From: Pseudomonadota bacterium
GTDB taxonomy: Bacteria > Pseudomonadota > Alphaproteobacteria > JACQOE01
Length of the DNA: 64,000 nt
NCBI GenBank assembly: GCA_016202695.1
Contig: JACQOE010000092.1
Location: 24,490-88,489 of the forward strand
Direction: 5' to 3'
The translations under genes were made by a program, and so were the position numbers. Positions 1-64,000 of this stretch are shown here, in pieces. How positions within the stretch are numbered: position 1 is the first letter of the stretch; each line of letters begins with the position of its first letter. Below the pieces are notes generated by a model. The model did no database searches, was not told where the DNA came from, and saw only the letters and a list, made by a program, of their open reading frames with translations.

Positions 1-1
1 C

Positions 2-739
2 GCGGCCGACGGCCGGCTCGCGGTCACCACTTCGAAGGGGACTGCGATCGCGGCCCGGGCGCTGATCGTCGCCGCCGGCGTCGGAGCCTTCGGCCCCAAC
101 CGGCCGCCGCTGCCGGGAATCGAGGCGTTCGAGGAGACGAGCGTCTTCTACCTGGTGAGGCGGCGCGAGGACCTGCGCGGCAGGCGGGTGGTCATCGCCG
201 GCGGCGGCGATTCGGCAGTCGACTGGGCGCTCTCGCTCGCCGAGGTGGCGGCGCGGGTGATGGTGGTGCACCGCCGGCTCAAGTTCCGAGCCGCGCCGGA
301 GAGCGCGGAACGCCTCAGGCGCCTGGCGGAGGAGGGCGCGATCGAGCTGGTCATCCCCTACCAGCTGCACGCGATCGAGGGCGCGGAAGGGCGGCTCTCG
401 GCGGTGATCGTGCGCACGCTCGAGGGCGCCGAGCGACGCCTCGAGGCCGACGTGCTCCTTCCCTTCTTCGGGCTTTCCATGCAGCTCGGGCCGATCGCGG
501 AGTGGGGGCTCAACCTGGAGCGCAACCACGTCGCCGTCGATCCGGGAACCTGCGCCACCAGCCTCGCCGGAGTCTTCGCGATCGGCGACATCGCCGCCTA
601 TCCCGGCAAGCTCAAGCTGATCCTCACCGGCTTCGCCGAGGCGGCGACGGCGGCGCATGCCATCCATCCGCTCGTCTTCCCCGGCGAGGCGCTGCACTTC
701 GAGTATTCGACCACGACCGGGGTGAAGGGCTTCGCCTGA
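2..739 (+). CDS. ferredoxin-NADP+ reductase, thioredoxin-reductase-like type; 5' end outside the window
   Basis: The frame is open from the window edge (AADGRLAVTT...). It contains the NADPH Rossmann motif VVIAGGGDSAVDWAL, GVFAIGD and a C-terminal HFEYSTT tail typical of TrxR-type FNR. Confidence 0.8.
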   Translation, partial: AADGRLAVTTSKGTAIAARALIVAAGVGAFGPNRPPLPGIEAFEETSVFYLVRRREDLRGRRVVIAGGGDSAVDWALSLAEVAARVMVVHRRLKFRAAPESAERLRRLAEEGAIELVIPYQLHAIEGAEGRLSAVIVRTLEGAERRLEADVLLPFFGLSMQLGPIAEWGLNLERNHVAVDPGTCATSLAGVFAIGDIAAYPGKLKLILTGFAEAATAAHAIHPLVFPGEALHFEYSTTTGVKGFA

Positions 740-770
740 CCCCCCGACCGGCGCAAAGGACGAACCGCGC

Positions 771-1952
771 ATGGCCATCGATCTCGCCCGCGCCCGGGCC
801 GAAACCCCGGGCGCAAGCCAGGTGCTCCACTTCAACAATGCCGGCGCCGGGCTGATGCCGGGCCCGGTCCGCGAGGCCGTGGTCGCGCACCTCGATCTCG
901 AGTCGCGGATCGGCGGCTACGAGGCGGCCGCGGGGGCGGCCGAGAAGGTCGAGCGCGTCTACGACGCCGCCGCCGCGCTGCTGAACTGCGACCGCGGCGA
1001 GATCGCGATCGTCGAGAACGCGACCCGCGGCTGGGACATGGCCTTCTACGCCCTCCCCTTCGCCGCCGGCGAGTGCATCCTCACCTCGGAGGCCGAGTAC
1101 GCCAGCAACTACATCTCCTATCTCCAGGTCGCGCGGCGGACGGGCGCGCGCGTGGAGGCGGTGCCGAGCGAGGCGACGGGAGAGATGTCCGTGGCCGCGC
1201 TCGAACGCATGATCGACAAGGACGTCAAGCTGATCGCCGTCACCCACGTCCCCACCAACGGCGGGCTGGTCAATCCGGTGGCCGCGGTCGGGCGAATCGC
1301 GCGGGCCGCCGGCATCCCCTACCTGGTGGACGCCTGCCAGTCGGTCGGGCAGATGCCGGTGGACGTGGCGGCGGTCGGCTGCGACATGCTCTCGACCACC
1401 GGGCGGAAGTACCTCCGGGGCCCGCGCGGGACCGGGATTCTCTACGTCCGCCGCGGGCTGGCCGAGCGGCTCGAGCCGCCGTTCCTGGACCTGCACGCGG
1501 CGACCTGGGTGGCGCGCGACGACTATCGCGTGCGCGACGGCGCGCGTCGCTTCGAGAACTGGGAGACCAACGTCGCCGCCAAGATCGGCCTCGGGGTGGC
1601 GGCCGACTACGCGCTTTCCTGGGGGATGGAGGCGATCTACGCCCGCGTCCGCGCGCTCGCCGACTCGTTGCGGGCGGGGCTTGCCGCCATCCCCGGCGTA
1701 AGCGTGCGCGACCTCGGGCGCGAGCGCTGCGGGATCGTCAGCTTCACCGCCGCCCAGAAGAGCCCGCGCGCGATCAAGGAGGCGCTCGGCGAACGACGGA
1801 TCAACGTCCACGTCTCGCGCGCCGGCTCCACCCTCCTCGACATGCAGGCGCGCGGGATCGCCGAGCTGGTCCGCGCCTCGGTGCACTACTACAACGGCGA
1901 GGATGAGGTCGGGCGCTTCTGCGAGGAGCTGGCCCGCGTGCTCAAGGGTTAA
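771..1952 (+). CDS. class V aminotransferase / cysteine desulfurase-like PLP enzyme
   Basis: 393-aa ORF starting 32 nt after the upstream stop. Class V signatures are present (THVPTNGG, VDACQSVGQ, STTGRKYLRGPRGTG with a candidate PLP lysine). Confidence 0.8.
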   Translation: MAIDLARARAETPGASQVLHFNNAGAGLMPGPVREAVVAHLDLESRIGGYEAAAGAAEKVERVYDAAAALLNCDRGEIAIVENATRGWDMAFYALPFAAGECILTSEAEYASNYISYLQVARRTGARVEAVPSEATGEMSVAALERMIDKDVKLIAVTHVPTNGGLVNPVAAVGRIARAAGIPYLVDACQSVGQMPVDVAAVGCDMLSTTGRKYLRGPRGTGILYVRRGLAERLEPPFLDLHAATWVARDDYRVRDGARRFENWETNVAAKIGLGVAADYALSWGMEAIYARVRALADSLRAGLAAIPGVSVRDLGRERCGIVSFTAAQKSPRAIKEALGERRINVHVSRAGSTLLDMQARGIAELVRASVHYYNGEDEVGRFCEELARVLKG

Positions 1953-2232
1953 TCCTGCCGCCGGCGTTCCGGTCCGGCCCGGAGCCCGGCCGGCGCGGCG
2001 GCCGGAAGCGGTGCGCCGCCTCGTCGAAGCCGCGGCGGTGGCTGAAGGCGAGCAGGCCCATCAGGCCGACGGCGAGGGCGGCAACCCCGAAGACGGCGAG
2101 GGCCAGCGCGAGGGTCCCGTGCAGCCCGAGGTCGCCAAGGCCCCAGAAGAAGGCCACGGCCGTGACCGCGACCAGGGCGGCCGCGAGCGCGACGAGGAGC
2201 GCGGAGAGGACGAGCCGGGGAACGAAGCCCAC
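1942..2232 (-). CDS. hypothetical small membrane protein
   Basis: 96-aa ORF with three hydrophobic Ala/Leu/Val/Gly stretches. It fills the gap between convergent genes. I recognise no family and the start is uncertain. Confidence 0.3.
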   Translation of the reverse strand: MGFVPRLVLSALLVALAAALVAVTAVAFFWGLGDLGLHGTLALALAVFGVAALAVGLMGLLAFSHRRGFDEAAHRFRPPRRPGSGPDRNAGGRINP

Positions 2233-2271
2233 GCGCCCCGCGCCCCGATGGCGAGCCGTCCGACCCGCGCC

Positions 2272-3567
2272 TCAGTAGCGGTAGCTGTCGGCCTTGAAGG
2301 GGCCGTCGACGGCGACGCCGATGTACTCCGCCTGGCGCCGGCTCAGCCGGGTAAGCTTCGCCCCCAGCTTGGGCAGGTGCAGGAGCGCCACCTTCTCGTC
2401 GAGGTGCTTGGGCAGCACGTAGACCTTGCGCTCGTACTTCTCGGCGTTCCGCCACAGCTCGATCTGGGCCATCACCTGGTTGGTGAACGAGGCGCTCATC
2501 ACGAAGCTCGGATGCCCCATCGCGCACCCCAGGTTCACCAGCCGCCCCTTGGCGAGCACGATCAGGCGCTTGCCGTCGGGGAAGACGACCTCATCGACCT
2601 GCGGCTTGACCTCCTCCCATTTGAGGTTCTTGAGCGCCCCGATCTGGATCTCGGCGTCGAAGTGGCCGATGTTGGCGACGATGGCGCGGTCCTTCATCGC
2701 CCGCATGTGATCGAGCGTGATCACGTCGACGTTGCCGGTGGCGGTGACGAAGATGTCGGCCAGGGGGGCGGCCTCCTCCATGGTCACCACCTGGTAGCCC
2801 TCCATCGCCGCCTGCAACGCGCAGATGGGGTCGACCTCGGTGATCAGCACCCGCGCGCCGGCGCCCCTGAGCGAGGCGGCCGAGCCCTTGCCCACGTCGC
2901 CGTAGCCGCAGACCACGGCGACCTTGCCGGCGATCATCACGTCGGTGGCGCGGCGGATGCCGTCGATCAGGCTCTCGCGGCAGCCGTAGATGTTGTCGAA
3001 CTTCGACTTGGTCACCGAGTCGTTGACGTTGAATGCGGGCACGCCGAGCCTGCCCTTGCGCTCCATCTCGTAGAGCCGGCGCACCCCGGTCGTGGTCTCC
3101 TCGGAGAGGCCGCGCACCCCGGCCAGGAGGTCGGCGTGCTTCTCGTGCATCACCTGGGTGAGGTCGCCGCCGTCGTCGAGCAACAGGTTCGGGCGCCAGC
3201 CGTTCGGGCCGAAGATGGTCCGCTCGACGCACCACCAGTAGTCGTCCTCGCTCTCGCCCTTCCAGGCGAAGACGGGAACCCCCCGCTTGGCCATCGCCGC
3301 CGCGGCGTGGTCCTGGGTGGAGAAGATGTTGCACGAGCTCCAGCGCAGCTCGGCGCCGAGCTCGATCAGGGTCTCGATCAGCACCGCCGTCTGAATGGTC
3401 ATGTGCAGGCAGCCGGCGATCCGCGCCCCCTTGAGCGGCTTCCCGGCGCCGAACTCCCGGCGCACCGCCATCAGGCCCGGCATCTCGGTCTCGGCGATCG
3501 CGATCTCGCGCCGGCCCCACGGCGCGAGCGAAAGGTCGGCGACCTTGTAGTCGGGGGCGGATGCCAT
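2272..3567 (-). CDS. ahcY: adenosylhomocysteinase
   Basis: The track ORF 2272..3648 is trimmed to the ATG at 3567 ([22 protein letters not shown]). Full-length family pattern is present, including the NAD motif [10 protein letters not shown] and C-terminal [11 protein letters not shown]. Confidence 0.95.
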
Positions 3568-3705
3568 GGCGCTCTCCTGGGCTGGGCGGGGCGGGATGGG
3601 CCGTCGCCGGCGCATATACCAGGGAGCCGGCGGCGCCCGCAACCCCATGCCCGGAGCCGGGCGGGCCGGGGCGGCGGCGCCACCGCCGGGCCGGGCCCCC
3701 CGCCC

Positions 3706-4023
3706 CTACTCCTCCTCCTCGAAGCGGTCCTCGACCAGGCGGCAGAGGGCGTCGAGCGCGGCCTCGGCGTCGGGCCCCTCGGCGCCGAGGCTGAGGCGCA
3801 CGCCGGGCCCGGCGGCGAGCGTCATCAGCCCCATGATCGAGTGGCCCGAGACCCGCTGGCCCGCGCCCGGCGCGCTCCGCCGGGTGACGGTCACCTCGGC
3901 GTCGAAGGCGCGGGCGGTCTTGACGAACCTCGCCGCCGCGCGGGCATGCAGCCCGAGGCGGTTGACGATGACGACGCTCCGCCGCGCCGGGCGCTTCCGC
4001 GGGGCCTTCGCCGGCGCCGACAC
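3706..4023 (-). CDS. ptsH: phosphocarrier protein HPr/NPr
   Basis: GTG at 4023 lies 7 nt after the upstream stop. His-15 region NRLGLHARAA and Ser-46 region GHSIMGLMTL are present. The longer 143-aa version overlaps the EIIA gene. Confidence 0.85.
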   Translation of the reverse strand: MSAPAKAPRKRPARRSVVIVNRLGLHARAAARFVKTARAFDAEVTVTRRSAPGAGQRVSGHSIMGLMTLAAGPGVRLSLGAEGPDAEAALDALCRLVEDRFEEEE

Positions 4024-4030
4024 GGGGGTT

Positions 4031-4444
4031 TCAGGGCTTCTCGCTGGCGAGCAGCCGCGAGGCGACGTTGATGTACTTGCGCCCGGCCTCCTGCGCGCAG
4101 GCCACGGCCTCGGCCAGACCCTTCGACTCGCGCACACTGGCGAGCTTGACCAGCATCGGCAGGTTGACCCCGGCGATGACCTCGACCCGGGGCATGTCCA
4201 TCACCGAGATGGCGAGGTTGGACGGGGTGCCGCCGAACATGTCGGTCAGCAGCACCACGCCGCTGCCGCCGTCGACGCGGGCGATGCTCTCCAGGATCTG
4301 CTGGCGGCAGCGGTCGATGTCGCTGTCGGGGCCGATCGAAATCGCGACGACGTTGGCCTGCGGCCCGACCACGTGCTCGAGCGCCGCGATCATCTCCTCG
4401 CCGAGGCGGCCGTGGGTGACCAGCACCATTCCGATGATCGGCAT
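4031..4444 (-). CDS. manX: PTS EIIA component, mannose/fructose family
   Basis: 137 aa. N-terminal IGMVLVTHG active-site His region and overall EIIA-Man pattern. Its position between rapZ and HPr matches the alphaproteobacterial PTS-Ntr-like locus. Confidence 0.85.
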   Translation of the reverse strand: MPIIGMVLVTHGRLGEEMIAALEHVVGPQANVVAISIGPDSDIDRCRQQILESIARVDGGSGVVLLTDMFGGTPSNLAISVMDMPRVEVIAGVNLPMLVKLASVRESKGLAEAVACAQEAGRKYINVASRLLASEKP

Positions 4445-4501
4445 GTGGTTTCGCCCCTCGATCCTGTTCCGACGATCGGCGGTTCCGGGCCGGCGCCAAG
4501 C

Positions 4502-5398
4502 TTATACCAAGCCGGCGTCGCGGTGGAAAAGCTCGACCTTCCCGCCCTCCCCGGCGAGCCAAGCGGCCAGCCGCTCCGCCAGGTAGACGGAGCGGTGCCG
4601 TCCGCCGGTGCAGCCGAGCGCGATGGTGAGGTAGCTCTTGCCCTCGGCAAGATAGCGCGGCAGGAGCGGCTTGAGTAGCCGCGTCAGGCCGTCGAAGAAC
4701 TCGGCGAATCCCGGGTCGTCGGCGATGTAGGCGCCGACCGCGGGGTCGCGCCCGGTAAGGGGGCGAAGCGCGCCCACGTAGTGGGGATTGCGCAGGAAGC
4801 GGACGTCGAAGACCAAGTCGGCCTCGCGCGGCAGGCCCTTGGCGTAGGAGAACGAGACGACGCTGATCGCCAAGCCGCTCTTGCCGAGATCGAACCAGCC
4901 CCTGAGCGCGCGGCGGAGCTCGGCGAGGCTGAGGGCGGAGGAGTCGAGCACCAGGTCGGCCCGCTCGCGCAGGCCCGCCAGCAGCTTGCGCTCGTCGCGG
5001 ATGCCCTCGCTCACGGTGGCGTCGGGGGCCATCGGGTGGCGCCGGCGCGACTCGGTGTAGCGGCGGAGCAGCACCTCGTCGTCGCAGTCGAGGAACAGGA
5101 GCCGCACGGCGAGCCCGCGCCGTCTCGCCAGCGTCCTGAGCTTGGCCAGCAGCCGCTCGGCGTCGAAATCGCGGGTGCGGATGTCGATTCCGACCGCGCT
5201 CGCGCCCCCCCGGTGCACGATCTGCGCCAGGAGCGACATCGGCGCGTTGTCGACCGCCTCGTAGCCGAGGTCCTCGAGCCCCTTGAGCGCCGAGGTCTTG
5301 CCGGCGCCGGAGAGCCCGGTCACGACCACCACCCGGCCGACATTCGGCAACCGCTTGCGTCGCCGAGAAACCGCCCTCTCGCCGACCTGCGCCTCCAT
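4502..5398 (-). CDS. rapZ: RNase adapter / nucleotide-binding protein RapZ (YhbJ)
   Basis: 298 aa. Walker A VVVTGLSGAGKTSA, C-terminal CTGGRHRSV motif, full-length RapZ pattern. Confidence 0.9.
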   Translation of the reverse strand: MEAQVGERAVSRRRKRLPNVGRVVVVTGLSGAGKTSALKGLEDLGYEAVDNAPMSLLAQIVHRGGASAVGIDIRTRDFDAERLLAKLRTLARRRGLAVRLLFLDCDDEVLLRRYTESRRRHPMAPDATVSEGIRDERKLLAGLRERADLVLDSSALSLAELRRALRGWFDLGKSGLAISVVSFSYAKGLPREADLVFDVRFLRNPHYVGALRPLTGRDPAVGAYIADDPGFAEFFDGLTRLLKPLLPRYLAEGKSYLTIALGCTGGRHRSVYLAERLAAWLAGEGGKVELFHRDAGLV

Positions 5399-5406
5399 TG
5401 CCGGAA

Positions 5407-5832
5407 TTATCCCTCGACCGCGGCGGCGACGGCAAGGCGGAGCTTGGCCGGCGCCGAGGCCTCGAACGGCGCCAGCGCGATCAGCGGCAGCGTGAGCCCG
5501 AGGTAGCGGCAGCGCCGCGGCTCAGGCAGGCGCGAAACCTCGTCGGGCGCGACGAGGTCGACGACCAGGCGGAGCGCGGCGCGCGTCGCGTGCGCGACGG
5601 CGACGATACCCACCCCGCGCACCTCGAGCAGCCCGGCGAGGCGCGCCGGAGCGGCGGCGATCAGGCGCTCCCCCTCGCGCACCAGATCGACCCGGTCGTC
5701 GGCGACGAGCCGGGCGCCACCCTCGATCAGGCGCAGCGCGAGGTCGGACTTGCCGGCGCCCGGCGGGCCGCGCAGCAGCACCCCCGCCCCATTCAGGAGG
5801 AGCGCGGTGCCGTGCACCTGCTTCGACCGCAC
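5407..5832 (-). CDS. hprK: HPr kinase/phosphorylase, short alphaproteobacterial form (C-terminal domain only)
   Basis: 141 aa. P-loop GPPGAGKSDLAL and LLEVRGVGIV signature. It starts 7 nt downstream of the chvG stop. Confidence 0.85.
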   Translation of the reverse strand: MRSKQVHGTALLLNGAGVLLRGPPGAGKSDLALRLIEGGARLVADDRVDLVREGERLIAAAPARLAGLLEVRGVGIVAVAHATRAALRLVVDLVAPDEVSRLPEPRRCRYLGLTLPLIALAPFEASAPAKLRLAVAAAVEG

Positions 5833-5839
5833 GCCCCCC

Positions 5840-7552
5840 TCACCGGCCGGCGTCGGCGCGCGGCAGCCGGACGATCAGCCGCGCCCCCGCCGCCCGGCCC
5901 GGGCGACCGCCCGGCGGGCGCCGGTTCTCGGCCCGGATGGTGCCGCCGTGGGCGTCGACGATCTGGCGCGAGATGCTGAGGCCGAGGCCCGAGTGCGTGC
6001 CGAACTTCTCGGCCGCCGGGCGCTCGCTGTAGAAGCGATCGAAGATGGCCTCGAGCTTGCCCTCGGGGACGCCCGGGCCCTCGTCCTCGACCGCCGCCTC
6101 GATCCACCCGTCGCGCCCGGCGAGGCGCACCGTGATCGTGCCGCCGGGGGGGCTGAACGAGACCGCGTTGGCGATCAGGTTGCGGAAGACCTGGACCAGC
6201 CGGATGTCGATGCCGTTGACGACCAGGCCCGCTGTCTCGGGCCGCCTCCCGTCCTCGCAGACGACCACCAGCCGGGGGTCGCCCGGCCGCTTGGTCGCGA
6301 CGTGCACCTCGCCGAGGGCGGCAAGCACCCGGCCGAGGTCGACCGGGGTCATCTTCACCCGCGACAGCTCGGCATCGAGGCGCGAGGCGTCGGAGATGTC
6401 GCTGACCAGGCGGTTGATGCGCTGCACGTCCTCGACGATGATCTTCATCAGGCCGCGCACGCCGGCTGGATCGCTGAGCCGCGACGCGGTCTCGACCGCG
6501 CTCTGCAGCGAGGTGAGCGGGTTCTTGATCTCGTGGGCGACGTCGGCGGCGAAGCGCTCGATCGCGTCGAGCCGCCGCCACAGGGCCTCGGTCATGTCGC
6601 GAAGCGCCGCCGAGAGGTCGCCGATCTCGTCGCCCCGCGCCGATAGGTCGGGGATGAGGGCCGCCCGCTTCTCGCCGCGGCGGACCGTCTCGGCGGCGCT
6701 GGCGAGCCTGAGCAGCGGGCGGGCAATGGTGCGGGCAAGGTAGACCGAGAGCAGCACGGTGGCGACCAGCGCCACCCCGAACGCGTTCAGGATCGCGAGC
6801 CGCACCGTGAACAAAGTCTGCTCGAGATCCTCGCCGCTTTCCGACAGCATCACCGCCCCCAGCACCTTTTTGAAGCGCTGCACGGGGGCGGTGGCGGTGA
6901 TCACCAGCCCGCCCGACGAATCGATCCGCACCGCCTGGCCGGTGTCGCCGCCGAGCGCGGTCACCGCCTCGGCGTAATCCTCCGCCCTCTGCTCGGCCCG
7001 CTCGTGGTAGAGCGGGCGGTCCTCGCCGCGGGCGAACCATTCGCCCAGCGCGCGCGAGCCGCGCTCGAGCGGCCCGCGCCAATCGAATCCGGCGCGCGGC
7101 GGCGGCAGCACCTCGATCTGGACGAACCCGCCGAGGCGCTCGAGCCCGCGTGAATCGGCGATCAACGCTCCGTCGTCGGCGAACAGCCGGGCGCGCGCGT
7201 CCGTCAGCCGCCCCAGCCGGCGCACCATCTGGCGGGCGAGCGAGGGCATCAGGCGGTGCTCCTCGCCCGCGGCGTCGCGCACCGCGCCCTCGCCGAGGGC
7301 GGCGGCGATCAGCTCGGCCTGCGAGCGGAGCGACTCGACCTCGGCGGCGATCAGGCTGCTGCGGTACTGATCGAGATAGAGGAGGCCCCCGACCAGGATC
7401 GCCAGTGGCAACACATTGACGAGCAGGATGCGTCGGAGCAGGGGCGAGAAGGCCCGCCGGCGCGCGCGCCCCGCCCCGACGGCGCCCTCGTTCCCGCCGG
7501 CGGCCGGACCGCGGGCGTCGGGCGCCGCCGCCAGGCGAGCGGGCTCCGCCAC
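5840..7552 (-). CDS. chvG: sensor histidine kinase ChvG/ExoS/BvrS type
   Basis: GTG at 7552 lies 4 nt after the chvI stop. Two TM segments, HAMP-like linker, H-box FAADVAHEIKNPLTSL, and N/G boxes (NLIANAVSF, GLGLSISRQIV). The start is less certain than the end. Confidence 0.85.
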   Translation of the reverse strand: MAEPARLAAAPDARGPAAGGNEGAVGAGRARRRAFSPLLRRILLVNVLPLAILVGGLLYLDQYRSSLIAAEVESLRSQAELIAAALGEGAVRDAAGEEHRLMPSLARQMVRRLGRLTDARARLFADDGALIADSRGLERLGGFVQIEVLPPPRAGFDWRGPLERGSRALGEWFARGEDRPLYHERAEQRAEDYAEAVTALGGDTGQAVRIDSSGGLVITATAPVQRFKKVLGAVMLSESGEDLEQTLFTVRLAILNAFGVALVATVLLSVYLARTIARPLLRLASAAETVRRGEKRAALIPDLSARGDEIGDLSAALRDMTEALWRRLDAIERFAADVAHEIKNPLTSLQSAVETASRLSDPAGVRGLMKIIVEDVQRINRLVSDISDASRLDAELSRVKMTPVDLGRVLAALGEVHVATKRPGDPRLVVVCEDGRRPETAGLVVNGIDIRLVQVFRNLIANAVSFSPPGGTITVRLAGRDGWIEAAVEDEGPGVPEGKLEAIFDRFYSERPAAEKFGTHSGLGLSISRQIVDAHGGTIRAENRRPPGGRPGRAAGARLIVRLPRADAGR

Positions 7553-7556
7553 CGCC

Positions 7557-8267
7557 TCAGTCGTCGCGGTAGCGATAGCCGACGCCGTAGAGGGTCTCGA
7601 TCTGGGCGAAGCTCTCATCGACCGCCTTGAACTTCTTGCGGAGCCGCTTGACGTGGCTGTCGATGGTGCGGTCGTCGACGTAGATGTTCTCGCCATAGGC
7701 CGCGTCGATCAGCTGGTCGCGGCTCTTGACCACCCCCGGGCGCGCCGCCAGCGCCTTGACCAGCAGGAACTCGGTGACGGTCAGCGACACCGGCCGGCCG
7801 CGCCAGGTGGTCTCGTGGCGGGCCTGATCGAGCCTGAGCCCGCCGCGCTCGATCACCGTGCCCTGGCCGGCGCCCTCGTCGCGCGAGACCTCGGCGCGGC
7901 GCAGCAGCGTGCGGATGCGCTCGATCAGGAGCCGCTGGGAGAAGGGCTTGGTGATGTAGTCGTCGGCCCCCAGGCGCAGGCCGACCAGTTCGTCCATCTC
8001 CTCGTCCTTGGAGGTGAGGAAGATCACCGGCACCGAGCTTCTCCGGCGCAGCCGCGTCAGGAGCTCGATGCCGTCGAGGCGCGGCATCTTGATGTCGAGC
8101 ACGGCGAGGTCGACGGGCTGGCTGGAGAGGCCCTGGAGCGCCGACTCCCCGTCGGTGTAGGCGCGCACCCGGAACCCCTCGGCCTCGAGCGCCAGGGTCA
8201 CCGAGGCGAGGATGTTGCGGTCGTCGTCGACCAGCGCGATGGTCTTGCTCTCGAGGTTGGTCCCCAC
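7557..8267 (-). CDS. chvI: OmpR-family response regulator ChvI
   Basis: GTG at 8267 is preceded by GAGGAGGAGAGGG. Receiver domain ([11 protein letters not shown] ... LDIKMP) plus a winged-helix C-terminus (YGVGYRY). Confidence 0.9.
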
Positions 8268-8479
8268 CCCTCTCCTCCTCGGGCCGCGGCGCCTCCCCGG
8301 ACGGGCCGGGCGGGGCCGCGCGCCCCGGTGGCGAAAGTATAGCATTTTCGTGCCACTTGGCATTCCGGCCCCGGGATGGCAAGAGAGGGGCGGGCGGCGC
8401 CGGCGCCGGGGCCAAGCCCCCGCGCCCCCCCGCACCGAGCCGATCCGTGCCCGCAGGGATCCGAGAGGCCGAGGCCGCC

Positions 8480-9193
8480 ATGGCGGACGACACGATCGCG
8501 ACCGTGCGCCGGCTGGTCCGCGCGGCCGAGAAGGCCGCCCTCGCCACCGCGGGGGGCGAGGGATGGCCCTACGCCTCGCTCGTCACCCTGGCGACCGACC
8601 TCGACCTGAGCCCGATCCTGCTCCTCTCGGGGCTGGCCGATCACAGCCGCAACCTCGGCCGCGAGCCACGGCTTTCACTCCTGATCGACGGCACCGCCGG
8701 CTTTGCCAATCCCCAGGCCGGCCCGCGCGCGACCCTGATGGGGCGGGCGGGCGTGAGCGACGATCCCCTGCTCCGGGCCCGCTTCCTCGCCCGCCATCCC
8801 GGCGCCCGGCTCTACGCCGGATTCGGCGACTTCCGCATCTACCGGGTGACGGTCGAGCGGGTCCACTTCGTCGGCGGGTTCGCCCGCGCGCGCTGGCTGA
8901 ACGGGCGGACGCTGGTCCACCCCGGCCGCGCGGTCGCCGGCTTGCGGGCGGCCGAGGCCGCCCTCCTCGCGGACCTGAACCGCGAGTACGCGGAGGCGCT
9001 CGCCCTCATCGCCGGCCGGCTTCTCCGCCGGCGCGGACGCTCGTGGCGGATGACCGGCCTCGATCCCGAGGGGATCGATCTCGCGCCGCGGACCGGCCGG
9101 CGGGCGCGGCTCCAGTTCGACCGCCCCGTGTTCACCCCCGAGGACGTCCGCACCGAGCTGGGGCGGCTCGCGCGTGTGGCCCGCAAGGGTTGA
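8480..9193 (+). CDS. HugZ-like / pyridoxamine 5'-phosphate oxidase-related FMN-binding protein with DUF2470-like C-terminus
   Basis: ATG at 8480 ([23 protein letters not shown]). PNPOx split-barrel pattern (GWPYASLV ... PRLSLL). The call is at family level only. Confidence 0.65.
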
Positions 9194-9470
9194 GTTGTCT
9201 TGACACAGTTCCTCTCCGGGTCGCGGGCATCCGGTCCCCTTCGCCCCGACGCCGGGCCTGTTCCAGAGTCCCTCGCGGAAGTCCTTGTTTGGACAAAAAT
9301 ATGAGGTATTAATACAGAAGGGCGTCCTCGAGGCGTCCGCACAGAACCGGTCCAGCGGGACACCGGCAGCGAAAGGGAGGGGGCCGATCACGCCGATCCG
9401 GCCCCCGCTTGTCTTTCGCCGGGGGATCGGGCGCCTTGCCGTCCGCCAGTGAGGTTAATGGGGGTGTTTC

Positions 9471-11078
9471 GTGCATCAGGTGGGACCCATCGTCAGCTCA
9501 TTCGGCCTGGAACACCACGGACTCCACAACTGCGGCGTCGCGCACTGGAACTTTCACCCGGCCGGCCTCTATGAGGAGTCGGTCCGCCGGCGCGAGTGCG
9601 TGCTGTCGCGCGAGGGGGTGCTGGTGGCGCACACCGGGGTGCACACCGGGCGAAGCCCACGCGACAAGTACATCGTCGAGGAGCCGAAAACGCGCGCCCA
9701 GGTGTGGTGGAGCAACGTCAACCGGCCGCTCGCCGAGGACAAGTTCGAAGGGCTCTTGCGTCGCGTCCAGGACTACGCCCAGGAGCGCGACCTCTTTGTC
9801 CGCGACTGCTACGCCGGCGCCGATCCCCGCTACCGGCTCAAGGTGCGGGTGATCAGCGAGCACGCCTGGCACAACCTCTTCGCCCACAACATGTTCATCG
9901 TCCCGGAGGCGAAGGATCTGGAGGGCTTCGTCCCCGAGTTCACCATCTACCACATGCCCGGCTGCCGGGCCGTGCCGGCGGTCGACGGGACCAACTCGGA
10001 GAGTTTCATCGTCCTCCATTTCAGCCGCCGGGTGGCGCTGATCGGCGGCACCTCTTACGCCGGCGAGATCAAGAAGTCGATCTTCAGCGTCCTCAACTTC
10101 CAGCTCCCGGCGATGGGCGTCCTGCCCATGCACTGCTCGGCCAACACGGGCAAGGCGGGCGACGTGGCGCTCTTCTTCGGCCTCTCGGGGACCGGCAAGA
10201 CCACGCTCTCGGCCGACGGCGCGCGCACCCTGATCGGCGACGACGAGCACGGCTGGAGCGAGCACGGCGTCTTCAATTTCGAGGGCGGCTGCTATGCCAA
10301 GGTGATCCGCCTCAGCGCCGAGGCCGAGCCCGAGATTTACGCCGCCTCCACCCGCTTCGGCACCATCCTCGAGAACGTCGTCGTCGACATGGACACCCGC
10401 GCCCTCGACCTCGACGACGACTCGCTGACCGAAAACACGCGCTCCTCCTATCCCCTCGCCTACATCCCCAACGCCAGCACCACCGGCATGGGCGGGCACC
10501 CGCGGAACCTGGTGATGCTGACCGCCGACGCCTTCGGCGTGCTGCCGCCGATCAGCCGCCTCACCCCCGAGCAGGCCATGTACCACTTCCTCTCCGGCTA
10601 CACCGCGCGGGTGGCCGGAACCGAGAAGGGGGTGAAGGAGCCGCAGGCGACCTTCTCCACCTGCTTCGGCGAGCCCTTCATGCCGCGCCACCCCACGGTC
10701 TATGCCGAGATGCTGGGCAAGATGATCGCCCACCACGGCACCCGCTGCTGGCTGGTGAACACGGGCTGGAGCGGCGGGCGGTTCGGGGTCGGGAGCCGGA
10801 TGAAGATCGCCCACACCCGGGCGATGGTGCGCGCCGCGCTGGCCGGCAAGCTGGACGCCGTTCCCACCGCCCGCGACCCCATCTTCGGGCTCAACATCCC
10901 GGAGAGCTGCTCCGAGGTTCCGGCCTCGGTGCTGAACCCGCGCAACACCTGGTCGGACAAGGGCGCCTACGATTCGGCCGCACGCGAGGTGGCCAAGCGC
11001 TTCGAGACCAACTTCAAGAAGTTCGAGGACCAGGTCGGCGACGACATCAAGCGGGTGGCGATCCGCGCCGCCGCGTAA
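9471..11078 (+). CDS. pckA: phosphoenolpyruvate carboxykinase (ATP)
   Basis: 535 aa with a GTG start. Kinase-1a motif FFGLSGTGKTTLS, GDDEHGW, full-length ATP-PEPCK pattern. Confidence 0.95.
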   Translation: MHQVGPIVSSFGLEHHGLHNCGVAHWNFHPAGLYEESVRRRECVLSREGVLVAHTGVHTGRSPRDKYIVEEPKTRAQVWWSNVNRPLAEDKFEGLLRRVQDYAQERDLFVRDCYAGADPRYRLKVRVISEHAWHNLFAHNMFIVPEAKDLEGFVPEFTIYHMPGCRAVPAVDGTNSESFIVLHFSRRVALIGGTSYAGEIKKSIFSVLNFQLPAMGVLPMHCSANTGKAGDVALFFGLSGTGKTTLSADGARTLIGDDEHGWSEHGVFNFEGGCYAKVIRLSAEAEPEIYAASTRFGTILENVVVDMDTRALDLDDDSLTENTRSSYPLAYIPNASTTGMGGHPRNLVMLTADAFGVLPPISRLTPEQAMYHFLSGYTARVAGTEKGVKEPQATFSTCFGEPFMPRHPTVYAEMLGKMIAHHGTRCWLVNTGWSGGRFGVGSRMKIAHTRAMVRAALAGKLDAVPTARDPIFGLNIPESCSEVPASVLNPRNTWSDKGAYDSAAREVAKRFETNFKKFEDQVGDDIKRVAIRAAA

Positions 11079-11231
11079 GACGAGCCGGTCGGTTCGGCCG
11101 GCCCTTCCTGTTTCGACGGGCTCATGCCTCGACAGGCTCGGCACGCGGGCCTCGTCCTGAGCCGGTCGAAGGATGCGGCCCGGATCGATCGAACGCGATC
11201 CGTGTAAGAGAGAGGGCGAGGCCCGTCGGCC

Positions 11232-14021
11232 TCAGTGCGCGTCGGCCCAGTTGGGGCTGGCGCCCGTCTCCACCTCGATCGGCACGTCGAGGTGGCGGTT
11301 GGCGTCGATCATGACCTTCCGCACCAGCGCCGCCGTCTCCTCGGCCTCGCGCTCCGGGACCTCGAGCACCAGCTCGTCGTGGACCTGGAGGAGGAGCCGT
11401 CCCTTGAGCCCGGCGCCGGCGAGCGCCTCGGGCAGGCGGACCATCGCCCGCTTGATGATGTCGGCCGCGCCCCCCTGGAGGGGCGCGTTGATCGCCGCGC
11501 GCTCGGCGAACCCGCGCCGCGCCGGGTTCTTGTCGTTGATGCCGGGGGTGTAGCAGCGCCGCCCGAAGGGGGTGGTGACGTAGCCGTTGCGGCGGGCCTC
11601 CTCCTTGGTCCGCTCCATGTAGTCGCGGATGCCGGGGAAGCGGGCGAAGTAGGCGTCAATGTAGGCCCGGGCCTCGCCTTGGGCGATGCCGAGCTGGCGG
11701 GCGAGCCCGAACGGGCTAATGCCGTAGATGATGCCGAAGTTGATCGCCTTGGCCCGGCGCCGGACGACCGGGTCCATCCCGGCGACGGGCACGCCGAAGA
11801 CCTGCGAGGCGGTCATCGCGTGGACATCGAGCCCGCGGCGGAAGACGTCCTTGAGGGCGTCGATCCGGGCGACCGCGGCCAGCAGCCGAAGCTCGATCTG
11901 CGAATAGTCGGCCGAGAGCAGCAGGTGCCCCGGGGGGGCGACGAAGGCGCGGCGGATCTTGCGCCCGTCGTCGGTGCGCACGGGGATGTTCTGCAGGTTG
12001 GGATCGGTCGAGCTCAGCCGCCCGGTCGAGGTGACCGCGATCGAGTAGGAGGTGTGCACGCGGCCGGTCTCGGGGTTGATCTGCCCGACCAGGGCGTCGG
12101 CATAGGTGCTCTTGAGCTTGGCGAGCTGGCGCCAGTCGAGCACCCGCGCCGGCAGGTCGTGGCCCTCGGCGGCGAGGGCCTCGAGGATGTCGGCGCCGGT
12201 GCTCAGGGCGCCCGACTTGCCCTTCCTGCCGGCGGCGAGGCCCAGGCGCTCGAACAGCACCTCGCCCAGCTGCCTGGTCGAGGCGATGTTGAACTCGTGC
12301 CCGGCGAGCCGGTAGATGTCGCGCTCCAGCGCCGCGATGCGCCCGGCGAAGTCGGCGCTGAGCCGCCTGAGCTCGGCCGCGTCGACCGCAACCCCGGCCC
12401 GCTCCATGTCGACCAGCACCCCGATCAGCGGCCGGTCCATCGTCTCGTAGACGGCCAGCATCCGCTCGGCGAGGAGCCGCGGCTTGAGCAGCCGGTGGAG
12501 CCGGCCGGTGAAGTCGGCGTCCTCGGCGGCGTAGCGGCAGGCGGCGGCGAGCGGCACCTGGTCGAAGGTGACCCGGGTGCGCCCGCTGCCCACCACCTCC
12601 TTGTACTTGATGGTGGCGTGGCCGAAGTGGAGTGCCGCGAGCTCGTCGAGGCCGTGGCCGTGCTGGCTCCCCTCCAGCACATAGGAGATGACCATGGTGT
12701 CATCGACGGGCGCGACCCGGATGCCGCCGTTGGCGGGGCGCGCCAGCACCAGCATGTCGTACTTGATGTTCTGGCCGACCTTGAGCACGCCCGCGTCCTC
12801 GAGCAGCGGCTTCAGGAGCGCGACCGCCTTCGCCAGCGGAATCTGCCGCGGCGGGCCCTCGGCCCCGGCCCCTCCCTCGAGGTCGAGGCTCGCTTGGCCG
12901 GCGCCGGTGTGGCCGAGGGGGACGTAGCAGGCTCGGCCTGGCTCGACCGACAGCGACACGCCGACGAGGCGCGCCTGCATGGCGTCGAGCGAGGTGGTCT
13001 CGGTGTCGACGGCGACGATCCCGGCCTCCCCGGCGCGCGCGATCCAGGCCGCCAATCGTTCCGCGTCCTGCACCAGCTCGTACTCGGCCTCGGCCGGCGG
13101 CGGCGCGACCGGTGCGCCCGCCCCTTCCGCAACCGCCGCGGGGCGGCGGCTCTCGACGCGGGCGAGGATCGAGCGGAAGTTCTGCTCCTTGAGGAAGGCG
13201 ACCAGCGTCTCGTGCTCCGGCTCCTTGACCGCGAGGTCTTCGAGTGGAACCTCGACCGGCACCGTGTCGCAGAGTCTCACCAGCTCGCGACTCAGGCGCG
13301 CCATCCCGGCGTTGTCGATCAGGGTCTGGCGGCGCTTGGGCTGCTTGATCTCCCCGGCCCGGGCGAGGAGCGTGTCGAGGTCGCCGTATTGGCCGATCAG
13401 CTCGGCCGCGGTCTTGACCCCGATCCCCGGCACCCCGGGCACGTTGTCGGTCGAGTCCCCGGCCAGCGCCTGCACATCCACCACCTTGTCGGGCTCGACG
13501 CCGAAACGCTCGCGCACCTCGTCGGAACCGATCGGGCGGTTGCGGATGGGGTCGAGCATGCTGATGCCCTCGCCCACCAGCTGCATCAGGTCCTTGTCGG
13601 AGGAGACGATGGTGACCTCGGCCCCCCGGGCGGCGGCCTGACGGGCATAGGTGGCGATCAGGTCGTCGGCCTCGTAGCCCTCCATCTCGACCGCGGCGAC
13701 GTTGAAGGCGCGGGTCGCCTCGCGGATCAGCGCGAACTGCGGGATCAGCTCCTCGGGCGGCTCCTCGCGGTGGGCCTTGTAGGCGGGATAGATGCGGTTG
13801 CGCCAGGTCTCGCGCTTGGCGTCGAAGATCACGGCGACGTGGTCGGCGTCGGTGTCCTGGACCAGCCTCATCAGCATGGTGGTGAAGCCGTAGACGGCGT
13901 TCACCGGCGTGCCGTCGGGTCGGGTCATCGGCGGCAGGGCGTGGAAGGCGCGGAAGATGAACCCCGAGCCGTCGATCAGGAAGAGGTGGCGGAGCGGTCT
14001 CTCTGTGGCCTGTGCGCTCAC
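11232..14021 (-). CDS. polA: DNA polymerase I
   Basis: 929 aa. N-terminal 5'-3' exonuclease domain (LFLIDGSGFIFRAFHA), 3'-5' exonuclease domain, and polymerase motifs (DYSQIELR, QVHDELVLE). Confidence 0.97.
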   Translation of the reverse strand: MSAQATERPLRHLFLIDGSGFIFRAFHALPPMTRPDGTPVNAVYGFTTMLMRLVQDTDADHVAVIFDAKRETWRNRIYPAYKAHREEPPEELIPQFALIREATRAFNVAAVEMEGYEADDLIATYARQAAARGAEVTIVSSDKDLMQLVGEGISMLDPIRNRPIGSDEVRERFGVEPDKVVDVQALAGDSTDNVPGVPGIGVKTAAELIGQYGDLDTLLARAGEIKQPKRRQTLIDNAGMARLSRELVRLCDTVPVEVPLEDLAVKEPEHETLVAFLKEQNFRSILARVESRRPAAVAEGAGAPVAPPPAEAEYELVQDAERLAAWIARAGEAGIVAVDTETTSLDAMQARLVGVSLSVEPGRACYVPLGHTGAGQASLDLEGGAGAEGPPRQIPLAKAVALLKPLLEDAGVLKVGQNIKYDMLVLARPANGGIRVAPVDDTMVISYVLEGSQHGHGLDELAALHFGHATIKYKEVVGSGRTRVTFDQVPLAAACRYAAEDADFTGRLHRLLKPRLLAERMLAVYETMDRPLIGVLVDMERAGVAVDAAELRRLSADFAGRIAALERDIYRLAGHEFNIASTRQLGEVLFERLGLAAGRKGKSGALSTGADILEALAAEGHDLPARVLDWRQLAKLKSTYADALVGQINPETGRVHTSYSIAVTSTGRLSSTDPNLQNIPVRTDDGRKIRRAFVAPPGHLLLSADYSQIELRLLAAVARIDALKDVFRRGLDVHAMTASQVFGVPVAGMDPVVRRRAKAINFGIIYGISPFGLARQLGIAQGEARAYIDAYFARFPGIRDYMERTKEEARRNGYVTTPFGRRCYTPGINDKNPARRGFAERAAINAPLQGGAADIIKRAMVRLPEALAGAGLKGRLLLQVHDELVLEVPEREAEETAALVRKVMIDANRHLDVPIEVETGASPNWADAH

Positions 14022-14122
14022 GAGCCCTCGCGATCCCCTGGGCGGACGCCCGCACCCGCGCTGCGGGCCGCGGCGGCGCTTGCCCCGCCGCGGCTCCGCC
14101 CGGGGCGAAGGCGGGCGCGCGG

Positions 14123-14320
14123 CTAGTGCCCGGCGGTGGCCCCGGCGCCGTCCTTCAGGGCGAAGGTGCGGCTACAGTAGGGACAGACGATCCGGCCCTC
14201 GGGGCCGATGCGCAGGTACACGCGCGGGTGGCCGAGCGCGCCCCCGCCCCCGTCGCAGGCGACGGTGGGGGTCTCGACCTCGATCGTCTCGATGGCCTGC
14301 GCTTCCGGCTCGCTCTGCAT
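14123..14320 (-). CDS. zinc-finger (CHCC-type) domain protein
   Basis: ATG at 14320 (MQSEPEAQ). VACDGGGGALGHPRVYL ... IVCPYCSRTF matches the small zf-CHCC proteins of alphaproteobacteria. Confidence 0.6.
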   Translation of the reverse strand: MQSEPEAQAIETIEVETPTVACDGGGGALGHPRVYLRIGPEGRIVCPYCSRTFALKDGAGATAGH

Positions 14321-14662
14321 GCGCCCATCCTCGTGCGAAGGCGGCGCCCCGCGTTTGACGCGCCACGGGGCGGATGATACCCATGGCGCGGTGCCGATCA
14401 ACGGGATTCCCGACCCGACGCCGGGCGGGCGGCTCCGCCCCCCGCCGGCCTGCCTTCGCTGGACGGCCCGTCGCCCGCGGGGCTTTGGCCCACGGGGCGA
14501 AGCTCAGGCTTCGCGCCGGCCGGCGGGGGCGAACCCGGCAGCCGAGACGAGCGAGGCGATGCGCCCGATCCCCGCGCCGGGACCCGACTTTGCCATCGAG
14601 GCCGACCTCGAGGACATCTTCCTCGCCCTCACCCGCGGCGCGGCCGAGGGGACGCGCGCGCC

Positions 14663-15664
14663 GTGAGGGCGGCCGGGCTGTTTCGCGCGATGCTCCCCGC
14701 CGTCCTCGCCCTCGCCGCGGCCTGCGCCCCGCGCCTCCAGCCGGCGGGCCCGCCGCTGGCCGCGGCCGCGCTCGCGCCCGACGCCGTGATCGCCGCCGAC
14801 GGCGCCCGCCTGCCGCTTCGCCGCTCGCTCCCCGAGGGCGAGGCGAGGGCGGTGATCCTCGCCCTCCACGGCTTCAACGACTACCGGAGCGCGTTCGACG
14901 CCGCGGCGGGCGCCTGGCGGGCACTCGGCATCGCCACCTACGCCTACGACCAGCGGGGCTTCGGCGAGGCCCCCGGACGGGGCCTGTGGCCGGGGACCGA
15001 GGCCCTGGTTGCGGATGCCCGTGCCGCCGCGGCGGCGGTGCGGGCGCGCCATCCCGGCGTTCCCTTCTATCTCCTCGGCGAGAGCATGGGGGGCGCGGTG
15101 GCGGTGCTGGCGGCGAGCGGCGAAGAGCCGGTGGCGACCGACGGCGTGATCCTCGTCGCCCCGGCCGTCTGGGGCTGGAGCACGATGAACCCGCTCCAGG
15201 CCGCGGCCCTGTGGGTTGCCGCCCACACCGTGCCCTGGCTCACGCTCCGGGGCGACGGGCTCCGGCTCCGCGCCTCCGACAACCTCGAGGCGCTGCGCGC
15301 GCTCTCGCGCGATCCGCTGGTGATCAAGGCCACCCGGGTGGACTCGGTCTACGGCCTCGCCTCGCTGATGGAGGCGGCGCTCGCGGCCGCGCCCCGATTC
15401 GACGCCCGGGCGCTCGTCCTCTACGGCCGGCGCGACGAGATCGTGCCCTCGGCGCCGGTTCGCCGCTTCCTCGCCGGGCTTCCCGCGGCGGCATCGGCGC
15501 GCCAGACGGTCGCGCGCTACGACGCCGGCTTCCACCTCCTCCTTCGCGACCTCGCCGGCGCCGTGGTGACGAGCGACATCGCCGCCTGGGTCCTCGCCCC
15601 CGGCGCCGCGCTCCCCTCCCGCGCCGACCTCGCCGGCGCCGCCTGGCGGCGGGCGAACCCCTAG
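14663..15664 (+). CDS. alpha/beta hydrolase (lysophospholipase/monoglyceride-lipase-like), probable lipoprotein
   Basis: 333 aa. Lipobox LALAAAC near the N-terminus, HG oxyanion motif ILALHGFND, nucleophile elbow GESMGG. The alternative ATG at 14690 is possible. Confidence 0.8.
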   Translation: MRAAGLFRAMLPAVLALAAACAPRLQPAGPPLAAAALAPDAVIAADGARLPLRRSLPEGEARAVILALHGFNDYRSAFDAAAGAWRALGIATYAYDQRGFGEAPGRGLWPGTEALVADARAAAAAVRARHPGVPFYLLGESMGGAVAVLAASGEEPVATDGVILVAPAVWGWSTMNPLQAAALWVAAHTVPWLTLRGDGLRLRASDNLEALRALSRDPLVIKATRVDSVYGLASLMEAALAAAPRFDARALVLYGRRDEIVPSAPVRRFLAGLPAAASARQTVARYDAGFHLLLRDLAGAVVTSDIAAWVLAPGAALPSRADLAGAAWRRANP

Positions 15665-15705
15665 GGCAGGGTCATGCCGACCGTAAACACCAGACTCCCG
15701 ACGTC

Positions 15706-15728
15706 ATGGCCGTGCTTGGCACGGCCAT
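15706..15728 (+). terminator. perfect 10-bp-stem hairpin downstream of the hydrolase gene (no U-tract)
   Basis: ATGGCCGTGC-TTG-GCACGGCCAT, 42 nt after the stop at 15664. Confidence 0.35.
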
Positions 15729-15881
15729 CCACGCCTCCCCGGTGCCGGCCGCGGCAAACCCGTGGATGCCCGGGGCGCGGCCCGCGCCCGGCCCGGGCAT
15801 GACGGCGAGGGTGTGTACGGCCAGTCGGAATCCGCCTTAGGGCCGCGGGGAAGGCGCCGGCGCGGGCGCCGGGCTGGCCGA

Positions 15882-15910
15882 TTTACACCCGCCCCGGCAT
15901 TGTCTATGGT
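15882..15910 (+). promoter_or_regulatory. candidate sigma70-type promoter of tRNA-Arg
   Basis: TTTACA (15882-15887), a 17-nt spacer, then TATGGT (15905-15910). The tRNA 5' end is at 15923. Confidence 0.45.
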
Positions 15911-15922
15911 CACCCTCCGCGC

Positions 15923-15999
<77 letters not shown>

Positions 16000-16126
16000 A
16001 TGTTTTCAAGGGGTTAGAGCCAGCGCCCGGAAGGGCGCACCAGTTACCGGAAGCGTACCGGAAGCACGCGGAATGTAGCGCGCCACTTAGTCTTGGGACC
16101 AACGACAGTTAGTCTTGGTCGAAAAA

Positions 16127-16468
16127 TCAGATGTTCTGCGCGCCGAACTGGGTGTACTCGCGCTCCAGAGAGGCGAAATCGGGCCACTGCTTGCGTAAAT
16201 GGCGATTGGGCGCCCCCGGAGAGGCTTGTGCCGCCAACCGATCAGCGACCCTCTCGATCAGATGCGCCCAGAATGGTTTCGCTCGCTCAAACGCCTGCCG
16301 CGTTGTCATTTGGAGACCATCAGGGCCATTGACCTGGAATAGGTCTTCCCAGAAGGACCGGGGCACCAGCAGTTCAAACCACCAACTCTTATTGTGAAGC
16401 CGACGCTTGGTCTGGATGACCAAGTCGGCGCAGGCCGATTCGCCAGCAGGCTCTATGAGAGTGACCAT
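16127..16468 (-). CDS. hypothetical protein (orphan, lower-GC islet)
   Basis: ATG at 16468 is preceded by GGGAGAAG. The 113-aa product has ordinary, non-shadow composition (Trp/Phe/Lys/Glu present). I recognise no family. Confidence 0.4.
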   Translation of the reverse strand: MVTLIEPAGESACADLVIQTKRRLHNKSWWFELLVPRSFWEDLFQVNGPDGLQMTTRQAFERAKPFWAHLIERVADRLAAQASPGAPNRHLRKQWPDFASLEREYTQFGAQNI

Positions 16469-16708
16469 CTCGTCTTCTCCCGTTAGAGACTGACTATACA
16501 AAAACCCGACGCCAGATGCGAAGGGGCCGCCCTTTGGTAGGCGGCCCCTCGGCCAGCGGAAGGAGTGCGCCCCCTGGCGAGGGGCGCTGATCGAATGTCC
16601 ACTGGGTCGAACGCGCGCGTAAGTCCGCCGTGACGCCGCTATCCCCTCCCCTGGCCCGCGCTCTTCCCCAAAGCCTGATCCGGCCGATTCCGGCTCCCCC
16701 GGCTCCTC

Positions 16709-16951
16709 CTAGACGGCAAGATAGGCCGCTATAGCTGATATCGCCGAAAAGACGAAAGCGGACCCGAGCGCAACAAAGCCGGTTTTGAGCCACCACCTAA
16801 CAGATTGACGAAATGCGTTCTCGGCCCCGCTCTCGCCGTTCCACGTTTGCATCTCCCAAGGTACGGATGCTGTGCCTTTGACGAGCGCCACGGATGCGAA
16901 CACACCTAATGCAGCCGCGAAAAGGGCCGTCGCTAAAGCCACTTCCCTCAT
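16709..16951 (-). CDS. hypothetical small membrane protein (two predicted TM helices)
   Basis: ATG at 16951 is preceded by GGAGG at about 6 nt. The 80-aa product has two hydrophobic helices. Two GC hairpins follow (16523-16548 and 16567-16587). Confidence 0.4.
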   Translation of the reverse strand: MREVALATALFAAALGVFASVALVKGTASVPWEMQTWNGESGAENAFRQSVRWWLKTGFVALGSAFVFSAISAIAAYLAV

Positions 16952-16987
16952 GGCCGCCTCCAACGTGGTTTGCAAGGTATAACATCA

Positions 16988-17023
16988 CCAAAAAGGAAGG
17001 GGCGAGGCCGGAGCCCCGCCCCC
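16988..17023 (-). terminator. rho-independent terminator after the DUF1446 gene
   Basis: The minus strand reads GGGGCGGGGCTCCGGCCTCGCCCC followed by TTCCTTTTTGG. It begins about 75 nt after the stop at 17097. Confidence 0.7.
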
Positions 17024-17096
17024 AAGTTGGGACGCAGCGGCTCCGATCAACGTCTTCGCTGTCGCCTGAGCGGGCCGCCCGCCCGCCGGCGCGCCG

Positions 17097-18494
17097 TCAG
17101 CCCACCTCCTCCACCTCGACCGGGAAGAGGGCGGCGAGGTCGTCCACCTCCATCACGTGATAGGCCGAGAAGCGGTAGGCCCGGCCGGCCACCACCTCGG
17201 GCGGCGTGAACGGAAAGGCGAGGTTGCCGGCGGTCGAGAGCCGGCCGGCGAAGCCGTGGTGGAGGAGGTACTGCTTGGTGGTCTTGGCGACCGTGAGCGC
17301 GAGCGCGAGGGTAGGCGCGACCGCCTCGCCGAGCACGAACACCTCGCGCGGCGGCACCGCCGGCGGCTTCGGCCAGGCGACCACCCCGTCGATCCCGTAG
17401 ACGCGGAAGGAGAGCTGGTAGTCGACCCCTGGCTTCCGCCCGACGAGGTCGGCGACGATCGCCGACATCTCGTCGAGGATGGTTCCGATATTGGCGATGA
17501 AGCGGGGATCGCTCGATCCCGCGATCAGGGCCACCCGCTCGCCCACCAGCGTCGCTCCCTCGACCTTCACCGTGAAACGTCTGGCCGGCTCCCAGCGCGC
17601 GCCCGAAACCCGGGTGCGGTGCGAATCGACCGCCTCGTAGCGGGCGGACTCGACGTTGAGCGTGCCCTCGGGCTCGTGCACGCGGTGGGGATCGCTCTGC
17701 TCGTAGAGGCTATGGGCGGCGACCGACATCGGGGTCGCGTGGCGCTTGGGGTTCATGCTTTCGAGCACGAAGGAGTCGCCTTCCAGCGTGGCGAGCATGG
17801 TGTCGCGACCGCCGGGCACGCAGCAGAGCGAGGCGCACTCGACGATCTTCGCCATGTGCATCGCCGGGCCCATGGGGAAGCCGAGCAGCGACGGGATCGC
17901 GGCGTAGATCGCGGTGTCGCAGGCGCGCCCGGCGATCACCACCTCGGCGCCGGTCTCGAGCGCGCGCACGAACGCCTCGGTGCCCATCTGGCCGACGAGA
18001 TGGGCGGCGCCGTCGACCTCGGCCTCGCCGAACGCGTCCATCTTCCCCAGCGGCCGGATCCGCTTCGCCCGCACCGCCGCCTTGACCACATCCCGCGGCA
18101 GATCGGCGCGGATCGCGGCCATGCGGAACTTGAGGCCCTCGGCGCGGGCGATCTCGCGCACCATCGCCAGCACGGTTTCGAGATGGGGCCTGGCGCCGCC
18201 GGTCCCGGCGGTGCCGATGATCAGCGGCACGCCGATCGACCGCGCGCCGACGAGAAGCCGGCGCAGGTCCTTGCGCGACATCTCGTCGGAAGTGGCGAGC
18301 TCACCGGCCCCCAGGTAGTAGGGCCCGGGGTCGGTCGAGCCCATGTCGGCGCCGATGACGTGGGGCCGGCGCCGGAGCCCCTCGGCGAAGGCCGCCTCGG
18401 GAACCCCGTAGCCGAGCTGGCCGGAGGCGGAAATCACCCGCAGCGCCGCCCGGGCGCCGCCGCATTCCGCGCGCAGGCGATCGAGCGCGCTCAT
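17097..18494 (-). CDS. DUF1446 / AtuA-like (acyclic terpene utilisation family) protein
   Basis: 465 aa with the full-length AtuA-family pattern (GADMGSTDPGPYYLG, IIGTAGTGG, VIAGRACD). The start overlaps the upstream stop as ATGA. Confidence 0.8.
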   Translation of the reverse strand: MSALDRLRAECGGARAALRVISASGQLGYGVPEAAFAEGLRRRPHVIGADMGSTDPGPYYLGAGELATSDEMSRKDLRRLLVGARSIGVPLIIGTAGTGGARPHLETVLAMVREIARAEGLKFRMAAIRADLPRDVVKAAVRAKRIRPLGKMDAFGEAEVDGAAHLVGQMGTEAFVRALETGAEVVIAGRACDTAIYAAIPSLLGFPMGPAMHMAKIVECASLCCVPGGRDTMLATLEGDSFVLESMNPKRHATPMSVAAHSLYEQSDPHRVHEPEGTLNVESARYEAVDSHRTRVSGARWEPARRFTVKVEGATLVGERVALIAGSSDPRFIANIGTILDEMSAIVADLVGRKPGVDYQLSFRVYGIDGVVAWPKPPAVPPREVFVLGEAVAPTLALALTVAKTTKQYLLHHGFAGRLSTAGNLAFPFTPPEVVAGRAYRFSAYHVMEVDDLAALFPVEVEEVG

Positions 18495-18793
18495 ATCTCG
18501 ACCTCTAAGAGCGGCGCGTGCTGCTGCGCGCCGTAGACGTCGCGGTCCCCGAGCGAGCCGGAGGGGACGGTGCGATCCATCACCACCTTGATGGCCAGCG
18601 CCGGCCGGTAGGGGATGACCTCGACCTGCGAGCGGGCGAGGCCGTAGAGGGGCGCGATCGCGCCCGGCGAGAGCGCCGGCGACTGCAGCGCCCGCTGGTA
18701 GCGGGCCTCGTCCTCGAACATCAGGTCGAGGGTGATCTTGAGCGGGCCGGCGTTCTTGCTCCGCACCACCCGCGCCAGGTCCATCAGCTTCAT
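18491..18793 (-). CDS. DUF4387-like small protein, partner of DUF1446
   Basis: 100 aa with SD GGGGAGGA upstream. It is translationally coupled (ATGA) to the DUF1446 gene, the pairing usually seen for this family. Confidence 0.7.
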   Translation of the reverse strand: MKLMDLARVVRSKNAGPLKITLDLMFEDEARYQRALQSPALSPGAIAPLYGLARSQVEVIPYRPALAIKVVMDRTVPSGSLGDRDVYGAQQHAPLLEVEI

Positions 18794-18903
18794 CCCGTCC
18801 TCCCCGGCGGCCCTGCCTGGGCGCTTGTTAGCGCAAGTCGGCCCGCGCCACCAGGGGCCCGCGCCTCAGGCGCGCCCGGGCGAGCCGCGCCGCGGCCCCG
18901 CCC

Positions 18904-19680
18904 TCAGGAGCCGTTGCCGCGTCGCGGGTCGGGGATGCGGAGCCGCCCGCGCACGCCTCCCAGCCGCACGGCGGCGTTCTGGCGGCGGGGCACCTCCTCG
19001 ACCTCGGCGGCGAGGAAGGCGGAGGCCAGGGCGGCGAGCTCGCGGTAGAAGGGCCCCCGCGCCGCGCCGCGCACCTCGTCGCAGAAGGTGAAGGCCCACT
19101 TGCCGAGGTGCTCGCCCAGGAAGCGCCGCTGGATTTGCAGGAACCCGTAGGCCGCGGCGGCATCCCCCATCCGCCAGGCGACGGATTCGCGCCGGGCCAG
19201 CTCCTGCATGAACTCGAGCTCGACGCCGAAATGGTCAACGACTCCCGCGCCGCCGGGCGCGAGCGCCACGCCCGCGGCCTCGATGAAGTCCTGCACCTCG
19301 CCCGTCTCCTTGCCGCGATCACCGCCGCCCCCTTGCGCATGGGCCGACTCGTAGGGCGCGATCCGGGCCCCCGCACCGACGAAGAGACGGGCGTACTCGA
19401 GCGCAAGCTCCTTCGCCCGCGCCTCGGCCGGCGCCGCGCTGAGGTCCACCCCAGCGACGCTCAACGCCGTGCCCAGCCGCGACTCGCCCAACCGGGCAAG
19501 GCCCTCTGCCGAGGGCGGGCTCCGGAACGCGGCCGCGAGGAGGCCGTAGACCCCCGCCCGCTCGCCTGCCGACGCGGCAAGCTCCTCGCCCCGGCGCGGC
19601 CGCGTCCGCCTCGCACTCGTCATGAGTCGCGGCCGCGGCCTGCGCGGCGCAAGCGCCGGCAAATAGCCTGCGTTCAGCAT
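18904..19680 (-). CDS. TorD/DmsD/NarJ-family redox-enzyme maturation chaperone
   Basis: ATG at 19680 is preceded by GAGGG. Contains EYARLFVGAGARIAPYES, the E-x-x-x-LF ... PYES core of TorD-like chaperones. The alternative start at 19623 is possible. Confidence 0.75.
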   Translation of the reverse strand: MLNAGYLPALAPRRPRPRLMTSARRTRPRRGEELAASAGERAGVYGLLAAAFRSPPSAEGLARLGESRLGTALSVAGVDLSAAPAEARAKELALEYARLFVGAGARIAPYESAHAQGGGGDRGKETGEVQDFIEAAGVALAPGGAGVVDHFGVELEFMQELARRESVAWRMGDAAAAYGFLQIQRRFLGEHLGKWAFTFCDEVRGAARGPFYRELAALASAFLAAEVEEVPRRQNAAVRLGGVRGRLRIPDPRRGNGS

Positions 19681-19837
19681 GGTATCGCCCTCATCCCCTT
19701 CCCGTCGGTCGCGGTTGGCTCCGCGCCGCAATCATCCTCCCCCCCGCTCGTCCGCCGGGACGTCGCGCGGTGCAGTGGGCGCCCCGCCGCGGCCCCCCGG
19801 GAACGGAGCGGCGACTCTCGGCAAGGCCGCCGAGGGC

Positions 19838-19854
19838 CGCATTGATCTAGGTCA
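19838..19854. promoter_or_regulatory. Fnr/FixK/Dnr-like box, copy A (identical 17-mer to 29437-29453)
   Basis: CGCATTGATCTAGGTCA contains TTGAT-N4-GTCA. It sits in the 324-nt gap between napC-2 and the TorD-like gene, about 165 nt upstream of the latter. Confidence 0.45.
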
Positions 19855-20004
19855 CGTTGGGAGGCGAAACCTGCGCCGGTGTCGGACCCGGCGGAGGCCA
19901 CGGGCGCGGAGGCCAGCGCCGGAGCCGATCCCCGGCGGGGGGCGGGCCGTCCCCGCGCCGCAAGATGCCCCGGCGCAGCCGGTTCAGTCCGCGAAGATCA
20001 TGCC

Positions 20005-20610
20005 CTAGCTGTCCTTCCAGCCCTTGGGGAGCTTGTGGGCGATCCCCTTGTGGCAGTCGATGCAGGTCTCCCCCTTCTCGAGCGCCTCGGCGTGGCGGCG
20101 GCGGGCCGGGCGCACCTGCGCCTCGGGATTCATGAACAGCACGTTGTGGCAGTTGCGGCACTCGCGCGAGTCGGTGTTCTTCATGCTGGTCCACACCCGC
20201 TTGGCCATCTCCAATCGCGCGGCCTCGAACTTCTCGGGCGTGTCGACCGTGCCCAGGATCTTATGAAACAGTTCGTTGGTGGCCTGCACCTTGCGGATCG
20301 CCTTGTAATACCACTCCTTGGGAACGTGGCAGTCGGAGCAGATCGCCCGCACCCCGGAGCGGTTGGAGTAGTGGATGGTCTCCTTCAACTCCTTGAAGGG
20401 CGTGTCGCGCATCTCGTGGCACGAGGTGCAGAAGGTCTCGGTGTTCGACAGCTCCATGGCCCAGTTGTAGCTGCCCCAGAAGCCGATGCCGCCCCCGAAA
20501 CCGACGATCAGCAAGACCGCGAGCGGCCATCTCGGGTGGGGGCGCCACAGCAGTCTCCATGCCCACAAGAGGAGGTTCCTCTTGCCGCCGTTCGACTCCC
20601 CTTGCTCCAT
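20005..20610 (-). CDS. NapC/NirT-family membrane-anchored tetrahaem cytochrome c (copy 2)
   Basis: ATG at 20610 is preceded by GGGAGGA. One N-terminal TM helix and four CXXCH motifs (CTSCH, CSDCH, CRNCH, CIDCH) in NapC/NirT spacing. Confidence 0.9.
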   Translation of the reverse strand: MEQGESNGGKRNLLLWAWRLLWRPHPRWPLAVLLIVGFGGGIGFWGSYNWAMELSNTETFCTSCHEMRDTPFKELKETIHYSNRSGVRAICSDCHVPKEWYYKAIRKVQATNELFHKILGTVDTPEKFEAARLEMAKRVWTSMKNTDSRECRNCHNVLFMNPEAQVRPARRRHAEALEKGETCIDCHKGIAHKLPKGWKDS

Positions 20611-20758
20611 GTCCGTGTTCCTCCCGGTGTCCTTCGGCATTGGAACGATACCTCACGTCCAAGCGACCGCCCCCGGCCCCGGCCGAAGGCGGCTCGCGAT
20701 CAGCAGGTGAAAAGGCCGCGGGCCCGCCGCCGAGCGGACGAGCCCGCACCGAACATCC

Positions 20759-22786
20759 TCATTCGGCTGGCAGGGACTGTATGTAGGCCAGCACGTCGGT
20801 CAAGATCTGCGGGTCGAGAACCCTGAGCGCCGGCATCCCCTCGTCGGGATGGCCGTTGAGCATCTTGTGCAGCGCCGCCCACGGATCGGCCTTGGCGACG
20901 GCTCCGAGGGGCGGCATCACCGCCCGCATGCCGCGGCCGTCCTCGTTGTGGCACTTGGCGCAGATGGTGTCGTAGTACTCCTTGTGCTTGGTCTTGTCGC
21001 CTTTGGACAACTGGTTGGCCGGATTGACGAAATTCGTCATGTCCACCTGCCCCTTGGCGACGAAGTTGGCGAGGTCGCGCAGGTCGTGCGCGTCCATGAC
21101 CGTATCGAAGCCGTGGTTCTCGTCGCGCAGCACGGCGACGACCTTGTCCGGCGCCGCCCCGGCCAAGCCCCGCACGCCCCTGATTCCGGTGTAGTGCTCG
21201 CCCTTGCCGTAGACGCCGTCCCGGCCCCGGTAGTCCCAGCCGTGGCACTCCACGCAGCGCCAGTTGGCCGAGGCCTCGCGCGCGTAGACCTTGTCGCGCG
21301 GATAGGCCGGATGCGCCCGCGTCGGCGCGGGAACGCGGATCTCCCGATACCAGTTGTCATAGAGGCGCCCGCCGCGGACGATCGAGGCCAGCGCCTCCTC
21401 GGTCGGAAGGGTCTGAACGAAGGCCAGCACATCGACCAGGATGGACATGTCGAGCAGCCTCAGCGCCGGCATCTTCTTGCTGGGATGGCCGTTCACCATC
21501 TTGTGCAGCGTCTGCCACGGGTTGTCCCGGGCCACCCTGGCGAGCGGCGGCATCGAGCGCACGCCGAGCCCGTCCCGGCCATGGCAGGTGGCGCAGATCG
21601 AGTTGTAATAGGCCTCGTGCTTGACCCCGTCGCCCTTCGACTGCCCCGTCGCCCGGTCGATGTACCTGTCGACCTCGACCTGGCCCTTGCTGACGAAGTT
21701 GGCGAGGTCGCGCAGGTCGTGCTCGTCGAGGTAGGCGCGGTAGGGTTTCAGGCCGCGGAAATCGTGGGTCTCGTTCTTGAGGATGGTGATGATCTTCTCG
21801 GGGTCGGCCCCGGCCATGCCACGGATGCCCTTGATGCCCGTGTAGTGGTCGCCCGAGCCATAGGCCCCGTCCTTGCCGCGGTAGTCCCAGCCGTGGCACT
21901 CGACGCAGCGCCAGTTGGCGGCGGCATCGCGGGCGAACCTGCGGTCGCGCGGATAGGCCGGGTGGGGCCGGGTCGGCGCCGCCGCCCCCAGCTCCACATA
22001 CCAGTTGTCGTAGAGCCGCCCGCCACGATCCATGGAGGCCAGCAGTTCTTCCTTCGGCAAGGTCTGGATGAAGGCCAGGACGTCGACCAGGACGTCGAGC
22101 CCGAGGGCGCGAAGCGGCGGCATCCGCTCGCTCGGATGGCCGTTGAGGACCTTGTGCAGCGAGGCCCACGGGTTTTCCGAGGCGAAGGTCCCGAGCGGCG
22201 GGATGGAGCGGACGCCGAGTCCGTCGCGGCCGTGACAGTTGGCGCAGATGGCGCTGTAGTAGGCTTCGTGCTTGGCCCCGTCGCCCTTCGACTTCCGGCT
22301 CGCCCGATCGATGTAGGTGTCCATATCGAGCTGGCCCTTGCTGACGAAGTTGGCGAGGTCCCGCAGGTCGCGGCCGTCCATGACGCCGCCGTACTGGTGG
22401 GTGCCGTCCGTCAGCACGGCGACGATCTTGGCCGGATCGGCCCCGGCCATGCCGCGGATTCCCTTGATCCCGGTATAGTGGTCGCCGGAGCCGTAGGCGC
22501 CGTCCTTGCCGCGATAGTCCCAGCCGTGGCACTCCACGCAGCGCCAGTTGCTCGCCGGGTCGTTGGCGAACTTCTTGTCGCGCGGATAGGCGGGGTGCGG
22601 CTGGGTGGGCGCCCGCCCCCCGACCATCATCTGGTACCAGTTGTCGTAGAGGCGCCCGCCGCGGACGATGGAGGCGAGGTTTTCCTCGGCCGCCAGCGAC
22701 GTCGTCGCCGCGCCCGCGCCGAGCCCAAGAGCCGCGACGAGCGCCAGCAGGGCGACGGTGCTCCTTGGCGAATGATTCCCGAACAT
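20759..22786 (-). CDS. periplasmic hexahaem cytochrome c built from three tandem dihaem units
   Basis: ATG at 22786 is preceded by GAGGA. Sec signal peptide (ALLALVAALGLGAGAATTSLAAEE). CVECH x3 plus CANCH/CATCH/CAKCH. Each unit ends in an NGHP..(M)P Met-ligand-like motif. Confidence 0.85.
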   Translation of the reverse strand: MFGNHSPRSTVALLALVAALGLGAGAATTSLAAEENLASIVRGGRLYDNWYQMMVGGRAPTQPHPAYPRDKKFANDPASNWRCVECHGWDYRGKDGAYGSGDHYTGIKGIRGMAGADPAKIVAVLTDGTHQYGGVMDGRDLRDLANFVSKGQLDMDTYIDRASRKSKGDGAKHEAYYSAICANCHGRDGLGVRSIPPLGTFASENPWASLHKVLNGHPSERMPPLRALGLDVLVDVLAFIQTLPKEELLASMDRGGRLYDNWYVELGAAAPTRPHPAYPRDRRFARDAAANWRCVECHGWDYRGKDGAYGSGDHYTGIKGIRGMAGADPEKIITILKNETHDFRGLKPYRAYLDEHDLRDLANFVSKGQVEVDRYIDRATGQSKGDGVKHEAYYNSICATCHGRDGLGVRSMPPLARVARDNPWQTLHKMVNGHPSKKMPALRLLDMSILVDVLAFVQTLPTEEALASIVRGGRLYDNWYREIRVPAPTRAHPAYPRDKVYAREASANWRCVECHGWDYRGRDGVYGKGEHYTGIRGVRGLAGAAPDKVVAVLRDENHGFDTVMDAHDLRDLANFVAKGQVDMTNFVNPANQLSKGDKTKHKEYYDTICAKCHNEDGRGMRAVMPPLGAVAKADPWAALHKMLNGHPDEGMPALRVLDPQILTDVLAYIQSLPAE
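20762..22684 (-). repeat. intragenic tandem triplication (units of roughly 630-650 bp)
   Basis: The landmark CCCAGCCGTGGCACTC(C/G)ACGCAGCGCCAGTTG recurs at 21235, 21886 and 22519, giving spacings of 651 and 633 bp (217 and 211 codons). Confidence 0.9.
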
Positions 22787-22867
22787 GACATCCTCATCCA
22801 GTGTTGGGCATCGAAGCGGAGGCGGAAACACTTTCCCCGGCCCCCGGAAGACGGCGCCTCCGGTCGG

Positions 22868-25417
22868 CTAAGCCTTGGTGAGCGTGACCACGACGTCGCC
22901 CCAGCGCTGCTGACCGCTGACCGGTTCCGGGGAGTTGGGGATCACCCAGTTGGGATGGGTGCCGTTGGTCGGCCACCATTTCAGCCGGTCGAAGGGAGCA
23001 TCGTCAACGCCGAAGGGCGCCCTCTTCGAGGCGTATCTTCCGTACTCCCAGCGGCCGGCGTGGGTGGAAATCGCGACGATCCCGGGCACGATCGAGTGGC
23101 TCCACTTCGCCGTGGTCTCGATCTCCCCGACCTTTGACTTGATCCGGACGCGGTCGCCGTCGCCGATCCCGTGCTCGCGCGCGGTCGTGGGATGGATGCG
23201 GGCCGCGTTGTCGAAATAGATCTCGGTCAGCCACTTGCAGTTTTGGGTCGTCGACAGGGTCTGAACGTTGACCTTGTAGGTGGTGAGGACGAGATCGCCC
23301 GCCCGCATCTCGGCGTGCTCCGGCACCGGCCGGTAGGTGGGAAGCGGCGGCAGGCCCCGTTCGGCGAGGACCGCCGAGTAGAGCTCGAAGTAGCCGGTCT
23401 TGTTGATCCGGTCGGGCCGGAAGCCGATGAAGATGCGCTCGCGCATGAGCTGCGCCTCGTAGCCCTTGTGGGCGCCCGGCGTCCGGCGATAGCCGACCCG
23501 GCGGGCCTCGGCCTCGCTCGCGACCCCGGCCTTCTTCCAGTTCCAGTAGACCCCCATCTCCTCGTCGAAGATCACCCCCTCGGTGAGGAACGAGGTCTTG
23601 AACTCCTCGTTGCTGATCTCCCGCCGGTAGCCGTAGTAGGCGGGCTTGGCGCCGGGATCGTGCCAGACTCCCGCCTTGGTCAGGCCCCTGAACCCGCCGG
23701 CCTTGTCGGCCACCTCCGGGGTCATCTGGCAGGCCTTGCTGACGAACTCCTCGCCGGTCTTGAAGCCGAGCGGGATGCCGAGGCGCTCGGCCAGCTCGCA
23801 GCAGACGTCCTTGAAGTCGCGCGCCTCGCCAAGCGGCGGCACGAGCGGCTGGCGAAGGTAGTACTCCGGCACCTGGCTGGGGGAGACGCCGTCCTCGAAG
23901 TCGTAGCGTTCGAGGTAGGTCGCGTCGGGAAGGATGAGGTCGGCGAGCGCCGCCGACTCGTCGTAGAACGGCGTCACGGCGACGGTGAAGGGAATCAGGG
24001 CCTCGTCCTTGAGAACGTCGATGTTCTCGCCCACCTCGCCGTTGGCGTAGACCGGATTGTAGATGTACCACAGGTACACCTCGGGCCGGCCGGCGCGCCC
24101 GTCCTTGATCATCTTCAGGACCTGATGGCCGACGCCGTTGATCGGCAGGGAGACGGCGCCGTCGAAGCCGTTGAGTATCTCCAGTCGCCGGGTCGGCGGC
24201 CGGTCCTGCGGACCCTTCGGGTAGGACCACTCGGGGACCACGGCCCGGCACCGCCCGCCGGGGTTGTCGATGTTGCCGGTGATGGCGGCGAGCAACAGGA
24301 TCGCGCGCTCGGTGTCGACGCCGTTGTAGTTCGAGCTCACCGCGCGCGAACTCAGGACACAGGCCGGCTTGGCGGTCGCGAACTCGATCGCGAGGTCGCG
24401 GATGGTGCGGGCCGGGACGCCGCTGATCGGCTCCGCCCACTCCGGGGTGTAGGGGGCGAGGTGCGCCTTCAGCGCCTCGACCTTCTCGGCCACGGTCGCG
24501 TCGTTCCGCGGCGTGACCTTGCAGAACTCGAGGAACGCCTCGCCCTCGCCGCGGAACAGGCCCTCGTTCATCACCACGTTGCCCATGGCGAGGGCGACGG
24601 CGAGGTCGGTGCCGGGCTTGATCGGGATCCAGGCGTTCGACTTGGCGGCCGTGTTCGACATCCTCACGTCGAAGGTGACGATGCGGAAGCGGCGCTCGGC
24701 GATGCCGGTGGCCAGGATGCGGGCGAGCGCGACGTGGTTGGTGTGCGCCTCGAGCACGTTGGCCCCGAAGTTGAGGACGAAGCGGGTGTTGGCGAAGTCC
24801 CAGTTGTCCTCGTGCGCGCCCCAGGTGAGCTGAAACGCGGCCTGCCGCGCCCCCTGGCCGAGGCAGGTCTGGTTGACCACCGTGCCGGTGCCGTAGGTGG
24901 GCAGGAAGACCTCGTTGATCAGCCGGTCGGCGCTGGCCGAGATCCAGCCGTGATGGAACATGAACTTCTCGGGCTGGCCGGCGTCGCGCAGCTTCTTCAG
25001 CCGTCCGGCGAGGTCGTCGAGGGCCTCCTTCCAGGAGATCCGCTGCCACTTCCCCTCGCCCCGCTTGCCGGCGCGCCTGAGGGGATAGAGGATGCGATCG
25101 GGGTCGTAAATCAGGTTGACGCTCGCCTGGCCGCGGGCGCAGAGCTTGCCGGCGGTGCGGATGGAGGCGGGCTGGCCCTCGACCTTGACCATGCGCCCCT
25201 CCTCGACGTAGCCGATCGCCGGGCAGCGGCTGACGCACTGCGCGCAGGCGGTGGCGACCGCTTCGCGGCCCGTGCCGCTGAGGGGGGAGTAGCCGGCGCC
25301 GCCGGGCTTGAACTCCCTGGCCTCGCGGGCGATGGCGGGCTTGAGCGCGGCCGCCGATACGGTCGCCGCCGCGGTGCCGATCTTCAGGAACTCCCGCCGC
25401 CTGATCATGAGGTCCAT
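22868..25417 (-). CDS. molybdopterin (bis-MGD) oxidoreductase catalytic subunit, Psr/Phs/Ttr-like, Tat-exported
   Basis: ATG at 25417 (MDLMIRRREFLKIGTAAATV) gives a twin-arginine motif. FS0 site CAQCVSRC...LCARG. GKRGEGKWQRISW and the remaining MopB pattern are present. 849 aa with no internal stop or frameshift. Confidence 0.92.
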   Translation of the reverse strand: MDLMIRRREFLKIGTAAATVSAAALKPAIAREAREFKPGGAGYSPLSGTGREAVATACAQCVSRCPAIGYVEEGRMVKVEGQPASIRTAGKLCARGQASVNLIYDPDRILYPLRRAGKRGEGKWQRISWKEALDDLAGRLKKLRDAGQPEKFMFHHGWISASADRLINEVFLPTYGTGTVVNQTCLGQGARQAAFQLTWGAHEDNWDFANTRFVLNFGANVLEAHTNHVALARILATGIAERRFRIVTFDVRMSNTAAKSNAWIPIKPGTDLAVALAMGNVVMNEGLFRGEGEAFLEFCKVTPRNDATVAEKVEALKAHLAPYTPEWAEPISGVPARTIRDLAIEFATAKPACVLSSRAVSSNYNGVDTERAILLLAAITGNIDNPGGRCRAVVPEWSYPKGPQDRPPTRRLEILNGFDGAVSLPINGVGHQVLKMIKDGRAGRPEVYLWYIYNPVYANGEVGENIDVLKDEALIPFTVAVTPFYDESAALADLILPDATYLERYDFEDGVSPSQVPEYYLRQPLVPPLGEARDFKDVCCELAERLGIPLGFKTGEEFVSKACQMTPEVADKAGGFRGLTKAGVWHDPGAKPAYYGYRREISNEEFKTSFLTEGVIFDEEMGVYWNWKKAGVASEAEARRVGYRRTPGAHKGYEAQLMRERIFIGFRPDRINKTGYFELYSAVLAERGLPPLPTYRPVPEHAEMRAGDLVLTTYKVNVQTLSTTQNCKWLTEIYFDNAARIHPTTAREHGIGDGDRVRIKSKVGEIETTAKWSHSIVPGIVAISTHAGRWEYGRYASKRAPFGVDDAPFDRLKWWPTNGTHPNWVIPNSPEPVSGQQRWGDVVVTLTKA

Positions 25418-25425
25418 CCGCTTCC

Positions 25426-26376
25426 CTAGATGCCGACCGGCCCGGTGATCTGGCCCGCCACCACCACCACGTAGCGCAGCATGAAGCCGCCAATCAGGAC
25501 GCTGACCGGAACCACGACCTCCACGCTCCGCGGCGCCGCGAAGCTCCGGTGATAGAAGAGCGGCGGGACGACGTAGACCATTTCGAGCAGGGCCGGCAGC
25601 AGCAGGCCCACCAGCACCACCCAGATCCAGAACATCGCCGCCATGCGGCCGCCGGGGAGGATGATCGAGACCGCCTCCTTGACCCCGCCGACGGTGAGAT
25701 GGGCGAACATCAGGAAGAGGAAGATCACCATCAGCTCGAGCCCGATGAGCATCACGTCCGAGACGGTGAGGAGGTAGCCGCTCTCGTGGAACTGCTTCTC
25801 CGCCGCACGGTCGGCGCCCTTCCGGTGCACGAGCGCACGGCCGAGGATGATCGTGGCAATGCCGGTCGAGAGCGAGGAGACCAGGAACAGGAGGGCCAGG
25901 ATCGGGGAATTCCAGAAGGGCCGCGACGGCATCGCCCCGAGCATGACGCCGGTATAGACGGCGACGCCGATGCCGAGCGGCATGCACACCCAGGCCAGGC
26001 CCCGGCGCGCCCCCTCCAGGCGGTCGCCGCGGTGCGCGCCCGGCGGCAGGAAGGTGGCGCCATAGAGGACGGTGATGGTCATGAACAGGAGCAGCAGCCA
26101 CGAGCCGATCGACATCGGCGAGAGGTTGATCAGCTTGAAAAGATTGAGCGCCCGGTCCCACCGCCCGAGCTCGAAGATGATCATCCCGGTGCCGAGCATC
26201 ACCGGGAAGGGGCCGAGCAACGCGCCGTAGCGCGCGAGCGAGAAGTGGGCGCCGGCGAACCGCCCGCCGCCGCCGCGCAGCAGGACGTAGGAGCTGACCG
26301 TCACCGCGCCCGCGCCGACTCCGGCCAGGAACAGGTAGCCGATGACGGGCAGTCCCCAGTAAAGCTCCCCGGACAT
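25426..26376 (-). CDS. NrfD/PsrC/TtrC-type integral membrane quinone-interacting subunit
   Basis: ATG at 26376 lies 2 nt after the FeS-subunit stop. 316 aa with about 8 hydrophobic helices. The N-terminus WGLPVIGYLFLAGVGAG is typical of the NrfD family. Confidence 0.9.
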   Translation of the reverse strand: MSGELYWGLPVIGYLFLAGVGAGAVTVSSYVLLRGGGGRFAGAHFSLARYGALLGPFPVMLGTGMIIFELGRWDRALNLFKLINLSPMSIGSWLLLLFMTITVLYGATFLPPGAHRGDRLEGARRGLAWVCMPLGIGVAVYTGVMLGAMPSRPFWNSPILALLFLVSSLSTGIATIILGRALVHRKGADRAAEKQFHESGYLLTVSDVMLIGLELMVIFLFLMFAHLTVGGVKEAVSIILPGGRMAAMFWIWVVLVGLLLPALLEMVYVVPPLFYHRSFAAPRSVEVVVPVSVLIGGFMLRYVVVVAGQITGPVGI

Positions 26377-26378
26377 CC

Positions 26379-27179
26379 CTATCTCCAGTGCTTCCGCCGG
26401 CGGTGGTTGTCGACCTCCACCTGCCGGACCTCCGGCCGCCTGGCGTCGATCGAGTCGGTGTGGTCGGCGGCGATGTAGTAGACGTTCGGCAGCGTGCCCA
26501 TCTCGCCGCGCAGCACCGTCACCCGTTCGCTGGCGATGAGCTTGGAGATCTCGCTCTCGGGGTCGCTCACGTCGCCGAAGATGCGGGCGCCGCCGACGCA
26601 GGTGCTGACGCAGGCCGGGGCCACCCCCTTGGAGACGCGGTGCAGGCAGAAGTCGCACTTGTCGGCGGCGCCGGTGATGGGGTTGAGGAAACGCGCCTCG
26701 TAGGGGCAGGCCTGGATGCAGTACTTGCAGCCGATGCACAAGCCCACGTCGACCACCACCGCGCCGTCCTGCGGACGCTTGTAGGTGGCGTTGGTGGGGC
26801 AGACATAGACGCAGGGCGGGATCGAGCAGTGGTTGCAGAGCCGCGGCAGGAAGCTGCGCCCGACATAGGGGTACTCGCCCTTCTCGACGTACTCGACCCA
26901 GGACCGGTTCTCGCCGACCGGCACGTCGAACTCGCTCTTGCAGGCCACGGTGCAGGCGTGACAGCCGATGCAGCGCCGCACGTCGATCACCATCCCGTAC
27001 TGGATGCCGCGGCCGTTTCTCGGCGCCGGCTCCGTGGGCGGGGCCGAGAGGGCGGTGGCGGCGGCCACCGCGACCGTCGCCGCGAGACCGCCGGCCAGGG
27101 CCTGGATCGCCTCGCGCCGCCCCGGCGCCGGGCAGACCTCTTCGCTCTCGCGGCCCCCGATTTCACGCTCGTCGGCCAT
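26379..27179 (-). CDS. four-cluster [4Fe-4S] electron-transfer subunit (PsrB/TtrB/DmsB-like) with an RR-containing leader
   Basis: ATG at 27179. Four Cys groups (CIGCHACTVAC, CNHCSIPPCVYVCP, CIGCKYCIQACP, CDFC..ACVSTC). The N-terminus GRREAIQALAGGLAATVAVAAA resembles a Tat signal. Confidence 0.92.
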   Translation of the reverse strand: MADEREIGGRESEEVCPAPGRREAIQALAGGLAATVAVAAATALSAPPTEPAPRNGRGIQYGMVIDVRRCIGCHACTVACKSEFDVPVGENRSWVEYVEKGEYPYVGRSFLPRLCNHCSIPPCVYVCPTNATYKRPQDGAVVVDVGLCIGCKYCIQACPYEARFLNPITGAADKCDFCLHRVSKGVAPACVSTCVGGARIFGDVSDPESEISKLIASERVTVLRGEMGTLPNVYYIAADHTDSIDARRPEVRQVEVDNHRRRKHWR

Positions 27180-27239
27180 CTCCAACTCCCGACTGGAGGC
27201 TGTACGAAGTCGCGGGCTCGCGCCGGCGCGTGAACGGCG

Positions 27240-27830
27240 TCATTTCTTCCCCGCCTCCGGCTTGCGGAACTCCGTCTCCCGCACCTCGAGCGTGCGGTGG
27301 ACCAGGCTGTAATGGCACTCGATGCAGGTTTCCTTCTTCTCCCGCGCGCGCTCGTGCGCGAGCTGCCCGCGCCGGCGTTTCGGCTTCAGCTCCGACTCGA
27401 TGTGGCAGGTCCGGCAGGTGACGCTGTCGAACTCGAACAGCCGCTCGCGCACCCGATAGGTGGTCGCCGCGCGCGGCGGGATCCATTCCCCCGCCCGCTC
27501 CGCGGCGCGGTCGCGGAAGCGGCCGAAGAGGTCGGTGACGCTGGCGAAGTGAAGGTAGGCGGCGGCCGCCCGCACCGTGCCGGGGGGAAGGTGGCAGTCG
27601 ACGCAGCGGGCCTGTCCGCCGTCGGGGGTTGACCGGTGGGGCCGGCTCCAGGTCAGCCTCGCCGTCGGGTCGTACTCCCACTTCAGGTGACAGTAGGTGC
27701 AGACACCGTCCTGGGCGAGGAAGTTTCGCGTTACCGGTTCGAACGCCCATACGGCGCCGACGATCAGCACCGCGAGGATCGCGGCCGCAACCGCCAAGGC
27801 CCGGCGCGACAGGTATCCTCGGAGCTGCAT
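27240..27830 (-). CDS. NapC/NirT-family membrane-anchored tetrahaem cytochrome c (copy 1)
   Basis: ATG at 27830 is preceded by GAGGGA. One N-terminal TM helix and four CXXCH motifs (CTYCH, CVDCH, CRTCH, CIECH). Only distantly similar to copy 2. Confidence 0.88.
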   Translation of the reverse strand: MQLRGYLSRRALAVAAAILAVLIVGAVWAFEPVTRNFLAQDGVCTYCHLKWEYDPTARLTWSRPHRSTPDGGQARCVDCHLPPGTVRAAAAYLHFASVTDLFGRFRDRAAERAGEWIPPRAATTYRVRERLFEFDSVTCRTCHIESELKPKRRRGQLAHERAREKKETCIECHYSLVHRTLEVRETEFRKPEAGKK

Positions 27831-27922
27831 GGTTCCCTCGTGAGCGCAGGCAGGGAGAGCATCCGGCGGGGAAGGCCCGTACCCGGCCGGATACGCCGGC
27901 CGGGTACGGGGGACTCACGCGG

Positions 27923-29251
27923 TCAGTTGAGCTTCACCGCCTGGATGTCGGCCTTCTTGCCGAATCCCACGGTACGCGGGAACGCGACAAGGTGGCCACG
28001 GGTGGTGATGTTGTTGTCGTGGATGGCGAAGCCAAAGGTGTAGACGCCGCCGTCCTTGAGGGCCTTGTCGTCGGGGTTGGCGAGGTTGAGCGGCCTGGCC
28101 CACTGGACCGTCCAGGTGCCGTCCTTCCACTCGCCCTTGACGTTGGCGTTGTCGGCCGCCGAGCCGGTCGAATCCGCCCGGCTGATCAGGTACTGGGGAA
28201 GCAGATCGCCCTCCTTCCATCCGGCATTCGGATCGAAGGCGACGTCGTTCTGCCCCTTCACCAGCACCTGCGGCTTGTCGGCCTTGCCCACGTCCTCGGC
28301 GCGCAGGGATTTGACGCCCGCCTTGCCCGCGTCGAACATGAACTTGGGCTGCTTGGTGGCGGCGTCCATGTTCGAGCTGAACATGTTCTTGCCGGCGTCG
28401 AAATTCCGGTACTCGAGCACGTAGCCGTCGTCGGCCATGCCGACCGGGTTGGAGCGGTGCGCGCGCCACTGCATCAGCTCGAGGAACTCGCCCTTGGCCA
28501 TCATCTGGTCGATGTCGGCCTTCGACTTGGTCGCCGACCAGGTGGCCGCGTCGTCGGTGCGCGTGCCGGGGATGTACTTGCGCACGTCGCTCTTCTTCAG
28601 CTCCTTGCCGAGGAGCGCGTTGGCCGTCACCTGCTCCTTGGTCGCCTCGCCCGGCATGTCGCGAAGGCCGTTGTGGCAGGTGATCCAGCAACCCTGCTCG
28701 GCGAAGAGCGGGACCTTGCCGTCGTCGAGCATGATCGAGAAGCGGTCCTCGTAGATCGCCGGCTTCTTGCCGCCCTGGACATCCGCGTCGAGCTGCGGGC
28801 CGCCGTAGGACTTCCAATCCTTGCCGTCGAACCGGTACATCGGATAGGCGACTCCCGGGCGCGGCGCCTGGGTCTTCCACTGGGCGCGGATGTAGGCGAA
28901 CTTGGCGTCGTAGGCGACCTGGATGCTGAGATCGTTAGCCCCGGGCTTGCCGCCGAGCTTGGCCGGCTCGATCCGCGGGTCGCCCTTGACTAGCTTCTCG
29001 CCGATGTCCTTCTCCTCGCCCTCGTGGCAGTCGAGGCAGGCCGCGCCCTGCGCCACCTTGCGGTCGCCGCGCTTGTGCTCCGAGCTGCGGAGCCACTGGT
29101 AGCTCGACTGGCCCGGCCAGAAGAGCGTGATCGTCTTGGCCGGCACCTTCGACCAGTCGACCTTCGACCAGTCGACCGAGGGCGGGTCGGCCGCCAGCGC
29201 CGGGCCAGCCAGCAGGAGTGCCGCGCCAGCCGCCAAAACAAGTCGTCTCAT
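27923..29251 (-). CDS. secreted haem protein with an EB_dh-like (cytochrome c-552/DMSO-reductase-gamma-like) domain
   Basis: ATG at 29251 is preceded by AAGGAGGG. Sec signal with cleavage ALA/AD. One CXXCH (CLDCH) and one CX3CH (CWITCH). The C-terminal beta-rich region ends in FGFAIHDNN..GHLVAF. The domain call is from memory of the family pattern. Confidence 0.7.
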   Translation of the reverse strand: MRRLVLAAGAALLLAGPALAADPPSVDWSKVDWSKVPAKTITLFWPGQSSYQWLRSSEHKRGDRKVAQGAACLDCHEGEEKDIGEKLVKGDPRIEPAKLGGKPGANDLSIQVAYDAKFAYIRAQWKTQAPRPGVAYPMYRFDGKDWKSYGGPQLDADVQGGKKPAIYEDRFSIMLDDGKVPLFAEQGCWITCHNGLRDMPGEATKEQVTANALLGKELKKSDVRKYIPGTRTDDAATWSATKSKADIDQMMAKGEFLELMQWRAHRSNPVGMADDGYVLEYRNFDAGKNMFSSNMDAATKQPKFMFDAGKAGVKSLRAEDVGKADKPQVLVKGQNDVAFDPNAGWKEGDLLPQYLISRADSTGSAADNANVKGEWKDGTWTVQWARPLNLANPDDKALKDGGVYTFGFAIHDNNITTRGHLVAFPRTVGFGKKADIQAVKLN

Positions 29252-29436
29252 GATCGATCCCTCCTTCTGTGGTTCGCTTGCGTCCTGTTTCGCGGATCGA
29301 AGGCCGGGGGCGGCGGACTCGCCGGAGCGAGCCGCGCCCTTGCCACCCGTCGCCAACCCCGCCGCCATGATTGTGCGCTGCGGCGTTCGTTGTGCGTCGC
29401 GGTAGGAGCCACATTAAAGGTAACCGCGCCCCGCGG

Positions 29437-29453
29437 CGCATTGATCTAGGTCA
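29437..29453. promoter_or_regulatory. Fnr/FixK/Dnr-like box, copy B (identical 17-mer to 19838-19854)
   Basis: CGCATTGATCTAGGTCA lies about 195 nt upstream of the first cluster gene (minus strand) and about 230 nt upstream of the divergent small gene at 29678. An AT-rich stretch follows. Confidence 0.45.
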
Positions 29454-29677
29454 TAGGTCAAAAAATTAGAATACAACATCGGACTCGCCAGGAAAGCCCC
29501 GCACACGGAAAGGGGAGGCCGGCGCGCTTTCCCATTCGGTTTCGCGCAAGCGTTCGCCGCCGGAGAGTCCCACGTGGGCCGCCCGGGAATAAATCCTCGC
29601 CCGTCCTGTTGAGACGGGTGAGGCCGGCCACGCGAGTCGGTCGCATTCGAAATCACGAGACGGGAGGGTGAACACCC

Positions 29678-29929
29678 ATGCTCAAGCGTATCCTGCTCGC
29701 CGCCGTCGCCAGCGCCTTCCTCGCCGGGCCGGCGCTCGCCTCGAGTTGCCCCAGGCACATGAAGACAGTCGACGACAAGCTCGCCACCAATCCCACCCTC
29801 AGCGCCGCCCAGATGAGCGAGGTGAAGAAGTACCGAGCCGAGGGCGAAACGCAGCACAAGGCCGGCAAGCACAAGGAGTCGCTCGACGCCCTGGCCAAGG
29901 CCGAGGGGATTCTCGGCATCAAGATGTAG
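29678..29929 (+). CDS. small secreted protein, unknown function
   Basis: 83 aa. Signal peptide MLKRILLAAVASAFLAGPALA/SS with a Lys/Glu-rich mature part. A strong terminator follows. Confidence 0.6.
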   Translation: MLKRILLAAVASAFLAGPALASSCPRHMKTVDDKLATNPTLSAAQMSEVKKYRAEGETQHKAGKHKESLDALAKAEGILGIKM

Positions 29930-29963
29930 CCGGTTCCAGCCGCAACCATCCCTCGCATGACTC

Positions 29964-30001
29964 GGGAGGCCTGTTCCCCGGCCTCCCATTTTTTCTTTTT
30001 C
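29964..30001 (+). terminator. rho-independent terminator
   Basis: GGGAGGCC-TGTTCCCC-GGCCTCCC followed by ATTTTTTCTTTTT, 35 nt after the stop at 29929. Confidence 0.85.
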
Positions 30002-30104
30002 GATTCCGGCGCGACCGGGCTTGGGCTAGTGTCCCCTGGCCCGCCCGGCGTTCCGCTCCGGCGCGGCCCGCCCCTGTCATCCCAGCCCCGGGCCCCGGCG
30101 GCCG

Positions 30105-30887
30105 ATGGTCGACCTCAACCCCTTTGCCGACGTCTCTCCGCTCGCGCTCGTCGCGCTCGTCGCCATCTACTTCGTCTCGTTCCTGATTCGCGGCCTGGTC
30201 GGCTTCGGCTCGAACACGCCGGCGGTCATCTTCAGCGCCTTCATCCTGCCACCCCACGATGCGGTGATCGTCTCGCTGGTCGCCGCGACCCTGTCCCAGG
30301 CCCAGCTCCTGCCCCAGGGCCTCAAGGCCGGCGACTGGCGGATCGCTCGCCCGCTGATCGCCGGCAGCTTCCTCTCGATCCTGGTCGGAGTGTGGATCTT
30401 CGCCCGCCTCGAGGCGGCCTGGCTGATGCTGGTGATGGGGGTGCTGCTCGCCGCCGCCATCGCCGCCGACATGGCCCACGCGACCGAGCGGCTGGGCCGG
30501 TGGTTCGATCCCCGCGTGCCGACCTTCGCCTTCGCCCTCGCCGCCTTCGCCGGGCTGTTCGCCACGATCGCCGGGGCGGGGGCGATGTACTTCCTCTCGG
30601 TCTACACCCGCTGGGCCTGCCCGGGCCCGTGGTCCTTCCGGGGGACCAACATCCTGGTCGCGGCGCTGTTCAATTTCTGGCGCGCCGGCGCGGTGGCGCT
30701 GGCCGGGCTGTTCACGCCGAAGCTCCTCGTCGGCGGGGCGCTGATGCTTCCGGTCGCGCTCCTCGGCGGCTGGCTCGGCGGGTATCTGACCGAGCGCATC
30801 CCCGCACGCCGCTTCTACCGCATCCTCCAGGTGCTGCTGCTCCTCGCCGCGGCCAGCCTCGCCTGGAAGGGCTTGGCGCGGATTTGA
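30105..30887 (+). CDS. TauE/SafE-family (DUF81) anion exporter
   Basis: 260 aa, polytopic membrane protein. N-terminus FLIRGLVGFGSNTPAV and overall TauE/SafE pattern. Confidence 0.8.
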   Translation: MVDLNPFADVSPLALVALVAIYFVSFLIRGLVGFGSNTPAVIFSAFILPPHDAVIVSLVAATLSQAQLLPQGLKAGDWRIARPLIAGSFLSILVGVWIFARLEAAWLMLVMGVLLAAAIAADMAHATERLGRWFDPRVPTFAFALAAFAGLFATIAGAGAMYFLSVYTRWACPGPWSFRGTNILVAALFNFWRAGAVALAGLFTPKLLVGGALMLPVALLGGWLGGYLTERIPARRFYRILQVLLLLAAASLAWKGLARI

Positions 30888-30915
30888 GCCGCCGGAGCCT
30901 CGTCGCCGGCCGCAC

Positions 30916-31698
30916 TCAGAACCGCGCCCCGCGGGCGGCGCGCCCGGCGTCGACGGTGACGATGGTCCCGCTCACGAACGACGCCCGCTCGGAGGCGAGG
31001 AAGGCGACCACGCTCGCCACCTCGGCCGGCTCGGCCGCGCGCCCCATGGGCTGATCGGCCAGGAGCTCCCGCCAGCGGGCCTCGTCGCCGAACCTCTTCG
31101 CCGCCCGCCCCTTGAGAAGCGTCACCGCCCGCTCGGTGGCGACCAGCCCCGGGTTCACCCCCACCACCCGCACCCCGTGCTCGACGCTGGTGCCGCCGAG
31201 CGCGCGGGTGAAGGCCATGAGCGAGGCGTTGCCCGCCGAGCCGGCGATGTAGTCGGCGTTCGGCTGCTCGCCCGCCAGCCCGATCACGTTGACGATCACG
31301 CCCCGCCCGCGCGCGCGCATCGCGCCGTAGACCTCGCGGGTGAGGTTGACGTAGCCGAAGACCTTGAGGTCCCACGCCCGGCGCCAGGTCGCCTCGTCCA
31401 CCTGCTCGATCCCGCCGCCGGGGATGGCGCCGGCGTTGTTGACCAGGATGTCGGCTTCCGGGCAGGCAGCGGCGAGTGCGCGCTGGGCGGCGCCGTCGGC
31501 GAGGTCGCAGGTGTGCACCGCCACGGTGACGTTGTGGCGGGCGAGGATCTTGGCCCGCGCCGCATCGAGGTCGGCAGGCGTGCGCGCGGCGAGGTGCAGG
31601 GCGCAGCCCTCGGCGGCGAGCGCCTCGGCGACGGCGAGCCCGATCCCGCGCGAGCCCCCGGTGACGACCGCCGTCTTTCCCGCCAGCCCGAGATCCAT
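30916..31698 (-). CDS. SDR-family oxidoreductase
   Basis: 260 aa. TGGSRGIG cofactor motif, NNAG, classical SDR length. Confidence 0.88.
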   Translation of the reverse strand: MDLGLAGKTAVVTGGSRGIGLAVAEALAAEGCALHLAARTPADLDAARAKILARHNVTVAVHTCDLADGAAQRALAAACPEADILVNNAGAIPGGGIEQVDEATWRRAWDLKVFGYVNLTREVYGAMRARGRGVIVNVIGLAGEQPNADYIAGSAGNASLMAFTRALGGTSVEHGVRVVGVNPGLVATERAVTLLKGRAAKRFGDEARWRELLADQPMGRAAEPAEVASVVAFLASERASFVSGTIVTVDAGRAARGARF

Positions 31699-31749
31699 GC
31701 TCGCCTCCCTTCGCTCGCGCCCGGCCGCCGCCGGCCCGGCGGCGCGGCG

Positions 31750-33222
31750 CTACTTGGCCATCCGGGCGATGGTCGCCGAGGTGCTGTGGCCCGCGACCAG
31801 CTCGGCCAGCAGCACCCGCCCGCCGTAGGAGCGCACGAGGTCGCCCCCGACCACCTCGTCGAGGCGGTAGTCCGACCCCTTGACCAGGACATCGGGACGA
31901 AGGGCCTCGATGAGGCGGATCGGCGTGTCCTCGGCGAAGATCACCACCAGGTCGACGGTGGCGAGCGAGGCGAGCACGGCGGCCCGCGCGGCCTCGCCCT
32001 GGATCGGCCGGCCGCGACCCTTGAGCCGGGCCACCGAGGCGTCGCTGTTGAGCCCCACCACCAGCCGGTCGCACGCCGCCCGGGCCTGCGCGAGCAGCGA
32101 GACGTGCCCGGGATGGAGGAGGTCGAAGCAGCCGTTGGTGAAGCCGACCTTGAGCCCGCTCCGCCGCCAGGTGGCGAGGCGCTCGACCGCCGGCGCGAGC
32201 GCCATCACCTTGGCCTCGCCGGTCAGGAGGTCGCGGGCGTGGAGCGCATGGACCAGCTCGTCGGGATGGGCGACCGCGGTCCCCACCTTGCCGACCACGA
32301 TCCCGGCGGCGACGTTGGCGAGGCGCGCCGCGTCGGCGAGCGGCACCCCGGCGGCGAGCGCGGCGGCGAGGGTGGCGACGACGGTGTCGCCCGCGCCCGA
32401 CACGTCGAACACCTCGCGGGCCTCGGCCCGCAGGTGCCGGACGGTCTCGCGCCGGCCGGCGCCGACGACCAGGGTCATGCCGTCCCCACCGCGGGTGGCG
32501 AGCACGGCGTCGACGCCGATGCGCTCCATCAGCCGCCGCGAGGCGGCCGCGACCTCCTCGTCGCTGCCGGTGGCGAGCCCGGTGGCGGCCGCGAGCTCGC
32601 GGCGATTCGGAGTGATGACGCTCGCCCCGCGGTAGCGCCGGTAGTCGCTCCCCTTGGGATCGACGATCACCCGCTTGCCCGCCTCCCGCGCGGCGGCGAT
32701 CAGGGCCCGCGTCAGCGGGGCGCCGAGGACCCCCTTGCCGTAGTCGGAGAGAACCATCACCCCGACCCCGGGAAGCGCCTCGGCGACAGCGCGCATGAGG
32801 GCGCCGCGCGTGCGCCCGGCGATCGGGGCGAGGGTTTCCCGGTCGGCGCGAAGCAGGTGCTGGCTGGCGGCGATGAGGCGGGTCTTGATCCCCGTCATCC
32901 GGCCCTTCTCGACCACGAGGCGGGCCTCGATGCCCCTCGCCCCGGCGAGCAGCGCCGCCACCTCCCGTCCCGCCGCGTCGTCGCCCACCACGGCGGCGAA
33001 GACCGCCTCGGCGCCGAGCGCCGAGAGGTTCCTCACCACGTTTCCCGCCCCGCCGAGCATGGCCTCCTCGGCGGCGACCTTGAGCACCGGCACCGGCGCC
33101 TCGGGCGAGATGCGCTCGACCTCGCCCGAGAGGTAGCGATCCAGCATCACGTCGCCGACGCAGAGCACGCGCCCGCCGGCGAGCCTCTCCAGGTGGGCGG
33201 CAAGGGTGGAATGATCGGTCAT
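31750..33222 (-). CDS. hldE: bifunctional D-beta-D-heptose 7-phosphate kinase / D-beta-D-heptose 1-phosphate adenylyltransferase
   Basis: ATG at 33222 ([30 protein letters not shown]). N-terminal ribokinase-like domain plus C-terminal cytidylyltransferase domain ([14 protein letters not shown]). Confidence 0.93.
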
Positions 33223-33314
33223 CGGCCCGGGCCATCTCCGGCGCCCGCCGGGGCGCCCCCGGGGCCGATTATCGCCGGCGGGCCCGCCGCCGCAAGCGCC
33301 GAGGCCGATCCGGG

Positions 33315-34061
33315 TCAGGTCGAGAGGAAGCGCAGGCCCTCGCCGTCGAGCACCAGGGCGGTGAGCCGGCCGGTCATGAAGGCGCCGGTGTCGATGCCGA
33401 TGCGGTTGGGCCGCACCTCGGGCTCGGGCGTGATGGTGTGCCCATGCACCACCCGGCGGCCGTGGTCGGCGGACGAGAACAGGAACTCCTCGCGAATCCA
33501 CAGGAGGTCGTGGCCGCTCTGGGAGGCGAGCGGCACCCCCGGGCGGATGCCGGCGTGGACGAAGGCGTAGCCGCCCTCCTCGTGAAACAGGCGAAGGGCG
33601 CGGAAGAAGGTGAGATGCGGCCCCTCGATCGCGGCCAGGAGACGCGCCCGCGCCGCCTCGAAGCCGCCGGCGAACAGGAGCGCGGGGGAGAGTTCGACGC
33701 CGTAGCTCGCGAACGTCGCCGCGGCCCCGTTCATGATCCAGGCGAAACCGATCGAGGAGTCGTCGAGGAAGGCGGTCAGGAAGTCCTCGTGATTGCCCTT
33801 GAGATAGACCGCCTCGAAGCCGGGAAGCGGCCCGCACAGGAGACGGTCGACCACCGCGCGCGAGGCGGGCCCCCGGTCCAGGTAGTCGCCGAGATAGACC
33901 ACCACCCGGCGCGTCGCCGGGCGGGCGGCGGCATCGGCGCGGATCTGGTCGTGCAGCCGATCGAGGAGATCGGCCCGGCCGTGGATGTCTCCGACCGCAT
34001 AGACCCTCGTCCCCGGGGGCAGCGAATAGGGGGAGCCAGCCGCCTGGCGCGCATCGCCCAT
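33315..34061 (-). CDS. metallophosphoesterase (Ser/Thr phosphatase / ApaH-like)
   Basis: ATG at 34061. Motifs GDIHG, GDYLDRG, GNHE and VHGH in the canonical order. Confidence 0.8.
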
Positions 34062-34277
34062 GGCAAGACAATGGGACCGGGGGCACGGGCGCTCAAGGCC
34101 GAGAGGCACATCGGCGATTGAATTCCGGCCGTCGCCGCCCACCTAGCCGGGTGTGGATGGGCCCCTCGGGCCGCGGGGGGCGACCGGCGCCGCCCGACCG
34201 TGGTATACTCTTCCGGAGTCGGCCGCAGCCCCAAGAGACGCGGCGAAGGGACCGATTGAGAGCAGGGATAGGGAGTG

Positions 34278-35543
34278 ATGCCACCGAACGAACCGTCCAA
34301 GATGTCGAGCAATTTCCCGGAGGTCCAGCTCGTCGACTACATCCGCCGGCTCGAGAACCACCGGATGGGGCGGCACGCGGTGCAGATCCACCTCTCGCGC
34401 CTCAAGCCCCATAACCGGCGCGAGCACCACCTGCGCATGGCCTACAACAACTTCGAGTCCCAGGTCACGGACCTCGAGGGGCAGACCTTCCACCTCTACA
34501 ACAACGACCTCTTCTACGTTTTCAAGGCGCCGAACCGCGACCAGGTGCAGACGGCGATCTTCAAGCTCAAGTTCGTCTTTCGCGACGACCCGCTCCTGAA
34601 CGTGCCCGAAGAGGACGCCGAGGGGTTCGTCACCTGGTACAACGTCGAGCGCCAGTACGACCAGATATTGCGCACGGCCCAGCGCCTGGTGCAGGACGCC
34701 CGCGCCCAGGACGAGGCCGACCGCGCCAAGGCGGTGGAGAAGACCACCGCCGCCGAGGAGAGCGCGGGCACGCCGATGACCTCGGACCTGCTGGGGCGCG
34801 TGGTCGAAGCGCTGGCGCGCGCGGACCTGTCGAACCTGATGCGCCGCCAGTCGGTGGCGGCGATCATCGGCAATGCGCCGCCGCAGGCGGTGTTCGCCGA
34901 GCTCTACGTCTCGATCAAGGACCTGCGCGACACGCTCCTGCCCGACGTCGATCTCACCGGCAACCGTTGGCTTTTCCAGCATCTCACCGAGACCCTCGAC
35001 CGGCGGATGCTTTCGCTGCTGACCAAGAACGACGACGCCTCGGTCTTCGGCGACATCTCGATCAACCTCAACGTCTCGACGCTGCTCTCGACCGACTTCC
35101 TGCGCTTCGACGACAACGTCAAGGCGGGCATGCGGGGCACGATCGTGGTCGAGCTGCAGGCGATCGACATCTTCTCCGACCTCGGCGCCTTCGGTTTCGC
35201 CCGCGACTTCGCGCACGAGCGCGGCTACCGCATCTGCGTCGACGGACTGACCCATCTCACCATCCCCTTCGTCAGCCGCGAGCGGCTGGGGGTCGATCTC
35301 CTCAAGATCAACTGGCACCCGTCGATGCCGCTCTTCGTCCGCGGCCCCGAGGGCGAGGAGTTCCGCAAGCTCATCAAGCAGATCGGCGAGACCCGGATCA
35401 TCCTCTGCTGGTGCGGCGATGCGGGCGCGATCGAGTTCGGCCAGTCCCTCGGCATCACCCTCTATCAGGGCCGCCAGATCGAGCAGATGCTCAACGAGGA
35501 GACGCTTGCCCGGCGCAGCGGATCGACGCGCGCGGGCCGATAG
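34278..35543 (+). CDS. protein with a degenerate EAL-like C-terminal domain and an unknown N-terminal domain
   Basis: 421-422 aa (GTG 34275 or ATG 34278). The EAL scaffold is recognisable (ISINLNVS, VVELQ, ICVDGL, LLKINW, LYQGRQI), but the DDFGTG and EGVE positions are not conserved. Confidence 0.6.
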   Translation: MPPNEPSKMSSNFPEVQLVDYIRRLENHRMGRHAVQIHLSRLKPHNRREHHLRMAYNNFESQVTDLEGQTFHLYNNDLFYVFKAPNRDQVQTAIFKLKFVFRDDPLLNVPEEDAEGFVTWYNVERQYDQILRTAQRLVQDARAQDEADRAKAVEKTTAAEESAGTPMTSDLLGRVVEALARADLSNLMRRQSVAAIIGNAPPQAVFAELYVSIKDLRDTLLPDVDLTGNRWLFQHLTETLDRRMLSLLTKNDDASVFGDISINLNVSTLLSTDFLRFDDNVKAGMRGTIVVELQAIDIFSDLGAFGFARDFAHERGYRICVDGLTHLTIPFVSRERLGVDLLKINWHPSMPLFVRGPEGEEFRKLIKQIGETRIILCWCGDAGAIEFGQSLGITLYQGRQIEQMLNEETLARRSGSTRAGR

Positions 35544-35628
35544 TCCCGACCTCGGGGTTGCCGGCGGGCGCCCCGTCCCCGATTCCCCCGCGCCAGAGCC
35601 GCACCCTTCGCAACCCCGTCCCTTGGCC

Positions 35629-36390
35629 GTGCCCGATCCCGTCATCGAGGTCGAACGCCTGAGCAAACGCTTCGAGAGCGTGCTCGCCGTCGACGACGTG
35701 AGCTTCCGCGTCGAGCGGGGCGAAACCGTCGCGCTCCTGGGCGGCAACGGCGCCGGCAAGACCACCACCCTCGCCATCCTCCTCGGCCTTCTGCTCCCCA
35801 CTTCGGGCTCGGTCCGGGTGCTCGGCGAGGACCTCCTTCGCCACCGCTACCGGGTGCTCGGGCGGATGAACTTCTCCTCCCCCTACGTGGATCTTCCGCG
35901 GCGCCTCACGGTGGCCGAGAATCTCCGCGTCTATGCCCATCTCTACGGGCTCGACCGGGTCGGGGAGCGGATCGCGCGGCTGATGCAGGCGCTCGACATC
36001 GCTTCCTTCCACGACCGCCCGACGGGCCGCCTCTCGGCCGGGCAGAAGACGCGCGTCGCCCTCGCCAAGGCGCTGATCAACGAGCCCGAGCTCCTGCTCC
36101 TCGACGAGCCGACGGTGTCTCTCGATCCCGACACCGCCGACCGCATCCGCCATTACCTCGAGGACTACCGGAACGCCCGCGGGGCGACCATCCTCCTCGC
36201 CTCGCACAACATGACCGAGGTCGAGCGCATGTGCGACCGGGTGCTGATGATGCGCGCCGGCCGCATCGTCGACACCGGATCGCCCGCCGAGCTGATCCGC
36301 CGCCACGGCCGGCACACCCTCGAGGAGGTCTTCCTCGCCATCGCCCGCGAGCGCGACGACGGCGGCGACGAGGAGGCGGGCCGACCATGA
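35629..36390 (+). CDS. ABC transporter ATP-binding protein (ABC-2/drug-exporter type)
   Basis: GTG at 35629 (TTG at 35623 also possible). Walker A GGNGAGKTT, signature LSAGQKTR, Walker B LLLLDEP. Confidence 0.88.
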   Translation: MPDPVIEVERLSKRFESVLAVDDVSFRVERGETVALLGGNGAGKTTTLAILLGLLLPTSGSVRVLGEDLLRHRYRVLGRMNFSSPYVDLPRRLTVAENLRVYAHLYGLDRVGERIARLMQALDIASFHDRPTGRLSAGQKTRVALAKALINEPELLLLDEPTVSLDPDTADRIRHYLEDYRNARGATILLASHNMTEVERMCDRVLMMRAGRIVDTGSPAELIRRHGRHTLEEVFLAIARERDDGGDEEAGRP

Positions 36391-37214
36391 GCGGCCCCGA
36401 CCGGCGCCCGCCGCTCGCCGCCTTCTCCTGGCGGCGCGTCGCCGCGATGGTGCTCCGCCACGTCTATCTCTTTCGCCGCTCGTGGCCGCGCCTAGTCGAG
36501 CTCGCCTACTGGCCGACGGTGCAGATGCTGACCTGGGGATTCATCAACGCCTTCTTCCGTGCCCACAGCTCGTGGGTCGCGCAGGCCGCGGGCGTGCTCC
36601 TCGGCGCCGCGCTCCTCTGGGACATCCTGTTCCGCTCGCAGATCAGCCTCGCCCTCTCCTTCCTCGAGGAGATGTACGCGCGTCATCTCGGCCATCTCTT
36701 CGTCAGCCCGCTCAGGGTCTACGAGTTGATCGTCTCGCTGATCGCCATGAGCCTGATCCGGACCGCGATCGGGATGGCTCCGGCGATCGCGCTCGCCTAT
36801 GTCCTCTATCGCTACAACCTGTTCGAACTCGGGCTGGCGTTGATCGCCTTCTTCGCCAGCCTCTTCGTCACCGGCTGGTCGATCGCGCTCTTCGTCTGCG
36901 CGCTGGTGCTGCGCTTCGGGCTCGGCGCCGAGAGCCTGGCCTGGGCGGTGATGTTCGCGATCACGCCGGTCACCGGTGTTTATTATCCGATCGACTCGCT
37001 GCCCGGCTGGGTGCAGCCGATCTCGTGGTCGATCCCCTCCTCCTACGTCTTCGAGGGCATGCGGGCGGTGATGTTCGAGGGTGTGTTCCGCGCCGACCTC
37101 CTGGCGGCGGCCACCGCCCTCAACCTCGTCTATCTCGCGGTCGGGGCCGGGGTCTTCCTGGCGGCGTTCCACGTCGCGCGGAAGAAGGGCCTGCTCCTCA
37201 ACGTCGGCGAATAG
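36387..37214 (+). CDS. ABC-2 type transporter permease
   Basis: ATG at 36387 overlaps the upstream stop (ATGA). 275 aa with six hydrophobic helices. Confidence 0.85.
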   Translation: MSGPDRRPPLAAFSWRRVAAMVLRHVYLFRRSWPRLVELAYWPTVQMLTWGFINAFFRAHSSWVAQAAGVLLGAALLWDILFRSQISLALSFLEEMYARHLGHLFVSPLRVYELIVSLIAMSLIRTAIGMAPAIALAYVLYRYNLFELGLALIAFFASLFVTGWSIALFVCALVLRFGLGAESLAWAVMFAITPVTGVYYPIDSLPGWVQPISWSIPSSYVFEGMRAVMFEGVFRADLLAAATALNLVYLAVGAGVFLAAFHVARKKGLLLNVGE

Positions 37215-37218
37215 AGAG

Positions 37219-37866
37219 ATGGCGCCGCGCCCTCCCGCCGTCGCCACGACCCGCTGGTGGTGGGTGCGCCATGCCCCGGTGGCCGAGCGGGTGCGCCCCT
37301 TCATCTACGGCCAGGAGGACGTGCCGGCGGTCTTCGACGACCGCGCCGGCCTCGCCGCGCTCGCCGCGGCGCTGCCGCGCGGGGCAGTATGGGTGACGAG
37401 CCACCTGAGCCGCGCCCGCGACACCGCCCGCGCCATCTTCGCGGCCGGCTATCCGGCGGCGATTCCGATCGAGGAGCCGGACCTGGCCGAGCAGCACCTC
37501 GGCGCCTGGCAGGGCCTGTCGCGGGCCAAGTTCGTGGGGCCCGAGGGCGAGCCCGCCCACCCCACCTGGCTGGTCGGGGCGCACGTCAAGCCCCCGGGCG
37601 GGGAGAGCTTCGAGGAGGTCGTCGCCCGCGTCGCGGCCGCGGTCGACCGGCTGACCGCGGCGCACGCCGGGGAGGACGTCGTCGCCGTGGCCCACGGCGG
37701 CTCGATCCGCGCCGGGCTGGCGCACGCACTCGCGGTGCCGGCCGAGCGGGCGCTCGCCTTCCAGCTCGAGAACCTGTCGCTGACCGCGATCCACCACGTC
37801 CGCCGGGCCGACGGCAGCGTCAACTGGCGGGTGGTGACGGTCAACCGGCGCCCGGGCGGAGGCTGA
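37219..37866 (+). CDS. histidine phosphatase family protein (phosphoglycerate-mutase-like)
   Basis: ATG at 37219. RHA(P) catalytic motif WWVRHAPV, a later AHGGSIR histidine motif, 215 aa. Confidence 0.8.
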   Translation: MAPRPPAVATTRWWWVRHAPVAERVRPFIYGQEDVPAVFDDRAGLAALAAALPRGAVWVTSHLSRARDTARAIFAAGYPAAIPIEEPDLAEQHLGAWQGLSRAKFVGPEGEPAHPTWLVGAHVKPPGGESFEEVVARVAAAVDRLTAAHAGEDVVAVAHGGSIRAGLAHALAVPAERALAFQLENLSLTAIHHVRRADGSVNWRVVTVNRRPGGG

Positions 37867-37965
37867 GCCTCCGCGGCCGGCCATTGCGCCGGCAATTCCG
37901 GTTGACCCGCGCCCGGCGCCCGCCCAGACTCGCGGCGAGGGTCGGGGCGCGGCCGCCCCCCGGCG

Positions 37966-38667
37966 ATGCGAGGAGGCGACATGATACGTGGCTTGAGTCG
38001 GACCCTGTGCGCACTCGTCTCGGGGCTCGGGATTCTGGCCCTGGGCCTTTCCGGCCCGGCGCGCGCCTCGGAGACGCAGCAAACGGTCGATCTCGCCAAG
38101 GCGACGCTCGAGGAGATCCTCACCGACCCCGACTTCTCCCACGTCCACGACTTCCTCAAGCGGGCCCGCGCGGTGGTCGTCATCCCGCGGGTGTTCAAGG
38201 CCGGCTTCATCGTCGGCGGCGCCGGCGGGACCGGCGTCCTCCTCGCCCGCGACGGCGCCGGCGGCTGGAGCGGCCCGGCGTTCGTCACCCTGGCGGCGGG
38301 CAGCGTCGGCCTTCAGGCGGGGGTGCAGGACTCGCGACTCCTGCTGGTGATCATGAACGACCGGGCGCTCAACGCCCTCCTCACCCGCGACTTCAAGCTG
38401 GGCGCCGACGCCTCGGTCGCGATCGGCCCGATCGGCGCCGGGATCGAGGCCTCGACCACCGCCAACTTGAACATGGACGTCTTCTCGTTCTCGAAGGCGC
38501 GCGGCTTCTTCGGCGGCGGCTCGGTCGAGGGCGCGGCGATCATCAAGCGCAACGACCTCAACAAGGAGTATTACGGGGTCGAGGTGAGCGCGCCCGAGGT
38601 GGTGCTCGCCCAGAAGGCCACCAATCCCGCGGCCGAGCCGCTGCGCGCCCTTCTCGCCCGCCGCTGA
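37966..38667 (+). CDS. SYLF (Ysc84/DUF500) lipid-binding domain protein, secreted
   Basis: Signal peptide (ALVSGLGILALGLSGPARA). GG..G-rich SYLF core (GFIVGGAGGTGVLLAR, SFSKARGFFGG). Confidence 0.75.
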   Translation: MRGGDMIRGLSRTLCALVSGLGILALGLSGPARASETQQTVDLAKATLEEILTDPDFSHVHDFLKRARAVVVIPRVFKAGFIVGGAGGTGVLLARDGAGGWSGPAFVTLAAGSVGLQAGVQDSRLLLVIMNDRALNALLTRDFKLGADASVAIGPIGAGIEASTTANLNMDVFSFSKARGFFGGGSVEGAAIIKRNDLNKEYYGVEVSAPEVVLAQKATNPAAEPLRALLARR

Positions 38668-38675
38668 GCGGGGCC

Positions 38676-39680
38676 TCAGGCGGTAAGCCGAACGAGGGCC
38701 AGGGCCACCACCATCCCGGCGTTCAGGAGGCAGGCGACGGCGTAGAGATAGAGCGCTCGCTTCACGTCCTGCGCCGTCGCTTGCGCGCGTCCCTCGCCGA
38801 TCCAGTTCGCGGCATCGCCCCAGCCGGGCCGGGCGCCGGGACCGAGGAGCGCGAGGTCGAGCGCGCCGGCGGCGGCGCCGCTCGGCCAGCCCTCGTTGAG
38901 CGAGACGTGCTTGCCGGCGTCGCGCAGCATCACCTTGAGCGCGGCGAGCGGGCGGCCGGTGGGGACGAAAATCGCCCCCAGCGCGAGGTAGAGGCCGGCG
39001 AGGCGCGCCGGGAAGAAGCCGAGCGCGTCGTCGAGCCGCGCCGAGGTCAGCCCGAAGGCGGCGTAGCGCCACGAGCCCGCCCCGATCACCCCGGCCATGC
39101 GGTTGACCGTCATGTAGGCGGCGGTGCCGGGGAGGCCGAGGAACAGGTACCAGAAGACCGGCCCCACCACCCGCGCCGCGAAATGCTCGACGCAGGCCTC
39201 GATGGCGGTGCGCGCGAGCCCGTGGGCGTCGAGCGCCGCGGTCTCGAACGGGACCAGCGCGCCGACCGCCGCCCGTGCCTCCTCGGTGCCGCCGGCGGCG
39301 AGGGCCCTGGCCAGCGCCCGCAGCCGGTCGAACACCCCGCGCTGCGAGACGAGGGCGAAGACCAGCGCGAACTCCAGCAGCCAGCCCCAGGTGAAGGCCC
39401 AGGCGAGCCAGGAGACGAGAAGCCCGACCAGGGCGGCGAGGCCGGAGAGCACCACCACCACCAGCACCCCCCGCACCGCCCGGTCGCCCTGGCTGCGGCG
39501 CTCGCGGTTGAGCCGCGCGTCCAGACCCCCGGTCGCCCAGGCGACCGCCGCCATCGGGTTGGGCAGCAGGCGAAGCCCCCTCGGGACCTCGCCGACGAGG
39601 GCGTCGACCACCAGCACCAGCAGCAGCAGGACCACCGGGTCGAACGCCCCCGCCCCCGCGAAGATCGAGAGCGGGAACAT
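38676..39680 (-). CDS. cobD: adenosylcobinamide-phosphate synthase CobD/CbiB
   Basis: ATG at 39680. 334 aa membrane protein with the CobD pattern (VNRMAGVIG, SLNEGWPSGAAAGAL). Confidence 0.88.
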   Translation of the reverse strand: MFPLSIFAGAGAFDPVVLLLLVLVVDALVGEVPRGLRLLPNPMAAVAWATGGLDARLNRERRSQGDRAVRGVLVVVVLSGLAALVGLLVSWLAWAFTWGWLLEFALVFALVSQRGVFDRLRALARALAAGGTEEARAAVGALVPFETAALDAHGLARTAIEACVEHFAARVVGPVFWYLFLGLPGTAAYMTVNRMAGVIGAGSWRYAAFGLTSARLDDALGFFPARLAGLYLALGAIFVPTGRPLAALKVMLRDAGKHVSLNEGWPSGAAAGALDLALLGPGARPGWGDAANWIGEGRAQATAQDVKRALYLYAVACLLNAGMVVALALVRLTA

Positions 39681-39742
39681 CGGCTGAGGATGGGCCCGGC
39701 CGACTCGCGCGTCAATTGCGCCCGCGGGCCGGAGCCGCGCGC

Positions 39743-40981
39743 TCAGAACGCATAGAGGAGCGCCCCCGCCAGCGCCGCCGCCACCACCACCAGCCACGGG
39801 GCCAGGCGCCAGACGGCGAGCAGCGCGAACAGCCCGAGTCCGAGCGCGGCATCGGCGGCCCCCCGGATCGCGCCGGTGAAGACCGGGGTGTAGAGCGCCG
39901 CCAGGAGCAGGCCGACCACGGCCGCGTTCACCCCCGACAGGGCCGACTTGAGCCCGGCCCGGCGGCGAAGATCGTCCCAGAAGGGAAGCACCCCGATCAG
40001 GATCAGGAACGAGGGGGCGAAGATGGCGACCAGCGCGATGGCGCCGCCCGCCACCCCGTTCGGCGCCGGCCCCGAGACCGCGCCGAGGTAGGCGGAGAAG
40101 GTGAAGAGCGGGCCCGGCACCGCCTGCGCCGCGCCGTAGCCGGCGAGGAAGCCTTCGGTCGACACCCAGCCGGGCGAGACCACCTCGGCCTGAAGGAGCG
40201 GCAGCACCACGTGCCCGCCGCCGAAGACCAGCGAGCCAACCCGATAGAAGGAGTCGAAGAGCGCAAGCCCGTGCCAGCCGATCAGACCGGCGGCTACGGG
40301 GAGTCCGACGAGGAGCCCGAAGAAGGCGACGAGGGAGGACAGCGCGAGTCCCCGTCCAACCCGCACCGACGCCCCGGCGTGGTCCCCGCCGGCACCGTCG
40401 TCGGCCTCCAGGAGCAGCCATCCGGCGACGCCGCCGAGCGCGATCGCGGCGATCTGGCCGAGCGCCTCCGGCAGGCCCAGCGCCCGCCCGGCCGCCGGCC
40501 AGGCGAGGACCACGATCGCCGACGCCAGCGCCAGGCTGGCGCGGGTGCGCCCGACGCAGAAGCTCCTGGCCATGCCCCACACCGCCTGCGCCACCACCGC
40601 CACGGCGACGATCTTGAGGCCGCGGAGCCAGCCCGCGCCGGCGGTATCCCCGATCGCCTCCACGCCGTAGGCAAAGCCGAGCATCAGGAGCGCCGAGGGG
40701 AGCGTGAATCCGGCCCAGGCGGCGAGCCCCCCGGCGAGCCCCGCCCGCATCATGCCGATGGCGATGCTCACCTGCGTGCTCGCCGGGCCGGGAAGGAACT
40801 GGCAGAGCGCGACGAGATCGGCGAAGGTCCGCTCGTCGATCCAGCGCCGCTCGACGACGAACGCCTGGCGGTAGTAGCCAATGTGGGCCACCGGGCCGCC
40901 GAAGGAGGTGACCCCCAGCTTGAGGTAGACGCCCAGCACCTCCCGCCAGGTCGAGCGCGCCTCCGTCGTCGTCTCGGCCAT
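39743..40981 (-). CDS. chrA: chromate transporter ChrA (two CHR domains)
   Basis: ATG at 40981 (MAETTTEARSTWREVLGVYLKLGVTSFGGPVAHIGY). The second CHR repeat contains FGGGHVVLPLL. Confidence 0.88.
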   Translation of the reverse strand: MAETTTEARSTWREVLGVYLKLGVTSFGGPVAHIGYYRQAFVVERRWIDERTFADLVALCQFLPGPASTQVSIAIGMMRAGLAGGLAAWAGFTLPSALLMLGFAYGVEAIGDTAGAGWLRGLKIVAVAVVAQAVWGMARSFCVGRTRASLALASAIVVLAWPAAGRALGLPEALGQIAAIALGGVAGWLLLEADDGAGGDHAGASVRVGRGLALSSLVAFFGLLVGLPVAAGLIGWHGLALFDSFYRVGSLVFGGGHVVLPLLQAEVVSPGWVSTEGFLAGYGAAQAVPGPLFTFSAYLGAVSGPAPNGVAGGAIALVAIFAPSFLILIGVLPFWDDLRRRAGLKSALSGVNAAVVGLLLAALYTPVFTGAIRGAADAALGLGLFALLAVWRLAPWLVVVAAALAGALLYAF

Positions 40982-41098
40982 CGTCCCCCCGTCCCAAGGC
41001 CCCGGACGGTCGCATCCTGCCCCGGCCCTCGGGCGCGGGTCAACGCGGCGCACCGGCGCGATTGACACCCGGCCCCGCGGCGGGCGAAGAGTCGGGCC

Positions 41099-41527
41099 AT
41101 GCCCGCCTGGCTCTCGCCCGCCTCGCTCGCGCTCCTCACCGCGGCTTTCGCCTTCGGCGCGATGGCCTTCTTCAGCGCCGTGCTGGCGCCGCTGGTTTTC
41201 CGCCGGCTGCCGCGCGAGACGGCCGCGGCCTTCATGGCCGACGCCTTCCCGGTCTACTACCTCGCCGTCGGCCTGGGCGCGGCCGTCGCCGCCGTGGCCG
41301 CGGCGCCCTCGCACCCGGCCGAGGCCGGCCTCGCCGCCCTGGTCGCCCTCGGCTTCGCGCTGCTCAGGCGCCTGGTTCTGCCGCGGATGCGGGCTCTGGC
41401 GCCCCGCCGCGAGGCGGGCGAGGAGGCCGCGGCTAGGGCCTTCGCCTCGCTCCACCGGATGAGCGCGCTGGTCAACCTCCTGCAGATGCTCGCGCTCGCC
41501 GTGGTGCTGATCGGGCTCGCCGCATGA
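41099..41527 (+). CDS. DUF4149-like membrane protein
   Basis: 142 aa with four hydrophobic helices. Translationally coupled (ATGA) to ycgN. Confidence 0.55.
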
Positions 41528-42072
41528 GGGCCGCGCGCCGCCCCCCCGCTTCGCCCCTTGCGTGGCCGCGCCGGCGCCGGCGCCGATCCCGCCGCGTCGG
41601 CGAGGCCGCCGGCTTTCTCGCTCGGCCGGCGGCGGGCGAGGCGCCTCCCTTCTGGAAGCGCAAGACCCTGGCCGAGATGAGCCGCGAGGAGTGGGAGTCG
41701 CTCTGCGACGGCTGCGCCCGCTGCTGCCTGATCAAGCTCGAGGACGCGGACAGCGGCGAGATCCTGTTCACCAACGTCGCCTGCCGGCTGTTGCATCCCG
41801 GGACCTGCCGGTGTACCGATTACCCCGACCGCAAACGGCGGGTGCCCGACTGCGTGCAGCTCTCGCCCGAGACGATCGGAAGCCTGGCCTGGCTTCCGGC
41901 CACCTGCGGCTACCGGCTCGTCCACGAGGGCAAGGCCCTCTACTGGTGGCACCCCCTCGTCTCGGGCGATCCGAACACCGTCCATGAGGCCGGGATCTCG
42001 GTCCGCGGCCGGGTGGTGAGCGAGGACGACGCCCGCGACCCCGAGGCGCACGTCGTCGAGTGGGCGAAGTGA
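41524..42072 (+). CDS. ycgN: YcgN-family cysteine-cluster protein (UPF0260)
   Basis: [27 protein letters not shown] ... CRCTDYPDR is the YcgN signature. It carries an Arg-rich N-terminal extension. Confidence 0.85.
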
Positions 42073-42102
42073 GCCCGGAAAGCCGTTTCTTCGAGGAGAC
42101 CG

Positions 42103-43029
42103 ATGGCCATGAGTGACGCGCCCCCCCTGTTCGCCGGCATCAACGCCGCCGTGCTCACGCCGCTCAAGGACGACCTTTCGCCCGACCACACCATGCTGGT
42201 GCGCCACTGCCGGTGGCTGTTGGACAACGGCTGCGACGGCCTCGGCATCCTCGGCACCACCGGCGAGGCCAACTCGTTCTCGATGCGCGAGCGGATCGAC
42301 ATCATCGAAGCGGTGGTCAAGGCCGACGTTCCGACCGACAGGCTGATGCCCGGCACCGGCTGCTGCTCGCTCACCGAGTCGGTAACGCTGACCCGGGTGG
42401 CGCTGGAGGCGGGGTGCAAGGGGGTGCTGATGCTGCCGCCCTTCTACTACAAGAACGTCAGCGACGACGGCCTCTTCGCCTACTTCTCCACGGTCATCGA
42501 GCGGGTGGCCGACCCCAAGGCGCGGGTCTATCTCTATCACTTCCCGCAGATGTCGGCGGTGCCCTTCAGCCACGACCTCATCGAGCGGCTCTTGAGGGCC
42601 TTTCCCGGGGTGGTCCGGGGGGTGAAGGACAGCTCCGGCGACGTCGCCAACATGAAGGCGATGGTCGCCCGCTTCCCCGGCTTCGAGGTCTACACCGGCT
42701 CCGACGAGTTCCTCCTGCCGCTCTTGCGCGCCGGCGGGGCGGGCGGCATCACCGCGGCGAGCAACATCAACTGCCGGGTCGGGGCCAAGGTGTTCGCGGG
42801 CTTCAAGTCGCCCGAGGCCGACCGCCAGCAGGAGATCCTCACCGCCACCCGGCGGGTCACCACCTCGGTGCCGCCGATCTCCGGGCTCAAGGAGATCATG
42901 GCCCGCATCACCGGCATCGCCGGCTGGCGGAACATCCGCCCGCCGCACCTCCGGCTGGCCAGGGAGAAGGCCGACGAGCTCTACGCCAAGCTCCTCACCA
43001 CCGGAGTCGAGCTTCCGAAGGCGGCCTGA
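42103..43029 (+). CDS. dihydrodipicolinate synthase/N-acetylneuraminate lyase family protein
   Basis: 308 aa. GILGTTGEANS motif, YHFP, and a KDSSGD Schiff-base lysine region. Confidence 0.88.
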   Translation: MAMSDAPPLFAGINAAVLTPLKDDLSPDHTMLVRHCRWLLDNGCDGLGILGTTGEANSFSMRERIDIIEAVVKADVPTDRLMPGTGCCSLTESVTLTRVALEAGCKGVLMLPPFYYKNVSDDGLFAYFSTVIERVADPKARVYLYHFPQMSAVPFSHDLIERLLRAFPGVVRGVKDSSGDVANMKAMVARFPGFEVYTGSDEFLLPLLRAGGAGGITAASNINCRVGAKVFAGFKSPEADRQQEILTATRRVTTSVPPISGLKEIMARITGIAGWRNIRPPHLRLAREKADELYAKLLTTGVELPKAA

Positions 43030-43054
43030 AACCCGTTCGCCCAATTCCCCGCTT

Positions 43055-43160
43055 TCGTCGTCATTCCGGCCGGAGCGAAGCGGAGAGCCGGAATCCAGGG
43101 AGTTCCAGGATACCGCTTGCGCGGGTATGACGAGGAAAGTCCCGGCGAGAGCCGGGAGCC
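43055..43160. repeat. REP/MITE-like palindromic intergenic element (three consecutive hairpins)
   Basis: ATTCCGGC (43063-43070) pairs with GCCGGAAT (43087-43094). ATACCGC..GCGGGTAT is imperfect. CCCGGC (43141-43146) pairs with GCCGGG (43151-43156). It resembles dispersed alphaproteobacterial intergenic repeats. Confidence 0.5.
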
Positions 43161-43200
43161 TCGCGACTTGGCATGAGCCGCGCCGGCCAGGGCTTGCCGC

Positions 43201-43230
43201 CTCAATCTCAATCTCAATCTCAATCTCAAC
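43201..43230. repeat. hexanucleotide microsatellite (CTCAAT)x4 plus CTCAAC
   Basis: Read directly from the sequence. Degenerate units continue to 43242 and overlap the stop codon of the DMT gene. Confidence 0.95.
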
Positions 43231-43237
43231 CTTAGCC

Positions 43238-44173
43238 TCAGCCCCCGCCCGCGCCCCGGCGCGAGAGGTTGACCAGCGCCAGCCCGGCCAGCACCAGCGT
43301 CGCAGCGGCCCAGATCCAGGCTGAGTAGCGCTCGCCGAAGAGGCCGATGCCCCAGGCGATGCCGGTCAGCGTCACCACGTAGGAGGCCTGGCTCGAGTAG
43401 ACCGGCCCGGCCCGGCGCATCAGCGCGAAGTAGACGACGAAGGCGGCGCCGGTGACCAAGGCCTGCGCCAGCACCAGGGCGGCGGCGAAGCCCGAGGCCG
43501 ACCACAGCGGGAAGAAGCTGCCGCTCAGCGCCATCGCCGGCGCCAGCCCCAGCGCCGAGCCCGCCATCATGCCCGCGGCCAGCGCCAGCGAGTCCGCCCC
43601 CTCGGGCCGGAAGCGGGCGACGATGATATGCGTCAGGGCGTAGATCGTCGGGGTGAGGAAGCCCATCGCCGCCCACAGGGCCATCCCGGCCGTGGGCAGG
43701 CTCCCCTTGGGCAGGACGATCATCAGCGCGCCGGCGAAGCCGAGCGCGATCCCGAGCGTGCGCTTGAGCTCCGCCCGCTCGATGCCGACCGCCAGGCTGA
43801 GGGCATAGGTGATGAACGGCACGGTGGTGATCTCGACCGACATCACCCCGGCCGGGATGTGGCGGAGCGCGTAGAGGGCGAACATGTTGGGAAGCCAGAG
43901 GCCGAAGGTCCCGGTGGCGAGGTAGTAGCCGAGGAAGCCGGGCTTCAGCGGCGGCAGGCGCCCCCGCCGCCACGAGACCGCCAGCAGCACCAGGAAGGCG
44001 CCGAGCGACTGCCAGAAGATGAAGCCGAGCGGCGGGATGCCGGCCTCGGCGGCGAGCTTGCCGAAAGGCGGGGTCAGGCCCCACAGGCTCCCGAGCGCGA
44101 GGAGAAGCGCGACCGGCAGCAAACTCGTCCGCAGGCCCCGGAGGCCGGCGGCAAGGCGGGTGGCGTCGCCCAT
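43238..44173 (-). CDS. DMT-superfamily (EamA-like) transporter
   Basis: 311 aa with ten hydrophobic helices in two EamA-like halves. Confidence 0.85.
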   Translation of the reverse strand: MGDATRLAAGLRGLRTSLLPVALLLALGSLWGLTPPFGKLAAEAGIPPLGFIFWQSLGAFLVLLAVSWRRGRLPPLKPGFLGYYLATGTFGLWLPNMFALYALRHIPAGVMSVEITTVPFITYALSLAVGIERAELKRTLGIALGFAGALMIVLPKGSLPTAGMALWAAMGFLTPTIYALTHIIVARFRPEGADSLALAAGMMAGSALGLAPAMALSGSFFPLWSASGFAAALVLAQALVTGAAFVVYFALMRRAGPVYSSQASYVVTLTGIAWGIGLFGERYSAWIWAAATLVLAGLALVNLSRRGAGGG

Positions 44174-44239
44174 CGGCCCCGGTTCTAGAGCATATCCCGG
44201 CCAAGTTGAACCGGCGCGTCAGGCCATGCCGGGCGCCGG

Positions 44240-45010
44240 TTGCGCCGGCCGCCCGGCGAAGGTATCACTGTCGGCATGGACGCCTCGGTCCCCGGCGGCG
44301 ATCCGCTGGCGCCGCGGTTCCGCGACGACACGCTGTACGTGAACGGGAGCGCCGTCGCCGTCCGCTGGCGGCTGGACCGGCGGGCCCGGCGCGTGCGGCT
44401 CAGCGTCGATCCGCGCGAGGGCTCCGTGATCGTCACCCTGCCGCTCCGCACCGCCCGCCGCCGGGGCGAGGAGTTCCTGCTCCAGCACGCCGGCTGGGTG
44501 GCCGGCCGGATCGAGGCCCTGCCGCCCCGCGTGCCCTTCCGGCACGGCGCCTCGCTCCCCGTACTCGGCCGCGAGACGGTGATCTGCCACGCCCCAGGGG
44601 CCCGGCGCGGGGTGTGGTGCGAGGCGGGCGAGATCCGGGTGAGCGGCGCCGGCGAGCACCTCGCCCGGCGGGTGACGGACTGGCTCAAGCGCCAGGCGCT
44701 GGCCGAGATCGGACCCAAGGCCCACGCCATGGCCGCGAGCCTGGGGCGCAAGGTGCGGCGCGTATCCGTGCGCGAGATGCGCTCGCGCTGGGGAAGCTGC
44801 TCGGTCAAGGGCGACCTCGCCTTCTGCTGGCGGCTGATGCTGGCCCCGGGCTGGGTGCTCGACTACGTGATCGCCCACGAGGTCGCCCACCTCGCCCACA
44901 TGAACCACGGTCCCCGCTTCTGGCGCACCGTCCAGGGACTGGTCGGCGACATCGACCGCCCGCGCGCGTGGCTCCGCCGGCACGGGAACGCGCTCCACCG
45001 CTACGGCTGA
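44240..45010 (+). CDS. YgjP-like M48-family metal-dependent hydrolase (DUF45)
   Basis: C-terminal HEVAHLAHMNHGPRFW zinc motif preceded by RWGSCS. The start could be the ATG at 44276. Confidence 0.85.
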   Translation: MRRPPGEGITVGMDASVPGGDPLAPRFRDDTLYVNGSAVAVRWRLDRRARRVRLSVDPREGSVIVTLPLRTARRRGEEFLLQHAGWVAGRIEALPPRVPFRHGASLPVLGRETVICHAPGARRGVWCEAGEIRVSGAGEHLARRVTDWLKRQALAEIGPKAHAMAASLGRKVRRVSVREMRSRWGSCSVKGDLAFCWRLMLAPGWVLDYVIAHEVAHLAHMNHGPRFWRTVQGLVGDIDRPRAWLRRHGNALHRYG

Positions 45011-46183
45011 AAGCCGCGGCGATGGCGGAGGCCCGCGACTTCGCGAGGATCGTGCTGCTCGCGGCGGTGGTCGCCTTCGGGCCGATCACGACCGACCTCT
45101 ATCTTCCCTCGCTCCCCTCGATGAAGGCGGCGCTGGCGGCCGACACCGCCGCCGTGCAGCTGACGCTGAGCGTCTATCTCGTCGGCTTCGCCTGCGCCCA
45201 ACTGGTGATCGGGCCGCTCTCCGACCGCTTCGGCAGGCGCCCGGTGCTGCTCTCGGGCATCGGCCTCTACGTGCTCGCCTCGATCGCCTGCGCGCTCGCC
45301 CCCGGCATCGCCAGCCTGGTCGCGCTCCGCTTCCTGCAGGCGCTCGGCGCCTGCAGCGGGGCGGTGCTGGGGCGGGCCATCGTCCGCGACCTCTACGGGC
45401 GCGAGCGGGCGGCGCGCGTGCTCGCCTACATGGGAACGGTGATGGCCCTCGCCCCCGCCCTCGCCCCCTTCCTCGGCGGCATCCTCGAGGTCGCCTTCGG
45501 CTGGCGCTCGAACTTCGTGGCGATGGCGGCGCTGGGAATCGCGGTCGGGGTCGCGGTCTTCGCCCGCCTGGCCGAGAGCAACCCCCACCCCGATGCCGAG
45601 GCGCTCCGCCCCGGGCGGCTCGCCGGCAACTACCTCCGCCTCCTCGGCAACGGCGCCTATCGCGCCTATGTCGCCATCGTCGCCGCGAGCTTCGCCGGGC
45701 TCTTCGCCTGGATCTCGGGCGCCGCCTTCGTGCTGATCGAAACCTTCGGCGTCGCCCCCGACCGCTTCGGCTTCTACTTCCTGTGGTGCGTCGCCGGCTA
45801 CATGGTGGGGAGCTTCGGCAGCGGCCGGCTCACGCTTCGGGTCGGGCTCGACCGCATGATCCTCGCCGGGGCGCTGGTGCAGGCGGCGGCCGGGCTGCTG
45901 CTCCTCGGCGCCACCCTCGGCGGCATCGGCGGGATCTACGGGGTGGTGGGGCCGGTCACGCTCTACCTCGCCGGCTGCGGGCTCACCCTCCCCAACGGGC
46001 TCGCCGCCGCGGTCGGGCCGTTCCCGCGCATGGCCGGGGCGGCCTCGGCGCTGCTCGGCTTCAGCCAGATGGCGGCGGGCGCGCTGGCCGGCTATCTGGT
46101 CGGCCGGCTCTACGACGGCACCGGGCGCTCGCTCGCGCTCGTGGTGGCGGCGGCGGGCGCCGCCTCGCTCCTCGCCTTCGCGC

Positions 46184-48052
<1,869 letters not shown>

Positions 48053-48065
48053 CCGGGACGGCGGC

Positions 48066-50522
<2,457 letters not shown>

Positions 50523-51719
50523 CTAGCCCGGGCTCGCGGCCTGCGCCTCGGGCGTGAGCGTCGAGTCGCGCACGGCGAAGAACTGCGCCGCCCCGTCGAG
50601 CGGCGCGAAGGTGGCGATCTCGGTCCCGCTCAGCCACGCCTGCGCGCCGAGCGCGACGAGCTCGTCGAAGAGGGCGGCAAGGCGGCGCCGGTCGAGATGG
50701 GCGGCGATCTCGTCGAGGAGGAGGATCGGGGTGACCCCGCGCTCGAGGGCGCGAAGGCGGGCGTTGGCCAGCACGATCGAGACCAGCAGCGCCTTCTGCT
50801 CGCCGGTCGAGCAGGCCGCCGCCGGCTCGCCCCGCTCGAGATGCACGACCTTGAGGTCGCTGCGCTGCGGCCCGGCGAGCGCGGTCCCGGCCTCGGCGTC
50901 GCGCGCGCGGCCCGCCCGCAGCGCGTCGCGGAAGCGCTCCTCGGCAGCGAGCGCGGGCATCGCCTCGAGCCCGGCCTCGATCTCGCCGGCGAGCGAGAGG
51001 GAGGCGGCCGGGAAGGCGCCCGCGGCCGAGGTCGCGGCCCGGTTGAGGCGGTCCACCGCATCCACCCGCGCCGCCGCCACCGCCACCCCGTTCGCGGCCA
51101 TCGTCTCCTCGAGCGCCGAAAGCCAGTCGCCGTCGGCCGGGCGCCCCGCCTCCCGCCCCTCGCGCAGCAGGCGCTGGCGCTGGCGCAGCGCCCCCTCGTA
51201 GGCCGCCAGCCGGCCGGCGTGCCCGGGATCGAGGGCCCCGACCAGCCGGTCGAGGAAGCGCCGGCGGGCGCCCGGGGCGTCGAGGAACAGCCGGTCCATC
51301 GCCGGCGTGATCCAGACCGCGCTCACGCTCTCGGCGAGGGCCGCCTGGCCGCCGGCGCGCGCCCCGTTGACCCGAACGACGCGGCGCTCGGCCAGCCGCT
51401 CGCCCGCCTCCGGCTCGCCCTCGGCGACGACCTCGACCCCGGTGCCGAGCTCGACCCGGCCGTCGGGCGTGTCCACGCTCGCCGCCACCGCCCAGGCGAC
51501 GCCGCCCGGGAGCGCCGGCAGGGGCGCGCCCCCGGGCGGCCGGAAGCGCACCTCGGCCAGCCGCGCCCCACGCAGGCCCCGGCCCGGGACCAAGAACGAA
51601 ACCGCCTCGAGGAGATTGGTCTTGCCGGCGCCGTTCGGCCCGGCGAGCACGACGGGACCGCCGTCGAGCGCGAGGCGAAGCCGGCGGTAGGAGCGGAAGT
51701 CGGTGAGATCCAGCCGCAC
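50523..51719 (-). CDS. recF: DNA replication/repair protein RecF
   Basis: GTG at 51719 (VRLDLTDFRSY). Walker A GPNGAGKTNLLEA and the signature LSTGEQK-like CSTGEQKALL. The start is uncertain by a few codons. Confidence 0.88.
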   Translation of the reverse strand: MRLDLTDFRSYRRLRLALDGGPVVLAGPNGAGKTNLLEAVSFLVPGRGLRGARLAEVRFRPPGGAPLPALPGGVAWAVAASVDTPDGRVELGTGVEVVAEGEPEAGERLAERRVVRVNGARAGGQAALAESVSAVWITPAMDRLFLDAPGARRRFLDRLVGALDPGHAGRLAAYEGALRQRQRLLREGREAGRPADGDWLSALEETMAANGVAVAAARVDAVDRLNRAATSAAGAFPAASLSLAGEIEAGLEAMPALAAEERFRDALRAGRARDAEAGTALAGPQRSDLKVVHLERGEPAAACSTGEQKALLVSIVLANARLRALERGVTPILLLDEIAAHLDRRRLAALFDELVALGAQAWLSGTEIATFAPLDGAAQFFAVRDSTLTPEAQAASPG

Positions 51720-51796
51720 GACCGCGAGCCACCCGCCCCGCGCCGGGCGGGCGCGGGCGGAGGACGCGGTCGATGGTCGAGTGAGGACGGCCTCTC

Positions 51797-52915
51797 TCAC
51801 ACCCGCATCGGCATCAAGACGTAGAGCGCGCTCGCGTCGCCCGAGTCGTGCACCACGGTGGGCGAGGTAGAATCGGCCATCACGAAGCGCGCGGTTTCGC
51901 CGTGGATCTGTTGCGTGATGTCCAAGAGGTAGCGCGAGTTGAAGCCGATCTCGATGTGGCTGTCCGAGTACTTGACCTCGATCTCCTCGACCGCGCTGCC
52001 CGACTCCGGGCTGTGGGCGGAGAGCGTCAGCCCGCCCTGATCCAGGGTCAGCTTGATCGCCCGCGACTTCTCGGTGGAGATGGCGGACACCCGGTCGACG
52101 GCGGCGGTGAAGTCGCGGCACTTGACCTCGAGCAGCTTGTCGTTGCCGGCGGGGATCACCCGCTCGTAGTCGGGGAAGGTGCCGTCGATGAGCTTGGAGG
52201 TCAGGACCGCGCCGTCGAAGGCGAACCGGATCTTGGTGTTGGACAGGCTGACGAGGATGGTGTCGCTCGCCTCCTCGATGAGCTTGCGCAGCTCGCCGAC
52301 CGTCTTGCGCGGGACGATCACCCCGGGCAGGTGCTTGGCGCCCTCGGGCAGCGGCAACTGGACCCGGGCGAGACGGTGGCCGTCGGTGGCGACCGCCCGC
52401 AGCACCGGCGTCCCCTCCTGCTCGGCGGCGTGCAGGTAGATGCCGTTGAGGTAGTAGCGGGTCTCCTCGGTCGAGATGGCGAAGCGGGTGCGGTCGATGA
52501 GCGACCTCATGTCGGCCGGGGAGAGGCCGAAGGAGTGCGGCAGCTTGCCCTCGCTCATCACCGGGAAGTCGGAGGGCGGAAGGCAGGCGAGGCGGGTCTT
52601 GAAGCGGCCGGAGCGCAGGTTGAGCTGGCCCTCGTCGTCGCCGGTGGCGAGCTCCACCTGCGCCCCCTCGGGGAGCCTGCGGACGATCTCGTAGAGGGTG
52701 TGCGCCGGCGCCGTGGTCGCGCCCTCGCCGCTCACCTCGGCGGCGAGCGACTCGACGATGGCGATGTCCATGTCGGTGGCGGTCAGGCTCAGGCGGCCGG
52801 CCTTCGCCTCGACCAGGACGTTGGACAGAATCGGGATCGTGTTGCGGCGCTCGACCACGCTCTGCACGTGGCCGAGCGACCTGAGGAGGGCGGCGCGTTC
52901 GATGGTGAGTTTCAT
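51797..52915 (-). CDS. dnaN: DNA polymerase III beta sliding clamp
   Basis: ATG at 52915 (MKLTIERAALLRSLGHVQSVVERRNTIPILSN). 372 aa with the canonical length and pattern. Confidence 0.95.
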   Translation of the reverse strand: MKLTIERAALLRSLGHVQSVVERRNTIPILSNVLVEAKAGRLSLTATDMDIAIVESLAAEVSGEGATTAPAHTLYEIVRRLPEGAQVELATGDDEGQLNLRSGRFKTRLACLPPSDFPVMSEGKLPHSFGLSPADMRSLIDRTRFAISTEETRYYLNGIYLHAAEQEGTPVLRAVATDGHRLARVQLPLPEGAKHLPGVIVPRKTVGELRKLIEEASDTILVSLSNTKIRFAFDGAVLTSKLIDGTFPDYERVIPAGNDKLLEVKCRDFTAAVDRVSAISTEKSRAIKLTLDQGGLTLSAHSPESGSAVEEIEVKYSDSHIEIGFNSRYLLDITQQIHGETARFVMADSTSPTVVHDSGDASALYVLMPMRV

Positions 52916-53195
52916 CGGATCGATGTCACCGGAGCTGTGGACGGGGCCTTCGGTTTCGACGTTCGCATTCCTCGCCAGAGACGCTCCGACCACGGGCCGG
53001 ACGCCATGTCCGGGGCCAGTCCTGGTCCGTTCGACGGGGGTCGGGACGGAGCCTTTCGGCCCGGCCCCGAAAGGGACCGGCTAGTATAGCAAAGGCGCTT
53101 GCGGCCGTAAGCTTTTTCCGTGCCGGAAGGGGCCCCCGGAACCGTCCCGCCGGAGGCCCTTCGGGAGGCCGTCGAGGAGCCCCGCGGGGGGCGCC

Positions 53196-54584
53196 TCAAC
53201 TCTCCAGCATCCGGCGCAGAAGCTCGAAGTCCTCGGCGAAGCCGGCCTCGCGCTCGAGGAACTCCTCGACCCGCTTGACCGCGTGCATCACCGTGGTGTG
53301 GTCGCGCCCGCCGAACTTGCGCCCGATCTCGGGAAGCGAGCGGGCGGTGAGCTGCTTGGCCAGGTACATGGCCACCTGGCGGGGCCTCGCCACCGCCCGG
53401 GCGCGGCGCGCCGAGTGCATGTCGGCGAGGCGGATGTTGTAGTGCTCGGCCACCCGCTTCTGGATCTCCTCGATGGTGAGGCGCCGGTCGTTGGCCCTGA
53501 GGATGTCGTGCAGGACCTCCTGGGTGGTCTCGAGCGTGATCGGCCGGCCGACCAGCTGGGCGTGGGCGATCACCCGATTGAGCGCCCCCTCCAGCTCGCG
53601 CACGTTGGCGGTGATCTTGTGGGCCAGGAATTCGAGCACCTTGACCGGGACCGCGACCTTGTTCTGCTCGACCTTGGCCTGCAGGATTCCCAGCCTCAGC
53701 TCGTAGGTGGTGGCGTGGATGTCGGCCACCAGGCCGCAGCCGAGCCGCGAGCGCAGCCGCTCCTCCATGCCCTCGAGATCCGAGGGCGACTTGTCGGCCG
53801 AGATCACGATCTGCCGGCCCATGTCGATGAGGGCGTTGAAGGTGTGGAAGAATTCCTCCTGGGTGGAGTCTTTTCCGCTGATGAACTGGACGTCGTCGAT
53901 CATCAGCACGTCGACCGAGCGGAACTGGTCCTTGAAGTCCATCGTGCTCTTATCGCGCAGCGCCCGGATGAACCGGTACATGAACTTCTCGGCCGAGAGG
54001 TAGACGACGCTGCGCGCCGGATCGCGCTCGCGGATCTCCCAGGCGACGGCGTGCATCAGGTGGGTCTTGCCCAGCCCGACGCCGGCGTAGAGGAAGAGCG
54101 GATTGAAGGGCATGCCGCGGGCCTCGGCCACGCGCCGCGCGGCGGCATAGGCGAACTCGTTGGGCTTGCCGACGACGAAATTGGCGAAGGTGAGGCGGGG
54201 ATCGAGCGGGGCGCCGATCTCGCCCGTCGCCTCGGCACCATGGGGACGGGGCCGCCCCGGCCCGGCCTCCGCCGGGGCGCCGGCGCGGGCCGGCACGGCG
54301 GCCGGCACCACCGGCGCCTCGATCCCGCCGCCGCCCGCGACGACGGCGAAGTCGACCGCCCGGACGGCCGGGTCCTCCCTCGCCCAGAGGCTGCGGATGA
54401 GATCCCCGTAGTGGGCCTTCACCCAGTCGCACAGGAAGCGGGTGGGGACGCCGATCCGCACCTCGCCGGCCCCGACCCCGACCAGGGTCGTCGGCTTCAG
54501 CCAACTCTTGAACGCCGCCTCGCCCACCTCGGCCCGGAGCTGGCCGCGGATGCGCGTCCACCGCAGGTTTGCGTCCTCGGTCAT
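53196..54584 (-). CDS. dnaA: chromosomal replication initiator DnaA
   Basis: ATG at 54584 (MTEDANLRWTRIRGQL). AAA+ Walker A GVGLGKTHL and C-terminal DNA-binding domain (GRDHTTVMHA). Confidence 0.95.
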   Translation of the reverse strand: MTEDANLRWTRIRGQLRAEVGEAAFKSWLKPTTLVGVGAGEVRIGVPTRFLCDWVKAHYGDLIRSLWAREDPAVRAVDFAVVAGGGGIEAPVVPAAVPARAGAPAEAGPGRPRPHGAEATGEIGAPLDPRLTFANFVVGKPNEFAYAAARRVAEARGMPFNPLFLYAGVGLGKTHLMHAVAWEIRERDPARSVVYLSAEKFMYRFIRALRDKSTMDFKDQFRSVDVLMIDDVQFISGKDSTQEEFFHTFNALIDMGRQIVISADKSPSDLEGMEERLRSRLGCGLVADIHATTYELRLGILQAKVEQNKVAVPVKVLEFLAHKITANVRELEGALNRVIAHAQLVGRPITLETTQEVLHDILRANDRRLTIEEIQKRVAEHYNIRLADMHSARRARAVARPRQVAMYLAKQLTARSLPEIGRKFGGRDHTTVMHAVKRVEEFLEREAGFAEDFELLRRMLES

Positions 54585-55398
54585 GAGGTCGTCGATCCTT
54601 TCGTTCCCGGCCACCGGCGCCCGACGGCCCGAACCGCCCCGCCTGCCGAGCGGGGGCGCGAACCCGGCACCGGCGGCCCGCCGTGCCATGCGTCCTTCGG
54701 CACGCGGTCCGCACCCTGGCGGCACCCTCTCCCGAACCCGACCATCGACCCGCGACTTCCCCTCACCTCGAGCGGCGCGACTCGCCGGTCGCGCTCATCA
54801 TTTCGGCTTTATTTTCCATGGTCCGGTTTGCGACCTTGGCATTGCTTCGAGTCGCTCCTCCTCGACCTCCCTCGCCGTTCGTTTCGGCCCCGGTCGGACG
54901 CCGGCCCGCCATCCCGCCCGGGACCGGGAAGCGATGGAAATCCTCGCTCCACCATGGCGCCCTCGCCGGCGGCGGTCGGCGAGGCGCCCGCGACGCTCGC
55001 GGCCGGCCACGGCGTCGGAATCTCGCCGCGTGAGAACCGCAAATGCTCGCAAGTAATAACCTCCCAATCTAGCAAGTAAATCGTTAAGTATCAAAATCAA
55101 AGCACAACAACGGAAAAACAAACCACATTGGGATCGCCGCGCCACGGCTTCCCTGCCTAACCAAAGGAAAATCTACTTACCGAACCCCCAAATCTGAGGC
55201 CACCGGTTACTTCCGGTTCCCCGAACTTGTCTTTGACCTCAGACCGATCTTACGAGGCGTAACCTTAAACCGAAGGGCGCCCTTTGACAACGTGACCGAA
55301 TCGCGAACAGGAGCGATTTCAACCTTCGGCTGCCCTCTCGCCTGCCCGCCTCCCGCGCCGGCCGCGACCGCTCTCCCGGGCGAGGGCCGAAGGCCGGC

Positions 55399-55680
55399 CT
55401 AGGGCGCGGCAGCCGGCGCCTGCAGGGCCTTGATCCGGGCGGAGAGGCGCGAAAGGGTGCGGGCGGAGGTATTACGATGCACCAGCCCCTTGCTGACGCC
55501 CCGCATCAGCTCCGGCTGGGCGAGGCGGAACGCCGCCACCGCCTGCTCCTTGTCGCCGGCGGCGATCGCCGCCTCGACGCGCTTGAGGAAGGTCCGGATG
55601 CGGCTCAGGCGCGCGTGGTTGACGACCGTGCGCTTCTCGGCGCGCCGGTGGCGTTTCTTCGCGGAGGGGTGATTCGCCAT
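55399..55680 (-). CDS. rpsT: 30S ribosomal protein S20
   Basis: 93 aa. [18 protein letters not shown]-terminus typical of S20. Confidence 0.95.
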
Positions 55681-55739
55681 GTCTCTCGTATCGCTGGTCT
55701 CGTTCCGGCCGGAGCGGGGCTCGGTCGCGGAGGCAGGCG

Positions 55740-55768
55740 GTTATAGTCGCCGCCGCCCGACCCGTCAA
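55740..55768 (-). promoter_or_regulatory. candidate sigma70-type promoter of rpsT
   Basis: The minus strand reads TTGACG (55768-55763), a 17-nt spacer, then TATAAC (55745-55740), about 60 nt upstream of the rpsT ATG. Confidence 0.5.
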
Positions 55769-55795
55769 GGTTGGCGGCGGGCCGCGCCGGCACCG

Positions 55796-56572
55796 TCAGC
55801 GGTTGGTGAAGTTGGGCTGGCGTTTCTCGACGAAGGCGGCCATGCCCTCCTTCTGATCCTCGGTGGCGAAGGTGGCGTGGAACAGCCGCCGCTCGAAGCG
55901 GATGCCCTCGGCGAGCGTGGTCTCAAAGGCGCGGTTGACCGACTCCTTGATCATCATCGCCACCGGGCGCGACATCTCGGCGATGCGCTCGGCGAGCTTG
56001 ATCGCCTCGTCGAGGAGCTTGTCGGCGGGCACCACCCGGGCCACCAGCGAGGCGCGCTCGGCTTCCTCCGCCTCCATCGTGCGCCCGGTCAGGCACATCT
56101 CCATCGCCTTGGCCTTGCCGACCGCCCGCACCAGCCGCTGGGTGCCCCCGGAGCCGGGCATGGTGCCGAGCGTGACCTCCGGCTGGCCGAACTTCGCGCC
56201 GTCGGCGGCGATGACGATGTCGCACATCATCGCCAGCTCGCAGCCGCCGCCGAGCGCGTACCCGGCGACCGCGGCGATCGTCGGCTTGCGGCAGCGGCTC
56301 ACCGCCTCCCAGCCGCGGGTGACGAAGTCGGCCATGAAGACATCGATGTAGGTGCGGTCCTTCATCTCCTTGATGTCCGCCCCGGCGGCGAACGCCTTGT
56401 CGTCGCCGGTGATCACGATCGCGCCCACGGCGTCGTCGGCCTCGAACTCGGCCAGCGCCCGCTCGAGCTCGGCGACGAGCGCCGCCGAGAGGGCGTTCAG
56501 CGCCTTCGGACGGTGGAGCGTGATCAGCCCGACCGGGCCGCGTTTCTCGACGATCAGGGTCTCGAAGACCAT
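55796..56572 (-). CDS. enoyl-CoA hydratase (crotonase family)
   Basis: 258 aa. Crotonase fold motifs ([26 protein letters not shown]). Confidence 0.92.
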
Positions 56573-56720
56573 GCCGTGTTTCCTCCGCGGTTGAATCGCC
56601 CGCCGCCGGGCGCCCGCACCGACGCCCCCGGCAGAAAGGTGTTAGCTGGGCACCCGCGCCGCCCGGTCAAGGGTCGCCAGCCGGTTTATGCTGCGGCGCA
56701 GCATGGGCGGCGACTCTAGA

Positions 56721-57560
56721 TCAGCGCTGGCGCCGGGAACAGAAAAAAGTGGCGCGCCCCCCCTGCACCAGCCGGCGGATGCCGCCGGTCCTGGTGGGGT
56801 CGCAGTCGCAACCCGGGCACGGCTGGCCCTCGCGGTCGTAAACCGCGAATCGGTGCTGGAAGTAGCCGAGCTCGCCCGAGGGCCGGACATGATCGCGCAG
56901 GCTCGATCCCCCGGCGGCGATCGCCTCGCCGAGCACCGCCTTGATCGCGGCCACCAGGCGCGCCGCCCGCGCCCCCGCCACCGAGCCGGCACCGCGGCGG
57001 GGCGAGATGCCGGCCCGGAACAGGCTCTCCGAGGCATAGATGTTGCCGAGCCCGGCCACCACCCGCTGATCGAGGAGGAGCGCCTTGATCGGCGCCCGGC
57101 GGCCGCGGAGCGCCCGCGACAGGGTTTCGGCGTCGAACCCCCCGTCGAACGGCTCGAGTCCGAGCCGGGCGAGGAGGGGATGGGTATCGAGCGCCGCCGC
57201 CCGCGCCCACGCCATCAGCCCGAATCGGCGCGGGTCGCTGTACGAGACCGCCGCCCCCGCGGCGGTGATCAGGCGCAGGTGCTCGTGGCGCGCCGGCGGC
57301 GAATCGGGCGAGCCGACCAGAAGGCGCCCCGACATGCCAAGATGCACGATCAGCGCCCCGCCGTCATCGAGGTGCCAGAGCATGTACTTCCCGCGCCGGG
57401 CGATCCTCTGGACGCGCCGGCCCTCGAGCCGGCGCGCGAGGCCGGCGGGGAAGGGCGCGCGGAGATCGGCCCGGCGCAGCAGGACGCGCGCGATCTCCCG
57501 GCCTTCGAGCACCGGGCGGAGGCCGCGGCAGACGGTTTCGACCTCGGGCAGTTCGGGCAT
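56721..57560 (-). CDS. mutM: formamidopyrimidine-DNA glycosylase
   Basis: ATG at 57560 gives the MPELPEVE N-terminus. H2TH region and a C-terminal zinc finger (CPGC ... FFCSRRQ). Confidence 0.93.
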   Translation of the reverse strand: MPELPEVETVCRGLRPVLEGREIARVLLRRADLRAPFPAGLARRLEGRRVQRIARRGKYMLWHLDDGGALIVHLGMSGRLLVGSPDSPPARHEHLRLITAAGAAVSYSDPRRFGLMAWARAAALDTHPLLARLGLEPFDGGFDAETLSRALRGRRAPIKALLLDQRVVAGLGNIYASESLFRAGISPRRGAGSVAGARAARLVAAIKAVLGEAIAAGGSSLRDHVRPSGELGYFQHRFAVYDREGQPCPGCDCDPTRTGGIRRLVQGGRATFFCSRRQR

Positions 57561-57651
57561 GCGCGCCTTTCCCTCGCTTGGCGCGGACGAGGGCCGCGCC
57601 CGCGGGCGCCAGAACATAGCGCCCCGCCCGGGCCTGCGCTATCTTCCGGCC

Positions 57652-58416
57652 ATGTCCGGACGCCCGCCGCGGCCCGCCCCCTCGGGCCACACCCATTTCG
57701 GTTTCCGCACCGTCGCCGAGTCCGCGAAGCCCGCCCTGGTCCGGGGCGTCTTCGACAGCGTCGCCACCCGCTACGACCTGATGAACGACCTCATGAGCCT
57801 CGGCGTCCATCGGCTGTGGAAGGCGGTGCTCCTCGATGCCCTGAACCCCCGTCCGGGGATGCGGCTGGTCGACGTCGCCGGCGGCACCGGCGACGTGTCC
57901 CTCGGCTTCCTCGCCCGCGGCGGAGGCGCGGCGGTGATCGTGGACCTGACGCCGGCGATGCTGGCGGTCGGGCGGGCGCGGGCCGGCGAGCGGGGCCTCG
58001 GCGCCGGCCTCGGATTCGTCTGCGGCGATGCCGAGGCGCTGCCGCTCGCCGACATGACCGCCGACGCCTACACCATCGCCTTCGGGCTGCGCAACGTCAC
58101 CCGCATCGCCCGGGCGCTGGCCGAGGCGCGGCGCGTGCTTAAGCCCGGCGGGCGCTTCCTCTGCCTGGAGTTCTCGCGCGTGGTGCTGCCCGCCCTCGCC
58201 GGGCTCTACGAGCGCTACTCGTTTGCCGTGCTCCCGCGACTCGGTCGCTGGGTGGCGAGCGACGAGGGCGCCTACACCTACCTCGCGGAAAGCATCCGCC
58301 GCTTTCCCCCCCAGGAGGAGCTGGCGGCGCTGATCGCCGGCGCCGGGCTCGAGCGGGTGGGCTACCGCAACCTCTCCGGCGGCATCGCCGCCCTCCACTC
58401 GGCCTGGCGGCTCTGA
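57652..58416 (+). CDS. ubiE: demethylmenaquinone/ubiquinone C-methyltransferase
   Basis: ATG at 57652. FDSVATRYDLMNDLMS and the SAM motif VDVAGGTGD. 254 aa. Confidence 0.93.
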   Translation: MSGRPPRPAPSGHTHFGFRTVAESAKPALVRGVFDSVATRYDLMNDLMSLGVHRLWKAVLLDALNPRPGMRLVDVAGGTGDVSLGFLARGGGAAVIVDLTPAMLAVGRARAGERGLGAGLGFVCGDAEALPLADMTADAYTIAFGLRNVTRIARALAEARRVLKPGGRFLCLEFSRVVLPALAGLYERYSFAVLPRLGRWVASDEGAYTYLAESIRRFPPQEELAALIAGAGLERVGYRNLSGGIAALHSAWRL

Positions 58417-58436
58417 GCGGCGGCGAATCGCGACAG

Positions 58437-59993
58437 ATGTTTCGCCACCTTCGTCATCTCGTTCACCTGCTGGCGATCGCCCGCGCGCTCGCCCGCCACG
58501 ACGTGGTCTTCGTGCTCGAGGCGCTGAAGGTCGCCCCCGTGGTGGTCGGGCTCGCCCGCCTGGTCTCGCGCCGGGCCGTGCCCTTGGGCCGCGAGGGCGC
58601 GCTCCGCCCCGGCCAGAGGCTGGCCAAGGCGCTGCAAGAGCTCGGCCCCAGCTTCATCAAGCTCGGGCAGGCGCTCTCCACCCGCTCCGACCTCCTCGGC
58701 GAGGAGTTCGCCGCCGACCTCTCCGAGCTGCAGGACCGCCTTCCCCCCTTTCCCGGAGACGAGGCCCGCCGCAGCGTCGGCGCCGAGCTGGGGGCGCCGG
58801 TCGAGTCCCTCTTTTCGGCCTTCGATGAGGCGCCGGTCGCCGCCGCCTCGATCGCGCAGGTCCATCTCGCCGTCACCGGCGAGGGCGAGGAGGTGGCGGT
58901 CAAGGTGCTGCGGCCGGGGATCGAGCAGGCGTTCCAGCGCGACCTCGACTTCCTGATGTGGGTGGCGGAGCTGATCGCGCAGACGCAGCCCGCGCTCCGG
59001 CGCTTGAAGCCGATCGAGGTGGTCCGCACCTTCGGCGAGACGGTGCGGATGGAGATGGATCTCCGCTTCGAGGCCGCGGCCGCGGTCGAGCTGGCCGAGA
59101 ACTTCGCCGGCGATCCCACCTTCCGCGTCCCCAGAGTGGACTGGCGGCGGACCGCGCGGCGCGTGCTCACCACCGGGCGCGTCAGGGGCATCCCGGCGGA
59201 CGAGCGCGAGCGGCTGATCGCCGCCGGGCACGACCCCACCGCGATCCTCGAGCGGGCCGCGGTCAGCTTCTTCAATCAAGTCTTCCGCGACGGTTTCTTC
59301 CACGCCGACATGCACCCCGGCAACGTGTTCGTCGAGGCGGGCGGCAACCTGGCGGTGGTCGACTTCGGCATCATGGGCCGGCTCGACCACCGCACCCGCC
59401 GCTATCTCGGCGAGATGCTGTCCGGCTTCCTCACCGGCAATTACCGGCGGGTGGCGGAGGTGCACTTCGAGGCCGGCTACGTTCCCCGCCACAAGTCGGT
59501 CGATGCCTTCACCCAGGCCGCCCGCTCGATCGGCGAGCCGATCCTGGGCCGGCCGCTGCACGAGATCTCCATCGCCCGGCTCTTGGGCCAGATGTTCGAG
59601 ATCACCGAGGCGTTCGAGATGGAGACCCAGCCGCAGCTCCTCCTCCTCCAGAAGACCATGCTCACCGCCGAGGGAATCGGCCGGGCGCTCAACCCTGACC
59701 TCAATATGTGGCAGCTCGCCCAGCCGCTGATCGAGACCTGGATGCGCGAGACGATCGGACCGGAGGCGCAACTCCGCGACCGGCTGCTCGACGCGCTCGA
59801 CACCGTCGAGCGACTGCCGCGGCTCCTGTCGGACGCCGAGGCGGCGACTCGCACCCTCGCCGACGCCGGCATCCGCCTCCACCCCGAGACCATGCGCGAG
59901 CTCGCCCCTCCCCGCCGCCAACGCCGGAGCCCGGCGGCGGCGCTTTGGGCGCTGGTCATCCTCCTCCTCATCCTCCTCGTTCTGCTGAAGTAG
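58437..59993 (+). CDS. ubiB: ubiquinone biosynthesis regulatory kinase-like protein UbiB (ABC1 family)
   Basis: 518 aa. [23 protein letters not shown] and HADMHPGN motifs, plus a C-terminal TM helix. Confidence 0.93.
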
Positions 59994-60100
59994 ACGGCCC
60001 TCCGGCTCGTCTTTCCCGGTTGACGGCAGCGAACGGGCTTGTAGAGTGCGGGTCCAACCTCATAATACAGGGACATGGCGTAATTTTGGGCGCTTTCACA

Positions 60101-61330
60101 GTGTTGACCGGCCATCGAGTCCTGCTGATCGTCAGCGGCGGCATCGCCGCCTACAAGAGCCTCGATCTGATCCGCCGCCTGCGCGAGGCTGGCGCTGGGG
60201 TGCGGACGGTGCTCACCGCCGGGGGGGCGCGATTCGTCACCCCCCTCTCCCTTGCCGCCCTCACCGAGGACAAGGTCTACCAGGACCTGTTCTCGCTCAC
60301 CGACGAGAGCGAGATGGGGCACATCCGGCTGTCGCGCGAGGCCGACCTGGTGGTGGTGGCTCCGGCGAGCGCCGACCTGATCGCCAAAATGGCGGCCGGG
60401 CTCGCCGACGACCTCGCCAGCACCGTGCTGCTGGCCACCGACAAGCCGGTCCTGATCGCCCCGGCGATGAACGTGCGCATGTGGGAGCACGCCGCCACCC
60501 GCGCCAACCTCGTCACCCTCGAGGCGCGCGGCATCCATCGGGTCGGGCCGGGCGAGGGGGCGATGGCGTGCGGCGAGTTCGGCATGGGCCGGATGGCCGA
60601 GCCCGCCGACATCCTGGCCGCGATCGAGCGCCTGATCGCCGTCCCCGGGGGCGCCGGCCTGAGCGGACGGCGGGCGCTGGTCACCAGCGGCCCGACCTAC
60701 GAGGCGATCGATCCCGTCCGCTACATCGCCAACCGCTCCTCGGGCAAGCAGGGCCACGCCATCGCCGCCGCGCTCGCCCGGCTGGGGGCCGCGACCGTGC
60801 TCGTCTCCGGCCCCACCCTGGAGCCCGACCCGGCCGGCGTGCGGGTGGTGCGCGTCGATTCCGCCCAAGCGATGTTCGACGCCTGCATGCGGGAGATGCC
60901 GGTCGATGTCGCGGTCTGTGCGGCGGCGGTGGCCGACTGGCGGGTGGCCGAGCCCAGCCCGACCAAGCTCAAGAAAGGCGAGGCCCTGCCGCCGCCGGTC
61001 CTCCGCCTCGCCCCCAACCCGGACATCCTCGCCACCCTTGCCACCCGCGGGCCCGACCGGCCTCGGCTCGTGATCGGCTTCGCCGCCGAAACCGAGGAGG
61101 TGACCGCCAACGCCGTCGCCAAGCGCCGGGCCAAGGGCTGCGACTGGGTGGTCGCGAACGACGTCTCGGCCCTCGCCGGCACCTTCGGCGGCGACGACAA
61201 CACCGTCTCCCTGATCACCGGCGAGGCAGGCGCGCCGCGGATCGAGAGCTGGCCGAAGCTGCCCAAGCGGGTGGTCGCCGAGCGCCTCGCCCGACGCATC
61301 GCCGAGCACTTCGACGCGGAGGGCCGATGA
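60101..61330 (+). CDS. coaBC: bifunctional phosphopantothenoylcysteine decarboxylase / phosphopantothenate-cysteine ligase
   Basis: GTG at 60101 ([20 protein letters not shown]). Flavoprotein N-domain plus CoaB domain (ITSGPT-like [25 protein letters not shown]). Confidence 0.93.
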
Positions 61331-61809
61331 GCCCCGTCACCGTCGCCGTCCGCCGGCTCGCGCACGCCGAGGACCTGCCGCTCCCGGCCTACGCCAGCGC
61401 CCACGCCGCCGGCATGGACCTCCTCGCCGCCGTCGGCGAGGACGTGGTGCTGCCGCCGGGTGGCTTCCGCCTGATCCCGACCGGCATCGCCATCGCGCTC
61501 CCCGCCGGCTACGAGGCCCAGGTCCGGCCGCGCTCGGGCCTGGCGGCGCGGAACGGCGTGACCGTGCTCAACGGCCCGGGCACGGTCGACGCCGACTACC
61601 GGGGCGAGGTGGGCGTAGTCGTCGCCAATTTCGGCCCCGAGCCCTTCACCGTGAGGCGCGGGATGCGGATCGCGCAGATGGTGGTGGCGGCGGTGGCCGT
61701 GGCCCGCTGGCAGGAGGTGGCGCGGCTCCCCGACAGCGAGCGGGGGGCGGGCGGATTCGGCTCGACCGGCCTCGGCGGCGCCTCCGCGGAGGCGGGGACC
61801 GACGCGTGA
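61327..61809 (+). CDS. dut: dUTP diphosphatase
   Basis: ATG at 61327 overlaps the coaBC stop (ATGA). RPRSGLA and [10 protein letters not shown] motifs. Confidence 0.93.
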
Positions 61810-62264
61810 TGCTCAGGCTCTCCAAGAAGATGCTCTTCGCCATCGAGGCGGTCGTGGACATCGCCTACCATGCCGGCGGCGAGCCGGTGCAGAGCCGCGA
61901 GATCACCCGCCGCCAAGGCATCCCGCGCCGCTACCTCGAGCAGACGCTTCAGGGCCTGGTGCGCGCCGGCGTCCTGGTCGGCGTGCGCGGGCCGCGCGGC
62001 GGCTATCGGCTCGCCCGCGAGCGCCGGCGGATCTCGGTCGGCGAGATCGTGCGGGTGGTGCGCGCCTCCGAGACCGCCGAGGATCCGATCGCCGATCCCG
62101 CGGGCTCGCCGTTGAGCCATCTCGTCGTCCGTCCGCTTTGGCAGCGGCTCCACGACGAGACCATGGCCCGCCTCGATTCGATCACCGTCGAGGACCTCTG
62201 CATCGCCGCCCGCGAGGCGGGCATCGCCAGCGAGGCGGCGGAGAGGATGGACTTTACGATCTGA
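61809..62264 (+). CDS. Rrf2-family transcriptional regulator
   Basis: The start overlaps the dut stop (GTG 61806 or ATG 61809). N-terminal wHTH ([16 protein letters not shown] ... [22 protein letters not shown]). Confidence 0.85.
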
Positions 62265-62299
62265 TGCCGGCAAGCCCGCGCCCTCGCGGGACCGAAGGA

Positions 62300-63307
62300 A
62301 TGGAAGAAACCATCATGAACGACGTGTCGCCCCTGCTCGGAGAGATGGCCCCGCCGGAGTGCCGGGGCCGCATCTACGACAGCATCATCGAGACCATCGG
62401 CAACACCCCGCTGGTGCGCCTCAAGCGCCTGGCGGCGGACGCCGGCATCGAGGCCGACCTCGCCGGCAAGTGCGAGTTCTTCAACCCGCTCGCCTCGGTG
62501 AAGGACCGCATCGGCTACGCCATGATCCGGGCGGCGGAGGTGGCCGGCGATCTCGACGGCGAGGTTACGCTGGTCGAGCCGACCTCGGGCAACACCGGCA
62601 TCGCGCTCGCCTTCGTCTGCGCCGCCAGGGGCTACAGGCTGATTCTCACCATGCCCGAGAGCATGTCGGTGGAGCGGCGCAAGATGCTGGCGCTCCTCGG
62701 GGCGACACTCGAGCTCACGCCGGCGAGCCAGGGCATGAGCGGGGCGGTGCGGCGCGCCGAGGAGATCGTGCGCGAGACCCCCGGCGCGGTCATGCTCCAG
62801 CAGTTCCAGAACCCCGCCAACCCCGAGATCCATCGCCGCACCACGGCCGAGGAGATCTGGCGCGACACCGGGGGGCGGGTCGACGTGGTGGTGTGCGGCA
62901 TCGGCACCGGCGGCACGCTCACCGGGGTGGCCGAGGTGCTGAAGGCGCGCAAGCCCTTGCTGCGCATGGTTGCGGTCGAGCCCGAGGACAGCGCCGTCCT
63001 TTCCGGCCGCCCGCCCGGTCCGCACAAGATCCAGGGCATCGGCGCCGGGTTCGTGCCGGCGGTGCTGAACACCGAGATGATCGACGAGATCGTCACCGTC
63101 GCCAACGAGACCGCCTTCGTCACCGCGCGGCGCTGCGCGCGCCTGGAGGGGATTCCGGTCGGCATCTCCTCGGGCGCGGCGCTCGCCGCCGCGCTCGAGG
63201 TGGGAGGGCGCCCAGGGATGAGGGGCAAGCTCGTCGTCGCCGTGCTCCCCTCCTTCGCCGAGCGCTACCTTTCGACCGCGCTCTTCGACGATCTCGGTAA
63301 GACCTGA
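62300..63307 (+). CDS. cysK: cysteine synthase A (O-acetylserine sulfhydrylase)
   Basis: ATG at 62300 (or 62315). PLP-lysine motif SVKDRIG, TSGNTGI, GIGTGGT. Confidence 0.93.
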
Positions 63308-63312
63308 CGGCC

Positions 63313-64000
63313 ATGGAGTTCACCGACGCCCAGGTCCATCGCTACGCCCGCCACATCCTCCTCCCCGAGGTGGGCGGCGAGGGCCAGGCGCGGCTCCTCG
63401 CCTCGCGCGTGCTGGTGATCGGCGCCGGCGGGCTGGGCTCGCCCCTCCTTCTCTATCTCGCCGCCGCCGGGGTGGGGACGATCGGCGTCGTCGACGACGA
63501 CGACGTCGACCTCTCCAACCTCCAGCGCCAGGTGGTGCACACCACCGATCGGATCGGCACGGCGAAGGTCGAGAGCGCACGCCTCGCCCTCGCCGGCATC
63601 AACCCCGAGGTGCGGCTGGTGCCGCACCGCGCCCGCTTCGCCGCCGGCAACGCCGCCGGGCTGGTCTCGGCCTACGACCTCGTCGCCGACGGCAGCGACA
63701 ACTTCGCCACCCGCTTCCTCGCCGCCGACGCCTGCTTCCTCGCCGGCAAGCCCCTAGTCTCGGCGGCCGTGCTCCGCTTCGACGGCCAGCTCTCCACCTT
63801 CAAGCCGTACCTCGCCGGCGACCACCCCTGCTATCGCTGCCTGTTCCGCGAGCCCCCGCCGCCCGACTACATGCAGTCCTGCGCCAACGCCGGGGTGCTG
63901 GGGGCGATGACCGGGGCGATGGGGGCGCTGCAGGCGGGCGAGGTGATCAAGGAGCTGCTCGGCATCGGCGAGAGCCTGTCGGGCTGGCTCCTGATCTTCG
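63313..64000 (+). CDS. moeB: MoeB/ThiF-family adenylyltransferase; 3' end outside the window
   Basis: ATG at 63313 (MEFTDAQVHRYARHILLPEVGGEGQ). The frame stays open to the window end, so it is absent from the ORF track. GAGGLGSP nucleotide loop and CYRC zinc motif. Confidence 0.85.
   Translation, partial: MEFTDAQVHRYARHILLPEVGGEGQARLLASRVLVIGAGGLGSPLLLYLAAAGVGTIGVVDDDDVDLSNLQRQVVHTTDRIGTAKVESARLALAGINPEVRLVPHRARFAAGNAAGLVSAYDLVADGSDNFATRFLAADACFLAGKPLVSAAVLRFDGQLSTFKPYLAGDHPCYRCLFREPPPPDYMQSCANAGVLGAMTGAMGALQAGEVIKELLGIGESLSGWLLIF

Follow-up and report, generated by a model that had tools for sequence, protein, structure and literature searches.

A gene cassette of a previously unnamed DMSO-reductase-family lineage, possibly encoding a low-oxygen respiratory reductase

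Eight minus-strand genes, clustered in a 64-kb stretch of alphaproteobacterial DNA (hereafter the window), appear from their sequences to encode a genuine bis-MGD oxidoreductase, membrane-anchored and facing the periplasm. By sequence comparison, the catalytic Mo subunit is assigned to a lineage of the DMSO-reductase family that had received no name. The reading favoured here, which has about an even chance of being right, is a low-oxygen respiratory reductase fed by several quinol inputs. The features of the cluster are the following.

27923-29251, minus strand: EB_dh-fold periplasmic c-type cytochrome with Sec signal peptide (Pfam EB_dh, 195 bits)
27240-27830, minus strand: NapC1, divergent, cassette-specific NapC/NirT-family tetrahaem cytochrome (Pfam Cytochrom_NNT, 83 bits; four CXXCH)
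26379-27179, minus strand: TtrB/NrfC/DsrO-type 4x[4Fe-4S] subunit with its own RR leader (Pfam Fer4_11; 16 cluster cysteines)
25426-26376, minus strand: NrfD/PsrC-type integral membrane, quinone-interacting subunit (Pfam NrfD, 154 bits)
22868-25417, minus strand: Tat-exported bis-MGD catalytic subunit (Molybdop_Fe4S4, Molybdopterin and Molydop_binding domains)
20759-22786, minus strand: secreted hexahaem cytochrome, three tandem dihaem (DHC-like plus class I) modules
20005-20610, minus strand: NapC2, near-canonical NapC/CymA-type tetrahaem quinol dehydrogenase (Pfam Cytochrom_NNT, 244 bits)
18904-19680, minus strand: TorD/NarJ-family maturation chaperone (Pfam Nitrate_red_del, 75 bits)
29437-29453, no strand assigned: FNR/FixK/Dnr-type box, TTGATCTAGGTCA within a 17-mer; the first gene lies about 190 nt downstream
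19838-19854, no strand assigned: second, identical copy of the 17-mer; the TorD gene lies about 165 nt downstream

The eight ORFs all start with ATG and end with a single stop, and Pfam and NCBIfam profile scores agree with the domain calls of the initial annotation. Its gaps (92, 60, 2, 8, 81, 148 and 324 nt), its count of 15 haem CXXCH (1+4+6+4) plus one CX3CH, and its claim that the cluster contains no sensor gene were all confirmed. A sixteenth CXXCH, found in the FeS protein, is part of a cluster motif and is not among the haem sites counted. Neither terminators nor promoters could be resolved inside the eight-gene cluster. The 191-aa ORF immediately upstream, at 29414-29989 on the minus strand, is unlikely to be a real gene.

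The eight genes had been presented as one architecture. Their co-occurrence stands, but they are not a fixed unit, and the conserved core consists of five genes, in the order EB_dh dihaem cytochrome, NapC1, TtrB-like 4x[4Fe-4S] protein, NrfD and Mo subunit. Gene-neighbourhood comparison identified the complete cassette in about 20 other loci, belonging to two sister clades. NapC1 homologues form a small family (245 matches), and share their contigs with the Mo homologues. The triple-dihaem cytochrome, the second NapC-type gene and the TorD gene are found again in close relatives without being constant there, and may be regarded as additions of this genome to the module. A 67%-identical hexahaem orthologue adjoins the cassette in locus L093, and shorter versions are found in L094, L022, L043, L059 and L077, those of L094 and L022 consisting of two modules. 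L094 also features a NapC-like gene after the Mo gene, and a TorD 41% identical to that of the window. A TorD-type gene follows the Mo gene in some relatives, and is missing next to most cassettes; TorDs adjoining Mo genes of the family match the TorD of the window at 67-155 bits.

On the basis of what is known of these protein families, the FS0-bearing Mo subunit would dock on the TtrB-like four-cluster FeS protein. This would sit in turn on the NrfD-type subunit, which has about eight transmembrane helices in the hydropathy profile and would trade electrons with quinone/quinol. The EB_dh protein carries a CXXCH at residue 72 and a CX3CH at residue 188. All 120 homologues compared retain both motifs and also H265, M272, M305, H411 and H420; because the CX3CH is conserved in all, the protein is probably a dihaem cytochrome. 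NapC1 has one N-terminal membrane helix. NapC2 scores 270 bits against TIGR02161, under the cut-off of 310.6. The six haem motifs of the cytochrome first described as hexahaem are all there, arranged in three tandem dihaem modules 61-70% identical to each other. The initial annotation did not recognise the architecture as a described one; this holds for the cassette as a whole, no published description of which, or of the lineage, was found in the literature. It does not hold for the EB_dh and NapC pair, which resembles the PcrO/PcrQ (perchlorate) and NapO/NapC (nitrate) pairs. PcrQ/NapC and the EbdC-like dihaem proteins PcrO/NapO pass quinol electrons to Pcr and Nap, and double mutants of this feed respire neither nitrate nor perchlorate (PMC5845722). 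By this genetic precedent, NapC-type tetrahaem and EB_dh-fold dihaem proteins may form a haem route connecting quinone pool, periplasm and enzyme. A NapC/NirT-EB_dh fusion is encoded beside nirS in Azospirillum.

One of the two identical 17-mers, which include the sequence TTGAT-N4-GTCA, precedes the first gene; the other lies in a promoter region proper to the TorD gene. No other copy is found in the window. Fourteen upstream regions from relatives in the subclade were scanned, and eight hold a box of the TTGAT-N4-ATCAA type, about 0.01 being expected per region; seven precede the cassette, and one a hexahaem-like gene. The module is apparently switched on at low oxygen, judging from these boxes. 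FNR-type regulators drive microaerobic oxidases and lithotrophy too. A reductase and a dehydrogenase had initially been considered equally plausible. Both are retained, with unequal weight: the reductase is favoured because FNR-type boxes are conserved and NapC-type feeds are present. It would be a terminal reductase that the cell produces when oxygen is low, supplied with quinol electrons through parallel inputs.

That the enzyme is instead a dehydrogenase of reduced metalloid or sulfur species is possible, though rather unlikely. A reduced inorganic compound would be oxidised at the Mo site of the same complex, and its electrons would pass along the FeS chain, then through the haems of NapC1 and EB_dh and those of the triple-dihaem cytochrome, to reach cytochrome-c-dependent terminal enzymes; NrfD would provide a side route to quinone. 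Some sister-clade cassettes are divergent from aioXSR/arxXSR-type genes and preceded by sigma-54 promoters, and the sister-clade X-type sensor retains all the arsenite-binding residues of AioX. The association of an arsenite sensor with a sigma-54 regulator is known for arsenite oxidases, and it follows that the inherited haems might take electrons away from the enzyme rather than deliver them. A dehydrogenase would also fit the weak sister relationship of the family to ArxA (56/100 bootstraps), and the presence in the triple-dihaem cytochrome of class I cytochrome c domains, which are typical carriers to oxidases. The haem-FeS-NrfD path of ACIII and Qrc works in either direction. A MtrA/MtrB-type conduit, which could export electrons, precedes the NapC1-FeS-NrfD-Mo genes in L009 and L011. 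Against a dehydrogenase, the subclade of the window lacks both the arsenite sensors and the arsenic-type pocket residues, and has conserved FNR boxes. Moreover, a near-canonical NapC quinol dehydrogenase is encoded within the cluster, and the sole EB_dh/NapC pairs tested genetically feed reductases.

The closest relatives of the enzyme look like arsenic-handling enzymes. Canonical members of the family keep an Arr/Arx-like pocket, with the G-R motif and the H-x-x-x-C...K pattern found in both ArrA and ArxA. AioX-type arsenite sensors (about 19 of 80 related loci) and ars genes are often adjacent, and ACR3 or ArsA genes were found in L012, L051, L075 and L082. On the pAZKH plasmid of Azoarcus sp. 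KH32C, a B-C-A-TorD cluster of 37% identity adjoins arsAB and X-S-R genes. It is nevertheless improbable that the enzyme of the window represents, beside Aio and Arx/Arr, a third kind of arsenite oxidase or respiratory arsenate reductase. Compared with canonical members, the pocket in its subclade has the Cys shifted by two residues, the Arg of G-R replaced by Trp (HHGWIS in the window), the His lost and the Lys changed to Arg. Of the top 120 matches, 75 belong to the subclade; every one of these has the displaced Cys, and the other changes, the G-W motif included, co-vary with it in 72. The Cys of VNQTCLGQG had been proposed as Mo ligand; it does not occupy the canonical position, where a Gly is found, but lies two residues before it. 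Mo ligation by this Cys (NQTCLGQGAR) is an assumption, the structure model obtained for the check being poor (pLDDT 47.6). FNR-type boxes are found in the subclade in place of the arsenite sensors of canonical members, and neither X-S-R nor ars genes are present within the 64-kb window. The favoured reductase may descend from relatives resembling arsenic-oxyanion enzymes. Its pocket has been remodelled and arsenite sensing lost, and we therefore expect its substrate to differ from arsenic oxyanions.

As anticipated by the initial annotation, the catalytic subunit falls within none of the characterised clades against which it was compared. A bootstrapped NJ tree included TtrA, a Ttr-like enzyme from an arsenic island, ArxA, PhsA and DmsA. 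ArrA and PsrA fragments were placed in a simpler tree, and QrcB was compared by profile score; SrdA, SrrA, SreA, SoeA and ActB were left out of the tree. The family is monophyletic in 100/100 bootstraps, and so is the subclade of the window (100/100). Identity to characterised enzymes is 23-28% over long alignments (ArxA 25-26%, PhsA 27%, DmsA 25%, Ttr-like enzyme 23%; TtrA 24%, from partial alignments), and reaches 34% with a PsrA fragment. It reaches no NCBIfam equivalog cut-off, the scores being well short for PhsA (317 vs 694), ArrA (190 vs 1600), TtrA (104 vs 1750) and QrcB (182 vs 440). The B-C-A order of ttr was borne out, and the FeS subunit shares 53% identity with a plasmid TtrB; this subunit scores 233 bits for TtrB (cut-off 416) and 208 for DsrO (cut-off 200). 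PhsA is the best NCBIfam match of the Mo subunit, and PsrA the best PDB match. Such similarities could denote a Ttr, Psr or Srd of divergent sequence, accompanied by additional cytochromes and reducing tetrathionate, thiosulfate, polysulfide or selenate. This is quite improbable in view of the low identities and scores, of bootstrap values of 5/100 for grouping with Ttr and 0/100 with Phs in a tree lacking SrdA, and of the absence of ttrRS-type genes nearby. Relatives of the Mo subunit are annotated PhsA/PsrA in source databases.

The conclusion that a genuine molybdoenzyme is encoded was upheld. In a 20-sequence alignment covering both active-site types, the Tat motif, the four FS0 cysteines (CX2CX3CX27C) and the pterin-segment motifs TFDVRxSNTA, LPDxxYLERYD and TQNxxWL are invariant; the pterin segments align also to PsrA and ArrA, and a family-type TorD gene is located nearby. 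To our knowledge, the sole role of FS0 cysteines is connecting the Mo cofactor to the FeS subunit. These invariant residues, the displaced Cys shared by the 75 subclade members scored, the regulatory box shared by the TorD and first genes, the QrcB score and the absence of ActB chains among PDB matches at E < 1e-10 make it very improbable that the Mo subunit has no catalytic activity, like its counterparts in ACIII/Qrc, the complex being only a quinol:cytochrome c or cytochrome:quinone oxidoreductase, despite the Gly at the ligand position, the ACIII-like set of NrfD, FeS, Mo-like, membrane-anchored multihaem and further haem proteins, the rarity of adjacent TorD genes, and the position of the L009 and L011 genes, where the inner-membrane quinone oxidoreductase of a Mtr-type pathway is expected. 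The gene of the Mo subunit, initially given as 849 aa, is confirmed, but its start has to be revised. Translation probably begins at the fourth codon (MIRRREFLK, coordinate 25408), and an identical protein in the databases is 846 aa long.

The cluster consists of eight genes, all on the minus strand. The first five, from EB_dh to the gene of the catalytic subunit (Mo), are called here the cassette.

27923-29251, minus strand: EB_dh gene, Pfam EB_dh (195 bits)
27240-27830, minus strand: NapC1, NapC/NirT type, PF03264 (83 bits, cut-off 24.1)
26379-27179, minus strand: FeS subunit, Fer4_11, four-cluster ferredoxin with 16 cluster cysteines
25426-26376, minus strand: NrfD subunit, NrfD (154 bits), about eight helices
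22868-25417, minus strand: Mo subunit, RRREFLK leader, CX2CX3CX27C, PF04879/PF00384/PF01568
20759-22786, minus strand: triple-dihaem cytochrome
20005-20610, minus strand: NapC2, NapC/NirT type, PF03264 (244 bits, cut-off 24.1)
18904-19680, minus strand: TorD, TorD/NarJ family, PF02613 (74.8 bits, cut-off 22.2)

The reading frames, coordinates, start codons and gaps described in the initial annotation were all found again, and each of its domain assignments is backed by Pfam and NCBIfam profiles. Its tally of haem motifs (15 CXXCH and one CX3CH) is correct once a CXXCH within the FeS motif is excluded. Two descriptions need refinement. The 849-aa catalytic ORF is present, but translation probably starts three codons downstream, because an identical database protein is 846 aa long. 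The cytochrome called hexahaem has six CXXCH, and is built of three tandem dihaem modules, 61-70% identical to each other. The Mo subunit features the Tat signal, the motif of the [4Fe-4S] site FS0, and the Molybdopterin and Molydop_binding domains of the CISM/DMSO-reductase family, and partners typical of CISM enzymes, the four-cluster FeS and the membrane quinone-interacting NrfD subunits, are encoded next to it. NapC1 and NapC2 both have an N-terminal membrane helix and four CXXCH, as NapC/NirT proteins do; NapC2 scores 270 bits against TIGR02161, below the cut-off of 310.6. TorD reaches no NCBIfam equivalog cut-off. PDB sequence searches gave no match for the EB_dh protein or for NapC1 (ActA being among the chains in the latter case), and only a marginal match to TsdA (E = 0.007) for the triple-dihaem cytochrome. 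The FeS subunit passes the DsrO model NF045797 (208 bits, cut-off 200), but scores higher, at 232.6 bits, against the TtrB model NF011569, whose cut-off is 416; no dsrM, K, J or P genes accompany it. The DsrO model appears to over-call TtrB-like proteins, and the database names DsrO for the FeS subunit and PhsA/PsrA for the Mo subunit are probably wrong. DsrO is also the name given to the FeS homologue in the plasmid arsenic island of Citrobacter arsenatis (L092; L numbers denote the comparison loci fetched).

Taken singly, every part of the cluster is of a familiar kind: the enzyme is a CISM, its B and C subunits are of ttr type, and the haem feed is of the PcrQ/PcrO type. In Azospira suillum, the NapC/NirT tetrahaems PcrQ and NapC and the EbdC-like dihaems PcrO and NapO carry quinol electrons to perchlorate and nitrate reductases, and double mutants respire neither perchlorate nor nitrate (PMC5845722). 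The window EB_dh protein shares with PcrO and NapO the EB_dh fold, two c-type haem motifs, and a location next to a NapC-type gene, here NapC1, and a molybdoenzyme. Its CX3CH is kept in 120 of 120 homologues, which makes it probably a dihaem cytochrome. The likeness to PcrO, PcrQ and NapO, which rests on the family description (PMC5845722), lies in the pairing of a tetrahaem quinol dehydrogenase with a dihaem of ethylbenzene-dehydrogenase-gamma fold beside a periplasmic molybdenum reductase, a predicted one in the window. PcrAB and NapAB, in contrast, are soluble and lack an NrfD/FeS membrane module, whereas the window pair sits in a predicted operon with a membrane-bound enzyme of B-C-A order (FeS, membrane, catalytic). 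On plasmid p4 of Azospirillum brasilense Sp7 (L095, 6269-7891) NapC/NirT tetrahaem and EB_dh are fused in one 540-aa protein, flanked by two genes with cytochrome-cd1 domains (nirS) and by a pseudoazurin-type gene. Given the Azospira pairs and this fusion, EB_dh plus NapC1 would be a known kind of quinol-to-periplasm feed.

The Mo subunit belongs to an unnamed lineage, called here the family. Its database relatives at 59% identity or more number over 120, nearly all metagenomic, and the scan of species-representative genomes gave at least 253 relatives; habitats are mostly marine sediment, oxygen-deficient water, vents and groundwater. The eight window proteins were mapped onto 80 fetched loci, and with further look-ups four architectures were distinguished. 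Most loci have FeS-NrfD-Mo-TorD. In Deltaproteobacteria and Nitrospirae the order is FeS-Mo-TorD, with a multihaem gene downstream and a second FeS gene. The third type is the cassette EB_dh-NapC1-FeS-NrfD-Mo, in which TorD never immediately follows the Mo gene, and in the fourth the cassette precedes another family enzyme together with TorD. About 20 loci, distributed over two sister clades, have the complete cassette. Tropicimonas sp. IMCC6043, the only cultured host among the 80 loci kept, carries it, and this makes the predictions below testable. NapC1 homologues are few (245) and are found on the same contigs as Mo homologues, which marks NapC1 as a dedicated subunit. EB_dh cytochromes form a much larger family, found in other contexts too.

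The remaining three genes are found in varying form. In L093, where Mo is 66% identical to the window protein, a 678-aa hexahaem cytochrome (67% identical) adjoins the cassette and an integrase. In L094 (Mo 67% identical) a NapC-like gene lies downstream of Mo, followed by a paralogue of the canonical type defined below; also encoded at this locus are a two-module form of the cytochrome, 55% identical, and a TorD with 41% identity. A two-module version is found in L022 as well. Of the eight-gene architecture singled out in the initial annotation, the gene-neighbourhood search upholds the five-gene core as conserved, but the other three genes recur variably: the cluster is a conserved core plus a recurrent, variable accessory set.

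Two loci of one gammaproteobacterial MAG (L009, 1085-8170, and L011, 2750-8155) feature genes for an EB_dh/DOMON monohaem protein, an MtrA-like decahaem and an MtrB/PioB porin directly 5' of NapC1-FeS-NrfD-Mo; an MtrC-like octahaem is encoded upstream in L009 only. Judged by gene content, the molybdoenzyme operon is joined there to a putative outer-membrane electron conduit. In seven gammaproteobacterial loci (L043, L050, L054, L057, L059, L060, L077) the cassette is followed by a gene for a 304-aa protein and by a second family enzyme (FeS-Mo), and four or five of the longer ones continue with TorD, a GNAT gene and aioXSR-like genes. The two paralogous molybdoenzymes of this set appear to share one arsenite-type sensor.

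Only two exact copies of the 17-mer CGCATTGATCTAGGTCA are present in the 64-kb window: one precedes the EB_dh gene by about 190 nt, the other precedes TorD by about 165 nt. The 17-mer holds a TTGAT-N4-GTCA box of the FNR/FixK/Dnr type. Relatives belonging to the same subclade as the window enzyme were scanned over 14 upstream regions; 13 of these belong to the cassette, and the fourteenth to the hexahaem-like gene of L022. Boxes of the TTGAT-N4-ATCAA type were found in eight of the 14 (L093, L003, L004, L005, L006, L001, L018 and the L022 region), against an expectation of about 0.01 per region. This phylogenetic footprint argues for low-oxygen control of the subclade. TorD would belong to the regulon of the cassette, yet as a separate transcription unit, tied to it by the shared box. 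The window ORFs that were scanned include no regulator gene of the CRP/FNR family.

Relatives outside the subclade are linked to arsenic. In about 19 of the 80 loci a PhnD-like binding protein adjoins a histidine kinase and a sigma-54 regulator, and the binding proteins resemble AioX (E about 1e-66) much more closely than PtxB or PhnD. The one encoded with the L073 cassette keeps Cys106, Ser161/Ser163, His192, Asp210 and the Val-Phe-Leu signalling loop, elements whose roles in AioX are known (PMC5908839). Sigma-54 -24/-12 elements precede the cassette in several relatives of both the sister clade and the subclade; upstream of the window cluster nothing above chance was seen. ACR3 or ArsA genes are present in four loci and on plasmid pAZKH of Azoarcus sp. 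KH32C. Among the ORFs of the 64-kb window there are no genes for ACR3, ArsA or the AioX/ArxX-type sensor trio. The pAZKH cluster (L084, record 52310-68244) consists of FeS-NrfD-Mo-TorD next to arsA, an ACR3-type arsB and an aioXSR-like trio; its Mo protein is 37% identical to that of the window, its annotation is generic, and it is absent from the published arx clusters.

The reading that we favour, with moderate confidence when taken as a whole, is that the cluster encodes a live molybdoenzyme of a new lineage, working as a low-oxygen terminal reductase with several quinol inputs. The Mo subunit would be anchored by NrfD and the TtrB-like FeS protein, and the dedicated NapC1/EB_dh haem route would have been added to this B-C-A enzyme. 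Produced at low oxygen, the complex would receive quinol electrons via NrfD and via NapC1/EB_dh and, in the window genome, additionally via NapC2 and the triple-dihaem cytochrome. The substrate is probably other than arsenic. The same complex could work in the opposite direction, as a dehydrogenase delivering electrons to cytochrome c. The arsenite-oxidase style of regulation in the sister clade speaks for this; the window subclade has low-oxygen boxes and a PcrQ/PcrO-like pair, and we regard the dehydrogenase as somewhat unlikely.

The ligand Cys falls in one alignment column in all Cys-ligated references and in most family members, with the motifs SHSSVC in ArrA, GHSSMC in ArxA, THASTC in PhsA and AHGAYC in TtrA. 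Family members with an Arr/Arx-like pocket, called here canonical, have NHTSIC-EGGK. The subclade of the window has NQT-C-LGQGAR, where a Gly occupies the canonical Mo-ligand column and an invariant Cys stands two residues earlier. The Cys of VNQTCLGQG, put forward in the initial annotation as the candidate Mo ligand, is this displaced residue, and is off the canonical column. A second motif reads RGRY in ArrA, YGRGW in ArxA, HYGRMK in canonical members, KYGRNR in the KH32C protein and SGRIV in the Ttr-like enzyme of Citrobacter; in the subclade it is HHGWIS. The two changes co-vary: among the top 120 matches 75 have the displaced Cys, 72 of them also with G-W, and 36 are canonical, 34 of them with YGRM. 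In two members placed between the canonical and the displaced-Cys clades, L025 (9878-12523, NHASTSQSGK) and L030 (843-3500, NHASISQSGK), a Ser stands in the Cys column. In the ArrA structure arsenate is reportedly contacted by the Arg of the second motif and by the His and Lys on either side of the Cys; on these residue roles the subclade would have lost the arsenic-type pocket. The AlphaFold model of the Mo subunit, obtained from a 20-sequence alignment, has a mean pLDDT of 47.6, too poor for use.

For placement, the Mo subunit was compared with two ArxA from canonical arxXSR-arxB2ABCD loci (Sulfuricella pSCD and Cereibacter pORIO3), TtrA of an E. coli ttrRS-ttrBCA plasmid (L091), the Ttr-like enzyme of the C. 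arsenatis arsenic island, PhsA, DmsA and the B-C-A-TorD cluster of pAZKH (37% identity). Identity to the others is 25-26% for ArxA, 27% for PhsA, 24% over 293 residues for TtrA, 23% for the Ttr-like enzyme and 25% for DmsA, and 28% and 34% to fragments of Shewanella ArrA and of the N-terminal part of PsrA, respectively. No NCBIfam equivalog cut-off is reached by the window protein or by other family members. The best NCBIfam score is to PhsA (NF012032, 317.5 bits, cut-off 694), followed by ArrA (NF041714, 190 bits, cut-off 1600), QrcB (NF041783, 182 bits, cut-off 440) and TtrA (NF011567, 104 bits, cut-off 1750). PsrA (2VPW, E = 1.6e-57) and ArrA are the closest solved structures. In a neighbour-joining tree (100 bootstraps, ArrA and PsrA fragments omitted; SrdA, SrrA, SreA, SoeA and ActB were in none of the trees) the family is monophyletic and stands apart from ArxA, TtrA, the Ttr-like enzyme, PhsA and DmsA in 100/100 replicates, as is the case for the family plus KH32C (100/100) and for the window subclade (100/100). 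The family is sister to ArxA in 56/100, and groups with Ttr in 5/100 and with Phs in 0/100. A simpler tree leaves both fragments outside the family, ArrA beside ArxA and PsrA beside PhsA. Published broad phylogenies mention unassigned lineages near these clades and do not describe that of the window; no description of the lineage, the cassette or the displaced-Cys subclade was retrieved from the literature, which was searched for the gene combination as well as for new clades of arsenite oxidases. One "alternative arsenite oxidase" of the literature is SoeABC, not this lineage.

That the window enzyme is an arsenic enzyme proper seems unlikely to us. ArxB2ABCD and ArrAB belong to the same Cys-ligated super-clade, as weak sisters, have identical FS0 spacing (CX2CX3CX27C) and TorD and NrfD partners, and share with canonical members the G-R and H-x-x-x-C...K motifs and AioX/ArxX-type sigma-54 regulation. 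Identity is nevertheless only 25-28%, and the order is B-C-A in the window, where all arx clusters keep A-B-C (PMC6549141). Neither a YGRGWG-type motif nor the (R/K)GRY of ArrA is present in the window Mo subunit, and arxABCD order and arxXSR are absent from the window; the subclade would have lost the arsenic-type residues and the XSR genes, and gained haem subunits. Assignment of the family to Arx or to Ttr-like arsenate reductases was rejected after comparison with real ArxA, TtrA and Ttr-like plasmid sequences.

A divergent Ttr, Psr or Srd enzyme is quite improbable. The B-C-A order indicated in the initial annotation is indeed that of ttrBCA, in Salmonella and in the E. coli plasmid copy L091, and the likeness extends to a Tat-exported FeS subunit 53% identical to the plasmid TtrB, an NrfD-type anchor and a periplasmic Cys-type bis-MGD subunit with FS0. 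The window Mo subunit is, however, some 170 residues shorter than TtrA, and alignments to it are partial; the cluster lacks TtrRS, and has four c-type cytochrome genes and TorD. PsrABC and PhsABC share the eight-helix NrfD-type anchor, but differ in gene order and in tree position, and lack cytochrome subunits.

A cofactor-less complex like alternative complex III (ACIII) is very improbable, since FS0, the Tat motif and the pterin-segment motifs are invariant across canonical and displaced-Cys types, which argues against a dead subunit and for the genuine molybdoenzyme initially proposed. ACIII (ActABCDEF) and Qrc (QrcABCD) do combine NrfD-like, four-cluster FeS, Mo-family and multihaem subunits, a likeness of architecture only, with a haem-FeS-quinone path as working principle; the contrast drawn at the outset holds, in that ActB and QrcB lack cofactor and FS0, which the window protein keeps together with the pterin motifs. 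The cassette would pair a live molybdoenzyme with a haem wiring otherwise known from cofactor-less ACIII and Qrc.

A broader reading, possible although on the whole doubtful, takes up the arsenic link of the relatives. The lineage would be a third family of arsenic-oxyanion oxidoreductases under AioX-type control, within which the window subclade, its Mo-ligand Cys moved and its oxyanion-binding Arg replaced by Trp, would have been neofunctionalised for a new respiratory substrate. Its dedicated haem chain would turn it into a three-port hub, coupled to MtrAB in some bacteria. The ports would be substrate, quinone and cytochrome c, and an MtrAB-plugged hub would be a molybdoenzyme exchanging electrons with extracellular minerals. 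Canonical members are candidates, concrete enough to be tested, for one more class of enzymes that respire or oxidise arsenic, and the subclade may be viewed as a natural experiment in active-site re-tooling. DMSO-reductase-family enzymes set which inorganic compounds microbes can respire; where one of their lineages is unassigned, the annotation of biogeochemical genes has a gap.

The window is a chromosomal region of alphaproteobacterial type, with dnaA, dnaN, gyrB, polA, pckA and a chvG/chvI-like pair. The adjoining dnaA, dnaN and gyrB genes (48066-54794, minus strand) suggest that it lies near the chromosomal replication origin. Overall GC content is 0.72; the seven genes from NapC2 to EB_dh range from 0.64 to 0.70, against 0.75 for TorD. 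The flanks include the following features.

15923-15999, plus strand: tRNA-Arg(CCG), 3 kb from the cluster
29678-29929, plus strand: 83-aa gene with signal peptide, GGAGGG ribosome-binding site and a terminator-like hairpin (29964-29987)
30030-30887, plus strand: TauE/SafE-family permease, divergent from the cluster

About 1.2 kb of DNA with a low GC content (0.60-0.65, 16000-17200) comes after the tRNA gene and has short ORFs only, none with a family match. The two together could be an island edge; an att-like repeat of the tRNA-Arg 3' end was looked for and not found. The 83-aa gene, located between the cluster and the TauE gene, has no Pfam match, and the 191-aa ORF that overlaps it on the minus strand (29414-29989) is probably spurious. 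TauE/SafE permeases are found also in the Citrobacter arsenic island (L092, 2831-3643) and in L093 (20965-21708), 8 kb from the cassette; vicinity of the permease to the cluster is not conserved across loci and may be a coincidence. Integrase or IS transposase genes adjoin the cassette in three relatives (L093, 191-1465; L002, 4526-6018; L003, 5167-5874), which fits horizontal mobility of the module. The sole difference between L001 and L002 is an IS element inserted upstream of the EB_dh gene.
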